This document shows positions 1-64,000 of a stretch of DNA of 64,000 nt, one piece after another. The notes below the pieces were generated by a model that made no database searches, was not told the origin of the DNA, and saw only the letters and a list, made by a program, of their open reading frames with translations. A program made the translations under genes and the position numbers. Within the stretch, counting starts at the first letter, position 1; every line of letters begins with the position of its first letter. Source of the DNA: an uncultured virus (IMG/VR IMGVR_UViG_3300025736_000015) (Duplodnaviria > Heunggongvirae > Uroviricota > Caudoviricetes); the IMG/VR virus record IMGVR_UViG_3300025736_000015. The stretch is one strand, 5' to 3'.

Positions 1-121
1 CCATAACTTCTCTCGAAAACAGCCTAAGACCCCTTCATTTCGTGTGGAACTTACGAAAAAAGTGAGTATGGTTAAAATGCAATCTATATCTGTTTCTAAT
101 ATATTATACGTGTAATAGAGT

Positions 122-176
122 TCTAATAGTCGTATATTAGACAACTATTAGATGTATAATTCACTTCTAATAGACG
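122..176. repeat. Cluster of TCTAATAG repeats including an inverted pair
   Basis: TCTAATAGT 122-130 / ACTATTAGA 144-152 inverted; TTCTAATAGACG 165-176. Confidence 0.6.
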
Positions 177-366
177 TATAATACATATATGTTATACACT
201 AATCTATGGTCTTTTTGCAACTTCGAGTTGACATCTCTTTTTTTCCGCATCGTATCATTGTAGGTTTAGCTCATATTCTCCTCAGAACGGATTATTCGCC
301 GATTATTGGGTTAGTCCTTGCTCTAACTACCTAACAATGTTTCAAATAAAGTTGATGCATTGACCA

Positions 367-386
367 ATATTGTGTGGACACAATAT
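367..386. promoter_or_regulatory. Perfect palindrome ATATTGTGT-GG-ACACAATAT
   Basis: 9-bp perfect inverted arms in non-coding DNA. Confidence 0.5.
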
Positions 387-432
387 CAAAGACATAGAAA
401 CGTTATAATGTCAAATATTACATATAAAGATT

Positions 433-451
433 TCTATTAGAGTCTAATAGA
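433..451. promoter_or_regulatory. Perfect palindrome TCTATTAGA-G-TCTAATAGA just upstream of a TTTAAG TATA-like box; putative operator
   Basis: 9-bp perfect inverted arms, same core as the 122-176 repeats, about 45 nt before the ATG at 498. Confidence 0.55.
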
Positions 452-497
452 CGAAAGATTTAAGTATGCACTTGCATATTCATAGTGAGGTTTTTAT

Positions 498-659
498 ATG
501 GTAGGGAAGAAGAAAGATGCATATTCATCTATACGCTGTAGAAATAGTACCAAGAATAAATTAAAAGAGATTAAGATACATAAGCGTGAAACAGAAGAAG
601 ATGTAATAGTGAGGCTTTTAGAAGTATACAAACGTTATCAAGGTGCCATGGTAAAATAG
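498..659 (+). CDS. Small ribbon-helix-helix-like DNA-binding protein (53 aa; not in ORF track)
   Basis: Translated by hand: MVGKKKDAYSSIRCRNSTKNKLKEIKIHKRETEEDVIVRLLEVYKRYQGAMVK. The SIR..TK.KL..IK...ET.EDVI.RLL pattern is typical of archaeal RHH proteins. GAGG SD. Confidence 0.65.
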   Translation: MVGKKKDAYSSIRCRNSTKNKLKEIKIHKRETEEDVIVRLLEVYKRYQGAMVK

Positions 660-666
660 GTGGGGC

Positions 667-1050
667 ATGGCTAAAGAAAAGTCAAAGGGCAAGAATTATT
701 CTATTTATTTCAAGAAGCATCAGTCTGAGTTTATTGATGCGTATATTAGTGATGTTAGTAGTTATTTCCAAAGTAAGGTTGAACAGGATATGGTTGATTG
801 TGAAGAGTTCTTTAATAAGAATATTACCAGAATCAAACGGGAATTAAAGAAACAGAATGAATTACTATTAAAAGCTAGAGAGAATAAGAAATTAAAGGAG
901 AAGTCTTTTAAGAATCTTAGAGAGCAATATATTAATAGACAATCAGACAAGAGGGATAGTTTCCTTGATGGTGCTACAGGTAGGAAGTTGCTACAACAGT
1001 CTCAGCTTACCAAATTCCAATTTAAAGAAAAAATAATTGATATGATATGA
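667..1050 (+). CDS. Hypothetical coiled-coil protein, possibly with N-terminal RHH
   Basis: 127-aa ORF with GGTGG SD. Confidence 0.65.
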   Translation: MAKEKSKGKNYSIYFKKHQSEFIDAYISDVSSYFQSKVEQDMVDCEEFFNKNITRIKRELKKQNELLLKARENKKLKEKSFKNLREQYINRQSDKRDSFLDGATGRKLLQQSQLTKFQFKEKIIDMI

Positions 1051-1060
1051 GAGGTAAAAA

Positions 1061-1381
1061 ATGACACCTACTGAAGAAATGGCAGAAGCAATGTTAACTA
1101 AGTTGGGTTGGAAACCAAGGAAAAAGGGTTCAGGATATTTAGATTTTGAATGTGTTGATGATAAACATGTTGAAGTAAAACGAATAGCCATGGGTTATTG
1201 TGGTTTGAGAGCGTCTCAGCTTAGGATGATACAGGATGAAACGGCTTTTGGTCTTAGTAAAACGTTTCTTATGGTTTTTTCAGAAAAAGAAGAATATGTT
1301 GGTATGTTTGAAATAAAAGCAGTTGATTATCCGTTGTGTGGTATTTCAATTATGAATAAAAAAGAAGGTGATATTAATTAA
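1061..1381 (+). CDS. Putative PD-(D/E)xK nuclease-fold protein
   Basis: E..AEAML..LGW....GYLDF......VEVKR resembles the Holliday-junction resolvase/restriction-like motif; GAGGT SD. Confidence 0.5.
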   Translation: MTPTEEMAEAMLTKLGWKPRKKGSGYLDFECVDDKHVEVKRIAMGYCGLRASQLRMIQDETAFGLSKTFLMVFSEKEEYVGMFEIKAVDYPLCGISIMNKKEGDIN

Positions 1382-1550
1382 TAAGCAACAGTTGAGTTTG
1401 TTTTTAACAAAACGTTCAATAGATTTCATGCAGGGTGCTTTGGATGAATATGGTCAACATCATCCTGGTTCAAAGAAATATTGTTGGGGTTTGATACTTG
1501 AGATTAATAATCAGACGGGTGGTAATTATCCTAAGAATTATACGTGGTGA
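1368..1550 (+). CDS. Hypothetical protein
   Basis: ORF in operon context. Confidence 0.45.
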   Translation: MILINKQQLSLFLTKRSIDFMQGALDEYGQHHPGSKKYCWGLILEINNQTGGNYPKNYTW

Positions 1551-1554
1551 TTGA

Positions 1555-1659
1555 ATGAAGATACGGCATTTTTTGGTGCAAAATGAAGCAGGATTGGTTG
1601 TACAAACAACAGTTACACCATATGATTGTGTGAACTGTATTATAGAAGTAGGTGATTGA
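1555..1659 (+). CDS. Small hypothetical protein (34 aa)
   Basis: GGTGA SD; MKIRHFLVQNEAGLVVQTTVTPYDCVNCIIEVGD; ends in the junction motif. Confidence 0.45.
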   Translation: MKIRHFLVQNEAGLVVQTTVTPYDCVNCIIEVGD

Positions 1660-1662
1660 TAG

Positions 1663-2058
1663 ATGAGTTTTTTTAGAAAGGAAAAAAAGACAGATAGATA
1701 TATTTATAATGTAATAGCAACAAAGAAAACAAAGCAATATCTCCTAGCATTCAAACTTAAAAATGGTAGTAATTGGAAAACAACTCTCAAATCTAAGACC
1801 GCTGTTAAGTGTTTTCTTGAAGAGCTAAGAGATAAGGATATAAATATTCTTGAGTTTAAGGAGGATACTGAGCCATGCCAGTTTTTTCTTAACAAAGATG
1901 TGATATGTTCTGGGGACTATGCACCTAAGATGATAAGTATTAGTGAGTGGTTTGATGATGCGGTGGAGGCGTATAGTTTTCAGTTTATTTTGTTGGGAGA
2001 GGGATGGTCAGCGAAGCAATTTTATGGTAACCATGAACTTGAGGTGATTGATGGATGA
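1663..2058 (+). CDS. Hypothetical protein
   Basis: 131-aa ORF with GGTGA SD. Confidence 0.65.
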   Translation: MSFFRKEKKTDRYIYNVIATKKTKQYLLAFKLKNGSNWKTTLKSKTAVKCFLEELRDKDINILEFKEDTEPCQFFLNKDVICSGDYAPKMISISEWFDDAVEAYSFQFILLGEGWSAKQFYGNHELEVIDG

Positions 2059-2276
2059 AAAAGAAATATAAAATTAAAAGCAATTGCAGTCATTGTGGAT
2101 TTGACTTTGAATTTTGGAATACTGATAAAATGGAATACCAAGAGGTACAATCAGGATTACCAGATGCAGATGGAACTCAACCTGTTATCGGGAGAGAGGT
2201 AATTATAGAATGTCCCAACTGTGGTAGTAAAATAACTTGGGATTATCAATCGTTATATCTTATTCTAAAGTGGTGA
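2055..2276 (+). CDS. Zn-ribbon protein
   Basis: CSHC...CPNCG. Confidence 0.65.
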   Translation: MKKKYKIKSNCSHCGFDFEFWNTDKMEYQEVQSGLPDADGTQPVIGREVIIECPNCGSKITWDYQSLYLILKW

Positions 2277-2283
2277 TTGATGG

Positions 2284-2538
2284 ATGATGGCGAAAAAGGA
2301 TTTAATAAATAAACGTGTGCGTCATAATTGTGAGAACCCTGATTGTCCGTTAACAGGTAAAATAATTGGTGTTAAAAAAATGTTGGATGCAACTCGCCGT
2401 GGTTCAGTTCATATGTTGTGGGTGCTTGTGCAATGGGATGTATATAAAGACATCTCTGCAGGATATGCTCAATATGTTCCATTGAAAAGAGTAAAACTCA
2501 TTAGTGAGGATAAAAAAAAGAAGGTGATTGATGGATGA
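2284..2538 (+). CDS. Hypothetical protein (SH3-like pattern)
   Basis: RVRH...TGKIIG...VLVQWD; SD present. Confidence 0.6.
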   Translation: MMAKKDLINKRVRHNCENPDCPLTGKIIGVKKMLDATRRGSVHMLWVLVQWDVYKDISAGYAQYVPLKRVKLISEDKKKKVIDG

Positions 2539-2568
2539 AAAAATGCGATACTACAGGTAGATGATGAA

Positions 2569-2703
2569 ATGATGGATATGGTAAGTTATGGCGTTGGTGT
2601 ATTGGTTGGAGCAATACTTTGCATTGTTGTCGTATGGGTTTATTTTAATTTGAAGATACATAAAATTGAAAAAGAGATTAAAAAAATAGAAGGATGTGAT
2701 TGA
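2569..2703 (+). CDS. Small single-TM membrane protein (44 aa)
   Basis: MMDMVSYGVGVLVGAILCIVVVWVYFNLKIHKIEKEIKKIEGCD. Confidence 0.5.
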   Translation: MMDMVSYGVGVLVGAILCIVVVWVYFNLKIHKIEKEIKKIEGCD

Positions 2704-2961
2704 TTGAAAATATTTAGAACTATAATTGAGTTATTTAAAATCGGATGTAAAGAAAAAAAGCAACCAAAATACATTTTAGTAAATATTAATGCTGATAGAT
2801 TGCCCAATGTTATAGATGGATATTTAGACGCTTATGCTTATAGTTGTGAGCCATTTAAAACATTAGAAGAAGTAAAAAGGGATATTAGAGATAATGTAGC
2901 TAGAATGGAAAGAGATGATTATATATTATACCAAAAAGTTTCTAAAGAAAAGTACAGGTGA
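2704..2961 (+). CDS. Hypothetical protein
   Basis: TTG start after GTGA SD. Confidence 0.55.
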   Translation: MKIFRTIIELFKIGCKEKKQPKYILVNINADRLPNVIDGYLDAYAYSCEPFKTLEEVKRDIRDNVARMERDDYILYQKVSKEKYR

Positions 2962-2968
2962 TTGATGG

Positions 2969-3097
2969 ATGGAGATTACAAAGGTAACTTGTCCTAAATG
3001 CAATGAAGAATTCAAACTTAGATTTCATGATAAAAAAGCAACATGCTTGACTTGTGGAACTGAATTTGATGTAGGTGTTCCTGCAATATGGTATTGA
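2969..3097 (+). CDS. Small Zn-ribbon protein (42 aa)
   Basis: MEITKVTCPKCNEEFKLRFHDKKATCLTCGTEFDVGVPAIWY. Confidence 0.6.
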   Translation: MEITKVTCPKCNEEFKLRFHDKKATCLTCGTEFDVGVPAIWY

Positions 3098-3116
3098 TGG
3101 TTGAGGTGATTGATGG

Positions 3117-3272
3117 ATGAAGATTAAAGATAAACAAGAATTATTTATTTGGGAATGTGAACGCTGTGGCCGGAAAGAGCCATACAGGTTCTATGAACAT
3201 GCAACATCAAAAATAGCAAATGATTTATGCAGTGGAAAAGTTAGACGAGTTAAATGGAAAAATGCATGGTGA
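3117..3272 (+). CDS. Small Zn-finger-like protein (51 aa)
   Basis: WECERCG...H...C; starts at the junction motif. Confidence 0.55.
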   Translation: MKIKDKQELFIWECERCGRKEPYRFYEHATSKIANDLCSGKVRRVKWKNAW

Positions 3273-3279
3273 ATAAAAG

Positions 3280-3471
3280 ATGAAAAAAATTAAAGAAGAA
3301 TGCATGTTTAAAACATATGGGTCATGCTGTAAACTGCAGACAAGCAAGGTTGTTACTGACAATCATAGAATAGGATATAATAACACGTTTGATATAATTT
3401 ATGATATGTGTATGGGTGAATCAGTGTGTCCTATTTATCACATTATTAAAACAATGAGAGAAAAAAAATGA
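3280..3471 (+). CDS. Small Cys-containing hypothetical protein
   Basis: GGTGA SD; C-x6-CC ... C-x5-CPIY. Confidence 0.55.
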   Translation: MKKIKEECMFKTYGSCCKLQTSKVVTDNHRIGYNNTFDIIYDMCMGESVCPIYHIIKTMREKK

Positions 3472-3568
3472 AGAAAGAGATTAAAGAATTACATGATATA
3501 TGGTTTGCGAAATGTGAACAAAAAAGATGCCCAATAATAGACTATCTATTAGAAAAGGAGAGGAAGAA

Positions 3569-3910
3569 ATGAAAAAAATAATAATAATATTAGGAATATT
3601 GATGCTGATAGCAATACTCTTCACAGGTTGCATGTGTGAAGAAGAAAAACCAGACTGTGTAGTAACAAGAACAAATGGATATTGGAGCGACCAGTATGAT
3701 GCATACTTTGTTCAAGTGTGGGTTCATAACTCAGGTGGACAAGGCAATGTCCATATAGGTGTGGAGATAACTCAGGACGGTCAGGCATATAATCATTTCT
3801 GGTTGAATACCGTATGTGATGGTTGTGATGATATGGAAACAATTCGTTGTGGTGATATAAAAAAAGATGGTGGCACAATACAGTATCAAGGGTGGGTTAG
3901 AAATACGTGA
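3569..3910 (+). CDS. Putative lipoprotein with beta-sandwich domain
   Basis: MKKIIIILGILMLIAILFTGC lipobox-like signal; start moved to ATG 3569 after the GGAG SD. Confidence 0.65.
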   Translation: MKKIIIILGILMLIAILFTGCMCEEEKPDCVVTRTNGYWSDQYDAYFVQVWVHNSGGQGNVHIGVEITQDGQAYNHFWLNTVCDGCDDMETIRCGDIKKDGGTIQYQGWVRNT

Positions 3911-4419
3911 ACAATAAAGATAAAGAAGTAATAGATGAAATAGTAGCTAGGCGAACATTAAATGTAATTATGTTTCTAGCGTTGTTTGTTAGAGTCATGA
4001 CATTTGGTTCTGCTAGGGTTGAACTATTTGAATTTTTATAAGGGGAAAAGGATACATGGTAAAAGTTAAATGGTGTGGACTGAGCATGCATCAGAAGCAT
4101 CTGATGGATTTTGAGGATGATGATGAAGAAGATAAAGGCACAGCCACTAAGAAGGATAGAAGGCCTTCTACGGGCGATTGATAGAGGAAAGACTAAGGAA
4201 TACTGGGATACTCAGGATAAGAAAAAAATAAGTAAAAATGGTAGTAGATATAAAAAGGAGGGTAAGAAAAAAAAATGACAAAGAAACAATGTGATGAAGC
4301 TTGCCAGCTTTTCCGCTTTGGTAAATGCATGACAGATGACATACATGGTTTTTGTGACCAACCAAAAAGATATGACAATGCTTTTAACGAATGAGATTAT
4401 TTAACAAGGATGAAAAATA

Positions 4420-4791
4420 ATGGCACGATATAAAAATCAGAAAGGATACTGGGAGGCTAAAGTTCCAGAACATCCATATGCAAACAATAAAGGCTATGTG
4501 AGAGAACATAGATTAATAGCTGAAGAGCACCTGCGAAAAACAAATCCTAATCATCCATGTCTAATAGAAATAGATGGTGAGAAATATATAAGGCGTGAAT
4601 GGGATATACATCATGTAGGTTTTGATAAGACAACGAAAGACCCAGAAAAACTTCCACCAATAGAACATGATAAACATGCACGTCATCATATTGTTTTACG
4701 AGAAGAAGTAAAAAAAGAAACAGTGGAAGAGAGAAAACAGATACTTAAAGACCTTGTTAATGAAACAATTGAAAAAGAAAGTTTCGAATAA
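4420..4791 (+). CDS. HNH endonuclease-like protein (possibly degenerate)
   Basis: GY...PEHPYA..GYVREHRLIAE...IHH...K.....L....H..H, typical of phage HNH_3. The Asn positions are substituted. Confidence 0.7.
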   Translation: MARYKNQKGYWEAKVPEHPYANNKGYVREHRLIAEEHLRKTNPNHPCLIEIDGEKYIRREWDIHHVGFDKTTKDPEKLPPIEHDKHARHHIVLREEVKKETVEERKQILKDLVNETIEKESFE

Positions 4792-4929
4792 TTTTTTTTC
4801 ATCCCCCAAAAGTTATAGGAGTAATTCAGCATTTTTTTTGAACTACGAAAGACTTCTTTGGATGGTTTTTCTTTCGAGGTTTACAGTAAATCGAAATCTT
4901 ATTATAAACATTAGCCATTACCCAGTTGT

Positions 4930-5154
4930 ATGGTTGTTTGGTTTGTGTTAATAAATACGAGTCCCACTGATGAGCACCTGGTTTATAATCAGCTATGTAG
5001 AATGAATGAGATAGAATATGTCTATCCCTTGTTTGGTGAATGGGATTTAATAATAAAGCTTGTAGCGGAATCAGATAATATTTTAGAAAACATTATGATT
5101 GAAAAAATAAAAACAATCAAAGGAATTTTGTCTGTTAAAACATTAATAGGATGA
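4930..5154 (+). CDS. Stand-alone Lrp/AsnC ligand-binding (RAM) domain protein
   Basis: FVLINTSP..EH.VYN.L....I....PLFGEWDLIIKL...I..IKGI..V.TL. Confidence 0.85.
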   Translation: MVVWFVLINTSPTDEHLVYNQLCRMNEIEYVYPLFGEWDLIIKLVAESDNILENIMIEKIKTIKGILSVKTLIG

Positions 5155-5156
5155 GG

Positions 5157-5462
5157 TTATTGAACGGCAGGGTCTATTGGTTTATTTTTTTTGTTGCCAT
5201 GTTTTTGTATATCTTTATAGACATGGTTTGGTATGATGATTCCTAGTTCACTCCAAATTCCTATTTTTAGTCCTATAGAATACCACATAAAATTTACTTC
5301 ATTTTCGTTCTTAGTAAGTTGTAATGCTTTTTTTACAAAGTCATTAATGTTTTGGTGTTTTGCTTGAAGTCTTGTTATCCCACCAATAAGCCTATCTGCA
5401 TCATCCTGTGGTATATGCATAATTTTTAGTATTTCAAGTGGTTTGTTTTTTTTGGAAAACAT
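5157..5462 (-). CDS. Hypothetical protein
   Basis: 101-aa ORF with no competing + strand gene. Confidence 0.6.
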   Translation of the reverse strand: MFSKKNKPLEILKIMHIPQDDADRLIGGITRLQAKHQNINDFVKKALQLTKNENEVNFMWYSIGLKIGIWSELGIIIPNHVYKDIQKHGNKKNKPIDPAVQ

Positions 5463-5463
5463 C

Positions 5464-5649
5464 TTATGGCAACCATCCTAGTTTAATTGATATAAACAAA
5501 AATACCGTTACTCCTAATATCCTTACCCAAACCATTTTATCCATCCTCTTAGTGTTGGGTTCCATTATCTCAATCAGACCGTGGTATAGATAGTTTGCTA
5601 TATAAGTTTTTTGATTTTTACCAAATAATAGATAGGACTGGGAGGACAT
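5464..5649 (-). CDS. Small protein with C-terminal TM helix
   Basis: VWVRILGVTVFLFISIKLGWLP; true start may be internal (MEPN...). Confidence 0.5.
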   Translation of the reverse strand: MSSQSYLLFGKNQKTYIANYLYHGLIEIMEPNTKRMDKMVWVRILGVTVFLFISIKLGWLP

Positions 5650-5731
5650 TGTTGGTTATGTAAATCAATAGTTTTTTGTTTTTCATAATTACCAAAAAAA
5701 CTATATACATCAGAATATATATACTTTTACT

Positions 5732-5823
5732 AGGCGGAGAAAGAGAGATGCTATTTCGATTTACAAGCTGAAGGGCTTTTTCTTTTTTATTTACTCATAG
5801 CAAAACATCCTTCTCCACCGCCT
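5732..5823 (+). ncRNA. Candidate structured small RNA / long imperfect hairpin
   Basis: AGGCGG-AGAA...TGCTAT pairs with ATAGCA...TTCT-(CA)-CCGCCT. TATA-like CTATATAC about 30 nt upstream; pyrimidine tract downstream. Confidence 0.3.
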
Positions 5824-5879
5824 CCCCCTTTTATAATATTTTGTCTATCTTTGCAAATATATTTATATAACATGCCTAT

Positions 5880-5892
5880 TGTCATTATGTCA
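5880..5892 (+). promoter_or_regulatory. TGWCA-N3-TGWCA box, downstream of TTTATATA
   Basis: TGTCA-TTA-TGTCA; one of 11 exact copies. Confidence 0.75.
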
Positions 5893-5915
5893 TTAATTAA
5901 GAGGAGATAAAAAAC

Positions 5916-8282
5916 ATGGAACCTAAACATCCTTTAACGAAAGAAGAAATAATTAATATACAGACTTTAAAAGATGGAGGTTATAACATACCACAGATAC
6001 AACAATCAACTGGTTATTCTACATCTACTATTGATAAATATATAAAACAACCAAGAATTCAACCTATTGATACCGCTGAGCCTGTTAATACCGTTGAAAA
6101 TATTCCACAAGAGGAAAGCCCATTGATTCCATTAGTTGAGGATACAACTCCTATGCAACCTGTTCCAGTTCAAACACAGACACAACAACCGATACAACAA
6201 CAATATACTCGTCAGCCAGAATATGCTAGACCAGTTGAACAACCAGCGACACGTGTTCATCTTCAGGAAACCCCGATACCACAGCCTGCTGTTGTGTTGC
6301 CTACTAGTGGAATAGTTGAACCACATGAATGGCTAAAAACATTTCTTGAGCAGTATGCACCACCATTGAAAACGGGTTTTATTAAGCTTATAAGTGATAG
6401 AGCCAAAATGAGAAAAGACCTTCCTACAGGTGCACAGTTAACAGATGATATTCAAGCAATGGAATCAGGCGTTAACAAACTTCATCATGCAGCATATATC
6501 GCAGAGATTTATGAACATGAACTGCGAAATTATATAGGCAGAAGAGAGAGGGAAGAAAATTATTATAAACAACCATATCGTGGTATTGGGCCAAAAGACA
6601 GAGGTGGTTATACGCCTAGGTATGATAGTGTATCAGCAAACCCATATGATAGGCCAGCTAGAACTAGAGAGCCATATGGACACCCATATGATGGCATAAG
6701 GCAACCAGACCCATATTATTATCAGCCTCCACCAAGACAAGATGAGCATATGGGACGTCTTGAACATAAAATAGAGATGATGGAAGATGAGCGAAGACGT
6801 AAACAAGAAGAAGAAATGCTTGCTTTAAAGATGCAGATACAATCAGGTGGTCAACAAGACCCCACTATGGCACGTCTTGAACAAAAAATTGAAATGCTTG
6901 AAGCAGACCGTTTGCATAAACAAGAAGAAGAAATGAGAGCGATAAAAATGCAGTTACAGCAAGGGACAGGTCTTCGTGAGCAAGATGTGATGAGAATTAT
7001 TGAAACTAATACACCTAAATTAAAACCTGATGATGTAAGAAGGATTATAGGTGAAACAATTGGGAACAAGCAATCGCTTTCTGAAATTGATTTGAAATAT
7101 AAAGAATTACAGGATAAACACAAATTGGAAGTTATGAAACTTGATGAAAAGGGAAAAACACGTGATACAATTGCGGATGCTGTTAAAGGAGGCTTTTCGC
7201 AAGTCGGTGCAGCTATTGCTAGAACCGCTGCAGAAGTTGGCACAGAAGATAAACGACAGATGGAAGGAACAACAGATGGAAAAAACATGTGGCAAGCCGA
7301 ATGCCCATATTGTAGCGAATTAATTACTGCTCCTCTTTCAGCAAAAATAATTCAATGTCCAGGATGTAATCGTAGACTTGAAGTATCCCAGGAAACAGCA
7401 GAAAAACCTGCTCAGACGTTTATGCCACCAGTTATAGAAAATAAACCACAGGAACAACCATACAACCTCAAACCAAAAGAGGAAACCGAAATTGAGCCAG
7501 AAATAGCTTGGCCTGAACAGAGACAATTTCCAGTGGCACCATTAGAATCACAGGCACAACCACAATCAGTTGAACAACCAAAACAAATAATTGCTGACAT
7601 AGGATATAATGCACAATGTCCCTCTTGCGGAACAAGTATGAAAATACCACTTGGTGCTAAACGAGTCGCATGTCCAAGATGTGGTAAACAACTTGAAGTA
7701 GGAGAACCTATTGAAGAGGATAAACACATGATGCCAGTTGAAAAAGAAATATCGTTGCCTATGGATTCAAACCCGATACCGATACCGATACTAGATGAAA
7801 AAAAGGTTAACGGTGATATGAATGATACAGTGCCTGAGATATATAGTGGTGTTGAAGGCGGAGAAAAAATCGAATATAAAGAAGTAGCTATTGACGAATT
7901 GAAAAAGATGGAGGAACAAGTAGAGCCAGAGCCAAAACAGGATGCAAAAGAACAGATAATAGAAACACAAGCAGAGTTGATTGCAGAGACAGAAGCAGAA
8001 CTAAAAGCCGAAGCTGAATTAAACCTACCACCTGCTGAGGCTGAAAAAGCATTTTATGAGACAGCAAAGGAACATGCAATTACAGAAGGAACAGGAACAG
8101 GGCCAGAGATAAAAGTTGAAGCAGATGACATCCTAGATGTAGAACAAAAAGAGGAACCAAAATTTGTATGCGAGTTTTGTGGGCGAGATGATTTCAAAAC
8201 CAAGCAATCTCTCAACGGACATCGTCTGCATCATCTAAAAGCAAAAAAGCAGAAAGAGAAGAAGAAAGGGAAGAAAACATAG
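5916..8282 (+). CDS. Large multidomain protein: N-terminal HTH, P/Q-rich linker, duplicated coiled coil, two Zn ribbons, acidic region, C-terminal C2H2 finger
   Basis: GYNIPQIQQSTGYSTSTIDKY; CPYC..CPGC; CPSC..CPRC; FVCEFCG.....SLNGHRLHH. Confidence 0.8.
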   Translation: MEPKHPLTKEEIINIQTLKDGGYNIPQIQQSTGYSTSTIDKYIKQPRIQPIDTAEPVNTVENIPQEESPLIPLVEDTTPMQPVPVQTQTQQPIQQQYTRQPEYARPVEQPATRVHLQETPIPQPAVVLPTSGIVEPHEWLKTFLEQYAPPLKTGFIKLISDRAKMRKDLPTGAQLTDDIQAMESGVNKLHHAAYIAEIYEHELRNYIGRREREENYYKQPYRGIGPKDRGGYTPRYDSVSANPYDRPARTREPYGHPYDGIRQPDPYYYQPPPRQDEHMGRLEHKIEMMEDERRRKQEEEMLALKMQIQSGGQQDPTMARLEQKIEMLEADRLHKQEEEMRAIKMQLQQGTGLREQDVMRIIETNTPKLKPDDVRRIIGETIGNKQSLSEIDLKYKELQDKHKLEVMKLDEKGKTRDTIADAVKGGFSQVGAAIARTAAEVGTEDKRQMEGTTDGKNMWQAECPYCSELITAPLSAKIIQCPGCNRRLEVSQETAEKPAQTFMPPVIENKPQEQPYNLKPKEETEIEPEIAWPEQRQFPVAPLESQAQPQSVEQPKQIIADIGYNAQCPSCGTSMKIPLGAKRVACPRCGKQLEVGEPIEEDKHMMPVEKEISLPMDSNPIPIPILDEKKVNGDMNDTVPEIYSGVEGGEKIEYKEVAIDELKKMEEQVEPEPKQDAKEQIIETQAELIAETEAELKAEAELNLPPAEAEKAFYETAKEHAITEGTGTGPEIKVEADDILDVEQKEEPKFVCEFCGRDDFKTKQSLNGHRLHHLKAKKQKEKKKGKKT

Positions 8283-8283
8283 A

Positions 8284-8676
8284 ATGGTTGATTTAAGCAA
8301 AATTAAATCATTTGCAAAAAACCTTGGAATTGGTATTGCTACTGAAGTAGTTCGAGGATGGTTTAATGAACAGCTTAAAGGTGTTACACCAAGTGACCTT
8401 TATGATGCAGTTATTACTGATACAGACCTTTGGTCTATGACACCTGGTGACATTAAAAACGCTGGTATGAAATATAAAAAAACATATGGTAATTTGTTCA
8501 AACAATATCAAGATGAGATTAATACAGAGATGTTGTTAACTTGGTTGAAAGATGACCATCCAGCGTTATTCAGCACTATAATTAATATCCCACCAGAGTA
8601 TGGTCCAAATGCGGGCCTTGTTTGGTTTGATAAACAAGTATATAAGATTAAGAGAGAAATTATTAATATGATGTAG
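8284..8676 (+). CDS. Hypothetical protein
   Basis: 130-aa ORF coupled to the upstream gene. Confidence 0.7.
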   Translation: MVDLSKIKSFAKNLGIGIATEVVRGWFNEQLKGVTPSDLYDAVITDTDLWSMTPGDIKNAGMKYKKTYGNLFKQYQDEINTEMLLTWLKDDHPALFSTIINIPPEYGPNAGLVWFDKQVYKIKREIINMM

Positions 8677-8685
8677 GTGGAAAAG

Positions 8686-8853
8686 ATGGCAGGTAGATAT
8701 TTGGTAACTGGTGTTCAACTTGCGATGTTGAGTATTGATTGCCGTAAGAAAGGAAAAGAAGCTATTAAAGAAATCATTGCAAATCAATTTGTTGGTAATA
8801 CAGACAATACAGATGTTGCAAAAGATGCAAAAAGAATGGAAGAATTATTTTGA
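8686..8853 (+). CDS. Small hypothetical protein (55 aa)
   Basis: AGGTGG SD; MAGRYLVTGVQLAML... Confidence 0.5.
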   Translation: MAGRYLVTGVQLAMLSIDCRKKGKEAIKEIIANQFVGNTDNTDVAKDAKRMEELF

Positions 8854-8859
8854 GGAGAA

Positions 8860-9030
8860 ATGAAAAAGATGAATGTCAGAGATATATTGAAAGAGCATCA
8901 GAAGTTAAAAACATTAGCAGAGAATGCAATGAATCATATCGGTGATTCAAGTAGAAATATTTCTAAGGACTCAAAGGACATAGAGGCATATTACATATTT
9001 CTTAACAGGAAATTGGATTATGCAAAATAG
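8860..9030 (+). CDS. Small hypothetical protein (56 aa)
   Basis: GAGGAG SD; MKKMNVRDILKEHQKLK... Confidence 0.5.
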   Translation: MKKMNVRDILKEHQKLKTLAENAMNHIGDSSRNISKDSKDIEAYYIFLNRKLDYAK

Positions 9031-9065
9031 GAAAAATAATATACTGTTAGTGAGATAGGAATAGT

Positions 9066-9812
9066 ATGGTAGTTGATGCGTTTAAATATAAGATGCTTGC
9101 TGGTTTGTTTGACCTTGCGGGACAAGTAATATCTAGTCAGATAACCAATCCTAATTGGGATGAACAAGAAAAAGCTATGAATAGATATTATACTGACGCT
9201 AAACAGGTGGCAAGGGGTTCTAGTGAAAAAGAGTTAGTTGAAACAAAAAGAAAAATAGATAAGATAGTTCCTGAATTGGAAAAAAAAGCTGAAGAGGCAT
9301 ATCATGAAACAATTCCTTCATCAGATTTAACTCCTGAAAAGATTTCAGGTGGAGTGGCTTGTTTACCTTGCAGTCGTGACCATTTCAGTATGGTATCAGG
9401 AGATTTAAATGAGGCAGTGCGTTTTGCTTTAAGAGATGGTATAGGAAGTGAAGAAGTCCAAAAAAGAGTAGGACATTCGCTTGACGAATTAAATGCATTA
9501 GAACGTTGGGATTTAGCTTCTGAAAATATTGTAAATCTAAAGGGAAAAGAAAAACAACTTGCTGAATATGCTTTATCAAAATCAAGAGAGCTACGTCACG
9601 ATATTACTGAAATCAAATCAACTGATGGTCTTGAAAGAGCATCTGCTAAAGCTTCGGAGCTTAGAACAGAATTTATGCGTAATCTTTGGGATATTGCTAC
9701 AATTGATGGAAGCGTTTCAAAGCTTTGTGAAAGGTTTGATGGAGAAGAAAAAGCTCGATGTATGAATGTGATTGATGAAGTATTGTTAAATAAAAAAATA
9801 AATCCACCATAA
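9066..9812 (+). CDS. Alpha-helical hypothetical protein with CxxCxxxH motif
   Basis: ACLPCSRDHF followed by helical heptads. Confidence 0.7.
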   Translation: MVVDAFKYKMLAGLFDLAGQVISSQITNPNWDEQEKAMNRYYTDAKQVARGSSEKELVETKRKIDKIVPELEKKAEEAYHETIPSSDLTPEKISGGVACLPCSRDHFSMVSGDLNEAVRFALRDGIGSEEVQKRVGHSLDELNALERWDLASENIVNLKGKEKQLAEYALSKSRELRHDITEIKSTDGLERASAKASELRTEFMRNLWDIATIDGSVSKLCERFDGEEKARCMNVIDEVLLNKKINPP

Positions 9813-9958
9813 GTGGTATATTGGTGATATTGAAATGAATATATGGATATATTTTGTATTAGCAATCGCTTTTTTTTATGCAGGTTATGTAACTTATTAT
9901 TGGTATAAAGTTATACTAAAAAACATATTTAAAAAAGGTTGAACTTAGGCGATTAAAA

Positions 9959-10294
9959 ATGGCTGTGAAGGTTAAATTAAGAGGAAATCAAAAAGCAATG
10001 GTTAGATTTACAAATCAAATGGATGAGCAATACTTTATTCATATATTGAGACAGCATCGTGATGATAAACAGGCACATCCAGCAATATCTATTAAATCAA
10101 TAAGCGGTAACGAGCTTCCAAGGATGCCAAAACCTATGCCAATGCCTAATAGACCAGAAGGCATCCCAAATGTAGGTATGCCTGTTCAACCAGTTGTTTC
10201 AGGAGCAACACCAAAACTTGTTGAGATGGCAGGAAAAGGTGCTATCAAGGGTATGGAAGTTGGAATAAAAAAAGCAGAAGCGGTTAAAGAATGA
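9959..10294 (+). CDS. Hypothetical Pro-rich protein
   Basis: 111-aa ORF. Confidence 0.6.
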   Translation: MAVKVKLRGNQKAMVRFTNQMDEQYFIHILRQHRDDKQAHPAISIKSISGNELPRMPKPMPMPNRPEGIPNVGMPVQPVVSGATPKLVEMAGKGAIKGMEVGIKKAEAVKE

Positions 10295-10502
10295 ATTGGC
10301 TTGAAATTTTTTTAGGTGGTGCCATAGAAGGGTTAGGTATGTGGCTTGTGATGACTGGGCTGGGGATAGGTCCTATTTTTATTTTTAGAAAACGTATAAT
10401 AAAATTTGTAGCAAAGCTATGGGTAGATATAAAAGAAGAATCTATTAAAAAACCATAAAATTTATATAGCAACCTATCTATACAGTTTTTATTGATTTTA
10501 AA

Positions 10503-10709
10503 ATGAACGAAGAAGATTTTATAATAACATCGCCCATTGAAAAAAAGATTATCCTGGATTTTAGAAAAAAACTTAAAAAAGGTACTTTATTAAAGTGTCC
10601 TAAATGTAAACATATTTGGGTTTATGGTGGTAAAAGCAAGAGATACACTTCTTGTTCAAAATGTTTATATGGTTCAGTTAATATTGAGCGTCATAAGGTG
10701 AAGGCATAA
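10503..10709 (+). CDS. Zn-ribbon protein of archaeal virus type
   Basis: KCPKCKHIW.Y.GKS.....CSKC. Confidence 0.65.
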   Translation: MNEEDFIITSPIEKKIILDFRKKLKKGTLLKCPKCKHIWVYGGKSKRYTSCSKCLYGSVNIERHKVKA

Positions 10710-10945
10710 TGGAAAAGATTGTACCAAAAAAAGTATTGAAAGAAGCAAAGGTAGCGATGAGACAATGCGGTCATCCTTTTTATCCAACCTTTGATTGCAT
10801 CTCTCAAGACGGGAAGATGGTAACTAGTTATTGTCTTTATTGTATCATAGAGCGTCTTGGTATAGACCCTTGTGCTCAATGTACTGTTGATAAACCAGAG
10901 GATTGGCAAGACCCATCTAAAATCAAATGGAAGTTTAACAAGTAG
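10709..10945 (+). CDS. Small Cys-rich hypothetical protein
   Basis: CGH...CLYC; overlapping stop/start. Confidence 0.55.
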   Translation: MEKIVPKKVLKEAKVAMRQCGHPFYPTFDCISQDGKMVTSYCLYCIIERLGIDPCAQCTVDKPEDWQDPSKIKWKFNK

Positions 10946-10976
10946 GTTGTTGTTCTAAATTAGGAGTTAAAGGAAA

Positions 10977-11525
10977 ATGAAATATGATATAGTATATGCT
11001 GACCCACCGTGGCAACAAAATAAAGGTGGGTTGCGTAAATGTAGACCTAATCAAAAAAGAGAACTTGATTATACTACATTATCATTAGAAGAAATAAAAA
11101 ATATAATTAAAAAGTATGATGCTAATATTTTATTTATGTGGACTATTGATAAATATTTATTTAATGCTGAAAAAATTGCAAAGGATTTAGGATATAATCT
11201 TCATGCTCGTATCATATGGGATAAAACAAATGGTATTGCACCTGCATTTACAATAAGATTTTGCCATGAATATTTGCTTTGGTTTTATAAAAAGTTTATA
11301 CCTATTGATAAAAAACAAAGAGGCAGATGGAAAAGTGTTATAACAGAAAAATCTACAAAACATAGTGTTAAACCAAATATTGTTTATAATATGATTGAAA
11401 GTTTTTATCCAGATGCAAAAAAAATAGAATTATTTGCAAGGGAAAGATATGATGGTTGGGATTGTTTTGGTAATGAGTTATCTAATACAATTCAAAGAAA
11501 GATAAATTACAAATTCATGGTTTAA
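10977..11525 (+). CDS. MT-A70 family N6-adenine methyltransferase
   Basis: KYDIVYADPPW, LFMW, IIWDK, HSVKP, KIELFARE...GWDCFGNE. Confidence 0.9.
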   Translation: MKYDIVYADPPWQQNKGGLRKCRPNQKRELDYTTLSLEEIKNIIKKYDANILFMWTIDKYLFNAEKIAKDLGYNLHARIIWDKTNGIAPAFTIRFCHEYLLWFYKKFIPIDKKQRGRWKSVITEKSTKHSVKPNIVYNMIESFYPDAKKIELFARERYDGWDCFGNELSNTIQRKINYKFMV

Positions 11526-11538
11526 AGGAGAGATAAGA

Positions 11539-11763
11539 GTGATAACAGATATAGTTCATGCAGGAATAGATAATGGTTCTATCTGGGGTTATGCTTGTAA
11601 CATGGCTTGTGGATACCATGTACATAAACTTGATTTTAGTTGGAAACATGTTACTTGTAAAAATTGTTTGAATCTGATTAAAAAACATGAAAGAATTGAA
11701 AGAGATAACGGGGAAGTCTTGCTTGGTTCTAAATTAAGAGGACATGGAAATGACATTCTATAA
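11539..11763 (+). CDS. Small Zn-finger-like protein
   Basis: VH....YAC...W..VTCKNCL; AGGAG SD. Confidence 0.55.
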   Translation: MITDIVHAGIDNGSIWGYACNMACGYHVHKLDFSWKHVTCKNCLNLIKKHERIERDNGEVLLGSKLRGHGNDIL

Positions 11764-12016
11764 ATGTGGACATGGAAGAAAAAAGATATTCATTCGTAAA
11801 AATTTAGTTGATTATCTTCTTTATATGAGATGGAAAGAATCAACTGGTTTTGAAGGTGATAAATCAGAATGTTTTCAATGTTTTTATAATAGAGATAAAT
11901 TAAAACTTAGTATTTAGGATATAAAAAATTTCCAAAAAATGGAAGTAATATTTAAATATTTTCCATAAAAAAAGAAAAAGATTTAAATTTGAATAAAAGT
12001 TAAGGGCAATGATAAT

Positions 12017-12235
12017 ATGATTGACTTATATGGTGCAGACTCTTGCACAGAATGTAAAATAGCAAAGATGTGGATGCAGAAAACACCGATAGAGTTCAGA
12101 TATATTGATGTATCAACAATACCAGGTTTTGAAGGACCAATACCAATGCTTATGACTGAAGATGGACGAGAGCTTGTCGGGATGGGGCAAATAAAACAAT
12201 ATGTAAACCAAAAACTATCTGAGATGGGGTATTAG
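12017..12235 (+). CDS. Glutaredoxin/NrdH-like thioredoxin-fold protein
   Basis: LYGADSCTECK..K.......F.YIDV......PIPML...DG..LVG. Confidence 0.8.
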   Translation: MIDLYGADSCTECKIAKMWMQKTPIEFRYIDVSTIPGFEGPIPMLMTEDGRELVGMGQIKQYVNQKLSEMGY

Positions 12236-12237
12236 TC

Positions 12238-12498
12238 TTGGCTGTGATGAAATATTATAAAGAGCTTGAATCCCAGAAGAAGCGAAATAAATATCTGCGT
12301 TGGAATGAAAAACGGATAGAAACATCTGAGGAAGCTCTTAAACAAAATACTAAACAGATACTTTGTCAAAGGATGCATAACTGTAGAAATAAAGAAACAC
12401 AACGATGTTTTTATTGTAGCAGGAACAAGGCTCGTTCAATTACTATACAGGCAAAAGATTATTACATACCAAAAATAGAAGGATTAAAATATCTATAG
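12238..12498 (+). CDS. Hypothetical Cys-containing protein
   Basis: C..C.....CFYCSRN. Confidence 0.55.
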   Translation: MAVMKYYKELESQKKRNKYLRWNEKRIETSEEALKQNTKQILCQRMHNCRNKETQRCFYCSRNKARSITIQAKDYYIPKIEGLKYL

Positions 12499-12508
12499 GA
12501 GAAAAAAA

Positions 12509-12709
12509 ATGTCATATTTAACTAGAGGAAGTTTGTTAGGCTTGTTTTTTATGGTTCTTTTATTACCAATTATACCTGTTACATTACTCTGGAATTTTAT
12601 AGGTCCCTCTTCTGTTTGGGAGTCTATAGCACTTATAATAATATCATTTTTTGTGTATATTGCAGTTTTTATTATCGAAATCTTTGTTCTGTTTATTTTA
12701 TGTGACTGA
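12509..12709 (+). CDS. Small two-TM membrane protein
   Basis: Two hydrophobic segments; GGAG SD. Confidence 0.6.
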   Translation: MSYLTRGSLLGLFFMVLLLPIIPVTLLWNFIGPSSVWESIALIIISFFVYIAVFIIEIFVLFILCD

Positions 12710-12783
12710 AAAACTACTGCTCTTAAAGTTTTTGGATATACATTTATATACAGGCTAAATCTTTTTCGTTATTGTGAGCAATT

Positions 12784-13050
12784 ATGGATATTGACCCAGA
12801 ACTTGTTGCGTATGTAGCTACAATTCTTATGACTCTTGCTGCTACCTTTATGGGGAAGAAATGGCAAGGTTTAAAAGATAAATTTGCGGACAGTCAGATT
12901 ATTTCTTTTAAGTTTGCACAAGGGTTAAAAGTTATATCAGAATCTATTGATGATGACAACATATCTCCTGAAGAGGAACAAAACATTATTAAAGCTTGGA
13001 AGGACGTCATTGACGAGGCAGGAACATTAGTTAAAACTAGTGGAAAGTAA
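12784..13050 (+). CDS. N-terminal TM protein (holin-like architecture)
   Basis: Single TM then amphipathic helices, DDNISPEEEQ. Confidence 0.55.
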   Translation: MDIDPELVAYVATILMTLAATFMGKKWQGLKDKFADSQIISFKFAQGLKVISESIDDDNISPEEEQNIIKAWKDVIDEAGTLVKTSGK

Positions 13051-13116
13051 TCGTAACGAGGAGTTTTTTTAACATTCATTAAATATATTATGTTATGAAA
13101 GGAGGTGAAGAAAAAC

Positions 13117-13206
13117 ATGGGTATAGTAGATATAGTTAACTCTATTGATATACAAGCCGTTGTATTGCTTGCAATTGCGTACTTCTATTTCAAAACTAAA
13201 AAGTAA
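13117..13206 (+). CDS. Micro membrane protein (29 aa)
   Basis: Strong GGAGGTGA SD; MGIVDIVNSIDIQAVVLLAIAYFYFKTKK. Confidence 0.55.
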   Translation: MGIVDIVNSIDIQAVVLLAIAYFYFKTKK

Positions 13207-13211
13207 GGGAT

Positions 13212-13224
13212 TGTCAAAGTGACA
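13212..13224. promoter_or_regulatory. TGWCA-N3-TGWCA box (palindromic form)
   Basis: TGTCA-AAG-TGACA abutting BRE/TATA AAAAGTTTAAAT. Confidence 0.75.
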
Positions 13225-13266
13225 AAAAGTTTAAATCCCTATTCTTTATTTAAGATAGTGGTATAA

Positions 13267-13731
13267 ATGGATAATGATGAAAAACCAAAGGAAAAAAAGA
13301 AACTAGATAAATTCAATGCTATAATATTGGTTATTTTAATAGTTGTAGCTGGGTTTATGTTTCTTGGTGGAGATGTTGAAGACATCACAGATTATTTTAA
13401 TCCTCCTGAACCAGAAATCGATGCAACTGTGGAGATGTATCGATTTATTGATTTGTCTAGTGATACAGCGATTACAGTTGAGTTATGGATAATGAACTCT
13501 GGTGAAAAAACAGCGACTGAGATACACGTGTTTGTCAGGTCGTATAATCAAGATGGAGATATACTTCATTCTGATAATGTATCAATGTTAGCTATGATAT
13601 TACGTGGAAACGAAACAACATCTGGTCTGTTTGTTCTTCCAATTACATCAGAAGACGTTGTTGTTCATCATACGGTTGAAATAACTTGGAATAGTAGTCG
13701 TAACATCTACTCTGAGACAACTATTCTATAA
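13267..13731 (+). CDS. Membrane-anchored Ig-like/beta-sandwich protein
   Basis: N-terminal TM; VELWIMNSGEKTA resembles VQVWVHNSGGQG of ORF 3569. Confidence 0.7.
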   Translation: MDNDEKPKEKKKLDKFNAIILVILIVVAGFMFLGGDVEDITDYFNPPEPEIDATVEMYRFIDLSSDTAITVELWIMNSGEKTATEIHVFVRSYNQDGDILHSDNVSMLAMILRGNETTSGLFVLPITSEDVVVHHTVEITWNSSRNIYSETTIL

Positions 13732-13738
13732 TTTTTTT

Positions 13739-13789
13739 TAATCAAAAAACTTAAATGCTTCACATTCTATTTTGGTTTCAAGGTGAAGT
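13739..13789 (+). repeat. Duplicated promoter/leader, copy 1
   Basis: 47/51 nt identical to 14563-14613. Confidence 0.85.
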
Positions 13790-13792
13790 GTT

Positions 13793-14548
13793 TTGGTTAA
13801 AAGCAAGAAGAAAATATTAGATTGGTGGTTGATACCACATTTTTTAGCGGGATATGTTTTTGGTAGATATACCACACTTGAACCAGTGCCTTTTACATTA
13901 CTTAACGCTGGTTTTGTAACAGTTGAAGGTTATCATAAGAAAAATAAAAAAATGCCATATAATTATGTTGGCAATACAATAGCTAATTTTTTAATAATGG
14001 AAGGAGGATATGGTATTGGCCATACAGTTCAAATATTAGAATACAGACCAATGATAGAATATATCGCAGAACACAATCAAAATGATTCGCTCATTGGTGT
14101 TGAAATAGGTGTTTGGATGGGTGGCAATGCTAAAAATATTTTGAAAAAATTACCAATTAAAAAACTTTATCTTGTTGACCCATATATTCAATATGAACAA
14201 GACACAGAAGACCACCCATTTTTACCACCATTGATACCTCAAGCAAAAGGAATAGCAGAAAACAGGTTGAAACAATACAACAATGAAATAGAGTTCGTAG
14301 TCAAGCCATCAAGTGAAGGCGTTAATTATGTTCCAAATAATCTCGATTTTGTTTATATTGATGGTAATCATGCATATGATTATGTGTTAGAAGATATTGA
14401 GCTTTGGTATCCAAAAATAAAAGTAGGTGGAATAATTGGAGGTCATGATTATCATTATCATGGTGTTGAAAAAGCAGTTGGCGAGTTTGCGATGAAACAA
14501 CAAAAAATTATTTATCATGGTAATCTTGATTGGTGGATTATAAAATGA
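13793..14548 (+). CDS. Membrane domain fused to class I SAM methyltransferase (Methyltransf_24-like)
   Basis: LDWWLIPHFLAG N-domain; GVEIGVWMG, LVDPY, DFVYIDGNH.Y..V..DI..W..K.K.GG.I.GHDY. Confidence 0.85.
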   Translation: MVKSKKKILDWWLIPHFLAGYVFGRYTTLEPVPFTLLNAGFVTVEGYHKKNKKMPYNYVGNTIANFLIMEGGYGIGHTVQILEYRPMIEYIAEHNQNDSLIGVEIGVWMGGNAKNILKKLPIKKLYLVDPYIQYEQDTEDHPFLPPLIPQAKGIAENRLKQYNNEIEFVVKPSSEGVNYVPNNLDFVYIDGNHAYDYVLEDIELWYPKIKVGGIIGGHDYHYHGVEKAVGEFAMKQQKIIYHGNLDWWIIK

Positions 14549-14562
14549 GAATGTAATTAGGC

Positions 14563-14613
14563 TAATCAAAAAACTTAAATGCTTCATAGTCTATTTTAGT
14601 TTTAAGGTGAAGT
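14563..14613 (+). repeat. Duplicated promoter/leader, copy 2
   Basis: 47/51 nt identical to 13739-13789. Confidence 0.85.
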
Positions 14614-14618
14614 AGAAT

Positions 14619-14741
14619 ATGAGTAATTTAGACTCTTGGTTTCAACAAATAGAAAAGATGGGGCAAGCAGATATTATAATGGAATTTGAGGGGAAGTGGA
14701 TGACCCCTCGTCAGTATTATCAGATGAAAGGGGGAAGGTAA
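14619..14741 (+). CDS. Small protein (40 aa)
   Basis: AGGTGA SD; MSNLDSWFQQIEKMGQADIIMEFEGKWMTPRQYYQMKGGR. Confidence 0.55.
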   Translation: MSNLDSWFQQIEKMGQADIIMEFEGKWMTPRQYYQMKGGR

Positions 14742-14746
14742 AACAA

Positions 14747-15079
14747 ATGGGAAAAGCAGGGTCGGCTGCAATAGGTGGCTTAGTCGGTGCAGGGTTAGGT
14801 GCCGGAATTGGTTACCTTCTTTATACACAGGATGTGCCAGGGTCAATACCTTGTCCAGTTGACCAGATATGTCCACAATGTGGAGAGCCTCTTGATTGTG
14901 AAGATTATGGGAACAACCAATATCTTTGTGAGTGTACAAACATAATTTGTAATTATCATTGTTATGATGTTCCCCTACCATGGGGTGTGTGTCAATTATT
15001 ATATATATTGCCATCAGCAGCTCTTTTTGGAATTATAGGAGTAATTGCTGGAGCAATGTTTGGAAAATCAAATAACTAA
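14747..15079 (+). CDS. Two-TM membrane protein with Cys-rich loop
   Basis: Gly-rich TM, then CPQCG..C......C.C....C, then TM; start reassigned to ATG 14747. Confidence 0.7.
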   Translation: MGKAGSAAIGGLVGAGLGAGIGYLLYTQDVPGSIPCPVDQICPQCGEPLDCEDYGNNQYLCECTNIICNYHCYDVPLPWGVCQLLYILPSAALFGIIGVIAGAMFGKSNN

Positions 15080-15096
15080 AAATAAAAAAAGGTGAA

Positions 15097-15312
15097 ATGA
15101 AAATGTCATTTGTAGATGAAGAATATAAACAAAATTTAATAAAAAGAATGGAAGAGAGACATAGCAAGGGAGAAATGCCTGGAATATTTCAGCTTAACAG
15201 ACATTATACACCAGAGCAGATTATAGAAGAAGCTAAACGTGGGACACCAGCAGGTGAAGAGTTTCTTTATGCTGAAAAAAAACTTATGGATGAGTTAAAA
15301 AAACGGATGTAA
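15097..15312 (+). CDS. Small hypothetical protein
   Basis: AGGTGA SD. Confidence 0.65.
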   Translation: MKMSFVDEEYKQNLIKRMEERHSKGEMPGIFQLNRHYTPEQIIEEAKRGTPAGEEFLYAEKKLMDELKKRM

Positions 15313-15317
15313 AAGCT

Positions 15318-16178
15318 ATGCCAAATCCAGAAAATATGATGTTTGTTCGACCAAGGAATTGTCACTATTGTGAGCATGGTTATAATGCACTTGCACATAT
15401 GGTAAATTATGCTCAGCAGAAAGGAGCATGGAATATAACTGATTTACATGATACGCAGGCCGATAAGATACCCGTTTATGATGCTATTGACCAGACAGAC
15501 CCTTTTGCTTTTTATGGTTTTGGTCATGGTAATAATTGTGTATATACTGGCGATAGCGAAGAATCAATATTTACCTGTAATGAATGCAATAGGTTATCTG
15601 GTCGTGTTGTTTATCTTCTTTCTTGTCTTACTGCAGGGGGTCTTGGTCCTGCGATAATTGAACAGGGTGCTCTTGCCTATGCGGGTTTTAATGTTAGTTG
15701 GACTTGGGTTGCGGATACGGATGAGAGTGATGAGTTTGTTTATCCTGACCCATATAATGACCCATATGCATATGGTTTTTATGAGAGTGCAAACGAGCTA
15801 TGGAAGGCATTAGTAGATGGAAAAACTTTTCAAGAAGCAGTTCAGCAAAGCATAAATAAATATGATGAATGGATTGATTACTGGTATTATACTTCCCCAG
15901 AAGACCCTGCATCCCAGGATTGTATTATGTGGCTTGCCCATGACCGAGATGGTCTAGTAGCTTTGGATGTTTGTGATACATTAACAACTGAAGAAGAATG
16001 TGGAACACATGGTTGTTATTGGTATGAAAACTGTTGTCATAGTTCACCAGCACAAATATTTTCAGGAAATGTGGCAACAATTGCAATTACTATAGGCGTT
16101 ATAGGGTTAGCATTTGTTGCATATTATATACAATCACAGAAAGACGAAGCACCATACAAAACAAAAGCAACGAGTTAA
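15318..16178 (+). CDS. Caspase/gingipain-fold (clan CD, C25-like) cysteine peptidase + 1 Cys/Trp repeat + C-terminal TM anchor
   Basis: FYGFGHG ... VVYLLSCLT (His/Cys dyad) ... GALAYAGF; CGTHGCYWYENCCH; hydrophobic tail. Confidence 0.75.
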   Translation: MPNPENMMFVRPRNCHYCEHGYNALAHMVNYAQQKGAWNITDLHDTQADKIPVYDAIDQTDPFAFYGFGHGNNCVYTGDSEESIFTCNECNRLSGRVVYLLSCLTAGGLGPAIIEQGALAYAGFNVSWTWVADTDESDEFVYPDPYNDPYAYGFYESANELWKALVDGKTFQEAVQQSINKYDEWIDYWYYTSPEDPASQDCIMWLAHDRDGLVALDVCDTLTTEEECGTHGCYWYENCCHSSPAQIFSGNVATIAITIGVIGLAFVAYYIQSQKDEAPYKTKATS

Positions 16179-16241
16179 CTTTTTCCAGACACTAACTTTT
16201 TATACTTTTAATATCATTATATTTCTTGGTGAAGTGATTTA

Positions 16242-16958
16242 ATGTTTGAAAATATTTTAACTACACGAATAGGAAATATAACGCATTTAGGATATGTGGC
16301 ACCACAATATGCAGACCCAAGCCTACAATTTGGTACTTGCAATTTAGTAGCGGAATTTATTCCATGCACTGAAAAAGGTGGCAGTTTTTTTGAAATAACA
16401 AATAATGGCGATGCACACAATGAATGTGTTATAGCATATTCTATAGCGGGGCATACTCCTGAAGGTGAAGTGGGTATTGTGGGTGAACCTTTTCCACTGA
16501 CGACAGGCGAAACTGTAAATCTTGAAGTTGTTGCTCATTTTGCTACAGATTATTGGACACAAGATGAAACCATTACTATGACTTTTTATGTTGGTTGGAT
16601 GAGCGGTCCGTCTGAGGTATCAACTACCGACTCAAGAGAGCTTCAAACCTTTATTAATGCAGGTGGCACAACACCACCTATTTGTTCAACATATACTGAC
16701 TCAATTTCTTGTACAACTGCAGGTTGCTTTTGGTGTGATGGGGTATGCCAGAGCGAACAGTGTGATACACCATCTACTGATTGTGAGGAACATAAAACCA
16801 AATCATTATGTGAAACCGCTAATTGTTTTTGGTATCCTTATCCAAATCCAATTGGTGACCCATCTTGTCATGACCAAGAGATGTATATGAAATATCTTCC
16901 TTTTATAATCGTAGGTGTTGGTGGTGTAGTTGTACTAATGGCAATGATGAAGAGATGA
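16242..16958 (+). CDS. Ig-like head + 2 Cys/Trp repeats + C-terminal TM anchor
   Basis: FEITNNGD beta-domain; GCFWCDGVC; NCFWYPYPNPIG; LPFIIVGVGGVVVL. Confidence 0.8.
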   Translation: MFENILTTRIGNITHLGYVAPQYADPSLQFGTCNLVAEFIPCTEKGGSFFEITNNGDAHNECVIAYSIAGHTPEGEVGIVGEPFPLTTGETVNLEVVAHFATDYWTQDETITMTFYVGWMSGPSEVSTTDSRELQTFINAGGTTPPICSTYTDSISCTTAGCFWCDGVCQSEQCDTPSTDCEEHKTKSLCETANCFWYPYPNPIGDPSCHDQEMYMKYLPFIIVGVGGVVVLMAMMKR

Positions 16959-16965
16959 AAAAATT

Positions 16966-17934
16966 ATGGACAAACAGTCTTTATTAATGGGTGGTGTATT
17001 CCTTGCTGCAGGCGGGATTGCTTATTATTATTTATCCCAAATGCAAAATGATAATGGAAATGGTAACGGAACTTCAACTTGTTCTGATTATACTAATGCA
17101 GAACAGTGTGCCAATCATGATTGTTATTGGTATAATAATAGTTGCCATTCTGATGCTCCAGTATGTTCTGATTATGTTAATCAAACAGCATGCCAAAATG
17201 CAGGTTGCTATTGGTGTGATGGAGTATGTCAGAGCGAACAGTGTGGAACACCAACCACTGGTTGCGAAGAAATCGGATTTAATTGTTATCCAAGTATAAA
17301 TGGATGGCAAGTGTGTGACCCTTATACAAATAATCTTTGCAAATGTGATGGCTCTAATTGGAATCTTGTTGAAGAAAATAGTTCTATTTGTATAAATGAC
17401 ATTAGCTACCAAAAATGTGGCGTCAACGAAAGTCAGAGTGTAATGTGTTTTCCATATATGGGTTACGGCTCTGATGAATGTGATGAAGTAACGGATGGTT
17501 GTAGTTGTGCCACGGGAAACTGTCCAGCTGACCAGATGTGTGCTCGGAGTAATAAATGTGTTAGAAAATCTAATGGTGAAACATATACTCAGAGTTGTAG
17601 TGGATATGAAATTGAAACACCACATGGGCTTGAACATTGGTGTAGTAAAGACATAGGCGTAGCAAGAATAGCACAAACAATGCTAGGTGGACAAATATAT
17701 TACAAATGGGCAGGATGGGGTGATATTATACACTATGGTGTCGACCTATGGTATGATGGACAATGGAATAGGATTCTTGAAAGAAGTGCTCCGACTGTTG
17801 GAGATTGGGGTGTAATAACAATTGAACCAGCACTTTTTTCAAGTGCAATACCTTTTTCATATATTAGTGTTGGGGTAAATTCAGGAGTATCAAATGTTCA
17901 TATTAGAAGTTGGGGTTTAACATTTAAATATTAA
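16966..17934 (+). CDS. N-terminal TM + 2 Cys/Trp repeats + Cys-rich region + C-terminal beta domain
   Basis: LLMGGVFLAAGGIAYYYL; DCYWYNNSCH; GCYWCDGVC. Confidence 0.8.
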   Translation: MDKQSLLMGGVFLAAGGIAYYYLSQMQNDNGNGNGTSTCSDYTNAEQCANHDCYWYNNSCHSDAPVCSDYVNQTACQNAGCYWCDGVCQSEQCGTPTTGCEEIGFNCYPSINGWQVCDPYTNNLCKCDGSNWNLVEENSSICINDISYQKCGVNESQSVMCFPYMGYGSDECDEVTDGCSCATGNCPADQMCARSNKCVRKSNGETYTQSCSGYEIETPHGLEHWCSKDIGVARIAQTMLGGQIYYKWAGWGDIIHYGVDLWYDGQWNRILERSAPTVGDWGVITIEPALFSSAIPFSYISVGVNSGVSNVHIRSWGLTFKY

Positions 17935-17957
17935 AAAAAGGTGTAGGTGAAATAAAA

Positions 17958-18674
17958 ATGAATTTAAAAACAAAAACAGATTATGAGGCTAATGGAATAC
18001 TTGTTAGAGAACTTGCTTCTCCTGACCCGCATTTTAGAACTAAAATATTTACTACGGTTCCAGGTAGTTATGAAAAACCATATTACAATGCTATGTATGA
18101 AATCCCAAATTCTTTGAATAACAATGATGAATTTGATATGAATGCGTATGCTCTTCCTGCCAGTGGTCGAAGAGATTGTGATGCAATCATTTGGAATTTA
18201 AGTCCAGGACTTAGTAACAATAGCAAGTTAACAGAAGAACGGTCATTAGGACTTATCGCTCTTGTCACAATAATACTTATTATAATTGGTGCTATTCTTA
18301 TTCTTGCTTGTATATATTCTATAGTTGATTTGCTTTTTAACCCGCATCCATGTGGCCCACAAGGGGACATAGAGTCAATCAATGAATGTTACAAAAAAAT
18401 TATCTTTCCTGATTGTTCTTGGAAATGGTTTAATAGTTGTGCGGGTCCAGATGAGAACGGTGATGGGATACCTGATGGTGTAGTTGAAGATGAGGGTGAC
18501 CCACCACCAGACTACGGAACACTGATTCTTTATGGTGCATTAGCGATAGGTGGGGTACTTGTTTTAATGACGCTTTTGAAAAGTAGAGGGAAAGAAGCAT
18601 ATTATTCGGAACATCCAGGACGTCGCCCAGAACCAAAGCAGGGGTATTTATCACGTAAATGGTACGGAGATTAA
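17958..18674 (+). CDS. Two-TM membrane protein with Cys-containing loop and DxNxDG Ca-binding-like motif
   Basis: TM LGLIALVTIILIII..; DENGDGIPD; second TM LILYGALAIGGVLVL. Confidence 0.75.
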   Translation: MNLKTKTDYEANGILVRELASPDPHFRTKIFTTVPGSYEKPYYNAMYEIPNSLNNNDEFDMNAYALPASGRRDCDAIIWNLSPGLSNNSKLTEERSLGLIALVTIILIIIGAILILACIYSIVDLLFNPHPCGPQGDIESINECYKKIIFPDCSWKWFNSCAGPDENGDGIPDGVVEDEGDPPPDYGTLILYGALAIGGVLVLMTLLKSRGKEAYYSEHPGRRPEPKQGYLSRKWYGD

Positions 18675-18761
18675 AAGACAATCTCTTAATTTTTTTTCTT
18701 TTTTTTCATTCAAAAGTTTAAAATACTTAGTGTTACATTTATTAAATTGGTGAAGTGAAAA

Positions 18762-19772
18762 ATGGCATTAACCCTAACTGGTAAACAATATATTTGTGAA
18801 AATTTTGGTAACGGAAGCTTTTGTTGTGTAAATACTGGGTTGTCTTGGTATTACACAGTTGGTGGAACTAATTATAATGAAACAGGTGGAACAGCTCAGA
18901 TTGTTTCTCGTTTTGCATCGGGTCTTATTGATTCTCTTACCATGACTAGTCCGGCTCGTGGCACTTTCACACAGACACAATTAAATACTGCAAATGGTAG
19001 TTCTGTTACTTTACAGGATGCTTTAGAGATTACTTATCATGATGAGTCAACTGAAGACCAATGGTGTTTTATTCCTTGTGAGTCGCATGCTGACGAAAAT
19101 ACTTGTGTAAATGTTTATGGTTGCTTCTGGTATAATGGTTCTTGCCATACTACTTCACCAAGTTGTGAGCAATTAAATAACGCAACTGACTGCTCTATTT
19201 ATGGTTGTCATTGGTATAATGGTTCTTGTCATTCTTCTTGGACTTGTAATGTTATAACTAATGCTACTGATTGTTCTGCCTATGGTTGTTTCTGGTATAA
19301 TGGTGTTTGTAATTCAACAATGAGTTGTGAAGCCATAAATAACTCTACGGAATGTTTAGCCTATAATTGTTATTGGTATAATAATAGTTGCCATGGTACT
19401 GTTTCTTGTGAGGCTATTTCTACTGAGGTTGAATGTGAAAATCATGGTTGTTATTGGTGGAATGGTGCATGTCATTCAACTGCTCCATCATGTCCAGCAT
19501 TAAATAACCAAAGTGATTGTTTAGGTTATGGTTGTTATTGGTATCATAATGTCTGTCATTCTATAGACCAATCAAATCTTTGTTATTATCTTGATGCTCA
19601 TTGGCCGTTAGTAATAGCTAATGTATTTGAAATAGTAGATGCTTTTCTTTTTTCAACGCCACCATCTGGATATACATTTGTACCGACAATACAGAACGTC
19701 TTTGGTGTAATTGATTATTATCTTGGTTTTGATGGTGATGTAGCAACGGGATGTAGTATTATAGGAGGATAG
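18762..19772 (+). CDS. Head domain A + 6 Cys/Trp repeats + dockerin-like C-terminal module
   Basis: N-domain paralogous to 19776; VFEIVDAFL...YTFVPTIQNVFGVIDYYLGFDGD..TGC. Confidence 0.85.
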   Translation: MALTLTGKQYICENFGNGSFCCVNTGLSWYYTVGGTNYNETGGTAQIVSRFASGLIDSLTMTSPARGTFTQTQLNTANGSSVTLQDALEITYHDESTEDQWCFIPCESHADENTCVNVYGCFWYNGSCHTTSPSCEQLNNATDCSIYGCHWYNGSCHSSWTCNVITNATDCSAYGCFWYNGVCNSTMSCEAINNSTECLAYNCYWYNNSCHGTVSCEAISTEVECENHGCYWWNGACHSTAPSCPALNNQSDCLGYGCYWYHNVCHSIDQSNLCYYLDAHWPLVIANVFEIVDAFLFSTPPSGYTFVPTIQNVFGVIDYYLGFDGDVATGCSIIGG

Positions 19773-19775
19773 AAA

Positions 19776-20564
19776 ATGTCTCTTAGCCAATCTGGAATTG
19801 ATTATATATGCCAGAATTTTGGTTTATCAGATTGTTGTGTATCAAGTGGGTTGAACTGGTATTATACATCATCTGGAACGGATTACCCAGAAAGTGGTGG
19901 AACAGCTCAGATTGTTTCTCGTTTTGCATCGGGTCTTATCGAGTCTCTTACCATAACTAATCCTGTTCGTGGCAGTTTTACACAGTCACAATTAAATACT
20001 GCAAATGGTGGTAGTGTTACATTAATGGATGCACAAGAAATCACATTTCATGATTCACCAGCTGAAGACCAATGGTGTTATAGTGAAACTCTGTGTTCAT
20101 CTTATACAGATGAAGCAACATGTTATGCAAATGGTTGTTACTGGTATGGTGGAAGTTGCCATAGCTATTTCCCAAGTTGTGAAATACTAACCACTCAAAG
20201 TGACTGTGAAAATTATAATTGTTATTGGTGCGATGGAGTATGCCAAGGAACTCCCTGTGGTACACCAGACTGTGGAGATTATACCGACCAATATAATTGT
20301 GAAGCAAATAGTTGTTATTGGTGGAATGATAGTTGTCATTCAACTTCTGAACCAACAGGTTGCGAAAGCTATACAACTGAAGGTGCTTGTATAGGAGCAG
20401 GTTGTCATTGGTATCCATTTCCAAATCCAATAGGCGAATCATCTTGTCATAGTAAGGAATGGTATATGTCTTATCTACCATATATTGCAGTTGGTGCGGG
20501 TGGACTTGTTGTACTTGCGTTATTGTTTAGGCGTTCGGGTTCAGATACTATACTTGTTCAATAA
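19776..20564 (+). CDS. Head domain A + 4 Cys/Trp repeats + C-terminal TM anchor
   Basis: GGTAQIVSRFASGLI shared with 18762; tail CHWYPFPNPIG...YLPYIAVGAGGLVVL shared with 16242. Confidence 0.85.
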   Translation: MSLSQSGIDYICQNFGLSDCCVSSGLNWYYTSSGTDYPESGGTAQIVSRFASGLIESLTITNPVRGSFTQSQLNTANGGSVTLMDAQEITFHDSPAEDQWCYSETLCSSYTDEATCYANGCYWYGGSCHSYFPSCEILTTQSDCENYNCYWCDGVCQGTPCGTPDCGDYTDQYNCEANSCYWWNDSCHSTSEPTGCESYTTEGACIGAGCHWYPFPNPIGESSCHSKEWYMSYLPYIAVGAGGLVVLALLFRRSGSDTILVQ

Positions 20565-20587
20565 TCCAAAATACATTACGGAGTCAT

Positions 20588-22000
20588 TTGATGATAAAAA
20601 AAAAAACATTTAGTACTGTTAAACAGTTAACATCCTTTTCAGCTGGTGTGCATACGCTTGCTGATTGTCCGTGGCCACCATCTGATTCTCAATGCAGTCC
20701 GTGTTTAATTTGGTGGCCAGATGATAAGAATGTTGGTTTTAATATATGGGGTGAATATGGTGGCGATTCTACCAGAGAACGCATGCATGCTCAACCTTTC
20801 TGTGTAACAAATAGTTCATTAAAAAATATGACTTTTAAAGTAGCTAGATTGCGTGAAACAGCGGTTCCAACTAATCATGGTATGGTTGTTTGTATTGCTT
20901 CTGCTGATGCACTTGATTTTGAACCAAAATTTTCTGGAGGTGGCATTACACAAAATTTTTTAGACCAGATGGAATGGTATGGCTATATTGCAACTGTTTC
21001 AGGTGGTGCTCCTACAACACATTATTATGTATGTGCTGATGTAAATTTATCTCTTGATACAAGTAAAACATGGTATCTTTTATTTCTAACAAATGGGTCA
21101 TATGAGGTTTGTGGATGGCAGATGAGTGGAATAGGTGCCAGTGGACTACCAGATGGAGTACAACCACTTTTTGAATATAATTTAAATGAACCAGGTAATC
21201 CAAATGGTTGGGGACTAGTGGATAATTATTTCAGAGGAACAGTAATGCCTTATCAATCAGGTAGTGAGGCATTAGATGAAGGTTTTTGTCAAATAGTTAA
21301 TCCTAATTTTCCGGGAACAGCAACAGCCGGAACAACATATACTGCTAGTTTTGATGTAGACCAACTTACTGCTTTTCCATGTGGTTGTCCTGAAACTATT
21401 GTTTCTGTTATATTAAATAGAGATACAAGTACTCCATTAGGTAGTGAACAAAGTTTTCTTTTAGATTGTGGTTATAACGGTGCAAACGGTTGGCCAGTTC
21501 AAATTAATTTTGATGGAGGTGGAACATTTCATGGTCAATTGCAGGTTGGTCATAAAACTTCTGAAACAGAATGGCAATCTGATGATTTTCATGATTTTGA
21601 TATAGTAGTAACTGCTTTGCCTTGTTCCAGTCATTCAGATGCTACTGCTTGTATAAATGGTGGTTGTTATTGGTGGAATAATAGTTGCCATGATGCACAA
21701 CCTACGGCTTGTAGTCAACTTAATAATCAGACGGATTGTTCAACCTATGGTTGTTACTGGTATGGTGGAACCTGTCATAGCGAACCAGAACCTCAAACAG
21801 ATTTATGTTCCTATATACAAGACAAAGGAGGACCAACAGGGCTTGTTATAGTAGATGTATTTGAAATAGTAGATGCTTTATTGTTCCAAACACCACCAAC
21901 AGGATATACATTTATACCATCTATACAGAATGTCTTTGGTGTAATCGATTATTATCTTGGCTTTGATGGAGATGGTGCAACAGGATGCAATTTTTTCTAA
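20588..22000 (+). CDS. Beta-sandwich heads + 2 Cys/Trp repeats + dockerin-like module
   Basis: AQPF....L....F.V..L head; C-terminal VFEIVDALL...NVFGVIDYYLGFDGD. Confidence 0.85.
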   Translation: MMIKKKTFSTVKQLTSFSAGVHTLADCPWPPSDSQCSPCLIWWPDDKNVGFNIWGEYGGDSTRERMHAQPFCVTNSSLKNMTFKVARLRETAVPTNHGMVVCIASADALDFEPKFSGGGITQNFLDQMEWYGYIATVSGGAPTTHYYVCADVNLSLDTSKTWYLLFLTNGSYEVCGWQMSGIGASGLPDGVQPLFEYNLNEPGNPNGWGLVDNYFRGTVMPYQSGSEALDEGFCQIVNPNFPGTATAGTTYTASFDVDQLTAFPCGCPETIVSVILNRDTSTPLGSEQSFLLDCGYNGANGWPVQINFDGGGTFHGQLQVGHKTSETEWQSDDFHDFDIVVTALPCSSHSDATACINGGCYWWNNSCHDAQPTACSQLNNQTDCSTYGCYWYGGTCHSEPEPQTDLCSYIQDKGGPTGLVIVDVFEIVDALLFQTPPTGYTFIPSIQNVFGVIDYYLGFDGDGATGCNFF

Positions 22001-22033
22001 TTAAAAACAAACCGTTGGGGGCATTTTTATAGA

Positions 22034-23863
22034 ATGCTAGACCAAGAACAAGCTAATTCAGATTACGGGGTTTATATTAATTCAACTAACGCATGGATGC
22101 AGACAGTTACAAATAATAATAACAATCTGATAAGTGTAGAATTTGGTATAGTGCGTAAAGGAATGCCTTCAGATTTATTTGTAGAACTCAGGGACGATAA
22201 CGGGGTAGAAGTTTTTGTAATCCCAGCAAGTGTTTTACCCGATGAAGTTGCTCATTGGGTTAGTATTAATCCATCTAGTGGTACTTTTACAAATAAAAAT
22301 ATTGAAATATCTTTGGTGACAAATGAACCATACAGTACAACAACATATTGGGGGTGGATGATACAATCACAAAATCCATATGATAAAGGTACATTATATC
22401 AGTTTGAAAATGGTGTTAAAACAGAATATATAGAAGATGGTGCTCCACATGATGCTACTTTCAGAACATATACTGAAGGACCAGCTTGTTCCACTTATTC
22501 AGATAGTGGGGCATGTATAACTGCTGGTTGTTATTGGTGGAATAATACTTGTCATGATGGTCCACCAACTGAATGTTCACAATTAAATAATCAAACAGAG
22601 TGTGAATCAGCTAATTGTTATTGGTGTGATGGCACCTGTCAAAATACACCATGCACAGTTAATTGTTCAGATTACACATCTCAAACAGCTTGTCAAAATG
22701 CTGGTTGTTATTGGTGTGGTAGTGCCTGTCAAAGTACACCATGCGGGGCTTGTTCCACTTATACAAATGAATCAGCCTGTGAATCAGCTGGTTGTCGTTG
22801 GTGGAATAATAGTTGTCATGATTCAAAGCCTGTATATTGTAGTGAGTTGAATAATTCTTCTGATTGTACTCGATGGGGTTGTTATTGGTATAATGATGCA
22901 TGTCATGGTTCTCCACAGCCTACCGAGGATGTATTGGATACGGCCATTAGTTGTGGTTGGGTGAATGGTTGCAGAGACTATGGGCCATTAAAGACTCATT
23001 TTAATATGTCAGATATGGTTTATGTTTTTTTCCATTTAAATGGTCCTGATTTTTATGGTAAAACACTTCATGCTGACTGGTATTGGAATGGAAAATATAT
23101 TTGTGATAGTGCAGGACATACATATACTGAACATTATACTAATGTTTGTTATTATACATGGATTGATGGTTTTGGAGAAGATTTCGGTCCAGGTAGTGGA
23201 TATTTAAAATTATTTGTTGATGGTGTTCACTTGGGTAATTGTAATGTTTGGTATGTTGATTTACCTTCGTGTGATTACTGGGATAATTCTTCTGACTGTG
23301 AACAATATGGTTGCTGGTGGTGGAACAATACTTGCCAGACCAATCAACCAACAGCATGTGACCAGATTACAGTTGTATCAGATTGTAACCGATGGGGTTG
23401 TTATTGGTATGAAGGAGCATGTCATGGTGATTGTCCATGGTGGTGGAATGATGGTTGTCATTCTAATCCTCCACAGTATTGTTCAGATTTGAATAATCAA
23501 ACTGATTGCGAAGGATTTGGTTGTTATTGGTATAATAATACTTGTAATTCTGAACCATTTGTTGAACCAGATATTTGTGATTGGGTTATAGAAAAAGGAG
23601 GAATAGCTGGCTTGGATGTTAGTGAAGTATTTGAAATAATAGACTCGTATGTGCAGTTAACTCCACCTGCCGGATATACATTTATACCAACTATCCAACA
23701 AATTTTTGGAGTAATAGATTATTATCTTGGAATTGATGGTGATTTAAAAACAGGTTGTAAATTTTATTCAGCATGTTCAGAAATGCCAACTGAACAAGAA
23801 TGCTTAAAATATGGATGTTATTGGGTTGATGGTGCATGCCAAACAGGATTACCATCTCCTTGA
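22034..23863 (+). CDS. Two beta-sandwich domains + ~10 Cys/Trp repeats + dockerin-like module
   Basis: LDQEQ...DATFRTY head; repeats; VFEIIDSY...QIFGVIDYYLGIDGD. Confidence 0.85.
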   Translation: MLDQEQANSDYGVYINSTNAWMQTVTNNNNNLISVEFGIVRKGMPSDLFVELRDDNGVEVFVIPASVLPDEVAHWVSINPSSGTFTNKNIEISLVTNEPYSTTTYWGWMIQSQNPYDKGTLYQFENGVKTEYIEDGAPHDATFRTYTEGPACSTYSDSGACITAGCYWWNNTCHDGPPTECSQLNNQTECESANCYWCDGTCQNTPCTVNCSDYTSQTACQNAGCYWCGSACQSTPCGACSTYTNESACESAGCRWWNNSCHDSKPVYCSELNNSSDCTRWGCYWYNDACHGSPQPTEDVLDTAISCGWVNGCRDYGPLKTHFNMSDMVYVFFHLNGPDFYGKTLHADWYWNGKYICDSAGHTYTEHYTNVCYYTWIDGFGEDFGPGSGYLKLFVDGVHLGNCNVWYVDLPSCDYWDNSSDCEQYGCWWWNNTCQTNQPTACDQITVVSDCNRWGCYWYEGACHGDCPWWWNDGCHSNPPQYCSDLNNQTDCEGFGCYWYNNTCNSEPFVEPDICDWVIEKGGIAGLDVSEVFEIIDSYVQLTPPAGYTFIPTIQQIFGVIDYYLGIDGDLKTGCKFYSACSEMPTEQECLKYGCYWVDGACQTGLPSP

Positions 23864-23901
23864 ACTTTTATCATTACGAATAAACTAGGAAGATATATAT
23901 T

Positions 23902-25320
23902 ATGGCCGATGAAAATGAAATGTTGTTTATAAGAGGAAAAAACTGTAGTTATTGTATACACGGCTATAATGGCATAGGACATATGGTAGATTATGCTGTT
24001 GATAAAGGGTTATGGAATATAACTGATGCTGGAGCAGAAAATGCTAATAAAACTTTTGTATATGATGCAATTGACCAATATAATCCTTTTAGTGTTTTTG
24101 GTTTTGGTCATGGCAATTCTTGTATATTTACAGGTGATACACCTGAAAGTATTTTTACCTGTGATGAATGTAGTAATTTAGCAGGACGGGTTGTTTATCT
24201 TATTTCATGTTTAACAGGAAAACAATTGTGTTCTGAAATTTTAGACCAAGGTGGTAAAGCAGCAGTTGGTTATAATGTTACTTGGACATATGTAGCTCTT
24301 TGGAAAGATGTAATGAATCCAGTTGAATTCAAATATGATGACCCATATGATGACCTTTATGCAAAAGGATTTTGGGAAAGTGCTAACGAGTTTACAAAGT
24401 CATTATTGGATGGTAAAACAATTCCCGAAGCGGTTCAAGCGTGTATTGATAAATATGATGAATGGATTGATTTCTGGTTTGACCATTCGAGTTATCCGTT
24501 ATCAGCATCATGTATACAATATCTTGCGTATGACCGTGATGGTCTTGTTGCATTTATTTCATGCGGTGCGATAACTGATGAAGCCGAGTGTTTAGCTAAT
24601 GGTTGTCATTGGCACAATAATACCTGTTTTTCTTGTGAAGAAATTACTTCAGTAATTGAATGTAATAATTATGGATGTTACTGGTATGATGGTAGTTGTC
24701 ATGGTTTAGGAAATATATGCAATTGGATTGAGGATAATCCATCTATTACCATTGACAAAGTATTTGAAATAATAGATAGTTATACGTCTCAAACATCCCC
24801 AGATGAAACAAAATATGATTTTGTTCCTACACTTGAACAAGTATTTGGTGTCATTAATTACTATCTTGGATATGATGGTTCGGATAAAACAGGATGTATT
24901 AGTTGTGAACACTATACTTCTGCTGAAGATTGTAGTGATGCTGGTTGTTATTGGTATGGTGGAGTTTGTCATAGTGAACTTGTATGTGAGGATATTCTTG
25001 ATGAAAATTTATGTGGAGATAATGGATGTTTTTGGTATAATAATAGTTGCCATGGTACTCCTCAATCAACATGTGAACAATTAACTAACCAAACTGATTG
25101 TTATGCTCAGGGTTGCTATTGGTATAATGGTAGTTGTCACGATTTTATAATCTGTTCAGAGATAAATAATGATGGAGAGTGTAGTTGGCTTGGATGTTAC
25201 TGGCATGGTTCTGACTGCCGTGATACTTTGAATTGTGAAGATGTTGAAACTGAGGGTTTATGCAATGAATTCGGTTGTTACTGGTATAATAATAGTTGCC
25301 ATGCAGACCCACAATACTAA
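23902..25320 (+). CDS. Caspase/gingipain-fold peptidase (paralog of 15318) + 7 Cys/Trp repeats + internal dockerin-like module
   Basis: VFGFGHG ... VVYLISCLTG; VFEIIDSY...QVFGVINYYLGYDG. Confidence 0.8.
   Translation: MADENEMLFIRGKNCSYCIHGYNGIGHMVDYAVDKGLWNITDAGAENANKTFVYDAIDQYNPFSVFGFGHGNSCIFTGDTPESIFTCDECSNLAGRVVYLISCLTGKQLCSEILDQGGKAAVGYNVTWTYVALWKDVMNPVEFKYDDPYDDLYAKGFWESANEFTKSLLDGKTIPEAVQACIDKYDEWIDFWFDHSSYPLSASCIQYLAYDRDGLVAFISCGAITDEAECLANGCHWHNNTCFSCEEITSVIECNNYGCYWYDGSCHGLGNICNWIEDNPSITIDKVFEIIDSYTSQTSPDETKYDFVPTLEQVFGVINYYLGYDGSDKTGCISCEHYTSAEDCSDAGCYWYGGVCHSELVCEDILDENLCGDNGCFWYNNSCHGTPQSTCEQLTNQTDCYAQGCYWYNGSCHDFIICSEINNDGECSWLGCYWHGSDCRDTLNCEDVETEGLCNEFGCYWYNNSCHADPQY
25162..25305 (+). 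repeat. 144-bp near-identical duplication, copy 1
   Basis: 141/144 identical to 25697-25840. Confidence 0.9.
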
Positions 25321-25357
25321 CGTTTAAATAAAACCTGAAACATTTTATATTGGTAGT

Positions 25358-26278
25358 GTGAAAAAAAAGATGCAACAAAACAACCAATTTGGATTATTTA
25401 TGCTTGATGGTACGCTTTGCGATTGGATTAATGATAAAGGGGGAAAAGATACATTAACCATTATTAATGTTTTTGAAATATTTGATGCATATATTTATCA
25501 AAATCCACCAACTGATTATAGTTTTGTACCAACTTTGACTAACACAGTTGGCGTTATTGATTATTATCTAGGTTTTGATGGTGATGACAAAACAGGATGT
25601 TATGATTGCGAAACATATACTAATTATTCCGAATGTAATGCTGCTGGTTGCCATTGGTATAATAATAGCTGTCATCCTTCTTTGATTTGTAGTGATATAA
25701 ATAATGATGGGGATTGTAGTTGGCTTGGATGTTACTGGCATGGTTCTGACTGCCGTGATACTTTGAATTGTGAAGATGTTGAAACTGAGGGCTTATGCAA
25801 TGAATTCGGTTGTTACTGGTATAATAATAGTTGCCATGCAAATACACCAACATGTGAAGGCCTTAATAACGAGTTAGACTGTACAGGATATGGTTGTTAC
25901 TGGTTCAATGGAGCATGTTATTCTGAACCACCTTGTGAAAACTTTAATTATAAGATAGATTGCCAAAACGCTGGTTGTTATTGGTGGAGGGATAGCACTT
26001 GTCATAGCGAACTTGAACCAGACCCATGCAATCAATACACAGATTGGGAGGATTGCCTAGCAAACGGGTGTGAATGGTATAATGGTGCTTGTCGTTCATG
26101 GGCACCAATTTGTATTAATCATACAAACCAAACCACCTGCGAAGCAAACGGATGCTATTGGTATAACTACGTTTGCAATTCTGAACCGTGGGAATGCAGT
26201 AGTCAGCCTACTCAATATACATGTACACAAGCGGGTTGTTATTGGTATGATGATAGTTGCCATAGTGAACCACAATAA
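25358..26278 (+). CDS. Headless member: N-terminal dockerin-like module + 8 Cys/Trp repeats
   Basis: LCDWINDKGG...VFEIFDAY...GVIDYYLGFDGD then repeats; start codon uncertain. Confidence 0.8.
   Translation: MKKKMQQNNQFGLFMLDGTLCDWINDKGGKDTLTIINVFEIFDAYIYQNPPTDYSFVPTLTNTVGVIDYYLGFDGDDKTGCYDCETYTNYSECNAAGCHWYNNSCHPSLICSDINNDGDCSWLGCYWHGSDCRDTLNCEDVETEGLCNEFGCYWYNNSCHANTPTCEGLNNELDCTGYGCYWFNGACYSEPPCENFNYKIDCQNAGCYWWRDSTCHSELEPDPCNQYTDWEDCLANGCEWYNGACRSWAPICINHTNQTTCEANGCYWYNYVCNSEPWECSSQPTQYTCTQAGCYWYDDSCHSEPQ
25697..25840 (+). repeat. 144-bp near-identical duplication, copy 2
   Basis: 141/144 identical to 25162-25305. Confidence 0.9.
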
Positions 26279-26331
26279 ATACTAGAATTGCATTAGTAAA
26301 ACTTTAAATAACAAATAAATGATTTTTATAT

Positions 26332-26344
26332 TGACATTATGACA
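26332..26344 (+). promoter_or_regulatory. TGWCA-N3-TGWCA box overlapping the start codon
   Basis: TGACA-TTA-TGACA, ATG at 26339. Confidence 0.7.
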
Positions 26345-26614
26345 AAGAAGATAGATGTTAAACCAGTAAAAACAGAAACAGAGACGGAACTGGAACTTGA
26401 GCAAGAAACCATTCAGAATGATGAATTATCACAATTAACAGATAAACGAAAAATCATTGATGCAATGAGGGAAATTAGTGATTTAATTTATTATTTTAAT
26501 TGCTTATGTGTGATTTCTCCAGAAGCTTTTGAAAATAACGCCAAAGTTTATATTGATGAAATTATGGTTATATTAAACAAATACGGTTTTATTGTTTTTG
26601 ATACTAAGCAGTGA
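26339..26614 (+). CDS. Hypothetical protein (probably leaderless)
   Basis: 91-aa ORF downstream of TTTAAATA. Confidence 0.6.
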   Translation: MTKKIDVKPVKTETETELELEQETIQNDELSQLTDKRKIIDAMREISDLIYYFNCLCVISPEAFENNAKVYIDEIMVILNKYGFIVFDTKQ

Positions 26615-26790
26615 CAATGGTCGGGCAACCAACTATATATAAGTTTTTCACCATATTTATATACTAACATTACCTTTTTTGATAACGTTAAAATAAGGTG
26701 AAGTGAGCTTTAATTGTATAAACCAATAAAGAAAAGTTAATTGATTTTTGTTCACTCAACATGAAAAAAAAACATGAGGTGAAAAAATAT

Positions 26791-27132
26791 ATGGCAAAAT
26801 TTGGTTATCAAAAACCAACTAAAACGGCATTGTTAACTAGTGCAGGTGCCGTGGTCGGAGCAATAACGCCACCATTAATAAGGAAGTTTTTTCCAGGAAC
26901 ACTTTTAGCTGGAACAATACCAGCACCATGGTGTAACAATGATGTAATCATACCAATGGTTGCAGGTGGTGTAGCATTAGGAGCAGGTCTATTTGTAAAG
27001 AGTAATGCAACTCAATCTATATTAGTCGGGTTTGGGTTAGTATCTCTAGTGACAGGAGCATTAAGAGGAGCATTGCCAGAATATGGTTTCCCAGTAGCAA
27101 GAGCTGGTGGGGTAAGATTAATAAAAAGGTAA
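26791..27132 (+). CDS. Gly-rich multi-TM membrane protein (family M, copy 1); putative virion membrane protein
   Basis: GAGGTGA SD before ATG 26791; three hydrophobic segments; KSN motif. Confidence 0.75.
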   Translation: MAKFGYQKPTKTALLTSAGAVVGAITPPLIRKFFPGTLLAGTIPAPWCNNDVIIPMVAGGVALGAGLFVKSNATQSILVGFGLVSLVTGALRGALPEYGFPVARAGGVRLIKR

Positions 27133-27143
27133 GGTGAAAAAAA

Positions 27144-27587
27144 ATGAAAGCAAGAACAAAAGAATATTTAAAATGGACGAAAGATAAAGGAATTTGGATT
27201 GCTGGCGGTGCAATTGTGGGTGGTGTGATTTTACCTCCTATGTATAGAGCAATTGTCCCATCTGCACCATGGATTACAACTGGACCAGCATGTCTACAAG
27301 ACAATACAGTTATTGTAAGTTTTGTAGGTGCAGGTATTTTTGGAGCAATTGCAGCTGGGTTATGGAAAAGCAATAAATTTATTGCAACAACATGTGGTGG
27401 TTTATCTCTAGGTCAATTGATATATGCACTTGGAAAATGTTTTGTACCACAATATTTCCCATATGGTGCATCACAAGCTAGAGCTTCAACAGCTAGATAT
27501 GCTAGTGCAAGGCCAGCAATGGCAAGAACCGCATCTATGGCACCCTTGACAAATACTGGGATTCCACCAGCTAAAGTATTGGCGTAA
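27144..27587 (+). CDS. Gly-rich multi-TM membrane protein (family M, copy 2)
   Basis: GAIVGG..PP..R; GLWKSN; ARA-rich tail. Confidence 0.75.
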   Translation: MKARTKEYLKWTKDKGIWIAGGAIVGGVILPPMYRAIVPSAPWITTGPACLQDNTVIVSFVGAGIFGAIAAGLWKSNKFIATTCGGLSLGQLIYALGKCFVPQYFPYGASQARASTARYASARPAMARTASMAPLTNTGIPPAKVLA

Positions 27588-27616
27588 AAATAAATAACGC
27601 CATTCTCTCTTTTTTT

Positions 27617-28531
27617 TTATTTTTTATATTTTTTAAGACTAACCATATGATTGCAATTGTGACATAAAATTCTAAAACCATCTGGAAAATTATTTTTTAT
27701 CAACCAATCATAAAAATTAGCATTTAGTTTTATTCTATGCTGTTTACCACCACCATTAATATGGTCAATTGTTAAAAAATCAACATCATCATGCCCGCAT
27801 AGTTTACATTTCATATTACCATCTGAATATATCTGGATAGCAATCATTCGTTTTGTTTCACGAGAAATAAGAGATTCTCTCATCTTACAAGTTTTACATC
27901 TAGCACCCAATCCATCTGTTTCATATTTACTTTTATAAAATTTATTAGGAGATAACCATTTTTTGCAATCAAAGCACCATCGTCTACCCTTTTTATCACG
28001 TTCGGTATGTTCTATTTGTTGATTTATAGGTAAATTATATTCATACATTAATTTAGAAATAAGTTCTGCACGTACACCTGCTTTTTTTCCCATTTTTTCC
28101 AGTGATAACTTGTTATCATAATGTTGTTCTACAAGCCAGTCAGGATAATGATATTCTTCTATTGTTTGCAGTTCTGATTTTAAATTTCCATTAGAATGTA
28201 TAGGAATGTTGTGTTTTTCCATTGCTCTTTTAACAAGATTGCTTTTAGAGTTTTTACTAATGCTTTTTGCAATTTTATATAACTCTAAATCAAATCCCCA
28301 ATGTTGTAGTGTTAACCAATTAATGTCATTTAATAAATAGTATTTTGCCCCATCTATTTTAGTTCTAGTAGATAGGCGTCTGGGTATGTTATGTTTTTTC
28401 ATCCAATAAGCAATACCTGCTCCATTTGTTTCTTTCAATCCAGATATTTTTTGTATTTGTCTTGTTGTTAAATCAAATCCCCAGTATTGTTCTGTAAGCC
28501 AGTTTTTATCTTTGTATACCTCATTTTGCAT
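27617..28531 (-). CDS. HNH endonuclease with three N-terminal HTH-like repeats
   Basis: WL..Q(Y/H)W/Y repeated three times; C..C Zn finger; CKLCG...LTIDHI.GGG..H...ILCHNCN. Confidence 0.85.
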   Translation of the reverse strand: MQNEVYKDKNWLTEQYWGFDLTTRQIQKISGLKETNGAGIAYWMKKHNIPRRLSTRTKIDGAKYYLLNDINWLTLQHWGFDLELYKIAKSISKNSKSNLVKRAMEKHNIPIHSNGNLKSELQTIEEYHYPDWLVEQHYDNKLSLEKMGKKAGVRAELISKLMYEYNLPINQQIEHTERDKKGRRWCFDCKKWLSPNKFYKSKYETDGLGARCKTCKMRESLISRETKRMIAIQIYSDGNMKCKLCGHDDVDFLTIDHINGGGKQHRIKLNANFYDWLIKNNFPDGFRILCHNCNHMVSLKKYKK

Positions 28532-28533
28532 AC

Positions 28534-28546
28534 TGTCAATATGTCA
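28534..28546 (-). promoter_or_regulatory. TGWCA-N3-TGWCA box directly upstream of the HNH start
   Basis: TGTCA-ATA-TGTCA on +. Confidence 0.75.
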
Positions 28547-28664
28547 CTAATAATATAAAACATTTTAGGTAGGTATGCCAAAACTATTGCACATTTTTTA
28601 AGTTTTGTTCTTTGAAAAAGTTTTTATACTGTGTATATGATTAGAAATTAGGTGAAGTGATTAA

Positions 28665-29153
28665 ATGCAAAAATTTGATAAAAAAACGTTGATATATGGT
28701 GCAGGTGCAGGATTAGGTGTAATACAAACTGTTGTATCCAGAGAATGGGGTATTTGTCCTTTGATTGGTGGATATTTGCCACCTAATTGGAATCGCAGTG
28801 GCGTTATAGGAAACATCATATTCGGTACTTTAGTCCTTGGAATATCTCAATATACAAAACTGTTTAAAAAGCATACCTACATAAAAGGAGCACTAACTGT
28901 TTATGGTATGGCAATAATCGCTGGTGGTTTTGTAAATGCACTTGTTCCTAGCTCTATACCATCGGCAGGTCAAGGCATGGCATTAAGAAGAACAGCAGGC
29001 AACGGTGTCTATACAGCTAGTTATTATCCAGGGTTTCAAGGAAATTTTTATAGAAGACCACAAAGCCCAGCAAGAGGTTTTGGTTCTGATGTAACTAGAA
29101 ATCCTATGGCAATGATTCCTACGACAATACCATATAATCAAATAGTATCTTAA
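28665..29153 (+). CDS. Multi-TM membrane protein (family M, copy 3)
   Basis: GAGAGLGVI..., LPPNW, three hydrophobic segments. Confidence 0.75.
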   Translation: MQKFDKKTLIYGAGAGLGVIQTVVSREWGICPLIGGYLPPNWNRSGVIGNIIFGTLVLGISQYTKLFKKHTYIKGALTVYGMAIIAGGFVNALVPSSIPSAGQGMALRRTAGNGVYTASYYPGFQGNFYRRPQSPARGFGSDVTRNPMAMIPTTIPYNQIVS

Positions 29154-29160
29154 AAGGATG

Positions 29161-29195
29161 AAGGCTTAAAATATTACAAGCCTTTTTTATTTTTT
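29161..29195 (+). terminator. Hairpin + T-tract between convergent genes
   Basis: AAGGCTT-N10-AAGCCTT followed by T runs. Confidence 0.55.
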
Positions 29196-29331
29196 AATTT
29201 TTTCTAGTTAAATTAAAACCACATTTTGGACATTTTTTAGCATAACAAGGACTGCCCGTAACATGTCGTTCTGTATAACCACATTTATGACAAATACAAG
29301 TTCCTTCTGGTCCTAAACCATATCTTTCCAT
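29194..29331 (-). CDS. Small Zn-ribbon protein (45 aa) of archaeal GPxGxCxCxxCG type
   Basis: MERYGLGPEGTCICHKCGYTERHVTGSPCYAKKCPKCGFNLTRKN. Confidence 0.7.
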   Translation of the reverse strand: MERYGLGPEGTCICHKCGYTERHVTGSPCYAKKCPKCGFNLTRKN

Positions 29332-29337
29332 ACAATT

Positions 29338-29493
29338 TCATCTCCTGAAAATTGATTCACCTAATTTTAAATATTGTTGCATAAGTTCTGTTAAAACAAT
29401 ATTAACTTCTCGTCCATTAGTGCGACATTTATTTGTAAATTTAATATAGAGTGACCTATTCACAGGTGTTGGTCGAGATGTTTTTGTTTTCAT
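29338..29493 (-). CDS. RHH-like small DNA-binding protein (51 aa)
   Basis: MKTKTSRPTPVNRSLYIKFTNKCRTNGREVNIVLTELMQQYLKLGESIFRR. Confidence 0.55.
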   Translation of the reverse strand: MKTKTSRPTPVNRSLYIKFTNKCRTNGREVNIVLTELMQQYLKLGESIFRR

Positions 29494-29531
29494 CAGAAAA
29501 AAACTAACAAGTAACAACTATATAAAGATTG

Positions 29532-29544
29532 TGTCATCTTGTCA
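29532..29544. promoter_or_regulatory. TGWCA-N3-TGWCA box
   Basis: TGTCA-TCT-TGTCA next to the minus-strand TTTATATA promoter of the RHH gene at 29493. Confidence 0.75.
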
Positions 29545-29700
29545 TTATGCTAATATTTTTGGTTCGAGTTCTTTTAGATACTTGTTAACTGCTTTTCTAA
29601 TAAATGATGCTCTGTTATCAAACTCTTTTTTACTTATTAAGTTATCTATCTTATCTATGTCATCTGAATCAAGTCTTGTATAGACAACTTTCTTTTGCAT
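29545..29700 (-). CDS. CopG/RHH transcriptional regulator
   Basis: MQKKVVYTRLDSDDIDKIDNLISKKEFDNRASFIRKAVNKYL. Confidence 0.85.
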   Translation of the reverse strand: MQKKVVYTRLDSDDIDKIDNLISKKEFDNRASFIRKAVNKYLKELEPKILA

Positions 29701-29807
29701 TACAATGCATAACAATCCTTGCGTATATATATCTTTTGTCAGACACATCTTTTTATATCACTATATATATTTCAACGTTAACTAAAAAAATAGAGGTGAA
29801 GTGAAAA

Positions 29808-30545
29808 ATGGTTGTATTAGGAATACAAAACGCTACCTTTGCGGAAACAGCATTAACCACTGAGGAGCAGACGCTATGGGAAACACAATATAACGACCTG
29901 TTCTTTGCCCCGTGGAGTTTTGAACGACAGTATGTAAATAGTAAAAAAACTGTTGTCGATGCGGGAATTAGAGCAGCGAAGAACGCTCTCGATGAAAAGA
30001 AATTTGGTGGATTAAACTGTGCAGACAGTGAACTTGGTATCACTACCATCCGTCCAGGACAAGTAGGTCTTGTAAACGGAGCAACACCAGAAGCTGACAA
30101 TGTATGGAAATGGAAACATGACTGTATAAAGCAAGCACAAGGTGTCGGTTTTGAGAACTGGATACACAGTCCGGCAGCAGGAGCTCCAACAACTTCATTT
30201 GCAACTCCTGAAGAAGCTTTTTACATACCACTATATATACATGAAGAAAACTGCAGTCCAAGAATACAGACTGTAAAACTTGACATTGGAAGAGCCAACA
30301 TATTGTATTATGATGTTGCAGCTTGTAGAATGCGAGATTACATATCAGGCACTAATTTGATACCTTTGCCAACAACTTTCTGGGCACCAGAAATGGATGT
30401 CAAGGTGGCATTAGGTTTCAAGATGAATGGAACTACTGAACCACGTTTAGGCGGGTTCTGCGTGGCCCTTGGGTCATTTCTTGACGCAACATACTATACT
30501 GCTAGTAGTAATTCTGTTGTAGCTGGAACAACTGCGTCCACTTAA
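29808..30545 (+). CDS. Candidate major capsid protein (single jelly-roll-like, inferred)
   Basis: Strong promoter and GAGGTGA SD; first gene of a structural operon; beta-rich C-terminal half (FATPEEAFYIP...LPTTFWAPEMDVKVAL...LGGF). Confidence 0.5.
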   Translation: MVVLGIQNATFAETALTTEEQTLWETQYNDLFFAPWSFERQYVNSKKTVVDAGIRAAKNALDEKKFGGLNCADSELGITTIRPGQVGLVNGATPEADNVWKWKHDCIKQAQGVGFENWIHSPAAGAPTTSFATPEEAFYIPLYIHEENCSPRIQTVKLDIGRANILYYDVAACRMRDYISGTNLIPLPTTFWAPEMDVKVALGFKMNGTTEPRLGGFCVALGSFLDATYYTASSNSVVAGTTAST

Positions 30546-30563
30546 TCAGGAGGCTGATTAAAA

Positions 30564-31040
30564 GTGGCACAGTTGGGACAACCAAAATCTACGGCTTTTT
30601 CCGAAGAGGATGTTTGCTTTATCAGCAAAGCCGACCCCTGTGCAATTTGGACTGGAACAAAAATATTATATTCTGGTCTTGCAGATGGTACGCCACAACA
30701 GGCAAGTGGGTATAACTTTTTAAGCGGAGAAACAGATATTGAACCAATAAATATTTCAGGTTGGGGAAGAATACGAGTTCCTGAACTGAATCAATTGCAT
30801 AAAGTATTTGTATTTCCAAAAGACCCATGTGTAATTGCAAGAGGTGATTATACTACATTAACAGTTAGCACAGCAAGTGGATACCCAGCTGGTCATGGTG
30901 GATGCAGTGGAAAAATAGGACTCATTCATTATATCAATACAGCTGCAGGAAGCGGTCAAACAGGATGTTCAGGTGAATTTGTATCAGGAACATACAACTC
31001 AGGACTGATTGACATAATTGCTGTTGGGAGTCAAATGTGA
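30564..31040 (+). CDS. Ser-Gly-rich structural protein, paralog 1 of 3
   Basis: TAFSEEDVC...WGRIRVPELNQLH...; 10 SG dipeptides. Confidence 0.8.
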   Translation: MAQLGQPKSTAFSEEDVCFISKADPCAIWTGTKILYSGLADGTPQQASGYNFLSGETDIEPINISGWGRIRVPELNQLHKVFVFPKDPCVIARGDYTTLTVSTASGYPAGHGGCSGKIGLIHYINTAAGSGQTGCSGEFVSGTYNSGLIDIIAVGSQM

Positions 31041-31051
31041 GGTGATATAAT

Positions 31052-31537
31052 ATGACATGGACACCAAAAAATGATAAACCTACGGCTTTCTCCGAAGAAG
31101 ATGTCTGTATGATTAGCAAAGCATCTCCTTGTGCAATTTGGGCAGGAACTAAAGTTCTTTATTCAGGAACTGCTCTTTCTGGAGCAGCAAGCGGATATAA
31201 CTACAAAAGTGGAGAAACAGACCTAGCACCAATAAGTTGGTCAGGATGGGGTGAAATAAGAATACCTGAATTGAACCAACTACATCATATATATGTATTT
31301 CCAAAAGACCCTTCGATAGTAGCTAGAGATTCATATACACAACTAGTGGTTAGTACTGCAAGTGGATACCCATCAGGTACTGGTGGATGTAGTGGAAAAG
31401 TAGCACTTCTCAAATATGCATCATTTTGTGCAAGCGGGGAATGGGCAACTCCAATGGGATGCTCAAACCTAATATGGGATTCGGGTTACTACAATTCTGG
31501 TCTTGTAGATGTAATTGCTTTCGGGAGTCAGATGTGA
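31052..31537 (+). CDS. Ser-Gly-rich structural protein, paralog 2 of 3
   Basis: Same motifs; 11 SG. Confidence 0.8.
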   Translation: MTWTPKNDKPTAFSEEDVCMISKASPCAIWAGTKVLYSGTALSGAASGYNYKSGETDLAPISWSGWGEIRIPELNQLHHIYVFPKDPSIVARDSYTQLVVSTASGYPSGTGGCSGKVALLKYASFCASGEWATPMGCSNLIWDSGYYNSGLVDVIAFGSQM

Positions 31538-31548
31538 GGTGATATGAT

Positions 31549-32031
31549 ATGGCACAATTAGGTCAACCAAAATCTACGGCTTTCTCCGAAGAAGATGTCT
31601 GCATAATCAGTAAAGAGCAACCCTGTGCAGTATGGGTAGGAACAAAAATACTATATTCAGGTCTAGCAGATGCAACACCACAACAAGCAAGTGGATATAA
31701 TTTTGGAAGTGGGGAATCAGATATAGAACCAGTAAGTCTTTCAGGATGGGGTAGAATAAGAGTCCCTGAACTGAGTCAGTTACATAAAGTATTTGTATTT
31801 CCAAAAGAGCCAAGATTACTTGCTGCAGATAATTATACAACGCTTACACTTGGAACAACAAGTGGTCTTCCAAGTGGAACAGGTGGATGTAGTGGAAAAG
31901 TAGCACTCATCAACTATCTGGACATCTGCAATTTGAGTACTAGTGGAGTGCATGAAGGATGTTTAGACTTTGAATCAGGAAACTGGACATCTGGACTTGT
32001 AGATATAGTTGCATTCGGAAGCCAATTCTAA
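31549..32031 (+). CDS. Ser-Gly-rich structural protein, paralog 3 of 3
   Basis: Same motifs; 10 SG. Confidence 0.8.
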   Translation: MAQLGQPKSTAFSEEDVCIISKEQPCAVWVGTKILYSGLADATPQQASGYNFGSGESDIEPVSLSGWGRIRVPELSQLHKVFVFPKEPRLLAADNYTTLTLGTTSGLPSGTGGCSGKVALINYLDICNLSTSGVHEGCLDFESGNWTSGLVDIVAFGSQF

Positions 32032-32063
32032 GCCTTTTGGCTTAGACCCTCTCTCTTTTTTTT
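32028..32063 (+). terminator. Hairpin + oligo-T terminator of the putative capsid operon
   Basis: CTAAGCC-TTTT-GGCTTAG followed by a pyrimidine/T8 tract. Confidence 0.6.
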
Positions 32064-32124
32064 AATTATTTCTAACTAATTTATACTAACCTTTTTAAAG
32101 ATATAAAACATTGACAGATTAGCA

Positions 32125-32703
32125 ATGAAACAATGCATTAAATGTAGAATGACAAAAGATGAAAGTGCTTTTTATCCAAATAGAACTAGAAAAGATGGTC
32201 TGCATAATACATGTATTCAATGTCAGAAAAAATATTATCAAGAAAATAAAGAATATTTTAAACAATATAGAAAAAACAATCCTGAAAGATTTGGTGACAA
32301 ATATTATATAAAAAAGATTGGGGATGTTCCTAAAAAAATTATAGAGATTAGAAAAAAGAGAGAAAAAAAATATTTTGAAAAGCATAAAAATACAGAAGAA
32401 TTTAAACGAAGAAAACGTAGAAATAGTAGAAATTATAGAATCAATCATCCTGAACGGGAACGCAATGGTATTTTTAAAGAAATGCAACTATCTGAAAGTT
32501 TTACTGATAAAGAATGGGAATCTAAAGTAAAAGAAACCAATGGCATTTGTTTTTTGTGTGGTCGTTTTTATGAAGAGGGATATGGATTATCATTAGACCA
32601 TAATCCACCTGTTTCTAAAGCTCCGATTGGTTTTGTATATACAATAAATGATGTTCAACCTGTTTGTCGTTCATGCAACAGTTCAAAAGGAGTATCGTTT
32701 TAA
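32125..32703 (+). CDS. HNH endonuclease
   Basis: KQCIKC..K....F.......DG....CIQC; CFLCG...LSLDH..PVSK......VQPVCRSCNSSKG. Confidence 0.85.
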   Translation: MKQCIKCRMTKDESAFYPNRTRKDGLHNTCIQCQKKYYQENKEYFKQYRKNNPERFGDKYYIKKIGDVPKKIIEIRKKREKKYFEKHKNTEEFKRRKRRNSRNYRINHPERERNGIFKEMQLSESFTDKEWESKVKETNGICFLCGRFYEEGYGLSLDHNPPVSKAPIGFVYTINDVQPVCRSCNSSKGVSF

Positions 32704-32808
32704 AAAGGTTTATATATCACTGATTTCATTAGAAATTATAGGTGAAGTGAAATTTTTAAATATTGCTTTATTTAGAACTAATAAAAAAAAGTCGAGGTGA
32801 AGTGAAAA

Positions 32809-33465
32809 ATGCTTGAAATAGAAAAATATATACCGCAAGAAAATTGGTATGTGGGCCTATTATTTTATGAAGGATATTTCTTTTTTAAAATAATTCGTAA
32901 ACAACAGCTCACTGTTAATATGCCATATGAATTTGAAGATGGAGATACAATACAACCGGATGCTACAAGTGGTTGGGAATCACCAACTGATGCACAAGGT
33001 CGTTTTTATCTTGAACCACAAGAAGAGGAAACAATTTATCAGTTTTTTACTGGGTTTTCCCCAAGTCAATCAAAAGTTTATTTGCAATACACACAACGTG
33101 AAGATAGAATGAATCTTATAACGCCACGTCCAGTGCCAGGCAATATCGGTTTCTGGGATGGTGAAATGAGTGCATATCGTGACCCATCTCCTATAACAGA
33201 GCTTTGGACGGTGCATGACCTTTATCCATATTTCAATGTGGAAAATGCTGGTGTTTCATGCGTAGCTAAAAAAATTAGCAGTAGTTTCTGGATAACAGAA
33301 TTTACTTATCAGGCAGTTAAGGATGAAGCAAAAATAAAAAGCTTTTTACGTGGAGATAAACGTTGTTCTATTAAAACAATGGGTGATGGAAGCAGACCAA
33401 TTAAAGCACCTGCGTGGCTGGTTGAAGATTATTCAGAATTTATGCTACAACCGGAGGCGGTTTAA
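32809..33465 (+). CDS. Beta-rich putative virion protein (possible second capsid protein)
   Basis: Same GAGGTGAAGTGAAAAATG leader as 29808; aromatic-rich beta pattern. Confidence 0.5.
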   Translation: MLEIEKYIPQENWYVGLLFYEGYFFFKIIRKQQLTVNMPYEFEDGDTIQPDATSGWESPTDAQGRFYLEPQEEETIYQFFTGFSPSQSKVYLQYTQREDRMNLITPRPVPGNIGFWDGEMSAYRDPSPITELWTVHDLYPYFNVENAGVSCVAKKISSSFWITEFTYQAVKDEAKIKSFLRGDKRCSIKTMGDGSRPIKAPAWLVEDYSEFMLQPEAV

Positions 33466-33466
33466 A

Positions 33467-33877
33467 ATGGCAGAAAAAACTCTTGCACATGTTCAAGAAT
33501 ATACTAAGGAAGGAAGGCTTGTAATACCTCTTGACGACCCTAGAACATCTGATTATAACAATGAAATAATTGGTAGTGGATATACTAGTGGATTTATTTA
33601 TAGTGCTTGTAGCGGTAAAGAAGTTTATATCAAGCACATGATTGTGACCGAATATAGTGGAACAGACGGGATGTTGCGTCTTAATGATGCAAGCGGTCAA
33701 ATAACACCATTTATACCAGTTGCTGCAAATACATGTGTTACTTGGGACCCAAGACCTACAGCCTGTGGACCACTTCATGCAGTTGGTGATGCATTAGAAG
33801 TATTTTGGAATACTGATGCAGCATTCTATGGCTCGTTAACATTAATAGTTCAAGTAGACCCACAAGTAGAAGAATAA
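33467..33877 (+). CDS. Small beta-sandwich putative virion protein
   Basis: Start reassigned to ATG 33467 after GGAGG; 5 SG. Confidence 0.65.
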   Translation: MAEKTLAHVQEYTKEGRLVIPLDDPRTSDYNNEIIGSGYTSGFIYSACSGKEVYIKHMIVTEYSGTDGMLRLNDASGQITPFIPVAANTCVTWDPRPTACGPLHAVGDALEVFWNTDAAFYGSLTLIVQVDPQVEE

Positions 33878-33910
33878 ACGCTTATCCTTTGATATAAAAG
33901 GAGATAAAAT

Positions 33911-34273
33911 ATGGCTGAGTTAAATTTCAGGTCAACGGTTTCTGCTTTGACAGAGAGTAGAAATACAATGTATAGTCCTGTTACAGGAATGCTTAACTCA
34001 GCAGTTCTTCATTTTCCAACTGGTTGCAATAGTCTTGTAGAAGTATTTATATATGTATATTCAAGACAATTATTGCCTTATCCAGCTGTAGGAGCGGGAG
34101 CATCTGATAATGGTATTGCTCTTGATGATGCTACGCAGTCTTTTTCTATTAGTGAATCTATTGGACAAGGTGAACCAATTGAAGTAGTTGTAAATAATCA
34201 TGATGCTGGTTTTCCGCATACTATTTCAGCAATAGTATTGATAGAAGAAGAACAAAAATATACAGGACCATAG
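33911..34273 (+). CDS. Single jelly-roll-like minor capsid/penton candidate
   Basis: SP..G.L....LHFP.GC..LV.V...LDD....F......GE.I.V...N.D...HTIS; alternating beta pattern of ~8 strands. Confidence 0.55.
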   Translation: MAELNFRSTVSALTESRNTMYSPVTGMLNSAVLHFPTGCNSLVEVFIYVYSRQLLPYPAVGAGASDNGIALDDATQSFSISESIGQGEPIEVVVNNHDAGFPHTISAIVLIEEEQKYTGP

Positions 34274-34290
34274 GAGGATTAAGATAAAAC

Positions 34291-34800
34291 ATGGTAGAAT
34301 CATGGGGAACAGGAAGACCAGATTATACTGGACAACAAACAGTAGTTGATGAAGTTACAAAGGTAAATGTAACTGCTGTTGCTTATATTTCAGGTCAACC
34401 AATTTATATGACTAGTGGTCATTTAACTGTTGTTTCAGGTGTTGTAGATGCTATTGTCAGTGGAACAGTTGTAACAAGCGTAAGTGGTCAAGCATTACAT
34501 CTTGGTGCCTCGGATACTGTTCGTACTGCTGATTTAATACGCATTACAGGTGCAAGTGGTGGGGAGCCTATTGCCAGGGTTGGTTGGTGCAGTGGAAACC
34601 TTCATAGCATACTTGTTAAAAGCATGAGTGGAAATGAAGATATTTATATTGGGGGAATAGATTGCAGGCCATATAGTGGTCATGGTTTTGCTTTATCAAT
34701 GGCTGAAGCAGTAACAGTTGACATGGATTCACCGATGAACGTATATGCTTATGCAGCCATTAGTGGACAATTTTTGACCTGGATGGGAACGGATTATTAA
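34291..34800 (+). CDS. Ser-Gly-rich spike/fibre-like protein (paralog of 42502)
   Basis: Periodic V/I-x-SG N-terminal repeats; 10 SG. Confidence 0.7.
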   Translation: MVESWGTGRPDYTGQQTVVDEVTKVNVTAVAYISGQPIYMTSGHLTVVSGVVDAIVSGTVVTSVSGQALHLGASDTVRTADLIRITGASGGEPIARVGWCSGNLHSILVKSMSGNEDIYIGGIDCRPYSGHGFALSMAEAVTVDMDSPMNVYAYAAISGQFLTWMGTDY

Positions 34801-35471
34801 TGCCAATTCTTGGTGATGATACTCATTTAGTAAATACTATTACTTCTGGTTTAGCATCATATATTAATGGCACTATTTTTACTTATACTGATGGGGATAG
34901 AGCGGTTGTTACCTCTATGTCAGCATGGGCCGATGGTGGCACTAGTATGAAACTAGCTATCTATTACGTTGAGGATGATGCTGTCACATATACTCTTTTG
35001 AAAGCAACTGAGCTTATTTCTGACACAACAGGTTTTTCTTGGAAGACAGGTAATATAGCACAGCCTTGTCCTGTGCTTAGAACAGGTAGAAGATATGTTC
35101 TTGTAGCAACTGCTAATTCAGCTGTAGGTATTGATGGTGCGTGGAATAATGCTTGGTCTGATGGTCGTGGTGAATGTATTTGGACCGGTTGGCCTGATTT
35201 ACCCGAATGTATTACTTTTGGTTCTCAACAAGCAGACCCTCCAGAAGGTAGCCCATGTCCAGAATGCATAGGATGCACTACTCAAGAAGAATGTGAAGAA
35301 AATACCTGTTTTTGGTATAGTGGTGGTTGTCATTTTTATCCAGAAGCACAATTTAGTGATTTTTTTAGTCTTGTAAATAAATATCATATCTATGCTACTT
35401 ATCATGTTCCTGGCGGTGGAGCAGGGATAACATTCAAAAAAACAGATTTGAAATTAAAACTGAAAAAATAA
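34800..35471 (+). CDS. Beta-sandwich protein with one inserted Cys/Trp repeat
   Basis: MKLAIY.. domain; CIGCTTQEECEENTCFWYSGGCH. Confidence 0.75.
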   Translation: MPILGDDTHLVNTITSGLASYINGTIFTYTDGDRAVVTSMSAWADGGTSMKLAIYYVEDDAVTYTLLKATELISDTTGFSWKTGNIAQPCPVLRTGRRYVLVATANSAVGIDGAWNNAWSDGRGECIWTGWPDLPECITFGSQQADPPEGSPCPECIGCTTQEECEENTCFWYSGGCHFYPEAQFSDFFSLVNKYHIYATYHVPGGGAGITFKKTDLKLKLKK

Positions 35472-35502
35472 ACCAATAATCTTTTAAACCATTATTATAT
35501 AT

Positions 35503-35515
35503 TGTCATCTTGTCA
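35503..35515 (+). promoter_or_regulatory. TGWCA-N3-TGWCA box at the head of the glycosylation operon
   Basis: TGTCA-TCT-TGTCA. Confidence 0.75.
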
Positions 35516-35535
35516 ATTATGAGGTGAGAAATTTT

Positions 35536-36297
35536 ATGGCAATATGGGAAAATCCAAATATTTTATCAGGCACAAGCACACAACAACAAGTTGCAGGTGC
35601 AAATAAAGCTGAACTAGGCCTTTGTATAATTCATACAGGAACAGTAAGTACTGAATGGGCAATGCGTTTCAAACTTCTTCAAATGCCACCTTTTGTTTAT
35701 GTGTTTAATCGTAATCAACCATATGATACTGCTCGTGAACAATGTACAAGAGCTGTTTTACAGAATAAAGACGTAAAATGGGTATTCCATCTGGATACAG
35801 ATGTTTTGATACCTATTGATGCAGTTCCTAAAATGATTGAATTTGCTGAACAATTTAATCTACCTGTTTTAAGTGGTCTTTATTGGGCTAAAAAACCTGG
35901 TTTGCCAATGCCTGCAGCATGGATAAAAACAGGCGAACATCCTGAAGAAATGCGATATGATTTTGCACCTATTGATGTTAAACCACATATGGATACGGGT
36001 GCCCTTCTGCCAGTAGATGTTGTTGGAGCGGGTTGTTTACTTATTAAAAGAGATGTTTTTGAAAAACTTGATAAAACAAATCCTAATAAACCATATTTCC
36101 AATGGGGTCTTGGTAGAAAAGAAAAAAGCACAGGGAAACCTCTACTTCAAATGAGTGAAGATTTTTATTTTTGTACTAGAGTTGTAGAGGAATTAAATAT
36201 TCATCCTCATCTTTGTTCTAATGTAAGATGTGACCATATTGCTACGGTTTATAGACGTGGAGAAGATGGAGAGTTTGAGCTTTCAACGAGGATATAA
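35536..36297 (+). CDS. GT-A fold glycosyltransferase (GT2-like)
   Basis: DTARE, WVFHLDTD (DxD), VDVVGAGCLLIKRDVF, SEDFYFC. Confidence 0.85.
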   Translation: MAIWENPNILSGTSTQQQVAGANKAELGLCIIHTGTVSTEWAMRFKLLQMPPFVYVFNRNQPYDTAREQCTRAVLQNKDVKWVFHLDTDVLIPIDAVPKMIEFAEQFNLPVLSGLYWAKKPGLPMPAAWIKTGEHPEEMRYDFAPIDVKPHMDTGALLPVDVVGAGCLLIKRDVFEKLDKTNPNKPYFQWGLGRKEKSTGKPLLQMSEDFYFCTRVVEELNIHPHLCSNVRCDHIATVYRRGEDGEFELSTRI

Positions 36298-36428
36298 ATG
36301 AAAAAACTTAGATGTTTACTCAGAATTCATAAGTTTAAATTTAAGTATGCTGACCACAGATATGATATATATGGATGTATCCTATGTGGCAAAGAGGCAA
36401 GAACAAGAAATTGGAGTCCTGAAACAAT

Positions 36429-37529
36429 ATGAAAATCGCTATTTATAGTACACAAATAATACCTACTAATCCTGACCTTGATGAATATGGCGGTCTTGAA
36501 CTTATAGCAGGTCTTCAAGCTAAACATTTTGATGAAACAGGACATGATGTCAGTCTTTTTGCATGTAATGATAGTTATTTTAGAACAGAGAAAGATGGAA
36601 CAAAGAAAGGTAATGGACATCTTTATGCTGTAGGACCAAAAGGAACTGACCCTGTTAAAGCTTGGAAGGCTTATTGGGATGATGCTCGTTCTAAACAGGT
36701 TTTAAAGGATGCAGATATTGTTGTTGACCATAGTTGGAATTATTTTCCATATTCTGTTCATGGCGAATTAAAAAATGTTTGTCATTGTTGGCATGGTCCT
36801 GACCCTGGTTTTAATACAAAACCTCCGTTTGATAGACCAAATTTTATGGCTGTTAGTTTTAATCATGCTCAACGGCTTATGCAGATGGCACCAAGTATTG
36901 AATATAGAGGAGTGCAAAATAGTATCCCTCTTTATAAATATACATATAATGATAAACCAATTGGGGATAGGGAACGTTTGCTTTGGCTTAGTCGTATTTA
37001 TGAACCAAAGGGAGCTCATCGAGCAATAGAGATAGCAAATACTCTTAAAATGCCTATAGACATCGTAGGAGGTTCTTTTGGTGATGTTCCGCAATATAGT
37101 GCTAAGATTAAGAAGATGTGTGAGGATAGCCCTTTTGCAACGTTTCATGGGGAAGTTAATTTTCAGAAAAAATTAGATTTTTATCGTAATGCTAAATGTG
37201 TTATAATGCCAATTATGTTACAAGGATTTGAAAGTATACCCGTTCCAGGATGGCAATGGCATGAGCCTTTTGGTCTTATTACGCCAGAGGCAAATGCATG
37301 TGGAACTCCTGTTGTCGTTACACCAAATTGTGGATGGAATGAGAGCATAATACATGGATATAATGGTTTTTTATCTAATTCTGATAAAGACTTTGAATAT
37401 CATATAAAACAGATAGATAAAATAAAACCAGAAGATTGTAGAAAAATGGCTGAACGGTTTGATTACAAAATCATGGGTGAACGATACCTCAGTCTTTTTA
37501 AAGAAATAATAGATGGAAGAGGTTGGTAA
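36429..37529 (+). CDS. GT4 glycosyltransferase
   Basis: YGGLE, GHDVSLF, LSRI..PKG, EPFGLITPEANACGTPV. Confidence 0.9.
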   Translation: MKIAIYSTQIIPTNPDLDEYGGLELIAGLQAKHFDETGHDVSLFACNDSYFRTEKDGTKKGNGHLYAVGPKGTDPVKAWKAYWDDARSKQVLKDADIVVDHSWNYFPYSVHGELKNVCHCWHGPDPGFNTKPPFDRPNFMAVSFNHAQRLMQMAPSIEYRGVQNSIPLYKYTYNDKPIGDRERLLWLSRIYEPKGAHRAIEIANTLKMPIDIVGGSFGDVPQYSAKIKKMCEDSPFATFHGEVNFQKKLDFYRNAKCVIMPIMLQGFESIPVPGWQWHEPFGLITPEANACGTPVVVTPNCGWNESIIHGYNGFLSNSDKDFEYHIKQIDKIKPEDCRKMAERFDYKIMGERYLSLFKEIIDGRGW

Positions 37530-37699
37530 TATGGGTTTGATATGTAAATTGTTTGGACATAAATATGTTAAACGAAAAATAGATTTAAATGTTTACGAAC
37601 ATGTTTGTAAATATTGTGGTAAAAACAGAGATGTATATCAAGAAGGCGAATCAAAAAACGATGAGATAAAATATTATAGTAAAGAGGACGGCAAAAAGG

Positions 37700-38809
37700 A
37701 TGACACCTAATTCCATTTTTTTAACAAATTCAGGCATAAATCCATTTTCCGGTGGAGGAATTGTGGGGATGAATTATGTTGAATCTTTAAAAGCAGTTTC
37801 TACATTACAATATATTCTTTGTGGCACAAAATTTTCAGATGATAAATATAACGGCATACCAGCCTATACTATTAATGCAAGAGATTGGGGTTATGTAAAT
37901 TGGAGAACAACACCATTTTTTGAAGATTATATGGCATTTCATCTGTTACAGAAACAACCAAAAATTGATTTAGTAATGACATATGGATGTCCTTTTGGTT
38001 TAACAATTGAGGAAGCAAAAAGGGAATTTTCTTCTAAAATAGTCTGTGACCTTGCACCACATATAATTGAAATTACTAAAGAAGACCATCTAAAATATGT
38101 TGGTAGCTATGATTATCCACATCTCGTTGATGATGTTTTATGGGGATTATATTCTCGTCATCTTAAATTTGCAGATGCCGTGGTAGTCCATTCACATAAA
38201 TCAGCAGAATATATTGAAAAAAAGGCAAATCTTACTACGACACCTCATGTTATACCTCATGGTTGTAATCTACCAGAACAATCATTTGAGATACCAGATA
38301 TATTTACACCTGGTTATTTTGGTGCCATAGGTATTGATAAAGGAGTTATGTATCTAGCAAATGCCTGGCTTAATCTTCCATATGCTGAATCACAATTGGT
38401 AATTGGTGGAAGAGAAGGTGAAGGATTCAAAATTGAAGATAAATATACATCTCGTTTTAAAATACTTGGGTTTGTTGAAAACCTTGTAGATTTTTATAAA
38501 CAAATAAGTGTATATATACAACCTTCGATTACAGAAGGCTTTGGGATAACACCACTGGAAGCAATGGCATATGGACGCCCAGTTATAGTTGCTGAAGGAG
38601 CAGGCATGTCGGAGCTTGTAACTGATGGTTTTGATGGTTTTGTAGTTCCGATACGTGATATAAAAGCAATAGTTGACAAGATAGGTTATTTTCATGATAA
38701 TCCATCTGAGATTCAACGTATGGGTAAAAATGCTCATGAAACAGCAAAAAAATATACATGGGATATTATTCAAAAACGATATACTAAATTATTTGAGGAA
38801 TTATTATGA
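37700..38809 (+). CDS. GT4 glycosyltransferase
   Basis: PSITEGFGITPLEAMAYGRPVI. Confidence 0.9.
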   Translation: MTPNSIFLTNSGINPFSGGGIVGMNYVESLKAVSTLQYILCGTKFSDDKYNGIPAYTINARDWGYVNWRTTPFFEDYMAFHLLQKQPKIDLVMTYGCPFGLTIEEAKREFSSKIVCDLAPHIIEITKEDHLKYVGSYDYPHLVDDVLWGLYSRHLKFADAVVVHSHKSAEYIEKKANLTTTPHVIPHGCNLPEQSFEIPDIFTPGYFGAIGIDKGVMYLANAWLNLPYAESQLVIGGREGEGFKIEDKYTSRFKILGFVENLVDFYKQISVYIQPSITEGFGITPLEAMAYGRPVIVAEGAGMSELVTDGFDGFVVPIRDIKAIVDKIGYFHDNPSEIQRMGKNAHETAKKYTWDIIQKRYTKLFEELL

Positions 38810-40500
38810 ATGATTATATTATTAAATATGAGGATGGAACACGTATTTTAGAAATAGGTGGTGGAAATAATCCATTACGAAACCAAGCAGGTATACGAGT
38901 GACTTTTAATATTGATGCTAATGATAGTCCTAGTGTTAATAAAGTTGTAGATATTAGTAAATTTCCTTGGCCTTTTGAGTCAAATGAATTTGGCGGGGTT
39001 TTTTCTAGATATTGTATTGAACACTTAGAGTGGCATAATATAGAAAATTTTGTTAGTGAGATTTATAGAATAATTAAACCAGGTAGTAAAATTGTTATTT
39101 TTACTTCTAACACATATGAACAATGTAAAAAAATAGTAAATGAAGGCATAAACAGGGGAACAATAGAGCTACTTTTTGGGAGTCAGGAGTTTCCTAATTA
39201 TGGTGGTGCTCATAAATGTGGGTTTAGTCCTGATTATGCTAAAGAATTATTTGAGAAAATAGGTTTCAAACATGTTCGTATTTTGCCACATCCTAAATCA
39301 ACAACAGATATGATTATAGAGGCACATAAATTTACTAATGAATCTGAAGTATTTGAACGTCAATATTTTGAAGATGGAACAATTGGTTATAAGGACTATC
39401 GTGATTTTGCAACTCATTATTCAACATCAACTATTATATTAAAACATAATCCTAAAAAGTTATTAGATGTTGGTGGTGGACGTGGATATGTTGTAAAGAT
39501 TTTAGAAAATAGTGGTATAGATGCTACATGTATGGATATAAGCAGACATTGTTTTATGACACGAGCTACTGATAATTTTGTCCTTCATGATGCAACTAAA
39601 ATGCCTTGGCCTTTTGAAGATAAAGAGTTTGATATGATTTTTAGTATTAATTTTCTTGAACACATATCTGAGGATATTATTGATGATATACTTCGTGAGA
39701 GCATGCGTGTTTCCAATAGAGGATTGCATGGTATTCATATGACGGAATGTCCTTTTGAGGAGCGTGACCCAGATATTGATATAACACATAAAATATCTAA
39801 GCCAAAAGAATGGTGGGAGAAAAAATTCAAAGAAATTAATCCAGATTATAACGTTATGATAGAACATCCAAGAGTATTGGAATATGAAAAACCAGAAGAA
39901 CAACCACCAATATCAATCATACCTGCTCCTCCAGATGACCTTGTAAAACTTAATATCGGCTCATTTATAGATATGTTCTATTATGGATGGATTAATATTG
40001 ATATAATTGATTTGAAAATATTTGCAGAACGACAGGCGTATCGTTTTGTTCAACATGATATAACTAGAGGAGTACCATATAAAGACAATGAAGTATCATT
40101 TATTGTCACTAATCATATGCTAGAACATATTACTCGTGATGAAGGCAAAAAGTTTTTACAGGAATGTCATCGTGTATTAAAACCAGGTGGGATGTTGCGT
40201 ATTAGTGTACCAAGCACATTGAAAATAACAAGTGAATATATAGCAGGTGCGATAAGAGATTATAAATATATGAATGTAGGAGTTGAACAAGCACATGATG
40301 ATGCAGAGGCATATTATAATCTTCTTTTAGCAGGCCATAAGACTATTTATGATTCAGATTCTCTTTGTAGTATACTTAAAGAAGTAGGATTCAAAAATGT
40401 AGAAACAACGAGTCCTTTTAAATATCGTTCAGACAAACTAAAAAGAGAAACATTGACCACGCATCCTAGTGTTAGTCTTGTTATAGACGCAGAAAAGTAA
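38806..40500 (+). CDS. Protein with three tandem class I SAM methyltransferase domains
   Basis: LEIGGG..; LLDVGGGRG..; KLNIGS.., each followed by an (L/I)EH motif. Confidence 0.85.
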   Translation: MNDYIIKYEDGTRILEIGGGNNPLRNQAGIRVTFNIDANDSPSVNKVVDISKFPWPFESNEFGGVFSRYCIEHLEWHNIENFVSEIYRIIKPGSKIVIFTSNTYEQCKKIVNEGINRGTIELLFGSQEFPNYGGAHKCGFSPDYAKELFEKIGFKHVRILPHPKSTTDMIIEAHKFTNESEVFERQYFEDGTIGYKDYRDFATHYSTSTIILKHNPKKLLDVGGGRGYVVKILENSGIDATCMDISRHCFMTRATDNFVLHDATKMPWPFEDKEFDMIFSINFLEHISEDIIDDILRESMRVSNRGLHGIHMTECPFEERDPDIDITHKISKPKEWWEKKFKEINPDYNVMIEHPRVLEYEKPEEQPPISIIPAPPDDLVKLNIGSFIDMFYYGWINIDIIDLKIFAERQAYRFVQHDITRGVPYKDNEVSFIVTNHMLEHITRDEGKKFLQECHRVLKPGGMLRISVPSTLKITSEYIAGAIRDYKYMNVGVEQAHDDAEAYYNLLLAGHKTIYDSDSLCSILKEVGFKNVETTSPFKYRSDKLKRETLTTHPSVSLVIDAEK

Positions 40501-40919
40501 TAAGCAAGTAAAACATTAGTAACATGTGAAGCAAGAAACTAAAATAAAAATAATCGGCATTCTTTTAGGTATATTTACAGGGATTACAGGAGCATTAATT
40601 TTAAGATGGTATATGGAGAGAAAAGAGAAAAGACTACAAGAAGAACTTCATAATAGTTAGCAGAGGGAATCTGCAAGATGCTATTAGGATGATATACTGG
40701 TAAAAGTAAGAAAACTAGAAGATTTAGAACATGATTGGAATAGTGGAACAGAACCTGGTTATGGAATAAATCTTGATAAAAATATTTTTAGAAGAAGCAG
40801 AAAGAAGATACATAAATCTTGTTATTGTGGAAATCATAGTTGTGGTAAAGAAATATTTTTTTATAAAAAAAATAGAATATTGTATGGAATACGGTTACTT
40901 AAAAAATATAGAAAAAGGA

Positions 40920-41267
40920 TTAAGTAATTATTGTTTTTCCGCAACAGTTTGAATTTGATGATAAACGAGCATAGCTTGTTTCTGTTTTTGGAAGGAAATA
41001 ATTTACTGCAGCAGTTGATATTCCACCGAGACCCACACCAAGCATCAAATATTTTGTATTTGACTTCATAAGTAGCCCTATGAGAATTCCGCCAACTCCT
41101 AATCCTGCGGGAATTAATACATCTGTTTTTAGTGTATAATCAACGTATGGAATTAAATAATCCTGACTATAAAAATAACGACAAATAATTCCGACACCTG
41201 CACCAACACCAAATCCTGCTATAAGTGGAATACCTCCACCATTTCCCATTATACTACTTAATTTCAT
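40920..41267 (-). CDS. Gly-rich multi-TM membrane protein (family M, copy 4)
   Basis: DVLIPAGLG...LMKSN...GVGLG; GGTGA SD. Confidence 0.7.
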   Translation of the reverse strand: MKLSSIMGNGGGIPLIAGFGVGAGVGIICRYFYSQDYLIPYVDYTLKTDVLIPAGLGVGGILIGLLMKSNTKYLMLGVGLGGISTAAVNYFLPKTETSYARLSSNSNCCGKTIIT

Positions 41268-41277
41268 TTTTTTTCAC

Positions 41278-41424
41278 CTATCCTAATATAAACTGTGTTC
41301 CATGTTCTGGATTATCACACCAAGGGCTACCACAAACAGGACAACGAATTGTTTGTCTTCCTATATGAGGGCTATCCTCAGCTTTGTAAAAATTTTCTGT
41401 TCCACAACCATATGTCATTTTCAT
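41278..41424 (-). CDS. Small Zn-finger protein (48 aa)
   Basis: ...RCPVCGSPWCDNPEHG; ATGA coupling. Confidence 0.5.
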   Translation of the reverse strand: MKMTYGCGTENFYKAEDSPHIGRQTIRCPVCGSPWCDNPEHGTQFILG

Positions 41425-41600
41425 ACCACCGGAAGAAAACCATATTTTTTACGAGCATGATACGCACAAAGAGGAATTCCTTGATAAATACCAACAGAAG
41501 GACGTTTGCATGTAGCACAACATATAGTACCTCTGCACATTTCATGTCTTAATGCTCTAGTTGCGGGTGGATTAAATTGTCTACCAATAAGTCTTGGCAT
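41421..41600 (-). CDS. Small Zn-finger protein (59 aa)
   Basis: CATCKRP......PLCAYHA; GGAG SD. Confidence 0.55.
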   Translation of the reverse strand: MPRLIGRQFNPPATRALRHEMCRGTICCATCKRPSVGIYQGIPLCAYHARKKYGFLPVV

Positions 41601-41611
41601 ATTTTATCTCC

Positions 41612-41980
41612 TTATCCTCTTACTCTTTTTTCAGCTCGTTCAAGTGCAGCTTGACTAACACCACGACCACTACGAGTAAACATAAAAATTCCAATAACCA
41701 AACCAAGTATCGTACCAATTGCTAAAGTTCCCCACGAAAAAGGGCATTCTCCTTCTAATTTTCCAACTCTTGCACCATTAAGTGCCATACCTTGATTAGG
41801 CAAACCACCACCCATAACTGGATATTTATGTACGCCATTAGTAGCAACATTTCTACTTCTCATAGGACCACTACCAAGATTTTGTGGCTGTGCATTATAA
41901 TCATAACCAGGAACACTACGGCCTTTTACAACCATGCCAGTTAAATCAGGAAAACATGGGTCACCAGGTCTGCATGTCAT
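41612..41980 (-). CDS. Membrane protein with C-terminal TM
   Basis: LAIGTILGLVIGIFMFT..GR. Confidence 0.65.
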   Translation of the reverse strand: MTCRPGDPCFPDLTGMVVKGRSVPGYDYNAQPQNLGSGPMRSRNVATNGVHKYPVMGGGLPNQGMALNGARVGKLEGECPFSWGTLAIGTILGLVIGIFMFTRSGRGVSQAALERAEKRVRG

Positions 41981-42375
41981 TACCTATACACCTTCCTTTT
42001 CGTTTTTTTGATTGTTTTTTTCTTGATTGGTTTAAAGACGTCTTTTTCTTCTTTTATCTTTATTTCTTTAATTACTGGAATTGGTTCAGGTTCTGGCTCA
42101 GGTGGTTTTGTTAATTTTTTTATTCTTTTTTGTATGTCATCGAGTATTTTTTGTGCAATATCAACTTTTCCAGGCATATGTTCATTAAGTATTTTTACGG
42201 CCTCTTCTGCTTTTATCAATGCAATACTTAAACACTCTGTTTCTCCGATTTCTCCAAGATAAGATTCAATTCTCATTTTCTCTCTAGCATCAGGATTCTT
42301 TAAAATTTCTTTTGCCTCAGCCATTAACCCAGTAGCTTTATCAAGTTTTTCACCAATAGAAACAATTAATACCAT
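41980..42375 (-). CDS. Helical protein with Pro/Lys-rich tail
   Basis: GGTGAAGT leader; PPEPEPEP, KK-rich C-terminus. Confidence 0.65.
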   Translation of the reverse strand: MVLIVSIGEKLDKATGLMAEAKEILKNPDAREKMRIESYLGEIGETECLSIALIKAEEAVKILNEHMPGKVDIAQKILDDIQKRIKKLTKPPEPEPEPIPVIKEIKIKEEKDVFKPIKKKTIKKTKRKVYR

Positions 42376-42501
42376 TTATTACTTCACCAAAAAAACAATC
42401 AACTTTGATACATATAAACTTTACTAATATTCAACAGACTGTCATTTTGTTCAAAATACTATAAATACTTTGAACTATATTCAATAGTCAGTGATTTGAT
42501 T

Positions 42502-42960
42502 ATGAGTGGAATAGAACAAATACCAGGACAATGCAGATTAAAAGCATATGATAGTACTAACGCAACATGGCTTTCAGTAGCCGTTCAAACCAGTGGAGAA
42601 GTAAAAATAGCTAATGGTGAAACTCTTATTTCCCAAGGCGTTATTATGGCTACACAGGCTAGTGGTGGTGTAGAAATTGGGAGTGGTGTTGTTGAACGAG
42701 TTGTGTTGTCTGTTCCAACTCAACAAGTAGCATCTGGTGCCATATACGGAAATTCAGGTGATGGAATTTATGGAGTATGGGTTGGTGGAAAATCAGGAAA
42801 TAACCCTTGTTCTGCTAGTGGAAATTTCTCAGGTGCTTATGGTCTTTGGGTTGCTGCAGGTCATCAAAAAGAGATTTTTGTACAAAATTTAAACGAGGTT
42901 TATGTATGTGGTGAACCAAGTGGTTGGCCAGTAACATATGTCGGTGAAGTAATAGCTTGA
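42502..42960 (+). CDS. Ser-Gly-rich beta protein (paralog of 34291)
   Basis: ASGG....SG...VWVGG......SG.YG L.......NEVYV...SG..VTY.G; 10 SG. Confidence 0.7.
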   Translation: MSGIEQIPGQCRLKAYDSTNATWLSVAVQTSGEVKIANGETLISQGVIMATQASGGVEIGSGVVERVVLSVPTQQVASGAIYGNSGDGIYGVWVGGKSGNNPCSASGNFSGAYGLWVAAGHQKEIFVQNLNEVYVCGEPSGWPVTYVGEVIA

Positions 42961-42964
42961 TGAG

Positions 42965-42977
42965 TGACAAAGTGACA
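42965..42977 (+). promoter_or_regulatory. TGWCA-N3-TGWCA box upstream of TTTAAATA
   Basis: TGACA-AAG-TGACA. Confidence 0.75.
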
Positions 42978-43010
42978 ACGTTTAAATAATCCTTCTTTAT
43001 TCTTTTTTGT

Positions 43011-43973
43011 ATGAATATACTAATAACAGGTATAACAGGTTTTTCTGGTAGTCATCTCGCTGAGTATCTTATTAAACTAAACAAAAAAGATAAAATATTT
43101 GGGACTGTCAGAGGAAGATGCAGGCAAATAGATTTTATTGATAATATTAAAAAGGATTTAACACTTTTAGAATGTGATTTAACAGATTATAATTCTGTCT
43201 ATTCTACAATACAGGATAGTCAACCAGATATAGTTTATCATCTCGGTGCACAAACATTTGTTCCGACAAGCTGGCGAGCACCACAGGAAACAATGAATAC
43301 TAATATACTTGGAACATTAAATCTGTTAGAAGTAGTTAGAAAATCTTCTCTTTCTCCAATTGTTTTAATTTCTGGTTCTAGTGAGGAATATGGGATGGTA
43401 TATGAAGATGAAACACCGATAAAGGAAACAAATCAGCTGAGACCATTATCTCCATATGCGGTGAGTAAAGTAACACAGGATTTACTAGGGTATCAATATT
43501 ATAAAAATTATGGACTTCATATCAAAAGAACACGAGCATTTAATTTAATTGGTCCAAGAAGTGGTCCTAAGATTGTATCTGCATCTTTTGCTAAACAAAT
43601 AGTTAAAATTGAAAAAGGATTACAAACTCCAATTCTCAATGTTGGCAATTTAGATGCTATCAGAGATTTTAATGATGTAAGAGATGTTGTCAGAGCATAT
43701 GTACTTGCAACAACAAATCTTTGCGATGATGGGGATGTATATAATATTAGTACTGGCAAAGGACATGTTATTAGAGAGATAATAGAAGAATATTCTAATT
43801 TAATAGATACTCCTATTGCAATTGTACAAGATGAGAAAAGAATGAGACCTTCTGATGTGCCTGTTCTTATCGGTGATTCAACAAAGTTTAGACGTGCTAC
43901 AGGTTGGTTACCAGAGTATACTTTTAAACAGTCATTACGAGATGTCTTGGAGTATTGGAGGCAACAAGCATGA
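43011..43973 (+). CDS. NDP-sugar epimerase/dehydratase; GDP-mannose 4,6-dehydratase / GDP-4-keto-6-deoxymannose reductase (Rmd)-like SDR
   Basis: ITGITGFSGSHL, SSEEYG, SPYAVSK, GNLDAIRDF, RPSDVP. Confidence 0.9.
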   Translation: MNILITGITGFSGSHLAEYLIKLNKKDKIFGTVRGRCRQIDFIDNIKKDLTLLECDLTDYNSVYSTIQDSQPDIVYHLGAQTFVPTSWRAPQETMNTNILGTLNLLEVVRKSSLSPIVLISGSSEEYGMVYEDETPIKETNQLRPLSPYAVSKVTQDLLGYQYYKNYGLHIKRTRAFNLIGPRSGPKIVSASFAKQIVKIEKGLQTPILNVGNLDAIRDFNDVRDVVRAYVLATTNLCDDGDVYNISTGKGHVIREIIEEYSNLIDTPIAIVQDEKRMRPSDVPVLIGDSTKFRRATGWLPEYTFKQSLRDVLEYWRQQA

Positions 43974-44194
43974 GTGAAGATTGGAATGTAGGCGATAAAC
44001 TATATTATCCAACATATAAGCATGAAGGAGAATTGCATGTTACAGAAGTAAACTTAGAAATTCTTCGTCAGAAATTGATTGAAGAGCTATGTCCTGAATT
44101 ATTAAAAGATGGAGAACCATACCCGGGACACGACCATATCCCTCAAGATAAAATTTATAAAACAATCAATAAGCTTTTTGGAGTGAAAAAATGA
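43970..44194 (+). CDS. Hypothetical protein
   Basis: ATGA coupling to the upstream gene. Confidence 0.55.
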   Translation: MSEDWNVGDKLYYPTYKHEGELHVTEVNLEILRQKLIEELCPELLKDGEPYPGHDHIPQDKIYKTINKLFGVKK

Positions 44195-44363
44195 AGGAAT
44201 TAGGACTTTGGATAATATTTGCAATATGTGTAATTTCTGCGAGTATATGGTTTGCAACTGGAACTGAATCTAGTAAAATAGATATGCAATGTCATAAAAT
44301 CGTTGGAATGTTATTTTTAGTTATTTCAACCATCACAGGCGTTATTCTTTTATGGGTGTCATA

Positions 44364-46415
44364 ATGAAATTTTCTGTTGCAGTTACTAGTGTTAGAGGAT
44401 TTAAAAACATAGAACCATTATTCAAAACATCCTCACCAGATGCTGAGATAATAATAGTTGACCCAAATTATAATGAACAGACAAAAGAAAAACTTGAACA
44501 GCTCAATCATGATTACTGCAAGGTAACATATGCACCCAAATGGGATTTTGAAACTAAAATAGATGTGTATAGCACTTTTAAATATCTAAACGATAAAAAC
44601 CGTTGTCGTAACAATGCTATCGCATATTGTGAAGGGGACTGGATTTATAGGCTTGATGACAGCACCGAGTTTTGTCCTGATTTCTTTAAAAAACTTGATG
44701 AAACCATAACTCTCTTTAAAGAACAGTTTAATAATACAAATTTTGTGATTCGTCCTGTTAAGTTAGAATCCTGGATGGGCCATAAGAAATGGGCTGATTT
44801 GCCTTCTATTGCAAATAATGAAGGACGTTTTTTTGAGCTTGACAGAAATAGTTATTTTGAAACTCTTGACCAATTTATTGCTACTCGTAAATCACTGAAT
44901 TTACTTAATGGCATGGATGAACAGTATGATGTAGGCCATGGCGATGATGATAGAGACATACTGCAACGATTTATATCTCTAGGTTATAGGATATTTTTAG
45001 ACAAGGAACTTAAAACCTTTCAGATTGGTCACAAACGCAATCTTGACCCTATCCCGTTTACAAAATGGCTTTATGATGTAAAAAAACTAGAGATAATAAA
45101 CGGTGGCAAATATTGTGCCTATAATCCATATGAGATAACGGAACTTAGAAACCAGTTATTGAAAGAAAAAGATAAATATACACTTGATAAAAACAAGCCA
45201 ACAGTAATGGTATCAGGTACAATAAGTTCTCCACAAATATTGTATAATAATGATGTAACGAAAATAGCTCAGAATATTGGTATTGGCAAAGCAGTTGATG
45301 AACTTGAAAGCAGAGTATTATATAATGAGCGTGGTGTAGTTGCTTCAGGAGTATATACAGTTCTAACACCAGGTAAAGATATATTTATAGGGTCATCAGG
45401 GCAGGTTAATCCATTCTGGGAAAAATATAAAGATAATGAAAAAAAAATATATATTGAAAATGGTAGTCCTGTAGTTTCTTCAGGTGTGTATTTGAAGGAA
45501 GGAATAGAGTTACATAATACAAAAAAAACAGGACCTAATCATTTTATTGGTGATTATCCACTTAAACAATTTTTCTTAAATTTCTTAAATAATAACTGGA
45601 ACGAAGAAAAAATAGATTTATTAAAAAATATGTATAAAGACCAAGATGTATTTTTGCTTGGCAATTCTCGTTCAGTAACAAAAGGATTCCTTGATGATAT
45701 AAGGTATAAAACAAGTTTTGCAGCAAATGGTTTTATAGCCTGTAGAGACCATTGGGATTTTGAACCAACCTATTTTGTTGTTACAGACCCTGGAGTATTA
45801 GACCCGCATATGACAAACATCAATCCAGATTTTACAATAGATGGAGAAGCGTTAGATGGGAAAAGCGAATATGATTTATTAATAAAAGCAAAAACAGCAA
45901 AGTTTGTTCTATCAGACCTTATTATTAAACCATTTTTATTTGGAAATTTTAGTCGTAAAGATGAAAGATTAGAATGGCTTGAAAAAAACATCCATGTCAA
46001 AGGATTAAACAAGGATGAACTCAGCTCACCATTTATGATTTCACCAAAACAACCAGTAATAGATGATATATCTTTTGATTTGCAAAAAGGAACATTCATG
46101 TATGGAACTATAATAACAGACCTTATGATTCCTCTTGCAGTATGGATGGGTTTTAAAAATATTTATCTAAAGGGATGTAGTGGTGGACCAGGTAAATTTT
46201 TTACAAATGATACAGATGATAAACATTTCTGGAAATCAGATTATCAAAAAAGAATTTATCAAGATATATATGCTCTGTTTAAGCAAAAACTTGATGAAGT
46301 TGGTGTAAATATTTATAACCTAGATTCTCCACATGATATAGAAGTAGAGGGGCAATGGACTCTTGGGAAAGGTAATTATGTGATACCATATGTAGATGAG
46401 GAGAAGATATTGTAA
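44364..46415 (+). CDS. GT2-like glycosyltransferase fused to a Maf/DUF115-like domain
   Basis: EIIIVD, RNNAI, LDD, NGMDEQY..G.DD.D; C-terminal YKDQDVFLLGNS.S, PTYFVVTD, LAVWMGFKNIYLKGC. Confidence 0.8.
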   Translation: MKFSVAVTSVRGFKNIEPLFKTSSPDAEIIIVDPNYNEQTKEKLEQLNHDYCKVTYAPKWDFETKIDVYSTFKYLNDKNRCRNNAIAYCEGDWIYRLDDSTEFCPDFFKKLDETITLFKEQFNNTNFVIRPVKLESWMGHKKWADLPSIANNEGRFFELDRNSYFETLDQFIATRKSLNLLNGMDEQYDVGHGDDDRDILQRFISLGYRIFLDKELKTFQIGHKRNLDPIPFTKWLYDVKKLEIINGGKYCAYNPYEITELRNQLLKEKDKYTLDKNKPTVMVSGTISSPQILYNNDVTKIAQNIGIGKAVDELESRVLYNERGVVASGVYTVLTPGKDIFIGSSGQVNPFWEKYKDNEKKIYIENGSPVVSSGVYLKEGIELHNTKKTGPNHFIGDYPLKQFFLNFLNNNWNEEKIDLLKNMYKDQDVFLLGNSRSVTKGFLDDIRYKTSFAANGFIACRDHWDFEPTYFVVTDPGVLDPHMTNINPDFTIDGEALDGKSEYDLLIKAKTAKFVLSDLIIKPFLFGNFSRKDERLEWLEKNIHVKGLNKDELSSPFMISPKQPVIDDISFDLQKGTFMYGTIITDLMIPLAVWMGFKNIYLKGCSGGPGKFFTNDTDDKHFWKSDYQKRIYQDIYALFKQKLDEVGVNIYNLDSPHDIEVEGQWTLGKGNYVIPYVDEEKIL

Positions 46416-46519
46416 TGTTTATAAAAGATGAAGAAAAAACTGCTACGCTTATGATAATTTCTGCGATAGTTGGTTTATTATTGGGACATGTAGCACATGT
46501 ATTTATATAGGATGATAAA

Positions 46520-47422
46520 ATGGAAGACATCAATATTTATATGGTAAGGCAAAATGAATGGGGAAAACATGTTGTAAAACAATTTAGTCCAAACGAGGAG
46601 AGCAGATGGAATAATGTCGTCTCAGTAAGCAATCCAAAAGATGCAGACTATATAATCTTTATAAGTACACCAGGTGTAATGATACAGATTCCGCCAGAAA
46701 GAACATTATGGTTTATTGGGGAACCAACTGAATTTGATTTCTGTAAAAATTTCTGGAAAAGTATACCAGATACTGCAAATAAATATCCTATTGAGGAATA
46801 TGGAATGCCCGCCTTCTGGCATATACTCAAGAATTATGATTATCTTAACTCCAATGATTTCCCAGAAAAAACAAAAACACTTTCATGGGTCACTACTAAA
46901 TTTGGAGACGGAACAGAAGCATCAGGATGCCAAGTACTTTCTGGTCATAGATTACGAGCTAAATTTTTGAATACGTTTACTAAAAAATATCCAGATAAAA
47001 TTGACCTTTATGGTCGTAAACTAATGAGTTATCTTATTCCTGGTAATTTTGAACATTTTGGTGGAGAACTTGCTGACAAGTGGGATGGCATGAAAGATTA
47101 TCGTTATAGTATTGGTATTGAAAATTCTATGCAGAAAAACTATTTCACGGGTAAATTTACTGATGCCGTTCTCTCTGGTTGTATGCCTATTTACTGGGGT
47201 TGCAACAACATCGGTGATTTATTTCCAAAGAATAGCTATGTCTGGCTTGATATAACCAAGGATGATGCACCTGAACAGGTTCTTGAAATAATAAAGTCAG
47301 ATGTTAGGGAGCAGAACTTGGATGAGCTTAGAGAAGCTAAACGACTCATTCTCGATGAATACAATATGTGGAATCAGATAGCTAAAAGAGTAAATGAGGT
47401 GGATAAAAAACGAAAGTTTTAA
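46520..47422 (+). CDS. GT10 (fucosyltransferase-like) glycosyltransferase
   Basis: YRYSIGIENS...YFTGK..DA...GCMPIYWG. Confidence 0.85.
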   Translation: MEDINIYMVRQNEWGKHVVKQFSPNEESRWNNVVSVSNPKDADYIIFISTPGVMIQIPPERTLWFIGEPTEFDFCKNFWKSIPDTANKYPIEEYGMPAFWHILKNYDYLNSNDFPEKTKTLSWVTTKFGDGTEASGCQVLSGHRLRAKFLNTFTKKYPDKIDLYGRKLMSYLIPGNFEHFGGELADKWDGMKDYRYSIGIENSMQKNYFTGKFTDAVLSGCMPIYWGCNNIGDLFPKNSYVWLDITKDDAPEQVLEIIKSDVREQNLDELREAKRLILDEYNMWNQIAKRVNEVDKKRKF

Positions 47423-49041
47423 TTGTAATACCAGCGAGAGGGGCATCTAAAGGAATACCCAAAAAAAATATGAGAAGACTTGGTAACAAACCCTTAATTG
47501 CTTATCCAATTGAGAAAGCATTAAAACTAAAAGATATTTTGTATAATCATCATTTTGATATAGTGGTTTCTTCAGATGATGAATATATAGAAGAATATGT
47601 TAGTCTTTATCCAGATGTAGAATTTATTAAACGAGAAGAAAAGTTTTCAAAGGATGAAACTCCTCTAGACCCAGTTGTTTATGATGCTTTTCTAAGGTCA
47701 TCAACTCCTTATGATTATGATTTTGTTGTAACACTTGTACCAACAATGCCACTCCTATCAGTAGATACTATGATAAAGGCAATTAAAAAATATCTATCAC
47801 AGAAACGATATAAATCATTAATACTCGTAAAAGATGCTACTCATATCTATTGGCAAAATGATAAACTTCTTACAAAGCGTAAAAATCGACAATTTCTTGA
47901 CCCTGTTTATGAAGAATGTGGTGGTATTATTATTACTCCTGCAAGAGTTTTAAAAACACATAAACAAATATTAACAAAGAAACCATGCTTGTTTGTTTGT
48001 CCTCCAGATGAAAGCGTTGATATTAATAGTTGGTTTGATTTTGTATTAGCTGAAAAACTATTAAATAGGAAAAGAATAGGTTTTAAAGTAGGTGGAAGCC
48101 ATAAAGCGGGTCTTGGCCATGTTTATCGATGTATAAATCTAGCATTGCGATTTATTGAACATGAAATCTATTTCTTTATTGATGAAAGAGATAAAGAAGC
48201 AATAGATGCAGTTAACTCTTTTTTCTTTAAAGTCATTGAATATTATAACAATGACAACCTATTGTGTCAAGTTTGTAAACATAATGTAGATATAATTATA
48301 AATGATACGCTTGGTGTCGATATTAATTTTGCAAGAAGCGTCAATCAATATCTCATACCTATAATAGGTTTTGATGAACCAAATAAAGATTATTGTGCTC
48401 TTACTATTAATCCGCAACTTGAATTTACCGACATATCTGAAGAGAACCTTTATGGATACAAATATAGTGTTATAAGGGAAGATGTTTTAATGTTTCCAAT
48501 TAAAAAATATCCAGACAAAATAGAAAATATACTTGTTACAATGGGTGGTAGCGACCCAGAAGGAGCAACATTAACCGTTATGAATTTTTTAAAAACAGAA
48601 GAAAATGTTACGGTAATTGTAGGTAAATATTTTAGTGATAGACTTAAAAAACAGATAAATAAATTGTCATATGAGCATTCTAATTTCAAGCTTGTGACTG
48701 ATGTTAAATTTATGGGTTCGTATCTGTTTAATGCAGATATAGTTATTACTTCTAATAGTTCTACTGTATATGATTGTGTGTGTCTTGGAACATTTATTAT
48801 AGCTGTTGATAAAGTAAAAGATGAAATGATACATTTGTTTTCTCGTCTCTCTAGAGCTACTATGTATCTTGGTTATCATGAAACTATTTCTAAAAAAAGT
48901 TTTAAGAAGGCTCTTTCTTGGCTTAGTTATGATGTTCCAACTAAATTAGAATATTATGATTCACTTGTTAAGTATGCAAATGAAATTCGTGATGGTCAAC
49001 AGATTGTTAAAGAAAAAATAAATGAGGTGATTAATAGATGA
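47410..49041 (+). CDS. Acylneuraminate cytidylyltransferase (NeuA/PseF-like) fused to PseG/SpsG-like hydrolase; begins at ACG
   Basis: In-frame KVLIVIPARGASKGIPKKN upstream of the first ATG (47470); GLGHVYRC..LA; ILVTMGGSDP. Confidence 0.85.
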   Translation, partial: TKVLIVIPARGASKGIPKKNMRRLGNKPLIAYPIEKALKLKDILYNHHFDIVVSSDDEYIEEYVSLYPDVEFIKREEKFSKDETPLDPVVYDAFLRSSTPYDYDFVVTLVPTMPLLSVDTMIKAIKKYLSQKRYKSLILVKDATHIYWQNDKLLTKRKNRQFLDPVYEECGGIIITPARVLKTHKQILTKKPCLFVCPPDESVDINSWFDFVLAEKLLNRKRIGFKVGGSHKAGLGHVYRCINLALRFIEHEIYFFIDERDKEAIDAVNSFFFKVIEYYNNDNLLCQVCKHNVDIIINDTLGVDINFARSVNQYLIPIIGFDEPNKDYCALTINPQLEFTDISEENLYGYKYSVIREDVLMFPIKKYPDKIENILVTMGGSDPEGATLTVMNFLKTEENVTVIVGKYFSDRLKKQINKLSYEHSNFKLVTDVKFMGSYLFNADIVITSNSSTVYDCVCLGTFIIAVDKVKDEMIHLFSRLSRATMYLGYHETISKKSFKKALSWLSYDVPTKLEYYDSLVKYANEIRDGQQIVKEKINEVINR

Positions 49042-49273
49042 ATAAAAATAATAACCATAATGAATGTATGATGGAGAAAATAGTTGATTTTCTTATAAAG
49101 GCTGGTGAGCATTGTATGACGTGTGAACAGAATAAGATGGAGAATGATAAAAATGATAAGTTATAGGCATAGGGATTGCAAAAATTTTAATCTGGGTTGG
49201 TGTATGTTGAAAGATAAGCAAGTCAATCCAAATGACCCAGCATGTGACCAGGTTCAGCCAATGGTGTGATTAG

Positions 49274-49411
49274 ATGAGTCATGCACAAATATGTCCTGTA
49301 TGTAATGGAGAAGGAATGTTACCACAAAGAGGAACATTAACTGGAGATACGGGGATGCGAACATGCCATGCCTGTGCAGGGACCGGCTGGGTGACTGTAT
49401 ATGGTGATTAA
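49274..49411 (+). CDS. DnaJ-type CxxCxGxG Zn-finger microprotein (45 aa)
   Basis: CPVCNGEG ... CHACAGTG. Confidence 0.7.
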   Translation: MSHAQICPVCNGEGMLPQRGTLTGDTGMRTCHACAGTGWVTVYGD

Positions 49412-49414
49412 TAG

Positions 49415-49582
49415 ATGAAAAAAATAGCTATTTTATCTGGTGTATTTGTTCTTGGTTGTACATTGCTTAAAGCTTTGTTTTTCAGAAATACTTTTATCTA
49501 TAGATGTCCAGAATGTAACTTGGTTATAAGAAAAAATGCTTTTATGTGTGGTAGATGTGATACTTTGTTTGACTGGAGTTGA
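49415..49582 (+). CDS. TM + Zn-ribbon microprotein (55 aa)
   Basis: Hydrophobic N-terminus; CPEC...CGRC. Confidence 0.6.
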   Translation: MKKIAILSGVFVLGCTLLKALFFRNTFIYRCPECNLVIRKNAFMCGRCDTLFDWS

Positions 49583-49772
49583 CTAAAAAATGAATGCATT
49601 ATGCAAACTCTGTAAAACAAATATTGTTGCAATTGATGAAAAACAATTATCAATACTAATGTTAGCTCACATATTTGAAAAACATTTTAATGAAAAAAAG
49701 TATGAATATCCATTGAAACAGATTGTTGAATTATCAAAAGAAGATTTTGAAATAACGGAGGAATATTAAATA

Positions 49773-50501
49773 ATGAAAACACTCATAATCGCTGAAATCG
49801 GTCATAATCATAATGGAGATATGACCATTGCAAAGCAACTAATAAATGAAGCAAAAACAGCTGGAGCAGGCATAGCTAAATTCCAATTATATGATACTGA
49901 TAAACTTGGTATAAAAGAAGCATATGGTCAGGAAGTTTATGATGACCTTAAAACAGGTGAACTAACAAGAGCACAGCTAACAATTTTAAAAGACCACTGT
50001 GACAAAGTAGGTATAGAATTTCTTTGTTCTGTATTTGATATTGAACGAGTAGGATGGACAGAAGAAATCGGTATGAAAAGATATAAAATAGCTAGTAGAA
50101 GTATCAAGGATAGATTACTCATAGAGCAGATATGTAGGACAGGAAAAGACATAATTGCATCATTGGGTATGTGGGAACAACTATGCCCACCAATAATTGA
50201 AACAATGGGAAAAGTTGATTTTTTATATTGCATCGCAAAATATCCAACATTATTTGAAGACATTGATATGCCTATTTTCAATAACTTTGATTATTTTGGA
50301 CTAGAATACTCAGGATTCAGCGACCATACAATAGGCATAGACGCATCGCTTGTAGCAGTAAGCCGTGGAGCCCAGATAATAGAGAAACACTTCACAATAG
50401 ACCGTAACATGCCAGGCTATGACCAAGAAGGAAGTATAGAACCAGCTGAGTTAAAAGAAATGATAAAAAAAATAAAAATAATAGAAGAAATACTTCATTA
50501 A
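49773..50501 (+). CDS. neuB: N-acetylneuraminate/nonulosonate synthase family (NeuB/PseI-like), lacking the C-terminal AFP-like domain
   Basis: IIAEIGHNHNGD, KFQ, KIAS, GFSDHT.G, IEKHFT. Confidence 0.9.
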   Translation: MKTLIIAEIGHNHNGDMTIAKQLINEAKTAGAGIAKFQLYDTDKLGIKEAYGQEVYDDLKTGELTRAQLTILKDHCDKVGIEFLCSVFDIERVGWTEEIGMKRYKIASRSIKDRLLIEQICRTGKDIIASLGMWEQLCPPIIETMGKVDFLYCIAKYPTLFEDIDMPIFNNFDYFGLEYSGFSDHTIGIDASLVAVSRGAQIIEKHFTIDRNMPGYDQEGSIEPAELKEMIKKIKIIEEILH

Positions 50502-51478
50502 ATATGTTCTAGTTGTTCTCTTATTTCATTTTTTGAAAGCAGTCTAGCATTATTACTATTATAAGTAAAACCTTCAGGAACAACCGTTCCACCAATCGCT
50601 ATCCTTTTTTGACCACCCATCGAACCTGACTTAGGAAACTCAGGAGCAACTATAAAATAATCAAAAAATTCTCGGCTATGGTTTGCTTCCAGAGAAGTAA
50701 GCATCGCTTCATGAAGTTTTTCACCAGGACGCATACCAATAATCTTTTGTTCAGCATCAGGAGCAATAACTTCAGCTAACTCAACAAGTTTTGTACTAGG
50801 CATCTTAGGAATAAATATTTCTCCCCCTTGCATTAAATCAAGGAAAAGCTTCATAAATCTTATCCCATCTTGAAGAGTAATAAAGAAACGTGTCATCCTT
50901 GGGTCAGTTATTGTAAGCACTCCGGTTTCTTTTTGTTTCCTGAATAATGGAATAACACTTCCACTGCTACCAGCAAAATTGCCATATCTTACACAACTAA
51001 ACTTTGGACCAGTTTTACCAGAATAAAAATTAGATTGTATGAATAATCTCTCAGCTGTCATCTTAGTGGCTCCATACATCGTAGTTGGTTGAACTGCTTT
51101 ATCTGAGCTAACAGCCAAGACTCTATCAACATTTGTTTCTAATGCAGCATCTATAATGTTAACTGCACCGAGGATATTTGTTTTTATAGCTTCCATAGGA
51201 TTATATTCACATATTGGAACATGTTTCAATGCAGCCATATGAACAACAACATCTGCACCAGCCATAGCTCTTTTTACCCTGTCTTTATCTTGAACATCAC
51301 CAATAAAAAACCGTAATCTATCATCATTAAATTTTTTATCCATTTCTATCTGATTTTTTTCATTCCTACTAAATATCCTAATCGTTTTTGGATTAAATTC
51401 TGAGAGAACATATCTAACAAAGGCACATCCCAAAGAACCCGTTCCACCTGTTAGTAGTATTGTTTTGTTGTTCAACAT
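50498..51478 (-). CDS. pseB: UDP-GlcNAc 4,6-dehydratase (inverting)
   Basis: TGGTGSLG, AALKHVP.CEYNP, DKAV.P...YGATK, RYGN..GS.GSVIP, RMTRF, RPGEKLHE. Confidence 0.9.
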   Translation of the reverse strand: MLNNKTILLTGGTGSLGCAFVRYVLSEFNPKTIRIFSRNEKNQIEMDKKFNDDRLRFFIGDVQDKDRVKRAMAGADVVVHMAALKHVPICEYNPMEAIKTNILGAVNIIDAALETNVDRVLAVSSDKAVQPTTMYGATKMTAERLFIQSNFYSGKTGPKFSCVRYGNFAGSSGSVIPLFRKQKETGVLTITDPRMTRFFITLQDGIRFMKLFLDLMQGGEIFIPKMPSTKLVELAEVIAPDAEQKIIGMRPGEKLHEAMLTSLEANHSREFFDYFIVAPEFPKSGSMGGQKRIAIGGTVVPEGFTYNSNNARLLSKNEIREQLEHI

Positions 51479-51483
51479 GACAA

Positions 51484-51566
51484 TGACATGTTGACATTGG
51501 TATTTATATTTTGTTCAAATAACAAAAACCTTTTTAAACATCAAACAGTTTATTGACAGTGTGACA
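51484..51566. promoter_or_regulatory. Divergent promoter region with two TGWCA-N3-TGWCA boxes
   Basis: TGACA-TGT-TGACA 51484-51496 and TGACA-GTG-TGACA 51554-51566, each beside a start codon. Confidence 0.75.
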
Positions 51567-51716
51567 ATGCCCAATTGGAAAGAAATGTCTAAAGATTTCT
51601 TTTACACAACTCCAGAACAGACGTATGATGAATGGAGAGAGCTTAAATCATTCTTTGCAGGAATGGTAGTAGCAAGTGTTATATGGGCAATTGCATTTGC
51701 AGTAAGGTGTGTATAA
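51567..51716 (+). CDS. Small TM protein (49 aa)
   Basis: MPNWKEMSKDFF...FFAGMVVASVIWAIAFAV. Confidence 0.55.
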   Translation: MPNWKEMSKDFFYTTPEQTYDEWRELKSFFAGMVVASVIWAIAFAVRCV

Positions 51717-51942
51717 AATGGTAGACGAAAGTATAGTAGCAGAAAAATATTTAACTGTAAAAGGAAAAACAGCATTATTTGTAGCTATAGAGGAATATGT
51801 TGATGCGAAAATAGAATTTCAGACAAAATTTACACGAAGCGGATATATAGAAACAGAATATGAAAAATCAAAAACCAGATTTGAAAAAGCACAAGAAGAC
51901 CTTGGAAACAAAATACAAGCATTAAAAATAGCTTTAATATGA
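51709..51942 (+). CDS. Hypothetical helical protein
   Basis: AGGTG SD, probable ATG at 51718. Confidence 0.6.
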   Translation: MYKMVDESIVAEKYLTVKGKTALFVAIEEYVDAKIEFQTKFTRSGYIETEYEKSKTRFEKAQEDLGNKIQALKIALI

Positions 51943-51964
51943 ATAAAAAGGTTTATAAATTGAT

Positions 51965-51977
51965 TGTCAATATGACA
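51965..51977 (+). promoter_or_regulatory. TGWCA-N3-TGWCA box downstream of TTTATAAA
   Basis: TGTCA-ATA-TGACA. Confidence 0.75.
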
Positions 51978-51982
51978 CTACG

Positions 51983-53071
51983 ATGTATAGACCAAGATAT
52001 AGATATTTGTTTTTTGTAGAGCGACCACGTTCTATCTGGACACAGAAAGAACTGATTGGTTATCTTAATAGTCACAATATTACACCACGTTGCATAACAA
52101 AAGACCAACTATCATATGATATTATAAAAGATGAAATTTTTTCTGTTACATCTTCAAATGATGGTAAAATTCATTTTTCTGATTATGATATTATGTTTTC
52201 TGAAACATATGGGATATGGCCATATGCAAAAGAAATATTAACTGCTAGTAAAAAAATTGGAAAAACTAATTTAGTAATAGGTAATTTTCCAGCAATAAAT
52301 AATTTTAAACCAACATTTAAACGACATTATTCACCACAAAATACTACTCTTATAAATGGAATATGTCTCATAGACAAAAGAACCGAAAACTGTATGAATG
52401 CTATTAACCCAGAATTGGATACCCTGGTTACTGGAAATCCAGAATGGGATATTGTTAACACACCTAGTTTCAAAGAAGAAGTAGAATCAGTGAAACAAAA
52501 ATATGGAGAGGATTTGCTTTTGCTGTGTGCCGGTCCATTTGACCATTTTAAAAAACAGCAAGAAGAATATTATAAATGGGTTATAGATAAAGCAGAAGAA
52601 CAAAATTTTAATGTTATTGTAAGTTTTCATGCTGAATCAGAAGAAATACCAGAATATTTTAGAGGACACATAAATACCGTATCTCATAGATATGTTAATC
52701 TTATTGCAGCATCTCATATTTTAACTCGTGTTGCAAGTGGTATAACACAAGAAAGTATGCTTTTTGGAAAGAATGTTGCATCAATACCGTTTTTGTTCTT
52801 AGGTGAAAAAGATAAAGATACAGGATTATATCATGAATGGATTGAAGATGATGATAGATGGAAAGAAAAAACCCTTCCAAGACTTGGTTATGATTTATTC
52901 AATGTTTTACCATTAGTAAACAACAAATCAACTCTATCTGCTTTTTTGTCCTCAAAAAAATTACTTTATTCAACTAGAGATGTAGATAATATTTTTGGGA
53001 TGCCGAAGGTAGCATCATTTAGAGAACATTTTTTTAAAACAGTTGAAAAATATATGGAGGAAAAAAAATGA
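51983..53071 (+). CDS. Putative GT-B fold transferase (capsule/CDP-glycerol/sialyltransferase-like)
   Basis: VTGNPEWD, V..H..., LIAAS..LT..S....ESML.GK.V. Confidence 0.6.
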   Translation: MYRPRYRYLFFVERPRSIWTQKELIGYLNSHNITPRCITKDQLSYDIIKDEIFSVTSSNDGKIHFSDYDIMFSETYGIWPYAKEILTASKKIGKTNLVIGNFPAINNFKPTFKRHYSPQNTTLINGICLIDKRTENCMNAINPELDTLVTGNPEWDIVNTPSFKEEVESVKQKYGEDLLLLCAGPFDHFKKQQEEYYKWVIDKAEEQNFNVIVSFHAESEEIPEYFRGHINTVSHRYVNLIAASHILTRVASGITQESMLFGKNVASIPFLFLGEKDKDTGLYHEWIEDDDRWKEKTLPRLGYDLFNVLPLVNNKSTLSAFLSSKKLLYSTRDVDNIFGMPKVASFREHFFKTVEKYMEEKK

Positions 53072-53385
53072 AAGAGGAACAGGCATGGGATAATATACGG
53101 CATGATAAACTTGTTCAGGAACTAGCTAGAACAAAAGCACATAATGAGCTTGTTAGACTTCAAAAAGAAACACATCTATTTGAGCACGGATTTTATGATA
53201 AAGAAATAGAAGAGTGGTTTCAGTCTTTTGAGTTTGCTGAAGATGGACGGAGTATCAAATTTAAAATCGATAAAGACAGAACTTTATATTTGAATTATTT
53301 TGCAGTGCATGGGGCTGATGCAAAAATTATTAAGGATACTTGGTTCAGATGTAAGTTCCCTGAGTTTTTTGAGGAGGACAAATAA
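53068..53385 (+). CDS. Hypothetical protein, paralog of 57067
   Basis: RLQKETHLFEHGFYD...WFR.KFPEFFEEDK. Confidence 0.7.
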   Translation: MKEEQAWDNIRHDKLVQELARTKAHNELVRLQKETHLFEHGFYDKEIEEWFQSFEFAEDGRSIKFKIDKDRTLYLNYFAVHGADAKIIKDTWFRCKFPEFFEEDK

Positions 53386-53855
53386 TGGGATACCTACCAA
53401 AAAAACTATACGAAGACATTATCAGAAACATGCCAATATTCTGCTTAGATTTAGTTATAATCAAGGATAATAGAGTATTACTCATCAAAAGAGAAAACCA
53501 TCCGATGAAAGGCATATATTTTACACCAGGTGGACGAGTATACAAAAATGAACGAATAGAATGTGCATTAAAGAGAAAAGCAAAAGAAGAAATCGGTATA
53601 GAAATAGAAAAAATACATCCACTAGCTTTTTATGAATTCTTTTTCAAAGATTCACAGGTTAAAGATGCAACTATACATGGAGTTGGCTGGTTTTATCTAT
53701 GCAGACCAGTAGAAAAAGATTTTGAAATAAAACTTGATGCATATGCATCTGACTATAAATGGGAAGGCTTATTCAGTCCAGATTTACACCTAATATTGAA
53801 AGAAATGTTTGATGGAAAAACAGAGATATATTACAAGGAGAAAAAAGATGAATAA
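53385..53855 (+). CDS. GDP-mannose mannosyl hydrolase-like Nudix protein
   Basis: PIFCLDLVI, LLIKR...P.KG.YFTPGGRVYKNE......R...EE.G. Confidence 0.85.
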   Translation: MGYLPKKLYEDIIRNMPIFCLDLVIIKDNRVLLIKRENHPMKGIYFTPGGRVYKNERIECALKRKAKEEIGIEIEKIHPLAFYEFFFKDSQVKDATIHGVGWFYLCRPVEKDFEIKLDAYASDYKWEGLFSPDLHLILKEMFDGKTEIYYKEKKDE

Positions 53856-54435
53856 ACATAATGTATTGGGAGTTATTGCAGCAAGAAAAGGAAGTAAAAG
53901 ATTACCAGGAAAAAATACTAAACTTCTGAATGGAAGACCCTTAATTACATATACAATAAAAACAGCATTGCTCTCTAAAAAAATTAGTGATATTCTAGTA
54001 TATACAAATGATGAACAAATATTGAAAATTGCTGAAGGTTATGGAATAAAAGGTATGAAAGAACCAGACTATCTTGCTGAAGACCATATAATACCAGAGG
54101 TTGCTATAAAATATCTTTTAAGACAGTTAGATGAAATATATGATGCAGTTGTTCTGCTTCAACCTACATCCCCACTTAGAACATGTGAAGATATTGATAA
54201 TTGTATAGAAATGTTTTTTGATGGAAATTTTGATAGTGTTGTTTCTGTTGTTCAATTTAAGAAAATGTATACTTTTATGCCAAATGGTGCCGTTTTTGTA
54301 ATGAAGAATTATACTAAATGGACAAATAATATGGGTCTTTATGTTATGCCCCAAGACCGTTCAATAGATATAGATTTAGAAGAAGATTTTGAACTAGCCG
54401 AAATATTGATGAAAAAAAATGTTAAAAAAACTTAA
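53848..54435 (+). CDS. neuA: Acylneuraminate cytidylyltransferase
   Basis: IAARKGSKRLPGKN, LLQPTSPLR, SIDID..EDF. Confidence 0.9.
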   Translation: MNKHNVLGVIAARKGSKRLPGKNTKLLNGRPLITYTIKTALLSKKISDILVYTNDEQILKIAEGYGIKGMKEPDYLAEDHIIPEVAIKYLLRQLDEIYDAVVLLQPTSPLRTCEDIDNCIEMFFDGNFDSVVSVVQFKKMYTFMPNGAVFVMKNYTKWTNNMGLYVMPQDRSIDIDLEEDFELAEILMKKNVKKT

Positions 54436-54450
54436 AGGAGGTGAAAAAGA

Positions 54451-54651
54451 GTGAAAACCATATTTATATCTGCGAAAGATAAAGAACAGGCAGAAGAATA
54501 TATAAAAAACTATGTAAAAGTAGTAACAAATGTAGCAAGATTAGAAGGTTATGATAAAAATAATATACTTATCGTGTTGCCAAAAGAAGAAGTAACAGAT
54601 GGAGTAATAGAAGAAGCAAAAATGAGAGAATTTAATATAATTCATGCATAG
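54451..54651 (+). CDS. Hypothetical protein
   Basis: GGAGGTGA SD, GTG start. Confidence 0.55.
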   Translation: MKTIFISAKDKEQAEEYIKNYVKVVTNVARLEGYDKNNILIVLPKEEVTDGVIEEAKMREFNIIHA

Positions 54652-54662
54652 ATATAAAAAAA

Positions 54663-55097
54663 ATGCTAAAAAAACTTAAAGAAGAAGATATACCTGAGCT
54701 GTATAGGGAATTGCAAGGATTATCAGAGGAAGATAAAGATTTTTTCCATCCGCATAGTTTTGATAAAAAAACATTACATGGTCTGTTAGATGATGGAGAA
54801 AACTATTATATTTTTACAGATGATGATGAAAACATTGGCTTTGGTTTTCTAAGAACATTCAACAAATACAAAATACCGACATTGGGTTGTATAATCTGGG
54901 AACGACATCGAGAGAAAGGTCATGGCTATATATTAACGAAAGCACTTATTAGAAAAGGAAAAGAACTCGGCTACAAAAAAATAAAACTCAAAGTTTACTC
55001 CAATAATTATAAAGCAATTTTATTATATGAAGGATGTGGATTCAAAAAAGGTGTAAGAAGAGATGATGAAATATGGATGGAACTAAAACATTTATAA
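54663..55097 (+). CDS. GNAT acetyltransferase (PseH-like role possible)
   Basis: R.KG.G, I.LKVYSNN..AI.LYE..GF. Confidence 0.85.
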   Translation: MLKKLKEEDIPELYRELQGLSEEDKDFFHPHSFDKKTLHGLLDDGENYYIFTDDDENIGFGFLRTFNKYKIPTLGCIIWERHREKGHGYILTKALIRKGKELGYKKIKLKVYSNNYKAILLYEGCGFKKGVRRDDEIWMELKHL

Positions 55098-55759
55098 TAG
55101 CAGAAGCAGGAATTGCCCATAATGGCAATTTAAACATTGCCAAGAGATATGTAGACTTAGCAAAACAGCTTGAAGCAGATGCAGTCAAATTTCAAACATT
55201 TTGGCATATCGGATGGCTTAAACAATATGAACTAACCAAAGATGAAACAATAGAATTGAAAGAATATTGTGATGAAAAAAAGATAGCGTTTCTCTCAACA
55301 CCTTGGATATTTGAAGCAGTAGAGTTCTTAGCACCTCTTGTTTCAATGTATAAAATACCTAGCCCGTATAACTGCAATCCAAATTTTTTGAAACATGTAG
55401 CAAGTATGAAAAAACCAATACTTTTGAGTACAGGTAACCAGGTTCATGACAATGGGATGGCGACAGATGAAGAAATACGAAATGCCTTGGCAGTTATTCC
55501 CGATGCAGAGGTTACTTTGTTGCATTGCGTTTCTAAATATCCTTGCAAGGATGAACATTTCGAGAGGATAGAAGAACTTAAAAAGTTTGGTAAACCTGTA
55601 GGGCTATCTGACCATAGCAAAGAAATCAAATTGCCAAAGGTATCTGTTATAGAAAAACATATTATGCTTGATGATGTTTTTTCAATTGATGAATGTGTAT
55701 CTTTGAACCCAATTCAATTTAAACAAATGATAGATTATGTAAGAAAAGAGGAGGAATAA
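55073..55759 (+). CDS. neuB: Second NeuB/PseI-like synthase, shortened
   Basis: FIIAEAGIAHNG, DAVKFQ, LLHCVSKYP, GLSDHS, VIEKH. Confidence 0.85.
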   Translation: MDGTKTFIIAEAGIAHNGNLNIAKRYVDLAKQLEADAVKFQTFWHIGWLKQYELTKDETIELKEYCDEKKIAFLSTPWIFEAVEFLAPLVSMYKIPSPYNCNPNFLKHVASMKKPILLSTGNQVHDNGMATDEEIRNALAVIPDAEVTLLHCVSKYPCKDEHFERIEELKKFGKPVGLSDHSKEIKLPKVSVIEKHIMLDDVFSIDECVSLNPIQFKQMIDYVRKEEE

Positions 55760-55762
55760 TAA

Positions 55763-57061
55763 ATGTTAGATGATTTTATTTTTGGAACTGCAACCTCTGC
55801 ATATCAAATAGAGGGAGCATGGAATCAGGATGGAAAAGTACCAAGTCTTTGGGATGAAATAAGCCATGGAAATAAAGTGTGGACGGTACAAAATAAGCAT
55901 ACTGGCGATATAGCCTGCAATCATTACAATGAATATGAGTATGATGTAGAGATTATGAAACAGTTGGGGATACAGGCATATCGGTTTAGCATTAGCTGGA
56001 GTCGTATATGTACACAGGACTGCGTGTGTTCTAATTTGAAGGGGATAGAATTTTATAGGAAACTAGTAGCTAAGTTAAAAGAAGCAGGTATAGAACCTTT
56101 TGTGACTTTATATCATTGGGACCTTCCCAAATGGCTTGATGATATTGGTGGATGGAGCAATCCTAAAAGCATTGATTATTTCAAATGTTATGCTGAGACA
56201 ATGTTTAATGCACTTCCCGATGTAAAACATTGGATTACGTTTAATGAACCAGCTGTTTTTGTAAGTAATTTTTGGGGACATAGGAATAAGCAGGAGGCAA
56301 CACGTAATGTACTTCTTGCTCATGGTAAAACAGTCCAGCTGTTCAGAAAAAATAATGATGGGAAAATTGGCATCAGTCTTAATCTTATGCCTATTTATCC
56401 ATATCACATAGACAATGAGCTAGATAAACAGTTTGCAAAAAATATTGATGATAATCATAACCGGATATGGCTTGACCCAATTTTTAAAGGTAAAATACCA
56501 TCTTCATTAAAAACTGATATATTGACTTTTTCTAAAAAGGAACAAAAAATAGTTAGTACGCCTATTGATTTTATTGGTGTAAATTATTACACAGGCATTA
56601 CTATCCGTCACAACGAATCCAAAAAATTAGGATATGAACAAGTATCTGGCCATTACGCTACAGATAATATGGGTGTAGAAATTAGACCGACTGGGCTTTA
56701 TGATTTGTTAACAATATTAAAAGAAGAATATAACAACCCAGAAATGTATATTACTGAGAATGGTTGTGCTCTTCCAGATGTTCTTGGACATGATGGTAGG
56801 GTGCATGATGAAAAAAGAATAAAATATATTCGTGAACATCTTAAAGCTTGTATTGTTTCTATTGATGATGATATAAATCTCAAGGGATATTTTTATTGGA
56901 GTTTTATGGATAATTTTGAATGGCTTTATGGTTATAACAAAAAATTTGGTCTATTAAGTATGTTTTGGCCTAATCAAAGTCGAGTCTGCAAAGATAGTTT
57001 TTTCTGGTATAAAAAGATTATAAAAAATAAAGAATTTCGTAATGATGAATTAGGAGAATAA
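55763..57061 (+). CDS. Glycoside hydrolase family 1 (beta-glucosidase-like)
   Basis: FIFGTATSAYQIEG, YRFSISWSRI, TLYHWDLP, TFNEP, YITENG, DNFEW. Confidence 0.95.
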   Translation: MLDDFIFGTATSAYQIEGAWNQDGKVPSLWDEISHGNKVWTVQNKHTGDIACNHYNEYEYDVEIMKQLGIQAYRFSISWSRICTQDCVCSNLKGIEFYRKLVAKLKEAGIEPFVTLYHWDLPKWLDDIGGWSNPKSIDYFKCYAETMFNALPDVKHWITFNEPAVFVSNFWGHRNKQEATRNVLLAHGKTVQLFRKNNDGKIGISLNLMPIYPYHIDNELDKQFAKNIDDNHNRIWLDPIFKGKIPSSLKTDILTFSKKEQKIVSTPIDFIGVNYYTGITIRHNESKKLGYEQVSGHYATDNMGVEIRPTGLYDLLTILKEEYNNPEMYITENGCALPDVLGHDGRVHDEKRIKYIREHLKACIVSIDDDINLKGYFYWSFMDNFEWLYGYNKKFGLLSMFWPNQSRVCKDSFFWYKKIIKNKEFRNDELGE

Positions 57062-57066
57062 ACAAA

Positions 57067-57333
57067 ATGAAATTAACGAATAAAGAATTTATTAGGCTTC
57101 AGAAGGAAACGCATCTGTTTGAGCATGGTTTTTATGATGAAGAAATAAAAATATGGTATTTTTCAAAAGCATATGAAAAAAAAGCAAGTGGATTTGGTGA
57201 ACATCATGTGACGCCATTCGGTGCAGAACATGGTAGTGTGTTTTCTAAAAATGATAGACCACATATAAAAAGGCTATGGTTTAGAGAAAAATTTCCTGAG
57301 TTTTTTGAGGAGGATAAACAAAATGAAACTTAG
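57067..57333 (+). CDS. Hypothetical protein, paralog of 53068
   Basis: RLQKETHLFEHGFYD...WFREKFPEFFEEDK. Confidence 0.7.
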   Translation: MKLTNKEFIRLQKETHLFEHGFYDEEIKIWYFSKAYEKKASGFGEHHVTPFGAEHGSVFSKNDRPHIKRLWFREKFPEFFEEDKQNET

Positions 57334-57565
57334 AAGCAAAGAAGTCATAATTAATGATGAGATAAATATTCCAAAAGATGCAATAATACATACAGAGAAA
57401 ATTACATTATTTAAAGATTCCGCCAAGTATGATGCTCTCCGCATATATTATCTTGAAAAACAAGCTATGTGTATGAATTGTGGCCAACTTGTTGAAATAG
57501 TTGACCATAAACTAAAATCAGTTCCATGTCCAAATCCAAAATGTAAAAAGGAGATAGTTTTATGA
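57323..57565 (+). CDS. Zn-ribbon protein
   Basis: CMNCG ... CPNPKC. Confidence 0.6.
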   Translation: MKLRSKEVIINDEINIPKDAIIHTEKITLFKDSAKYDALRIYYLEKQAMCMNCGQLVEIVDHKLKSVPCPNPKCKKEIVL

Positions 57566-59007
57566 ACATATCAGTAGTAGGATTAGGAAAAATAGGAAGC
57601 TGTATACTTGCTACACTTGCATCAAAAGGATTCAAAGTAGTAGGAATAGACATAAACAAAGACGTAGTAAAAAAAATAAACAGTGGGGAAGCACCATATT
57701 ATGAGCCAGGTCTAGACAAACTTCTTAAAAAATATGAAAAAAATATTTTTGCAACGACAAATCATGAAAGAATACTTGATACTGATTTAACAATTATTAT
57801 GGTTCAGACACCAAGTCTTCCTGATGGTAGCTTTTCAACTGAATATGTTGAGAAAGCTGTTCTTGAAGTAGGACGAGTTATACCACATAGCAAGGACTAT
57901 CATAATATCATCATTACAAGTACTGTTCTACCAGGTATGATGGAGAATAAAATAAAACCATTACTTGAACAATGTACAAATAGAAAAGTAAGTCCTATTT
58001 TAGTAGATGTAGATATGGATATTCCTAATGGAAAAGGTGGATTAGTTTCAAAATCGGTAACTAAAAAATCTATAGGGCTATGCTATGTACCAGAATTTAT
58101 TGCTCTTGGTTCAATTATTGAAAATCTTCTTAATCCTGATTTTATAGTAATAGGTGAATCAGATAAAAAAGCAGGTGATATGGTGGAAGTAATGTACAGA
58201 AAATTACTTGGCGAACCAGTAACAGATTCAATGGGGTCTGAAGTGCCAGGATTTATTGAGTGTAAAACACCTATTCATCGTATGTCCATTGTTAATGCAG
58301 AACTTGCAAAAATAGCATTAAATGTTTATATAACCATGAAAATAAGTTTTGCTAATACCATCGCAGAAATATGTGAACATATGCCTACAGGCAATGCAGA
58401 AGATGTATTGAATGCGATAGGGTCAGATACACGTATAGGGACAAAGTTTTTACATCCAGGTCTTAGTTATGGCGGAACCTGTTTCCCACGTGACAACAAG
58501 GCATTTAAAGTTATTGCAGATAAGTATAAATCACAGGATTTCCTTTCACAAATGGCGGAGGTTGTTAACATCCAACAAATAAATAGAATGGTTACAATAA
58601 TACTGCAAGCCCTTTCATATGCAGGTACAAATAAATTATCAGTTTTAGGTCTTACATATAAACCAGATACAAATTTAACAGTGGAATCAGCATCATTAAA
58701 AATAATAGAGAAACTAAGTGAAGAAGGAATTTATATAGATGTTTATGACCCAGCAATAAAACAGGGCTTTGATGATTTGCCATTGACTTCAAATGTGACT
58801 TTTTGTGATTCAGTAGAAAAATGTATATTAGATAAAAGTGTTGTATTTATAGCAACACCTTGGAATGAATTTAAAGAACTCAAAGCAGAGTTTTTTATTC
58901 AATATATGAAAGAAAAACCAACAATAGTAGATGGATGGGGAATACAACGACAACTTAGAAACCATCCTGAAATAATCTACCAACAAATAGGAGTAAATCG
59001 TATATGA
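57562..59007 (+). CDS. ugd: UDP-glucose/GDP-mannose dehydrogenase family protein
   Basis: VVGLGKIG, TSTV.PG, PEF, AELAK, YGGTCFPRD, LGLTYKPDT. Confidence 0.9.
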   Translation: MNISVVGLGKIGSCILATLASKGFKVVGIDINKDVVKKINSGEAPYYEPGLDKLLKKYEKNIFATTNHERILDTDLTIIMVQTPSLPDGSFSTEYVEKAVLEVGRVIPHSKDYHNIIITSTVLPGMMENKIKPLLEQCTNRKVSPILVDVDMDIPNGKGGLVSKSVTKKSIGLCYVPEFIALGSIIENLLNPDFIVIGESDKKAGDMVEVMYRKLLGEPVTDSMGSEVPGFIECKTPIHRMSIVNAELAKIALNVYITMKISFANTIAEICEHMPTGNAEDVLNAIGSDTRIGTKFLHPGLSYGGTCFPRDNKAFKVIADKYKSQDFLSQMAEVVNIQQINRMVTIILQALSYAGTNKLSVLGLTYKPDTNLTVESASLKIIEKLSEEGIYIDVYDPAIKQGFDDLPLTSNVTFCDSVEKCILDKSVVFIATPWNEFKELKAEFFIQYMKEKPTIVDGWGIQRQLRNHPEIIYQQIGVNRI

Positions 59008-59987
59008 AAGTACTGATAACAGGGATAACAGGCCAAGATGGTTCATATCTAGCTGAATTATTGTTTAAAAAAGGATATGAGGTTTATGGTATTGTCAGAA
59101 GAGGAAGCACCATAATGACTTCACGAATAGACCATCTTATTTTTCCAGAAGAAAAAATACATGTAGAATTTGGTGACCTTTCAGATACTAATTCAATAGT
59201 GAAACTTCTCAAAGAAATAGAGCCAGATGAAATTTATAATATGGGTAGCATGAGCCAGGTGAGAGTAAGTTTTGATATACCTGAATACACCGGACAAGTA
59301 ACAGGATTAGGTGTAACAAGGATACTTGAGGCATTAAGAACACTAAACATGAAAAAAACAAGATTTTATCAAGCAAGCAGTAGCGAAATGTATGGTATTT
59401 CTCCAGCACCACAGAATGAAAATACACCTTTCAAACCAGTATCGCCATATGGATGTGCAAAACTCTATGGTTATCATATGACACAAATCTATAGAACGGG
59501 TTATGGCATGTTTGCTTGTAATGGTATATTATTTAATCATGAAAGCCCAAGACGTGGAGAGACATTTGTAACAAAAAAAATAATACGTGGTGCTATCAGA
59601 ATTAAGCTTGGTTTGCAACAGGAATTAAAACTTGGAAATCTTAATTCTATGAGGGATTGGGGATTTGCAGGTGATTATATGGATGCAATCTATAAAATAA
59701 TGCATCATGATTATCCTGATGATTTTGTTGTGGCAACAGAAGATTATCATTCAATACAAGAATTTCTTACAATAGTTTTTGGTAAATTGAATATAGATGT
59801 AAATGAGCACGTAAAAATTAATAGTATATATTATAGACCAAATGAAGTGCCAGAGCTTCGTGGAGATGCATCAAAAATACGAGATGTATTGGGATGGAAA
59901 CCAAAGGTTAATTTCAAACAACTAATAGATATGATGATAGATAGTGTTATGAAAGAAGAAAAAAACAACCTAAAACTTTTAGAATAA
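59004..59987 (+). CDS. gmd: GDP-mannose 4,6-dehydratase
   Basis: ITGITGQDGSYLAE, FYQASSSEMYG, SPYGCAK, NHESPRRGETFVTKKI, RDWG. Confidence 0.95.
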   Translation: MKVLITGITGQDGSYLAELLFKKGYEVYGIVRRGSTIMTSRIDHLIFPEEKIHVEFGDLSDTNSIVKLLKEIEPDEIYNMGSMSQVRVSFDIPEYTGQVTGLGVTRILEALRTLNMKKTRFYQASSSEMYGISPAPQNENTPFKPVSPYGCAKLYGYHMTQIYRTGYGMFACNGILFNHESPRRGETFVTKKIIRGAIRIKLGLQQELKLGNLNSMRDWGFAGDYMDAIYKIMHHDYPDDFVVATEDYHSIQEFLTIVFGKLNIDVNEHVKINSIYYRPNEVPELRGDASKIRDVLGWKPKVNFKQLIDMMIDSVMKEEKNNLKLLE

Positions 59988-60002
59988 AGTTTATAAGCAA
60001 AC

Positions 60003-60015
60003 TGTCAATATGTCA
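60003..60015 (+). promoter_or_regulatory. TGWCA-N3-TGWCA box downstream of TTTATAAG, overlapping the start
   Basis: TGTCA-ATA-TGTCA. Confidence 0.75.
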
Positions 60016-60456
60016 ATGGATGTTATGTTGAAATATAAAGTTGTTAATGAAGATGAAAGAGGAGAGATAAGCGTTCTTTTTGAACCTGAAGATGAAGACA
60101 AGAAAGACATAGCTATCCTCCGTACAAACAGAGGCTTTGCCAGGGGCGGATGCGTTCACAATATTAATAATGAAATATGCATTGTTATAAAAGGAATAAT
60201 ACAATATTATACTGATACAGACTTGGATAAACCGTTCTCCTCAACCTTTCTGAAACATAAATTAGAAAAAGGGGATAAAATATTAGTTGAAAAAAATACA
60301 GTACATTACTACATTTCATTAACTGATTCAATTGTTATAGAATGGGGTGCGACTCTTCCAGAGAAACTTGAAAAACATCCTGAGACCAGGAAAATTGTTG
60401 AGATGATAAATAAGAAGATGGAGGAAAAAAAGCATGAAAAAAATAAATCAACTTGA
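60010..60456 (+). CDS. Cupin-fold sugar isomerase/epimerase-like protein
   Basis: DERG, RGG.VH...E.....KG, GD.......VH. Confidence 0.75.
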   Translation: MSMDVMLKYKVVNEDERGEISVLFEPEDEDKKDIAILRTNRGFARGGCVHNINNEICIVIKGIIQYYTDTDLDKPFSSTFLKHKLEKGDKILVEKNTVHYYISLTDSIVIEWGATLPEKLEKHPETRKIVEMINKKMEEKKHEKNKST

Positions 60457-61519
60457 GCCATATATAGGCGAAGAAGAATTAGAAAATCTTACAGAAGCAA
60501 TTAACAATAAATGGATAACGGAAGGCCCGTTTAGTAAGGAATTTATCCAAAAATTTAAAGGAATAACAGGTGCAAAACATGTGTTGCTTGTTCCTAATGG
60601 CACAATGGCTATTTATCTAAGTCTTGTAGGCTTGGATTTGCAAGCTAAAGATGAAGTATTGATTCCAGATTTTACATTTAATGCTTCTGCAAGTCCGGTA
60701 AGGTTTCTTAATGCCAAGCCTGTTTTTGTAGATGTAAATGAAGATGATTTCAATATAAACATCAGTAAAATAGAGAAAGCTATCACGGTTCGTACAAAAA
60801 TCATAATGCCCGTTCATATTTATGGCCAATGTTGTGATATGGACCCAATAATGGAATTAGCTGAAAAATATGACCTGCGGGTTCTTGAAGATGCAGCTGA
60901 ATCATTTGGTGCATTCTACAAAGGTAAACATTCAGGAACAATAGGGGACATTGGAGTTTTTAGTTTTTATGCTGATAAAACAATAACACTTGGCGAGGGT
61001 GGGGCTATAGTTACAAATGATGATGACCTTGAATTGAAATTACGGATTATGCGTAATTTTGGACGTGAAAAAAAAGGGACATTTAAACATCCGCATCAAG
61101 GGATGAATTTTAAGATAACTGACCTTCAGTGTGCAGTTGGTTGTGCTCAGCTTGATAAATTTGATGAGATACACAACAAAAAGATTGAGAATTTCGCTCT
61201 TTATAAAAAATTTCTAAAGGATGTAGATGTTACATTTATAAGAGAAAATCCTTTTTCTACTTTTCTTCCATTTCGTGTGCCAATACGTGTTAAAGATAAG
61301 AAAAGAGTAATCAAACATCTTGAAGATAATAGTGTAGAAACTCGTGAAATGTTTTATCCATTGCATCGTCAGCCGTGTTGGGAATATCTTGAATATAAAA
61401 AAGATGATTTTCCAGTTGCTAACAAGATTTTTAATGAAGGAATATGTTTACCAGTCTATCCTGGTCTTAAACCTGATGAGATTGAATATATCTGCGATAA
61501 AATAAAAGAGGCAGTATAA
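60434..61519 (+). CDS. DegT/DnrJ/EryC1/StrS aminotransferase (perosamine synthase/PseC-like)
   Basis: NGT.A, MPVHIYG, LEDAAES, FSFYADKTIT.GEGG. Confidence 0.95.
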   Translation: MKKINQLEPYIGEEELENLTEAINNKWITEGPFSKEFIQKFKGITGAKHVLLVPNGTMAIYLSLVGLDLQAKDEVLIPDFTFNASASPVRFLNAKPVFVDVNEDDFNINISKIEKAITVRTKIIMPVHIYGQCCDMDPIMELAEKYDLRVLEDAAESFGAFYKGKHSGTIGDIGVFSFYADKTITLGEGGAIVTNDDDLELKLRIMRNFGREKKGTFKHPHQGMNFKITDLQCAVGCAQLDKFDEIHNKKIENFALYKKFLKDVDVTFIRENPFSTFLPFRVPIRVKDKKRVIKHLEDNSVETREMFYPLHRQPCWEYLEYKKDDFPVANKIFNEGICLPVYPGLKPDEIEYICDKIKEAV

Positions 61520-61672
61520 TGAAGATAGATGGGAGGGAAGTAACTGGATTTGCAGCCTATGGCCCAGATTCAAAAGAATTTGCAGACCCAACGGATGAGT
61601 ATGATTGTATTATTGATAAATGGATTGCAGAAGGCAAAATGAGAGGAGAATATCAAAGATTGTGATTGACAG

Positions 61673-61894
61673 ATGAAATTTGAAATTAAACTATATCTTG
61701 GAAGTAAAAAAGTATGCGAAGGGATAATTGATGCTGGGATGATGGATATTCCAGGACCCAAAGGCAATACAGGTACACAGATAGGAGAGTTTACAGTGAA
61801 ATGGAAAATGCTAGATACCAAAGAAAACAAGAAAAAACAAAAAGAATTCATCAAGCAATATCCCACGCCAGAATCATTTTATGGAGGCAATTGA
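61673..61894 (+). CDS. Hypothetical protein
   Basis: 73-aa ORF in operon. Confidence 0.5.
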   Translation: MKFEIKLYLGSKKVCEGIIDAGMMDIPGPKGNTGTQIGEFTVKWKMLDTKENKKKQKEFIKQYPTPESFYGGN

Positions 61895-61998
61895 TTGAGA
61901 CGCAGAAGACAAATATCAGAAAAAGAAGCATATATAGTGGCAATAGTTTTTGTTGTTACAGTATCTTGCTGGGCTATACTTGCATGGTGTGGTAAACT

Positions 61999-62550
61999 AT
62001 GATTAAGCTTCATCTTGGTTGTGGAAAAAAACATCTATATGATTTTATACATATAGATATTCAGGATATGGGCGAAGAAGAATACATACTTGATTATGAA
62101 AAAGACGTAACTGATTTAGGAGGATTATACGAAGACAAGTCAGTTGATGAAATTTATGCTAGTCATGTTTTAGACCATCTCTCACGAAATACGGAACTAG
62201 ACAAGGCATTGTCTGAGTGGTATAGAGTTTTGAAGCCAGGAGGCATCCTACGTGTTGCTGTGAGTGATTTTGGTAAAGTAGTCGATATGTACAATGAAGG
62301 TCTTGACTTAGAACGACTTTGGGGACATATTGTTGGAGGGCATAAGAAACAATATGACAAGCACGGATGCGTATTTGATTACAAATTATTGAAACGTTAT
62401 CTTGAAAAACATGGTTTTAAAGACATTAAACGATATAGATGGCAGGATTTTCTTCCAGATAGTTTCGATGATTTATCCAGAGCATATATCCCTCATTTAG
62501 ATTTTGAAAATGGAATATTAATGAGTCTAAACGTGGAGGCAACCAAATAG
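61999..62550 (+). CDS. Class I SAM methyltransferase
   Basis: KLHLGCG, IYASHVLDH, W.RVLKPGG.LR.AV.D. Confidence 0.9.
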   Translation: MIKLHLGCGKKHLYDFIHIDIQDMGEEEYILDYEKDVTDLGGLYEDKSVDEIYASHVLDHLSRNTELDKALSEWYRVLKPGGILRVAVSDFGKVVDMYNEGLDLERLWGHIVGGHKKQYDKHGCVFDYKLLKRYLEKHGFKDIKRYRWQDFLPDSFDDLSRAYIPHLDFENGILMSLNVEATK

Positions 62551-63978
62551 ATGTTTACTATTTTCACAATCTGTGCACCATTTAAAGAAAAAGGATTACT
62601 ACAAAGAAATGCCATAAAAAGCTGGCTTAATCTAGAACCAAAACCAGAAATATTTATAATGGGTGGCAAAGAACAAGGAATAAAAGAAATAGCAGAAGAG
62701 TTTGATTTAAAAGTATTAGAATGTGAAGTTAATGAAGATGGCGTTCCATTAACAAACTCAATGTTTCAAACAGCACAAAAACATGCAAAAAATGATATAC
62801 TCTGCTTTATAAATAGCGATATACTTCTCTATCAAAATTTCATAGAAGGCATATATCTTATAAAAAAACAACAGTTCAAAGAATATGTAGCAGTTGGACA
62901 AAGACATGATGTAAATGTAGACTATGAAGTAACATCAGAGATGCTTGAAAATTTTTATACAATTGCGTCAAAAGGAAAAATGCATGGTGATGGAGCAACA
63001 GATTACTTTATTTTTCCTAAAACGTTTGATTGGTCACATATGCCACCATTTGACTCAGTTAGAATAGCATGGGATACATGGATATGTTTAGATACCAAAA
63101 AACGTAAACTACCTCTTATTGATTGTACAAACATTATAAAAATAGTTCATCAAAACCATGAAAGACCATGGGCAAAAGATATGAATGTTATTGGTTCAGA
63201 GAATCAAAAGAAAAATAATATGAATGTATTTCTAGCTGGAAAAGACTACCATGATGCAAAATATAAAGGACTAAAAAAAGAAGCAACACACGTACTTACA
63301 AAACTGCATATAAGCGATAAAATAATAAAAACACGTGAGTTTTTTAAAGATGCTTGGGCGTATCAAGACATAAAAAACATGGTGAAGTTAGAACAACCAA
63401 TAATAGTAGATGGTGGGGCATGTGTTGGTGATACAGTAGACATTTTTAAACAAGCATATCCAAAATCAACAATTTATGCATTTGAAGCAGTTATGGGCCA
63501 AATGGTAAAAGGTAGGTCATTAAATGATATTAGCGTAGGGCACAAAGCCATAAATTGGACAAATATTCGTGTGATACCATTTGCTCTAGGAGAAAAAAAC
63601 AAGTTATCCACAGTTTATATAACTGATAATCCTGAAAATTCATCATTGTTAAAACCAATTACCAAAAAAATATTTAAAACTGATAAAGTAATCATCCTTT
63701 CACTTGATGAATGGACAAAAGCAGAAGGCATAACAAAAATAGATATAGTTAAATTAGACATCCAAGGAAACGAACTAAATGCACTCAAAGGAATGGAACA
63801 TTTTTTGATTACAACAATCAAAGCAATACTTCTTGAAGTTAATTTCCAGAAACAATACGAAAACGTTCCAACATTCTATGATATAGGAGAATATCTAAAT
63901 CGATATGGCTTCAAACTATTCCAAGTATACGAGCCATCATATAAACAAGTTAATGCTCTTTTTATAAAAGATATTTAG
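62551..63978 (+). CDS. GT-A glycosyltransferase fused to FkbM-family methyltransferase
   Basis: QRNAIKSW, CFINSDI, DYFIF; IVDGGACVG, YAFE, IVKLDIQGNE...LKG. Confidence 0.85.
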   Translation: MFTIFTICAPFKEKGLLQRNAIKSWLNLEPKPEIFIMGGKEQGIKEIAEEFDLKVLECEVNEDGVPLTNSMFQTAQKHAKNDILCFINSDILLYQNFIEGIYLIKKQQFKEYVAVGQRHDVNVDYEVTSEMLENFYTIASKGKMHGDGATDYFIFPKTFDWSHMPPFDSVRIAWDTWICLDTKKRKLPLIDCTNIIKIVHQNHERPWAKDMNVIGSENQKKNNMNVFLAGKDYHDAKYKGLKKEATHVLTKLHISDKIIKTREFFKDAWAYQDIKNMVKLEQPIIVDGGACVGDTVDIFKQAYPKSTIYAFEAVMGQMVKGRSLNDISVGHKAINWTNIRVIPFALGEKNKLSTVYITDNPENSSLLKPITKKIFKTDKVIILSLDEWTKAEGITKIDIVKLDIQGNELNALKGMEHFLITTIKAILLEVNFQKQYENVPTFYDIGEYLNRYGFKLFQVYEPSYKQVNALFIKDI

Positions 63979-64000
63979 GGAAAGTTACGGCACATTTTAT

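What the first reader, a model, noticed from the sequence alone, without database searches (positions are those of the whole stretch)
15318..26278. Combinatorial head x Cys/Trp-repeat stalk x anchor surface-protein system
Seen: nine genes in a row (all but 17958), plus 34800, share a ~26-28 aa unit, C-x7/8-C-x3/4-C-x-W-x4-C-H (e.g. CEQLNNATDCSIYGCHWYNGSCH). I count about 43 copies. Each protein mixes three part types: a head domain, 1-10 repeats, and either a TM helix or a ~55-aa 'VFEI.D...GVIDYYLG.DGD..TGC' module. The same head occurs with both anchor types. The protease head has a TM in 15318 and the module in 23902; head A has a TM in 19776 and the module in 18762. The same TM tail (W-Y-P-x-P-N-P-I-G...YLP..VG.GG) sits on two different heads (16242, 19776). 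ORF 25358 has no head at all. Established: the 4-Cys C-x-W spacing recalls trypanosome VSG C-terminal domains, PSI domains and ciliate surface-antigen repeats. Inference: a shuffled, modular virion or host-surface display system in an archaeal virus, where the repeats are both structural spacers and recombination points. I do not know of a described equivalent.
Basis: partly seen in the sequence, partly recalled or inferred. Interest (0 to 1): 0.9.

Follow-up and report, generated by a model that had tools for sequence, protein, structure and literature searches.

The report
Modular cysteine-repeat stalk proteins, virus-like element
A row of genes in an uncultured archaeal virus-like element builds proteins from swappable parts (a variable head, a stalk of tiny cysteine-stapled beads, and either a membrane helix or a small dockerin-like plug), probably to display adhesins and a protease on a particle or cell surface.

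Summary
A regex for the unit finds 40 copies in 10 ORFs, none in other six-frame ORFs of the window, and 0.19 on average in shuffles. The repeat models confidently as a short helix plus beta-hairpin (pLDDT 95). It is only marginally PSI-like: plexin PSI2 at Z 3.1, and Pfam PSI above cut-off in 1 of 85 relatives. The "protease head" has a caspase/gingipain/CHAT fold (Foldseek E 1e-5) with an invariant His-Gly and Ser-Cys dyad. The VFEI module is a rare family (173 clusters in 1.84 billion). It is C-terminal in 151 of 170 proteins, closed by two invariant Cys, and internally duplicated. Its best fold matches are dockerins, but weakly (Z 3.8). One relative splits it around two Pfam cohesin domains. 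Relatives keep the gene order but differ in repeat number, head-anchor pairing and stalk type. This is evolutionary shuffling; I saw no programmed switching. Viral identity and the docking partner remain unproven: no capsid or terminase gene was found and there are no IMG/VR relatives. I rate it a new variant of known modular surface-display systems.

The parts
15318..16178 (+). PROT-R1-TM: clan-CD-fold cysteine peptidase head (aa 1-216), one repeat, C-terminal TM helix
   Evidence: repeat. AF2 pLDDT 95.9; Foldseek hits to CHAT, gingipain and caspases; invariant H70-G71 and S102-C103. (architecture, C-terminal TM).
16242..16958 (+). HEADB-R1-R'-TM: unknown head, one canonical repeat, one long-loop repeat, TM tail
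   Evidence: The tail is 55% identical to that of 19776.
16966..17934 (+). N-terminal TM helix, two repeats, Cys-rich region and beta-rich C-terminal domain (HEADC)
   Evidence: Conserved at the same position in L006, L007, L008, L012, L014 and L018.
17958..18674 (+). Conserved two-TM protein with no canonical repeat, always between the HEADC and HEADA genes
   Evidence: Orthologues are found in L006, L007, L008, L012, L014, L018 and L021.
18762..19772 (+). HEADA-R6-MOD; MOD at 19563-19766
19776..20564 (+). HEADA-R3-R'-TM
20588..22000 (+). HEADD-R2-MOD; MOD at 21788-21997. The last 129 aa were modelled.
   Evidence: (pLDDT 95.3). (weak dockerin and PSI fold matches).
22034..23863 (+). HEADE1-R5-HEADE2-R3 (plus a partial unit)-MOD-R1; MOD at 23558-23770
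23902..25320 (+). PROT-R2-MOD-R5; MOD at 24700-24909. This is the only PROT with MOD among 13 PROT genes compared.
25358..26278 (+). Headless MOD-R8; MOD at 25400-25609. Its 5' part is collinear with the 3' part of 23902 (241 nt at 85% identity).
34800..35471 (+). HEADF plus one repeat, encoded inside the conserved downstream module
12017..12235 (+). Small glutaredoxin-like protein with a CTEC (CxxC) motif; a possible thiol-disulfide helper. The link to the cluster is an inference.
   Evidence: Glutaredoxin 18.6 bits, below the cut-off of 22.9. (sequence).

Best explanation
The cluster is a tandem family of modular appendage proteins. It lies in an uncultured, AT-rich, virus-like archaeal element of about 76 kb, which the run records label as coming from salt-lake metagenomes.

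Each protein has three kinds of part.
1. A variable head. Heads include a clan-CD (caspase/gingipain/CHAT-fold) cysteine peptidase that looks catalytically intact. They also include head A, a domain shared with signal-peptide-bearing surface proteins in an ANME-1 genome.
2. A stalk of 0-10 independent mini-domains of 27-28 aa, each a short helix plus a beta-hairpin with four invariant Cys and one Trp. The four Cys are most likely two disulfides. The fold is distantly PSI-like.
3. An attachment device. This is either a C-terminal transmembrane helix placed right after a modified last repeat, or MOD.

MOD is a 65-aa helical module closed by two invariant Cys. It is built from an internal duplication and has a weakly dockerin-like fold.

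Inferred mechanism. The TM versions are held in a membrane of the particle or the infected cell. The MOD versions plug non-covalently into a socket. Candidate sockets are head A, whose gene is next to a MOD gene even in otherwise unrelated elements, or a cohesin-type domain, as found in one relative. Heads are thereby displayed at set distances for adhesion and for proteolysis of the host envelope.

The similar, in-frame repeat units let recombination change stalk length and swap heads and anchors over evolutionary time.

Shown: the module anatomy, the folds, family sizes, synteny and variation among relatives. Inferred: disulfides, location on a virion, docking by MOD, and the role of the protease.
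For: Repeat and specificity:
- 40 copies, 0 elsewhere in the window, shuffle mean 0.19.
- 403 distinct canonical units in the window and its relatives, with invariant C/C/C/W/C. H follows the last C in 336 of 403.
- AF2 model of R-R-MOD has pLDDT 95.3. Each repeat is a helix plus hairpin and MOD is four helices.
- The repeat matches plexin A2 PSI2 at Z 3.1, rmsd 2.4, 36 residues aligned, 28% identity. Pfam PSI scores 31 bits on relative P0052.

Protease head:
- pLDDT 95.9.
- 77 PDB matches at E<=1e-3, led by SAVED-CHAT (E 1e-5, TM 0.59), gingipains and caspases.
- H70-G71 and S102-C103 are invariant in 13 of 13 sequences.

MOD:
- 173 clusters among 1.84 billion representatives.
- C-terminal in 151 of 170 proteins; only about 4 of 170 look to have a signal peptide.
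- C7 and C67 are invariant in 40 of 40.
- The two halves align at hhalign probability 92%, E 5e-7. None of 20 column-permuted controls reached that score.
- 7 of the 50 best rows from 48,161 chains are dockerins, including the top two at Z 3.8.
- P0150 carries the two halves of MOD around two Pfam Cohesin domains (51 bits). Its kind of gene follows HEADA-R4-MOD in L012.
- P0188 has MOD next to a Pfam Dockerin_1 domain.
- MOD is attached to many extracellular-type heads: PEGA, Big_2, fn3, BACON, beta-helix, nuclease, glycosidase-like.

MOD and HEADA coupling:
- The next gene after a MOD gene starts with HEADA in 2 of 2 loci found with the MOD profile alone.
- The same holds in the distant L022-L025 clade.
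- MOD and HEADA proteins, plus a UDP-glucose dehydrogenase, are the only proteins that phmmer finds shared between the window and those elements.

Modularity in relatives:
- The gene order is conserved while repeat numbers vary.
- Head D occurs with TM and with MOD as adjacent paralogues in L013. There is a HEADD-HEADE2 fusion in L006, and a different head on the same TM tail at the HEADB position in L006.
- The stalk is replaced by PEGA domains in L024 and by a 42-aa Cys repeat in L012.

Virus-like context:
- HNH endonucleases and MT-A70 are present, with no tRNA and no housekeeping gene matched in the 64 kb.
- Relatives' contigs top out at 73-100 kb.
- The cluster always abuts a conserved module that includes a 243-aa protein of 107 clusters. 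That protein is 92% identical between the window and L006, against 44-76% for the cluster genes.
Against: - No capsid, portal, terminase or packaging ATPase was recognised.
- There are no relatives in IMG/VR or in deposited phage and archaeal virus genomes.
- Most of the proteins lack signal peptides, so a surface location needs cell lysis or an unusual topology.
- The dockerin likeness rests on low Z scores, which the tool warns can be a common helical arrangement.
- A MOD profile finds no dockerin in the PDB. It does not align significantly to the true dockerin of P0188 (hhalign probability 0.4%).
- The canonical Ca-binding D/N loops are absent, by direct reading of the alignment.
- No cohesin was detected in the window itself.
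- The PSI link is marginal. Pfam PSI hits 0 of 11 window proteins and reaches its cut-off in 1 of 85 relatives. The repeat profile finds no PSI chain in the PDB.
- Foldseek found nothing for R-R-MOD in the PDB or BFVD.
Confidence: 0.5

Rival explanations
1. The contig is not a virus. It is a plasmid-like element or a genomic island of a small-genome archaeon such as a DPANN cell. On this view the proteins decorate the cell surface for attachment to a partner or host cell, together with the large glycan-synthesis cluster downstream.
For: - About 28 kb of glycosylation and nonulosonic-acid genes follow the cluster.
- No viral hallmark was detected.
- There are no IMG/VR relatives.
- A close homologue (85% identity) of the 243-aa conserved protein is filed by NCBI under a Nanoarchaeota MAG.
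- Head A occurs with signal peptides on a cellular ANME-1 contig.
- The literature reports extensive dockerin/cohesin surface systems in ANME archaea (PMC9012536, passages of section 32).
Against: - From reading the translations, only 16966 of the ten repeat proteins has a hydrophobic N-terminal segment. The other nine show no N-terminal signal peptide, which cell-surface export would normally need.
- Three HNH endonucleases are present, nearly all genes run in one direction, and there is no tRNA or housekeeping gene in 64 kb.
- Related contigs cluster at 73-100 kb.
- Binning of short contigs into MAGs is weak evidence of cellular origin.
Confidence: 0.2
2. MOD is not a non-covalent plug. It is a C-terminal sorting signal that the co-encoded membrane-anchored clan-CD enzyme (PROT-R-TM) recognises and cuts. 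The enzyme would then transfer the cargo covalently to a lipid, glycan or protein. This is how PorU acts on T9SS C-terminal domains and how GPI8 acts on GPI signals (both comparisons are recalled from general knowledge, not tested here).
For: - PROT, MOD and HEADA are the three modules still found together in the most distant relatives, L022 and L024.
- MOD is C-terminal in 151 of 170 proteins.
- PROT keeps an invariant His/Cys dyad and is usually TM-anchored on a one-repeat stalk.
Against: - MOD is a folded, disulfide-closed, very confidently modelled domain rather than a short signal.
- It is internal or N-terminal in 19 of 170 proteins and in 3 of 5 window proteins.
- In 23902 it is fused to PROT itself.
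- L026 and L027 show MOD and HEADA with no PROT in the stretch read.
Confidence: 0.15
3. The repeats are cytoplasmic zinc-binding knuckles, and the proteins are intracellular scaffolds or regulators rather than surface structures.
For: - Four invariant Cys, usually followed by His, in 403 units.
- Most of the proteins lack signal peptides.
Against: - The spacing C-x8-C-x4-C-x6-C has no CxxC knuckle.
- Homologous repeats occur behind signal peptides in bacterial proteins P0034 and P0037.
- They also occur directly before C-terminal TM helices.
- The fold and the marginal sequence matches point to extracellular PSI-type domains.
- The partner domains are extracellular types: PKD, PEGA, Ig-like.
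Confidence: 0.07
4. The cluster is a programmed antigenic or host-range variation system that actively reshuffles heads and anchors within a population, in the manner of VSG or pilin cassette switching.
For: - About 40 similar DNA units of 60-86% identity sit in 11 kb.
- A 241-nt block is 85% identical between neighbouring genes.
- Contigs from four other runs fragment in this region. They show single-contig joints between repeat units of different genes (17231 to 22591) and shared loose ends at 15078 and 24105.
Against: - No recombinase, reverse transcriptase or invertase was found near the cluster.
- Copies from two other samples are 100% and 99.84% identical, with no change in repeat number.
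- The joints are low depth (2-3x), come from contigs only, and have short sides. The tool flags such joints as typical of repeats or of other organisms.
- The HEADA tree keeps MOD and TM types apart: 9 label changes against a shuffled mean of 20.3.
Confidence: 0.05

Closest known systems
PSI (plexin-semaphorin-integrin) domain, Pfam PF01437, and the related Paramecium surface antigen repeat PF01508
   Same: - Both are small, Cys-stapled extracellular modules with a short helix, a beta-hairpin and a C-x-W core.
- 5 of 38 window units even read C-x-W-C.
- The fold match to plexin A2 PSI2 is Z 3.1 at 28% identity.
- Pfam PSI scores 31 bits on P0052. Paramecium_SA scores 22.4 bits on P0064.
   Different: - The unit is about half the size (27 aa with 4 Cys, against about 50 aa with 6-8 Cys).
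- It forms long tandem arrays.
- It is found in prokaryotic and virus-like proteins.
- No window protein reaches any Pfam threshold, and the repeat profile finds no PSI chain in the PDB.
Dockerin modules of cellulosome-type cohesin-dockerin systems (Pfam PF00404 / PF00963)
   Same: - About 65 aa, mostly C-terminal, and appended to very diverse extracellular heads including enzymes.
- Internal two-fold duplication of a helix motif.
- Dockerins are the best fold matches.
- A relative carries cohesin domains in the same cluster, and another protein carries MOD beside a true dockerin.
   Different: - No significant sequence similarity.
- No Ca-binding D-x-N-x-D loops.
- Closed instead by an invariant Cys pair.
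- The partner is unknown, and no cohesin was detected in the window.
Clan CD cysteine peptidases (caspases, gingipains C25, CHAT)
   Same: - Caspase-haemoglobinase fold, with His-Gly and Ser-Cys after hydrophobic strands, invariant in 13 of 13 sequences.
   Different: - No Pfam, NCBIfam or PDB sequence match.
- Carried on a PSI-like stalk with a TM or MOD anchor.
- Substrate and activity are unknown.
Modular phage and virus fibres and decoration proteins with repeated spacer domains and exchangeable receptor-binding heads (general knowledge, recalled)
   Same: - Variable distal head, a repeated spacer of variable length, a conserved attachment end, and faster evolution than the neighbouring conserved genes (44-76% against 75-92% identity with L006).
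   Different: - The attachment end here is C-terminal and of two alternative kinds.
- The stalk is a chain of disulfide mini-domains rather than a trimeric coiled coil, beta-helix or Ig domains.
- Virion location is not shown.

Membership tests
PSI domain (PF01437) | Match to the Pfam model at or above the gathering score | tested here: not met
   0 of 11 window proteins hit at E<=1. Among 85 relatives, 1 is above the cut-off (P0052, 31 bits) and 2 are below it (P0038, P0064).
PSI domain (PF01437) | Small helix plus beta-sheet fold knotted by conserved disulfides around a C-x-W-C core | tested here: inconclusive
   The model shows a helix plus hairpin. VIA gives plexin A2 PSI2 at Z 3.1, rmsd 2.4, 36 residues, 28% identity. 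There are only 4 Cys per unit, and the W-C form occurs in 5 of 38 units. Disulfide pairing was not readable.
Dockerin (PF00404) | Match to the Pfam model or to solved dockerin sequences | tested here: not met
   No Pfam hit. The MOD profile finds no dockerin in the PDB. hhalign against the true dockerin of P0188 gives probability 0.4%.
Dockerin (PF00404) | Tandem duplication of a loop-helix segment in a module of about 60-70 residues | tested here: met
   The two halves of MOD align at hhalign probability 92%, E 5e-7. None of 20 column-permuted controls reached that score.
Dockerin (PF00404) | Two EF-hand-like Ca-binding loops rich in Asp/Asn | tested here: not met
   By direct reading of alignment A4, there is one partly conserved Asp before helix 1 and no acidic loop before helix 2. 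An invariant Cys pair is present instead.
Dockerin (PF00404) | Dockerin fold | tested here: inconclusive
   VIA wide search: 7 dockerin chains among the 50 best of 48,161. The best are Z 3.8 and 3.8, rmsd 2.8, 55-56 residues aligned. Foldseek found nothing.
Dockerin (PF00404) | Binds a cohesin partner | not testable with these tools
There is a cohesin in relative P0150 but none was detected in the window.
Clan CD cysteine peptidases | Caspase-haemoglobinase fold | tested here: met
   Foldseek PDB gives 77 matches at E<=1e-3. SAVED-CHAT 8tl0 has E 1e-5 and TM 0.59, followed by gingipain R and K and by caspases 3, 7 and 8. Model pLDDT is 95.9.
Clan CD cysteine peptidases | Catalytic His (His-Gly) and Cys, each following a hydrophobic strand | tested here: met
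   H70-G71 and S102-C103 are invariant in 13 of 13 aligned heads.
Clan CD cysteine peptidases | Membership of a named family (C14, C25, CHAT and others) by sequence model | tested here: not met
   No Pfam, NCBIfam or PDB sequence hit.
Virus (any realm) | Recognisable capsid, portal, terminase or packaging ATPase gene | tested here: inconclusive
   None was found by Pfam or PHROGs in the 64-kb window or by PDB profiles of two conserved families. About 11.7 kb of the longest contig that holds these proteins (75,714 nt) lies outside the 64-kb window. The folds of the conserved small proteins were not predicted.

The most novel reading that the evidence does not exclude
A virus-encoded plug-and-socket display system, analogous to a cellulosome. 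The disulfide-closed, calcium-free, dockerin-like MOD docks onto head A or onto cohesin-type domains. Membrane-anchored HEADA-TM proteins would then serve as bases. HEADA-stalk-MOD proteins would act as extenders, offering a new head A at their tip. Other MOD proteins (the protease, head D, head E) would be exchangeable cargo. This would give branched appendages of tunable length on an archaeal virus particle.
Probability: 0.2. Interest if true: 0.85.

Novelty: new variant of a known kind. Interest (0 to 1): 0.62.

Why it matters
Three things follow if this reading is right.

1. It defines two protein modules that current libraries do not capture. One is a minimal four-Cys, PSI-like stalk bead, seen as 403 distinct units here. 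The other is a rare dockerin-like C-terminal module of 173 clusters.
2. It shows how a widespread but unclassified group of 73-100-kb archaeal virus-like elements assembles adhesins and a caspase-fold protease from interchangeable parts.
3. It offers a testable route to the attachment machinery and host range of viruses or elements of uncultured archaea (DPANN or ANME-1 associated). The small, very confidently modelled modules are also easy to express and test.

Tried and rejected
- Complex prediction (HEADA + PROT + MOD) was unavailable, so no binding test was made.
- Foldseek of the R-R-MOD model found nothing significant in the PDB or BFVD.
- PDB sequence-profile searches found nothing meaningful for PROT, MOD, the repeat, the 29808 family or the 160-aa paralogues.
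- Pfam, PHROGs and NCBIfam gave no hit on the window's cluster proteins.
- ESM Atlas gave no usable lead for head A (TM below 0.4) or for 29808 (scores about 0.8, which is chance level).
- The phage collection tblastn found nothing with 18762 or 29808.
- Three IMG/VR scans found no relative.
- No whole genome is held for the window.
- Earlier findings of this scan: nothing on record.
- Host hint from the GDP-mannose dehydratase: its homologues carry no taxon names.
- N-glycosylation idea. 220 of 403 units have at least one N-x-S/T. The association is significant only at position 19 (odds ratio 2.2, p 2e-4) and not at position 6 (p 0.19). Asn-Gly there may simply be a turn, so I make no claim.
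- Sequencing runs. No RNA holder is listed. The runs laid were contigs only, at low depth. Their joints and loose ends could not separate real variants from repeat-induced assembly breaks or co-occurring relatives.
- Literature. Five searches found no description of this system. The Asgard "cysteine-rich" proteins of PMC11529989 are HNH-like nucleases and are unrelated (passages read). The preprint 10.1101/2025.02.15.638363 does not mention it (passages read).

Full report
**1. The observation**

The window is AT-rich (GC 0.30-0.41), and nearly all ORFs of 100 aa or more lie on the + strand.

The regex C.{6,9}C.{2,5}C.W.{3,6}C finds 40 non-overlapping copies in ten ORFs and none in 17958. The ORFs are 15318, 16242, 16966, 18762, 19776, 20588, 22034, 23902, 25358 and 34800. 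Two long-loop variants lie just before the TM helices of 16242 and 19776, and 22034 holds a partial unit.

With overlapping matches counted, there are 41 in the 11 named ORFs. There are 0 in all other six-frame ORFs of 70 aa or more in the window (19,684 aa). In 200 shuffles of the same proteins the mean was 0.19 and the maximum 4.

At the DNA level the units are 60-86% identical. A 241-nt block is 85% identical between the neighbouring genes 23902 and 25358.

- Protease head: 15318 vs 23902, 57.5% over 219 aa.
- Head A: 18762 vs 19776, 69% over 103 aa.
- TM tail: 16242 vs 19776, 55% over 60 aa.
- VFEI module (MOD below): in 18762, 20588, 22034, 23902 and 25358.

**2. What the modules are**

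None of the cluster proteins hits Pfam, PHROGs or NCBIfam.

*Stalk repeat and MOD model.* I modelled the last 129 residues of 20588 (two repeats plus MOD) from a 38-row alignment. The model has pLDDT 95.3. Each repeat is a short helix followed by a beta-hairpin. MOD is four helices.

*Repeat conservation.* Across the window and its relatives I collected 403 distinct canonical units. All have invariant C1, C10, C15, W17 and C22, and His follows the last Cys in 336 of them.

*PSI likeness of the repeat.* This is marginal.
- VIA gives plexin A2 PSI2 at Z 3.1, rmsd 2.4, 36 residues, 28% identity.
- Pfam PSI reaches its cut-off in 1 of 85 relatives scanned (P0052, 31 bits).
- Two more relatives score below the cut-off. 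Paramecium_SA scores 22.4 bits on P0064.
- A profile of the 38 window units finds no PSI chain in the PDB.

*Protease head.* The model, from 13 rows, has pLDDT 95.9. It matches 77 PDB chains at E<=1e-3, led by a SAVED-CHAT protease (E 1e-5, TM 0.59), then gingipains R and K, then caspases. His70-Gly71 and Ser102-Cys103 are invariant in 13 of 13 sequences. It therefore has a clan-CD fold with an intact dyad. It matches no named family by sequence.

**3. MOD**

MOD is about 65 aa. Its consensus is LCxWIxxxGGPxxLTIxxVFxIxDSYLFxxPPxGYxFxPTIQxVFGVIDYYLGFNGDxxTGC, and the first and last Cys are invariant in 40 of 40 sequences.

*Internal duplication.* The two halves align to each other at hhalign probability 92%, E 5e-7 and score 25.8. 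Twenty column-permuted controls scored at most 12.9.

*Fold.* In an all-against-48,161-chain VIA search, the best two matches are type I dockerins (4dh2_D and 5nrk_B). Both have Z 3.8, rmsd 2.8 and 55-56 residues aligned. Five more dockerins are among the 50 rows shown. These Z values are low, and the tool warns that such values can reflect a common helical arrangement.

*Evidence against homology to dockerins.*
- Foldseek found nothing.
- The MOD profile finds no dockerin in the PDB.
- It does not align significantly with a true dockerin (probability 0.4%).
- The Ca-binding loops are missing, by direct reading of the alignment.

*Family size and placement.* A profile search of 1.84 billion cluster representatives finds only 173 proteins at E<=1e-3.
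- 151 carry it within 6 residues of the C-terminus, 8 at the N-terminus and 11 internally.
- 49 also carry the Cys repeat.
- About 4 have a signal-peptide-like start, by a crude test.

*Heads attached to MOD.* They include PEGA, Big_2, fn3, BACON, beta-helix, Kelch, a nuclease and a glycosidase-like domain.

*Two telling proteins.*
- P0188 has MOD directly followed by a Pfam Dockerin_1 domain (39.8 bits).
- P0150 carries the first half of MOD at its N-terminus and the second half at its C-terminus. Two Pfam Cohesin domains (51.3 bits) lie between them.
- A P0150-like gene follows HEADA-R4-MOD in relative L012.

**4. Relatives**

*Where they were found.*
- A search of 5.8 billion proteins with 25358 returned 86 hits. 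Of these, 76 carry no name; the rest carry only generic labels, most often 'hypothetical protein'.
- A metagenome scan seeded with head A returned 24 loci.
- The GTDB species-representative scan returned one locus. It is a cellular contig of a Methanophagales (ANME-1) MAG, where head-A-like domains follow a signal peptide.

*Gene order.* HMMs of each module show a conserved order. It runs PROT-R-TM, HEADB-R-TM, N-terminal-TM-R-HEADC, the 17958 family, HEADA-Rn-MOD, HEADA-(R)-TM, then further MOD proteins. After these come small hydrophobic proteins and the 29808 family.

*Repeat number differs among orthologues.*
- HEADA-MOD has 1, 3, 4, 5 or 6 repeats.
- HEADA-TM has 0 repeats in eight genes, 1 in two genes and 3-4 in five genes.

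*Head-anchor pairing also varies.*
- PROT carries MOD in 1 of 13 PROT genes, the window's 23902.
- Head D has a TM tail in L013:6091 and MOD in the adjacent L013:7528.
- Head D is fused through repeats to HEADE2 in L006 and L007, and has neither anchor in L008.

*Comparison with L006.* This is the closest distinct relative.
- Flanking genes are 75-92% identical in protein. The cluster genes are 44-76% identical.
- The HEADB position is occupied by a different head on the same tail.
- The HEADA-TM gene lies elsewhere in the cluster.
- The window's four genes 20588-25358 are replaced by two genes.

*The stalk itself is exchangeable.* L012 uses a 42-aa Cys repeat followed by one PSI-like unit. 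The distant L022-L025 clade uses PEGA domains.

**5. How much is "shuffling"?**

I built a tree of 43 head-A domains. Rows from L002 and L003, which are identical to the window, and hits shorter than 86 aa were dropped. The tree is poorly resolved: 7 of 40 inner branches are well supported. Anchor type is nevertheless clustered, with 9 label changes against a shuffled mean of 20.3. None of 200 shuffles was as low. The MOD and TM versions of head A are thus mostly old paralogues that have been kept side by side.

Two copies of this very element from other samples are 100% identical (12,441 nt) and 99.84% identical (3,147 nt). Neither shows a change in repeat number.

Contigs of four further runs, labelled salt lake metagenome, hold the element at 2-8x depth. 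They break repeatedly inside the cluster. A few single-contig joints appear, one between repeat units of 16966 and 22034. All four runs share loose ends at 15078 and 24105. Contigs at this depth cannot tell real variants from assembly effects or co-occurring relatives.

The evidence therefore supports domain shuffling and stalk-length change on an evolutionary timescale. It does not support a programmed switch.

**6. MOD and head A travel together**

Two loci were found with the MOD profile alone, in 2 of 68 Methanophagales-order genomes (2 of 401 in the phylum sample). In both, the gene after the MOD gene starts with head A.

One of these lies on an 82-kb, GC 0.44-0.46 contig. Its content resembles the window: a LAGLIDADG endonuclease, methyltransferases, glycosyltransferases and sugar-nucleotide enzymes. 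It also holds an ORF open to the locus edge (over 2,200 aa read) with PKD, Ig-like, nuclease and weak dockerin matches.

Between the window and these distant elements, phmmer finds only the MOD and head-A proteins and a UDP-glucose dehydrogenase in common. This adjacency across otherwise unrelated elements is my main reason to propose head A as a candidate socket for MOD. The complex prediction that would have tested it was unavailable.

**7. Context: virus or not**

*In favour of a virus-like element.*
- Three HNH endonucleases, an MT-A70 methylase, no tRNA and no housekeeping gene matched in 64 kb.
- Relatives' longest contigs are 73-100 kb.
- A strongly conserved downstream module includes a 243-aa protein family of 107 clusters with nearly fixed length.
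- Most of these extracellular-type proteins lack signal peptides, as is usual for particle proteins assembled in the cytoplasm.

*Against.*
- No capsid, portal or terminase was recognised.
- No relatives were found in IMG/VR or in the phage collection.

*Host hints are weak.* NCBI files one close homologue of the 243-aa protein under a Nanoarchaeota MAG. Head A and the MOD-HEADA pair occur in ANME-1 bins. For background, ANME archaea are reported to carry many dockerin- and cohesin-bearing proteins (PMC9012536, passages of section 32).

**8. Verdict**

The safest description is a family of head-stalk-anchor appendage proteins of an unclassified archaeal virus-like element. It is built from three parts:
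- a new PSI-like stalk bead;
- a new dockerin-like module or a TM helix as the anchor;
- a set of heads that includes a clan-CD peptidase.

That the proteins sit on a virion, that MOD docks non-covalently, and that the protease attacks the host envelope are all inferences. Supplementary files of the papers cited were not consulted.

Noticed in passing
window 29808-30545: A 245-aa protein belongs to a family of 107 clusters with nearly fixed length (243 aa) and 41-100% identity. It is 92% identical to the L006 copy and is the best-conserved gene near the cluster. It is a candidate major structural protein, but no fold or family was found.
   Followed up: partly
window 30564-31040, 31052-31537, 31549-32031: Three tandem paralogues of about 160 aa (63-69% identical to one another), also triplicated in L006. 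No family or PDB match.
   Followed up: partly
window 35524-64000: About 28 kb of glycan-synthesis genes: GT1, GT2 and GT10 glycosyltransferases, two NeuB, two cytidylyltransferases, dehydratases, an aminotransferase, a GH1 hydrolase and methyltransferases. This is unusually large for a 76-kb element.
   Followed up: no
window 4420-4791 (+), 27617-28531 (-), 32125-32703 (+): Three HNH endonuclease genes. Two of them interrupt the conserved module downstream of the cluster.
   Followed up: no
window 12017-12235: A 72-aa glutaredoxin-like protein with a CTEC motif (Pfam score below the cut-off), conserved in L006 at 64% identity. It may be a thiol-disulfide helper for the Cys-rich proteins.
   Followed up: partly
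window 14696-15079: A 127-aa protein just upstream of the cluster with a glycine-zipper TM, a Cys-rich middle part and a second TM helix.
   Followed up: no
P0150; L012:10892-11116: MOD is split into an N-terminal and a C-terminal half around about 500 residues that hold two cohesin domains and six copies of a 42-aa Cys repeat. This looks like a domain insertion into MOD.
   Followed up: partly
L012:796-1905, 3414-4592, 6368-7618: A second stalk repeat of about 42 aa (C-x-N-P-x-G-x-E-G...DPTH-x-Y-x-C-x-x-G-x-W) takes the place of most PSI-like units between the head and the TM tail.
   Followed up: no
L024:7916-8380, 8390-9076, 10665-11684, 17791-19023: Several proteins of the distant clade end in a short shared motif (C-x-x-P-x-C followed by alternating hydrophobic residues). 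This may be a third kind of C-terminal tag.
   Followed up: no
P0034, P0037: Bacterial proteins with a signal peptide, 4-5 of the same Cys repeats and a C-terminal region that reads like a VWA domain. The precomputed family PF28373 is not in the local Pfam copy. The repeat is therefore not confined to archaeal elements.
   Followed up: no
window 15078 and 24105: Contigs of all four other runs share the same unaligned sequence just upstream of these two points. This suggests a co-occurring variant with different flanks, but it was not resolved.
   Followed up: partly

Follow-up and report, generated by a model that had tools for sequence, protein, structure and literature searches.

The window (the whole 64-kb stretch of DNA that was analysed) contains, between 26.8 and 35.5 kb, a group of genes that an initial annotation had tentatively attributed to a large tailless single-jelly-roll virus with a membrane. 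The question raised by this locus is what kind of particle these genes could build, and how a genome could be enclosed in it.

The element and its syntenic relative

The 64 kb of the window belong to a single syntenic element. Its GH1 gene recurs, identical, on a contig of 75,714 bp, from which the element is estimated at ~75 kb; ~11.7 kb of that contig, the presumed parent, lies outside the window. Relatives lie on contigs of 45-89 kb. The unusually large genome proposed initially was thus borne out, as that of a coherent, mobile, virus-like element. The element is low in G+C and comes, according to the run labels, from a salt-lake metagenome. Nearly all genes of the window are on one strand; homing endonucleases and orphan DNA methylases are present, sugar metabolism occupies nearly half of the sequence (Pfam), and no housekeeping gene, tRNA or rRNA was found in the 64 kb. 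Terminal repeats were detected neither in the window nor in a 73 kb relative. The window is probably most of the genome of a ~75 kb virus-like DNA element with an archaeal host.

In the 73 kb relative, 26 of 105 ORFs match window proteins in the same order (window positions 5916 to 61999), and both the structural module and the glycosylation arm are syntenic. This contig reaches ~11 kb and ~16 kb past the shared region and encodes an archaeal MCM, homing endonucleases, DNA methylases, a beta-helix protein with a 'tail spike' match and a tRNA; its final 4.8 kb has 69% GC, compared with ~38% elsewhere. The MCM is 50-53% identical to cellular MCMs. Among the 120 matches listed, seven carry an organism name: all are Thermoplasmata, Thermoplasmatales, Thermoplasmatota or 'Euryarchaeota'. 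The Thermoplasmatota host suggested initially is supported indirectly by these named neighbours, some of them labelled 'Euryarchaeota' only; the host of the element is possibly a member of the Thermoplasmatota.

No head-tail or packaging families in profile searches

Profile searches of window proteins with Pfam (73 proteins), PHROGs (50) and NCBIfam (54) yielded no HK97, portal, terminase, tail or packaging ATPase family, in agreement with the initial annotation. The same was observed for terminase, portal, HK97 and packaging ATPase in the 73 kb relative (Pfam, 45 proteins; PHROGs, 80) and for these hallmark families in the flanks of the jelly-roll gene at 11 other loci (73 proteins). The Walker-A pattern occurs five times in the window, in no case within an NTPase-family protein.

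Organisation of the 26.8-35.5 kb stretch

The first part of the stretch contains Gly-rich hydrophobic proteins and small divergent genes:

26761..27132, + strand: Gly-rich hydrophobic protein, paralog 1, 123 aa, basic C-terminal tail (13% Gly, three hydrophobic segments)
27144..27587, + strand: Gly-rich hydrophobic protein, paralog 2, 147 aa (11% Gly, one strong hydrophobic segment)
27617..28531, - strand: HNH homing-endonuclease-like gene, an insertion within the module (matches PHROG HNH endonuclease families at E 3.8e-13 or above)
28665..29153, + strand: Gly-rich hydrophobic protein, 162 aa, conserved family member (14% Gly)
29194-29331, - strand: Zn-ribbon protein, small divergent gene (Zn_ribbon_8, E 0.0026)
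29338-29517, - strand: 59-aa ORF, small divergent gene (ORF listing)
29545-29748, - strand: CopG-type ribbon-helix-helix (RHH) regulator, small divergent gene (RHH_1, E 8.3e-5)

Gly-rich membrane proteins had been reported ahead of the operon; three were found, with 11-14% Gly and one to three hydrophobic segments each, as called by a crude Kyte-Doolittle scan. Genes were located where the initial annotation had placed them, except that its start for the first Gly-rich gene, 26791, is an internal Met. Homologs of this first gene occur in loci L001, L002 and L060, and the 27144 gene is preceded by the ribosome-binding site AGGTGA. The 28665 family gave tblastn matches in 24 loci and 36 ORF matches; relatives carry one or two members of it ahead of the jelly-roll gene. 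The 28665 protein matched no GenBank phage or archaeal-virus record, and the Gly-rich proteins together had no match among PHROG, Pfam or GenBank virus records. RHH homologs adjoin the jelly-roll gene in 25 loci.

The second part is an operon on the + strand:

29808..30545, + strand: jelly-roll protein, 245 aa, best major-capsid-protein candidate (homologs, AF2 model, SPV1 match, GAGGTGA site)
30564..32031, + strand: three tandem 158-161-aa paralogs (30564-31040, 31052-31537, 31549-32031), beta-sandwich, lectin/fibre-tip-like (alignment A2, AF2 model, structural matches)
32125..32703, + strand: HNH/endonuclease VII-like homing endonuclease interrupting the operon (Pfam HNH, E 7.6e-5; phrog_1035, E 3.6e-20)
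32809..33465, + strand: conserved core protein, 218 aa, candidate second capsid or vertex protein (conservation, linkage, GAGGTGA site)
33467..33877, + strand: conserved core protein, 136 aa (homologs in 28 loci; alignment A4)
33911..34273, + strand: conserved beta-sandwich protein, 120 aa, with virus-associated structural neighbours (Atlas model; homologs in 27 loci)
34291..35471, + strand: 169-aa protein (34291-34800), then window-specific 223-aa protein with one Cys-rich repeat (34800-35471) (blastp)

The sequence GAGGTGA, a 7-base anti-Shine-Dalgarno match, precedes four of the 75 genes (29808, 31052, 31549 and 32809), all of them in this operon. These are the strongest ribosome-binding sites of the window, consistent with the earlier description of the operon as strongly signalled; a TATA-like A/T-rich stretch lies upstream of 29808. 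Within the module, 29808 and 32809 stand out as the most conserved and best signalled. No operon protein showed a hydrophobic N-terminal segment in a crude scan, which fits cytoplasmic assembly. Homologs of the inserted gene 32125-32703 were found in four loci only.

A jelly-roll protein as capsid candidate

The 29808 family has 82 homologs of ~243 aa (49-100% identity), conserved and unannotated. It occurs in 59 metagenome loci and in two loci among 185,579 species, represented by one genome each; of these two, one is on a 3.3 kb contig and the other on the 73 kb contig. This rarity, together with a small contig and a contig with an end of odd GC content, fits an extrachromosomal element rather than a cell gene. 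No relatives of the family were found in IMG/VR or in GenBank phage and archaeal-virus records, so that it is linked to no observed virion.

The AF2 model of 29808 (pLDDT 85.5, pTM 0.87) has N-terminal helices (18-60) followed by a beta sandwich of the jelly-roll type, as the initial annotation had guessed from strand patterns. When compared with 48,161 representative PDB chains, the best match was 6oj0_T, a capsid chain of Sulfolobus polyhedral virus 1 (SPV1; Z 6.2, 136 residues aligned, rmsd 3.9); a second search against 997 chains gave 6oj0_A (Z 6.1, 140 of 178 residues), with PRD1 P3 next (Z 5.3). The match to this single-jelly-roll capsid chain is weak, with 4% identity over 136-140 aligned residues and Z 6.1-6.2; neither search gave a match with Z >= 8, the value below which, according to the search tool, a match may mean merely a common arrangement. 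Eleven of the best 50 of the 48,161 chains are viral capsid or scaffold jelly rolls, interleaved with cellular ones (DOC/APC10, CBM32, 2OG dioxygenases) and with many carbohydrate-binding modules. Foldseek of the model against PDB and BFVD gave nothing at E <= 1e-3, a search of PDB sequences with the profiles A1 and A6 (hmmsearch) yielded nothing significant (no capsid match below E 0.16), and there was no Pfam or PHROG match. An HK97-like fold for 29808 was rejected by the model and the PDB matches. P0128 (partial), a distant relative of 29808, is fused to a stretch matching tape-measure PHROGs.

29808 is likely the major capsid protein. Since the best capsid candidate is a jelly roll and recognisable head-tail or DNA-packaging genes are lacking, the element may represent an undescribed kind of large archaeal virus.

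Other proteins of the operon

The AF2 model of the 160-aa family is beta-rich but of low confidence (pLDDT 62). It most resembles tail-fibre tips of pyocins and phages and H-type lectins (Z up to 5.1), and the family also matches an HHTV-2 protein (E 4.4e-4). It was considered as a second jelly-roll capsid protein: the lectin/fibre-tip resemblance of this poor model and its presence in only 18 of 34 loci are unlike such a role. The paralogs are likely accessory surface or receptor-binding proteins.

Homologs of 32809 share 55-86% identity in 30 ORFs, and in 34 loci the gene accompanies the jelly-roll gene; its protein had no match in Pfam, PHROGs or the Atlas. In the Atlas, 33911 has its own model (pTM 0.75), with nearest clusters at 0.96 by features and TM 0.81-0.86. 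The members of these clusters are hypothetical proteins, 69-93% of them with a viral label, and the structural neighbours are labelled as tailed viruses (Uroviricota). The 'beta-rich' character ascribed earlier to the operon proteins was thereby supported for 29808 by its AF2 model, and for 33911 indirectly by the Atlas model and its beta-sandwich neighbours.

In relatives, the 34291-34800 protein recurs as the C-terminal domain of variable proteins that range from 138 to 1934 aa; blastp placed it at the C-terminal end of, for example, subjects with 671, 787, 555 and 1934 aa. The 34800-35471 protein has no homologs among the relatives' loci. The 34291-35471 proteins are likely spike or fibre parts.

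Comparison with known virus groups and proposed assembly

SPV1 (Portogloboviridae), whose capsid chain ranked first for 29808 in both comparisons with PDB chains, albeit weakly (Z ~6), combines single-jelly-roll capsid proteins with an inner lipid layer and carries genes for membrane proteins, a glycosyltransferase and a methyltransferase (PMC8459092). SPV1 is without a genome-packaging ATPase (PMC8812541), and none was found in any sequence examined here. The predicted membrane proteins of the element are Gly-rich and basic-tailed and lie next to the operon. In contrast to the 20 kb circular genome and hyperthermophilic Sulfolobales host of SPV1, the element is ~75 kb, low in G+C and from a salt lake, and the named MCM neighbours of its relative are Thermoplasmatota or 'Euryarchaeota'. 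No sequence similarity to SPV1 exists, and counterparts of VP1 (nucleoprotein) and VP10 (penton) were not identified in the element.

The initial annotation had compared the locus with SH1, SNJ1 and P23-77 (Helvetiavirae/'Singelaviria'). A jelly-roll capsid candidate with membrane-protein genes nearby is shared with these viruses, and the SH1 capsid chain 6qt9_g and P23-77 VP17 are among the weak structural matches of 29808 (Z 3.9). Two-MCP single-jelly-roll viruses encode a packaging ATPase and carry a pair of neighbouring jelly-roll capsid genes; newly described relatives measure 13.6-18 kb (10.1101/2025.02.15.638363). In the element, one jelly roll (29808) was modelled confidently; next to it lies the 160-aa family, which resembles lectins and is missing from 16 of 34 loci. 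The element exceeds those viruses several-fold in genome size, and no FtsK/HerA-type ATPase was found in the window, the 73 kb relative or the flanks of the 11 loci. The comparison therefore fails on the defining packaging ATPase, and SPV1, which lacks one (PMC8812541), is the closer analogue. The initial interpretation is partly supported, in the modelled jelly roll, the size and the missing ATPase, but not in the SH1-type likeness. The best reading, to which we give about an even chance, is a new, large, ATPase-less virus that is SPV1-like more than SH1-like.

In such a virus, the 26.8-35.5 kb stretch would be a morphogenetic module composed of basic-tailed membrane proteins, divergent small regulators and a highly translated operon headed by 29808, the likely major capsid protein. 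The operon would add the conserved small proteins 32809, 33467 and 33911, the lectin-like proteins 30564-32031 as optional parts, and, at 34291-35471, a spike or fibre protein that varies. The searches gave neither a terminase nor an FtsK/HerA-type packaging ATPase, so the genome is probably not pumped into a preformed shell; instead, membrane and capsid would probably assemble together around condensed DNA, the route proposed for SPV1. What the analysis shows is the order of the genes with its conservation, the jelly-roll model and the lack of hallmark families in the sequences examined; the capsid role, a tailless icosahedral shape, an internal membrane, the packaging route and the target of the glycans are inferred.

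Alternative explanations

An unlikely alternative is that the element is a large archaeal virus of spindle-shaped or pleomorphic enveloped form. The Gly-rich proteins 26761, 27144 and 28665 would then be the main virion proteins, and the jelly-roll and other beta proteins terminal fibres, spikes and adhesins. Three paralogous small hydrophobic proteins do lie directly upstream, one family being kept in 24 loci, and the 160-aa family and the relative's beta-helix protein resemble fibre or spike parts. Spindle viruses all build their capsids from highly hydrophobic alpha-helical proteins and do without a terminase; the large ANME-1 ones (Itzamnaviridae, Tepeuviridae) have small hydrophobic capsid proteins, PolB and genomes of up to 72.6 kb, the virus of that size having separate structural and enzymatic arms (PMC9894754). 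Genome size, lack of a terminase, small hydrophobic proteins and the division into arms are thus shared with the element; PolB was not seen in the window or the 73 kb relative. None of the three hydrophobic proteins has detectable similarity to any virus record, 29808 and 32809 are better conserved and signalled than the rest of the module, and its conserved, strongly signalled genes appear to encode soluble beta proteins. The usual spindle-virus capsid proteins are also shorter than these basic-tailed proteins of 123-162 aa. The nanohaloarchaeal virus preprint took AAA+ ATPases located next to capsid proteins as queries for spindle viruses (10.1101/2025.02.15.638363); in the element, neither an AAA+ ATPase nor an integrase was seen.

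It is improbable that the locus is no virus at all, but a plasmid-like element or archaeal genomic island for cell-surface proteins (Cys-rich anchored proteins, lectins) and glycan machinery, with 29808 as a cellular carbohydrate-binding jelly roll. The share of sugar metabolism, the carbohydrate-binding modules among the jelly-roll matches, the lack of virus hallmark families in the window and the 73 kb relative, and the lack of IMG/VR relatives would all agree with it. The family's scarcity in species genomes compared with metagenomes, the missing housekeeping and RNA genes, the homing endonucleases, orphan DNA methylases and near-single-strand layout, and the MCM of the relative argue against it, as do the core operon proteins, whose N-termini speak against secretion; conjugation or partition ATPases were not found in the window. 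A very divergent head-tail virus, with HK97, portal and terminase in the unseen 11.7 kb or beyond profile reach, is highly improbable. The Uroviricota labels around 33911, the fibre-tip-like and tail-spike-like proteins and the tape-measure fusion of P0128 point towards it. Large terminase subunits are, however, usually detectable by such profiles. Terminase, portal, HK97 and tail-tube families were lacking not only in the window but also in the flanks of the 11 loci and in the 73 kb relative with its longer ends; 29808 itself differs from the capsid proteins of Caudoviricetes.

Flanking regions

Two further regions adjoin the module:

15097..26278, + strand: conserved upstream block with a small protein, two shared-domain proteins and Cys-rich repeat proteins (homologs in 9-20 loci)
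35524..63978, + strand: glycosylation arm (Pfam, NCBIfam, synteny)

In the upstream block, proteins 15318 and 23902 have a common N-terminal domain of ~230 aa, and an 81-nt repeat unit occurs at least 23 times. The Cys-rich repeat proteins contain 12-49 Cys, several with C-terminal hydrophobic membrane anchors.

Pfam identified in the 28 kb arm glycosyltransferases, methyltransferases, genes for NDP-sugar and pseudaminic-acid-type nonulosonic-acid synthesis, and a GH1 glycosidase of a clade specific to these elements; NCBIfam added a PseG/PseF-like fusion. The arm probably makes glycans, including a pseudaminic-acid-type sugar, which would probably decorate surface proteins of the virion or of the infected cell. 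The ORFan 51983-53071 contains a Walker-A-like string.

A jelly-roll protein with unannotated relatives

The 245-aa product of gene 29808 (genes are named by their start coordinates), the capsid candidate, has 82 homologs of ~243 aa that share 49-100% identity with it, every one unannotated, and its family was met at 59 loci on contigs from metagenomes. Searching 1.84 billion representatives with a profile yielded 66 proteins at E <= 1e-3 and showed that the family reaches ~20-29% identity. Among 52 distant relatives no noteworthy Pfam family was found and the cluster look-up returned 'hypothetical protein' only; two of the 52 gave a PHROG match, one weak and one to a tape-measure-like fusion partner, neither of which assigns a function. 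In a one-genome-per-species set covering 185,579 species, homologs were located at 2 loci only. No relative was obtained from IMG/VR scans using 29808, 31052 and the operon-family profiles A1 (29808), A3 and A5, no match, with either DNA or protein, from the GenBank records of phages and archaeal viruses, and no account of the family was found in the open-access full-text literature.

An AlphaFold model of 29808, computed from an alignment of 41 sequences (pLDDT 85.5, pTM 0.87), showed helices at residues 18-60 followed by a beta sandwich. Foldseek searches of this model against PDB and BFVD gave nothing at E <= 1e-3. Exhaustive structural alignment placed a capsid chain of Sulfolobus polyhedral virus 1 (SPV1), 6oj0_T, at the top (Z 6.2, rmsd 3.9, 136 residues). 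The best 50 rows included ten more jelly rolls of viral capsids or scaffolds (Faustovirus, Orf virus scaffold, EhV-201, ASFV p72, STIV, PBCV-1, PRD1, phiCjT23, SGIV and P23-77 VP17), intermixed with DOC domains, CBM32 modules and dioxygenases. Re-alignment to the best 997 chains of Foldseek again ranked SPV1 first (6oj0_A, Z 6.1, 140 of 178 residues), followed by PRD1 P3 at 5.3. Sequence-profile searches of PDB with A1, A2 (the 160-aa family described below) and A6, another of the operon-family profiles, gave nothing significant, the rows for A6 being 'Capsid protein VP1' only, at E 0.16-0.26.

The modelled fold of 29808 is a jelly roll, as the initial annotation had proposed. Its kinship to capsid proteins is suggestive only, because none of the matches, that to the SPV1 capsid at Z 6.1-6.2 included, reaches Z 8, the caution line of the structural aligner.

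Other proteins and signals of the operon

The model of the 160-aa family (three tandem paralogs, 30564-32031) was poor, with a pLDDT of 62; its structural neighbours, at Z up to 5.1, were H-type lectins and the tips of pyocin and phage tail fibres. In BFVD the family matched an uncharacterised Haloarcula hispanica tailed virus 2 protein at E 4.4e-4, along with several H-type lectins. The gene is present, in 1-3 copies, in 18 of the 34 loci holding both 29808 and 32809 homologs. We read this family as a putative accessory surface protein, not as a second capsid protein.

Gene 32809 is conserved like 29808 (in the most distant relative of full length, the identities are 57% and 60%, respectively); an Atlas search for it returned no usable match and no model. 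For 33911, Atlas's own model has a pTM of 0.75, and the nearest clusters are hypothetical and mostly virus-labelled, Uroviricota being the commonest label. Relatives encode proteins as long as 1934 aa whose C-terminal domain corresponds to the product of 34291; C-terminal domains common to proteins of variable size are usual in spike or fibre proteins. Profile-profile comparisons (A1/A2, A4/A5, A6/A3, A6/A5, A6/A4 and A2/A4; A4 represents 33467) found no relationship between the operon families at profile level.

The products of 26761, 27144 and 28665, upstream from the operon, contain 11-14% Gly, hydrophobic segments detected by a crude scan, and basic C-terminal tails, in agreement with the Gly-rich membrane proteins reported earlier for this position; the other genes named in the initial annotation were also found where it had placed them. 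Three small minus-strand genes, one of them coding for a CopG-type regulator, separate the hydrophobic genes from the operon. The operon had been called strongly signalled, which is fair wording since the longest anti-Shine-Dalgarno match, GAGGTGA, precedes 4 of 75 genes only: 29808, 31052, 31549 and 32809. Scanning the region for bacterial promoters and terminators was uninformative, as promoter-like sites were fewer than in shuffled sequences.

Gene content of the window

The window has a G+C content of 31-41% and nearly all of its long ORFs lie on the plus strand. Four blocks were distinguished:

Gene blocks of the window
1-15 kb (block 1): ORFans, an MT-A70 DNA methylase, a second methyltransferase and an HNH gene
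15-26 kb (block 2): Cys-rich repeat proteins
26.8-35.5 kb (block 3): the putative morphogenetic stretch under study
35.5-64 kb (block 4): glycosyltransferases, methyltransferases and sugar-nucleotide genes including two NeuB, a PseG/PseF-like fusion, a DegT aminotransferase and a GH1 glycosidase (Pfam, PHROGs, NCBIfam)

Terminase, portal, HK97, tail and packaging-ATPase families were absent from the window proteins compared with Pfam (73 proteins), PHROGs (50) and NCBIfam (54), which confirms the earlier statement that the 64 kb hold no HK97, portal, terminase or tail genes. The window falls short of the presumed parent contig by ~11.7 kb, and these absences refer to the window and to the sequence of the relatives examined. 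A Walker-A pattern scan gave five matches, all in proteins to which no NTPase family was assigned; the ORFan at 51983-53071 is among them. Scans of the whole window for tRNA genes and Rfam families gave zero matches.

A near-complete gene set of the pseudaminic-acid type for nonulosonic acid was observed at 43011-63978, adjoining genes for GDP-mannose dehydratase, UDP-glucose dehydrogenase and the GH1 glycosidase:

Members of the pseudaminic-type set
50498-51478, minus strand: PseB-like dehydratase
DegT aminotransferase
GNAT
PseG/PseF-like fusion
NeuB, two genes
Cytidylyltransferase

Within the same arm, 51983-53071 encodes a 362-aa ORFan that contains a Walker-A-like string (A....GKT) and has no Pfam, PHROGs or NCBIfam match.

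The GH1 protein belongs to a clade of its own, element-specific, with 48-73% identity. Members of this clade are found on contigs of 75,990, 57,806 and 45,314 bp, the sizes given for L047, P0079 and L011, which carry 29808 homologs, and an identical copy lies on a contig of 75,714 bp. These contigs indicate that the glycosylation arm is part of the element and that its genome is predicted to be near 75 kb. By the standards of prokaryotic viruses, the conserved arm is unusually large.

A syntenic relative of 73 kb

In a MAG contig of 73,459 bp (C5 of G001), 26 of 105 ORFs match window proteins, and gene order is common to both from 5916 to 61999. The contig also encodes an MCM of archaeal type (phrog_10371, E 2.9e-191), a protein bearing an intein, endonucleases of the LAGLIDADG and HNH types, a DNA methylase, a beta-helix protein matching a tail-spike PHROG, and a tRNA-Asn. 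Terminase, portal, capsid and packaging-ATPase families were not found in it, and terminal repeats are absent both from this contig and from the window. Its last 4.8 kb (L062:1-4800), in which G+C jumps from ~35% to ~69% and an MMPL transporter gene is located, is probably an assembly chimera.

The contig locus L064:12976-14781 (minus strand) codes for a 601-aa protein with an intein that includes a LAGLIDADG domain (Pfam). Its short exteins show the pattern D.D ... S.HGFH, which is reminiscent of archaeo-eukaryotic primases.

Host assignment

Cellular MCMs share 50-53% identity with the MCM of the 73 kb relative. Among the 120 MCM matches listed, all seven that name an organism are assigned to Thermoplasmata, Thermoplasmatales, Thermoplasmatota or 'Euryarchaeota'. 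The Thermoplasmatota host suggested by the initial annotation is thus favoured indirectly, through these named neighbours, the evidence coming from the relative and not from the window. The sequencing runs containing the stretch are labelled salt lake metagenome, and none is recorded as RNA.

Two other candidates were rejected. The 'Chloroflexia' label of the MAG is uninformative on the host because it rests on the 4.8 kb high-GC end, which is taken for a chimeric join. A 'Nanoarchaeota' host had been considered from co-binning, and the MAG in question contains, outside its 3.3 kb relative, no homolog of GH1 or of 32809. When 20 kb of the window was compared with 401 genomes from the phylum to which this MAG belongs, in a search for spacer-like matches, short A/T-rich matches alone were obtained besides the MAG itself; three high-identity short matches were inspected in these genomes and none lies in a repeat array. 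One of the 401 genomes, G324, is unpublished and supports none of the claims made here.

Relation to known viruses

The most economical reading is a virus-like element with a morphogenetic module around a jelly-roll protein and without a packaging motor, a combination known from SPV1. The SPV1 capsid is made of single-jelly-roll VP4 hexamers and VP10 pentamers, and the virus carries glycosyltransferase and methyltransferase genes (PMC8459092); PMC8812541 describes it as having no packaging ATPase and places it at the base of the single-jelly-roll branch. The element likewise has a jelly-roll capsid candidate, and no packaging motor was found in the sequence examined. Viruses of the SH1/SNJ1/P23-77 type, which the initial annotation had put forward, are expected to have a packaging ATPase as well as a neighbouring pair of jelly-roll genes (10.1101/2025.02.15.638363 and PMC8812541). 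The element does not appear to fit this type: no packaging ATPase was found in the window or in the relatives examined, and the adjacent 160-aa family looks lectin- or fibre-tip-like in its poor model.

The strongest competing explanation is a large virus, spindle-shaped or pleomorphic, whose capsid would consist of the hydrophobic proteins; spindle-shaped viruses reach 72.6 kb and also have no terminase (PMC9894754). Less probable are an element that is not viral and a tailed virus that has diverged very far. Taking the SPV1-like reading further, we tentatively propose, as a possibility that we regard as rather doubtful, a widespread group of SPV1-like, membrane-containing jelly-roll viruses of ~75 kb that have no packaging ATPase, infect mesophilic Thermoplasmatota and coat their virions by means of a ~28 kb glycan factory of the pseudaminic-acid type. 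Known archaeal and bacterial viruses with single-jelly-roll capsids have genomes of ~14-31 kb. To our knowledge, SPV1 is the only single-jelly-roll lineage without a packaging motor, and it is known only from hot springs.

If the proposal were true, the element would be the first large-genome relative of the state called ancestral in the single-jelly-roll virus lineage. Elements of ~75 kb with an SPV1-like capsid candidate and without a packaging enzyme would demonstrate that jelly-roll capsids can hold large genomes even when they have no motor, and the supposedly ancestral architecture would move into common sediment and lake archaea. Relatives occur in dozens of metagenome contigs, yet none in IMG/VR; standard virus-detection pipelines appear to miss the family, so that part of the archaeal virome may be overlooked likewise.

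Other genes of the element

Three genes code for HNH-type homing endonucleases:

HNH-type homing-endonuclease genes
4420-4791
27617-28531, minus strand
32125-32703

Two of these are inserted within the structural module, and most relatives are without them (homologs of 32125 in 4 loci, of 27617 in 1). Among the small genes between the hydrophobic genes and the operon, 29194-29331 (minus strand) is a 45-aa zinc-ribbon ORF with four Cys. At the DNA level this ORF matches, with 70-71% identity over 115-127 nt, two genomes (G115 and G293) of the phylum of the 'Nanoarchaeota' MAG, the sole non-trivial matches of the 401-genome search besides that MAG itself.

In the stretch 5916-9812, a 788-aa protein has an HTH at its N-terminus, a region rich in Pro and Gln, three zinc ribbons and an internal tandem duplication of 93 nt; together with the next two genes (8284 and 9066) it forms a trio kept in the 73 kb relative and in the related locus L027.

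Nine adjacent genes at 15318-26278 encode Cys-rich proteins composed of 81-nt (27-aa) repeats of the C-x-GC-YW-x-C-H type, in at least 23 copies. These proteins have no family match and are conserved in 16-20 related loci; several end in C-terminal hydrophobic anchors. A conserved segment of ~50 aa (VFEI.D ... VFGVIDYYLG.DGD) lies near the C-terminus of 18762, 20588, 22034 and 23902 and near the N-terminus of 25358. The products of 15318-16178 and 23902-25320 have in common an N-terminal domain of ~230 aa with no Pfam match; a homolog with 50% identity occurs in the 73 kb relative. The His-Gly ... Ser-Cys pattern of this domain is reminiscent of the catalytic dyad found in cysteine peptidases of the caspase or gingipain type.
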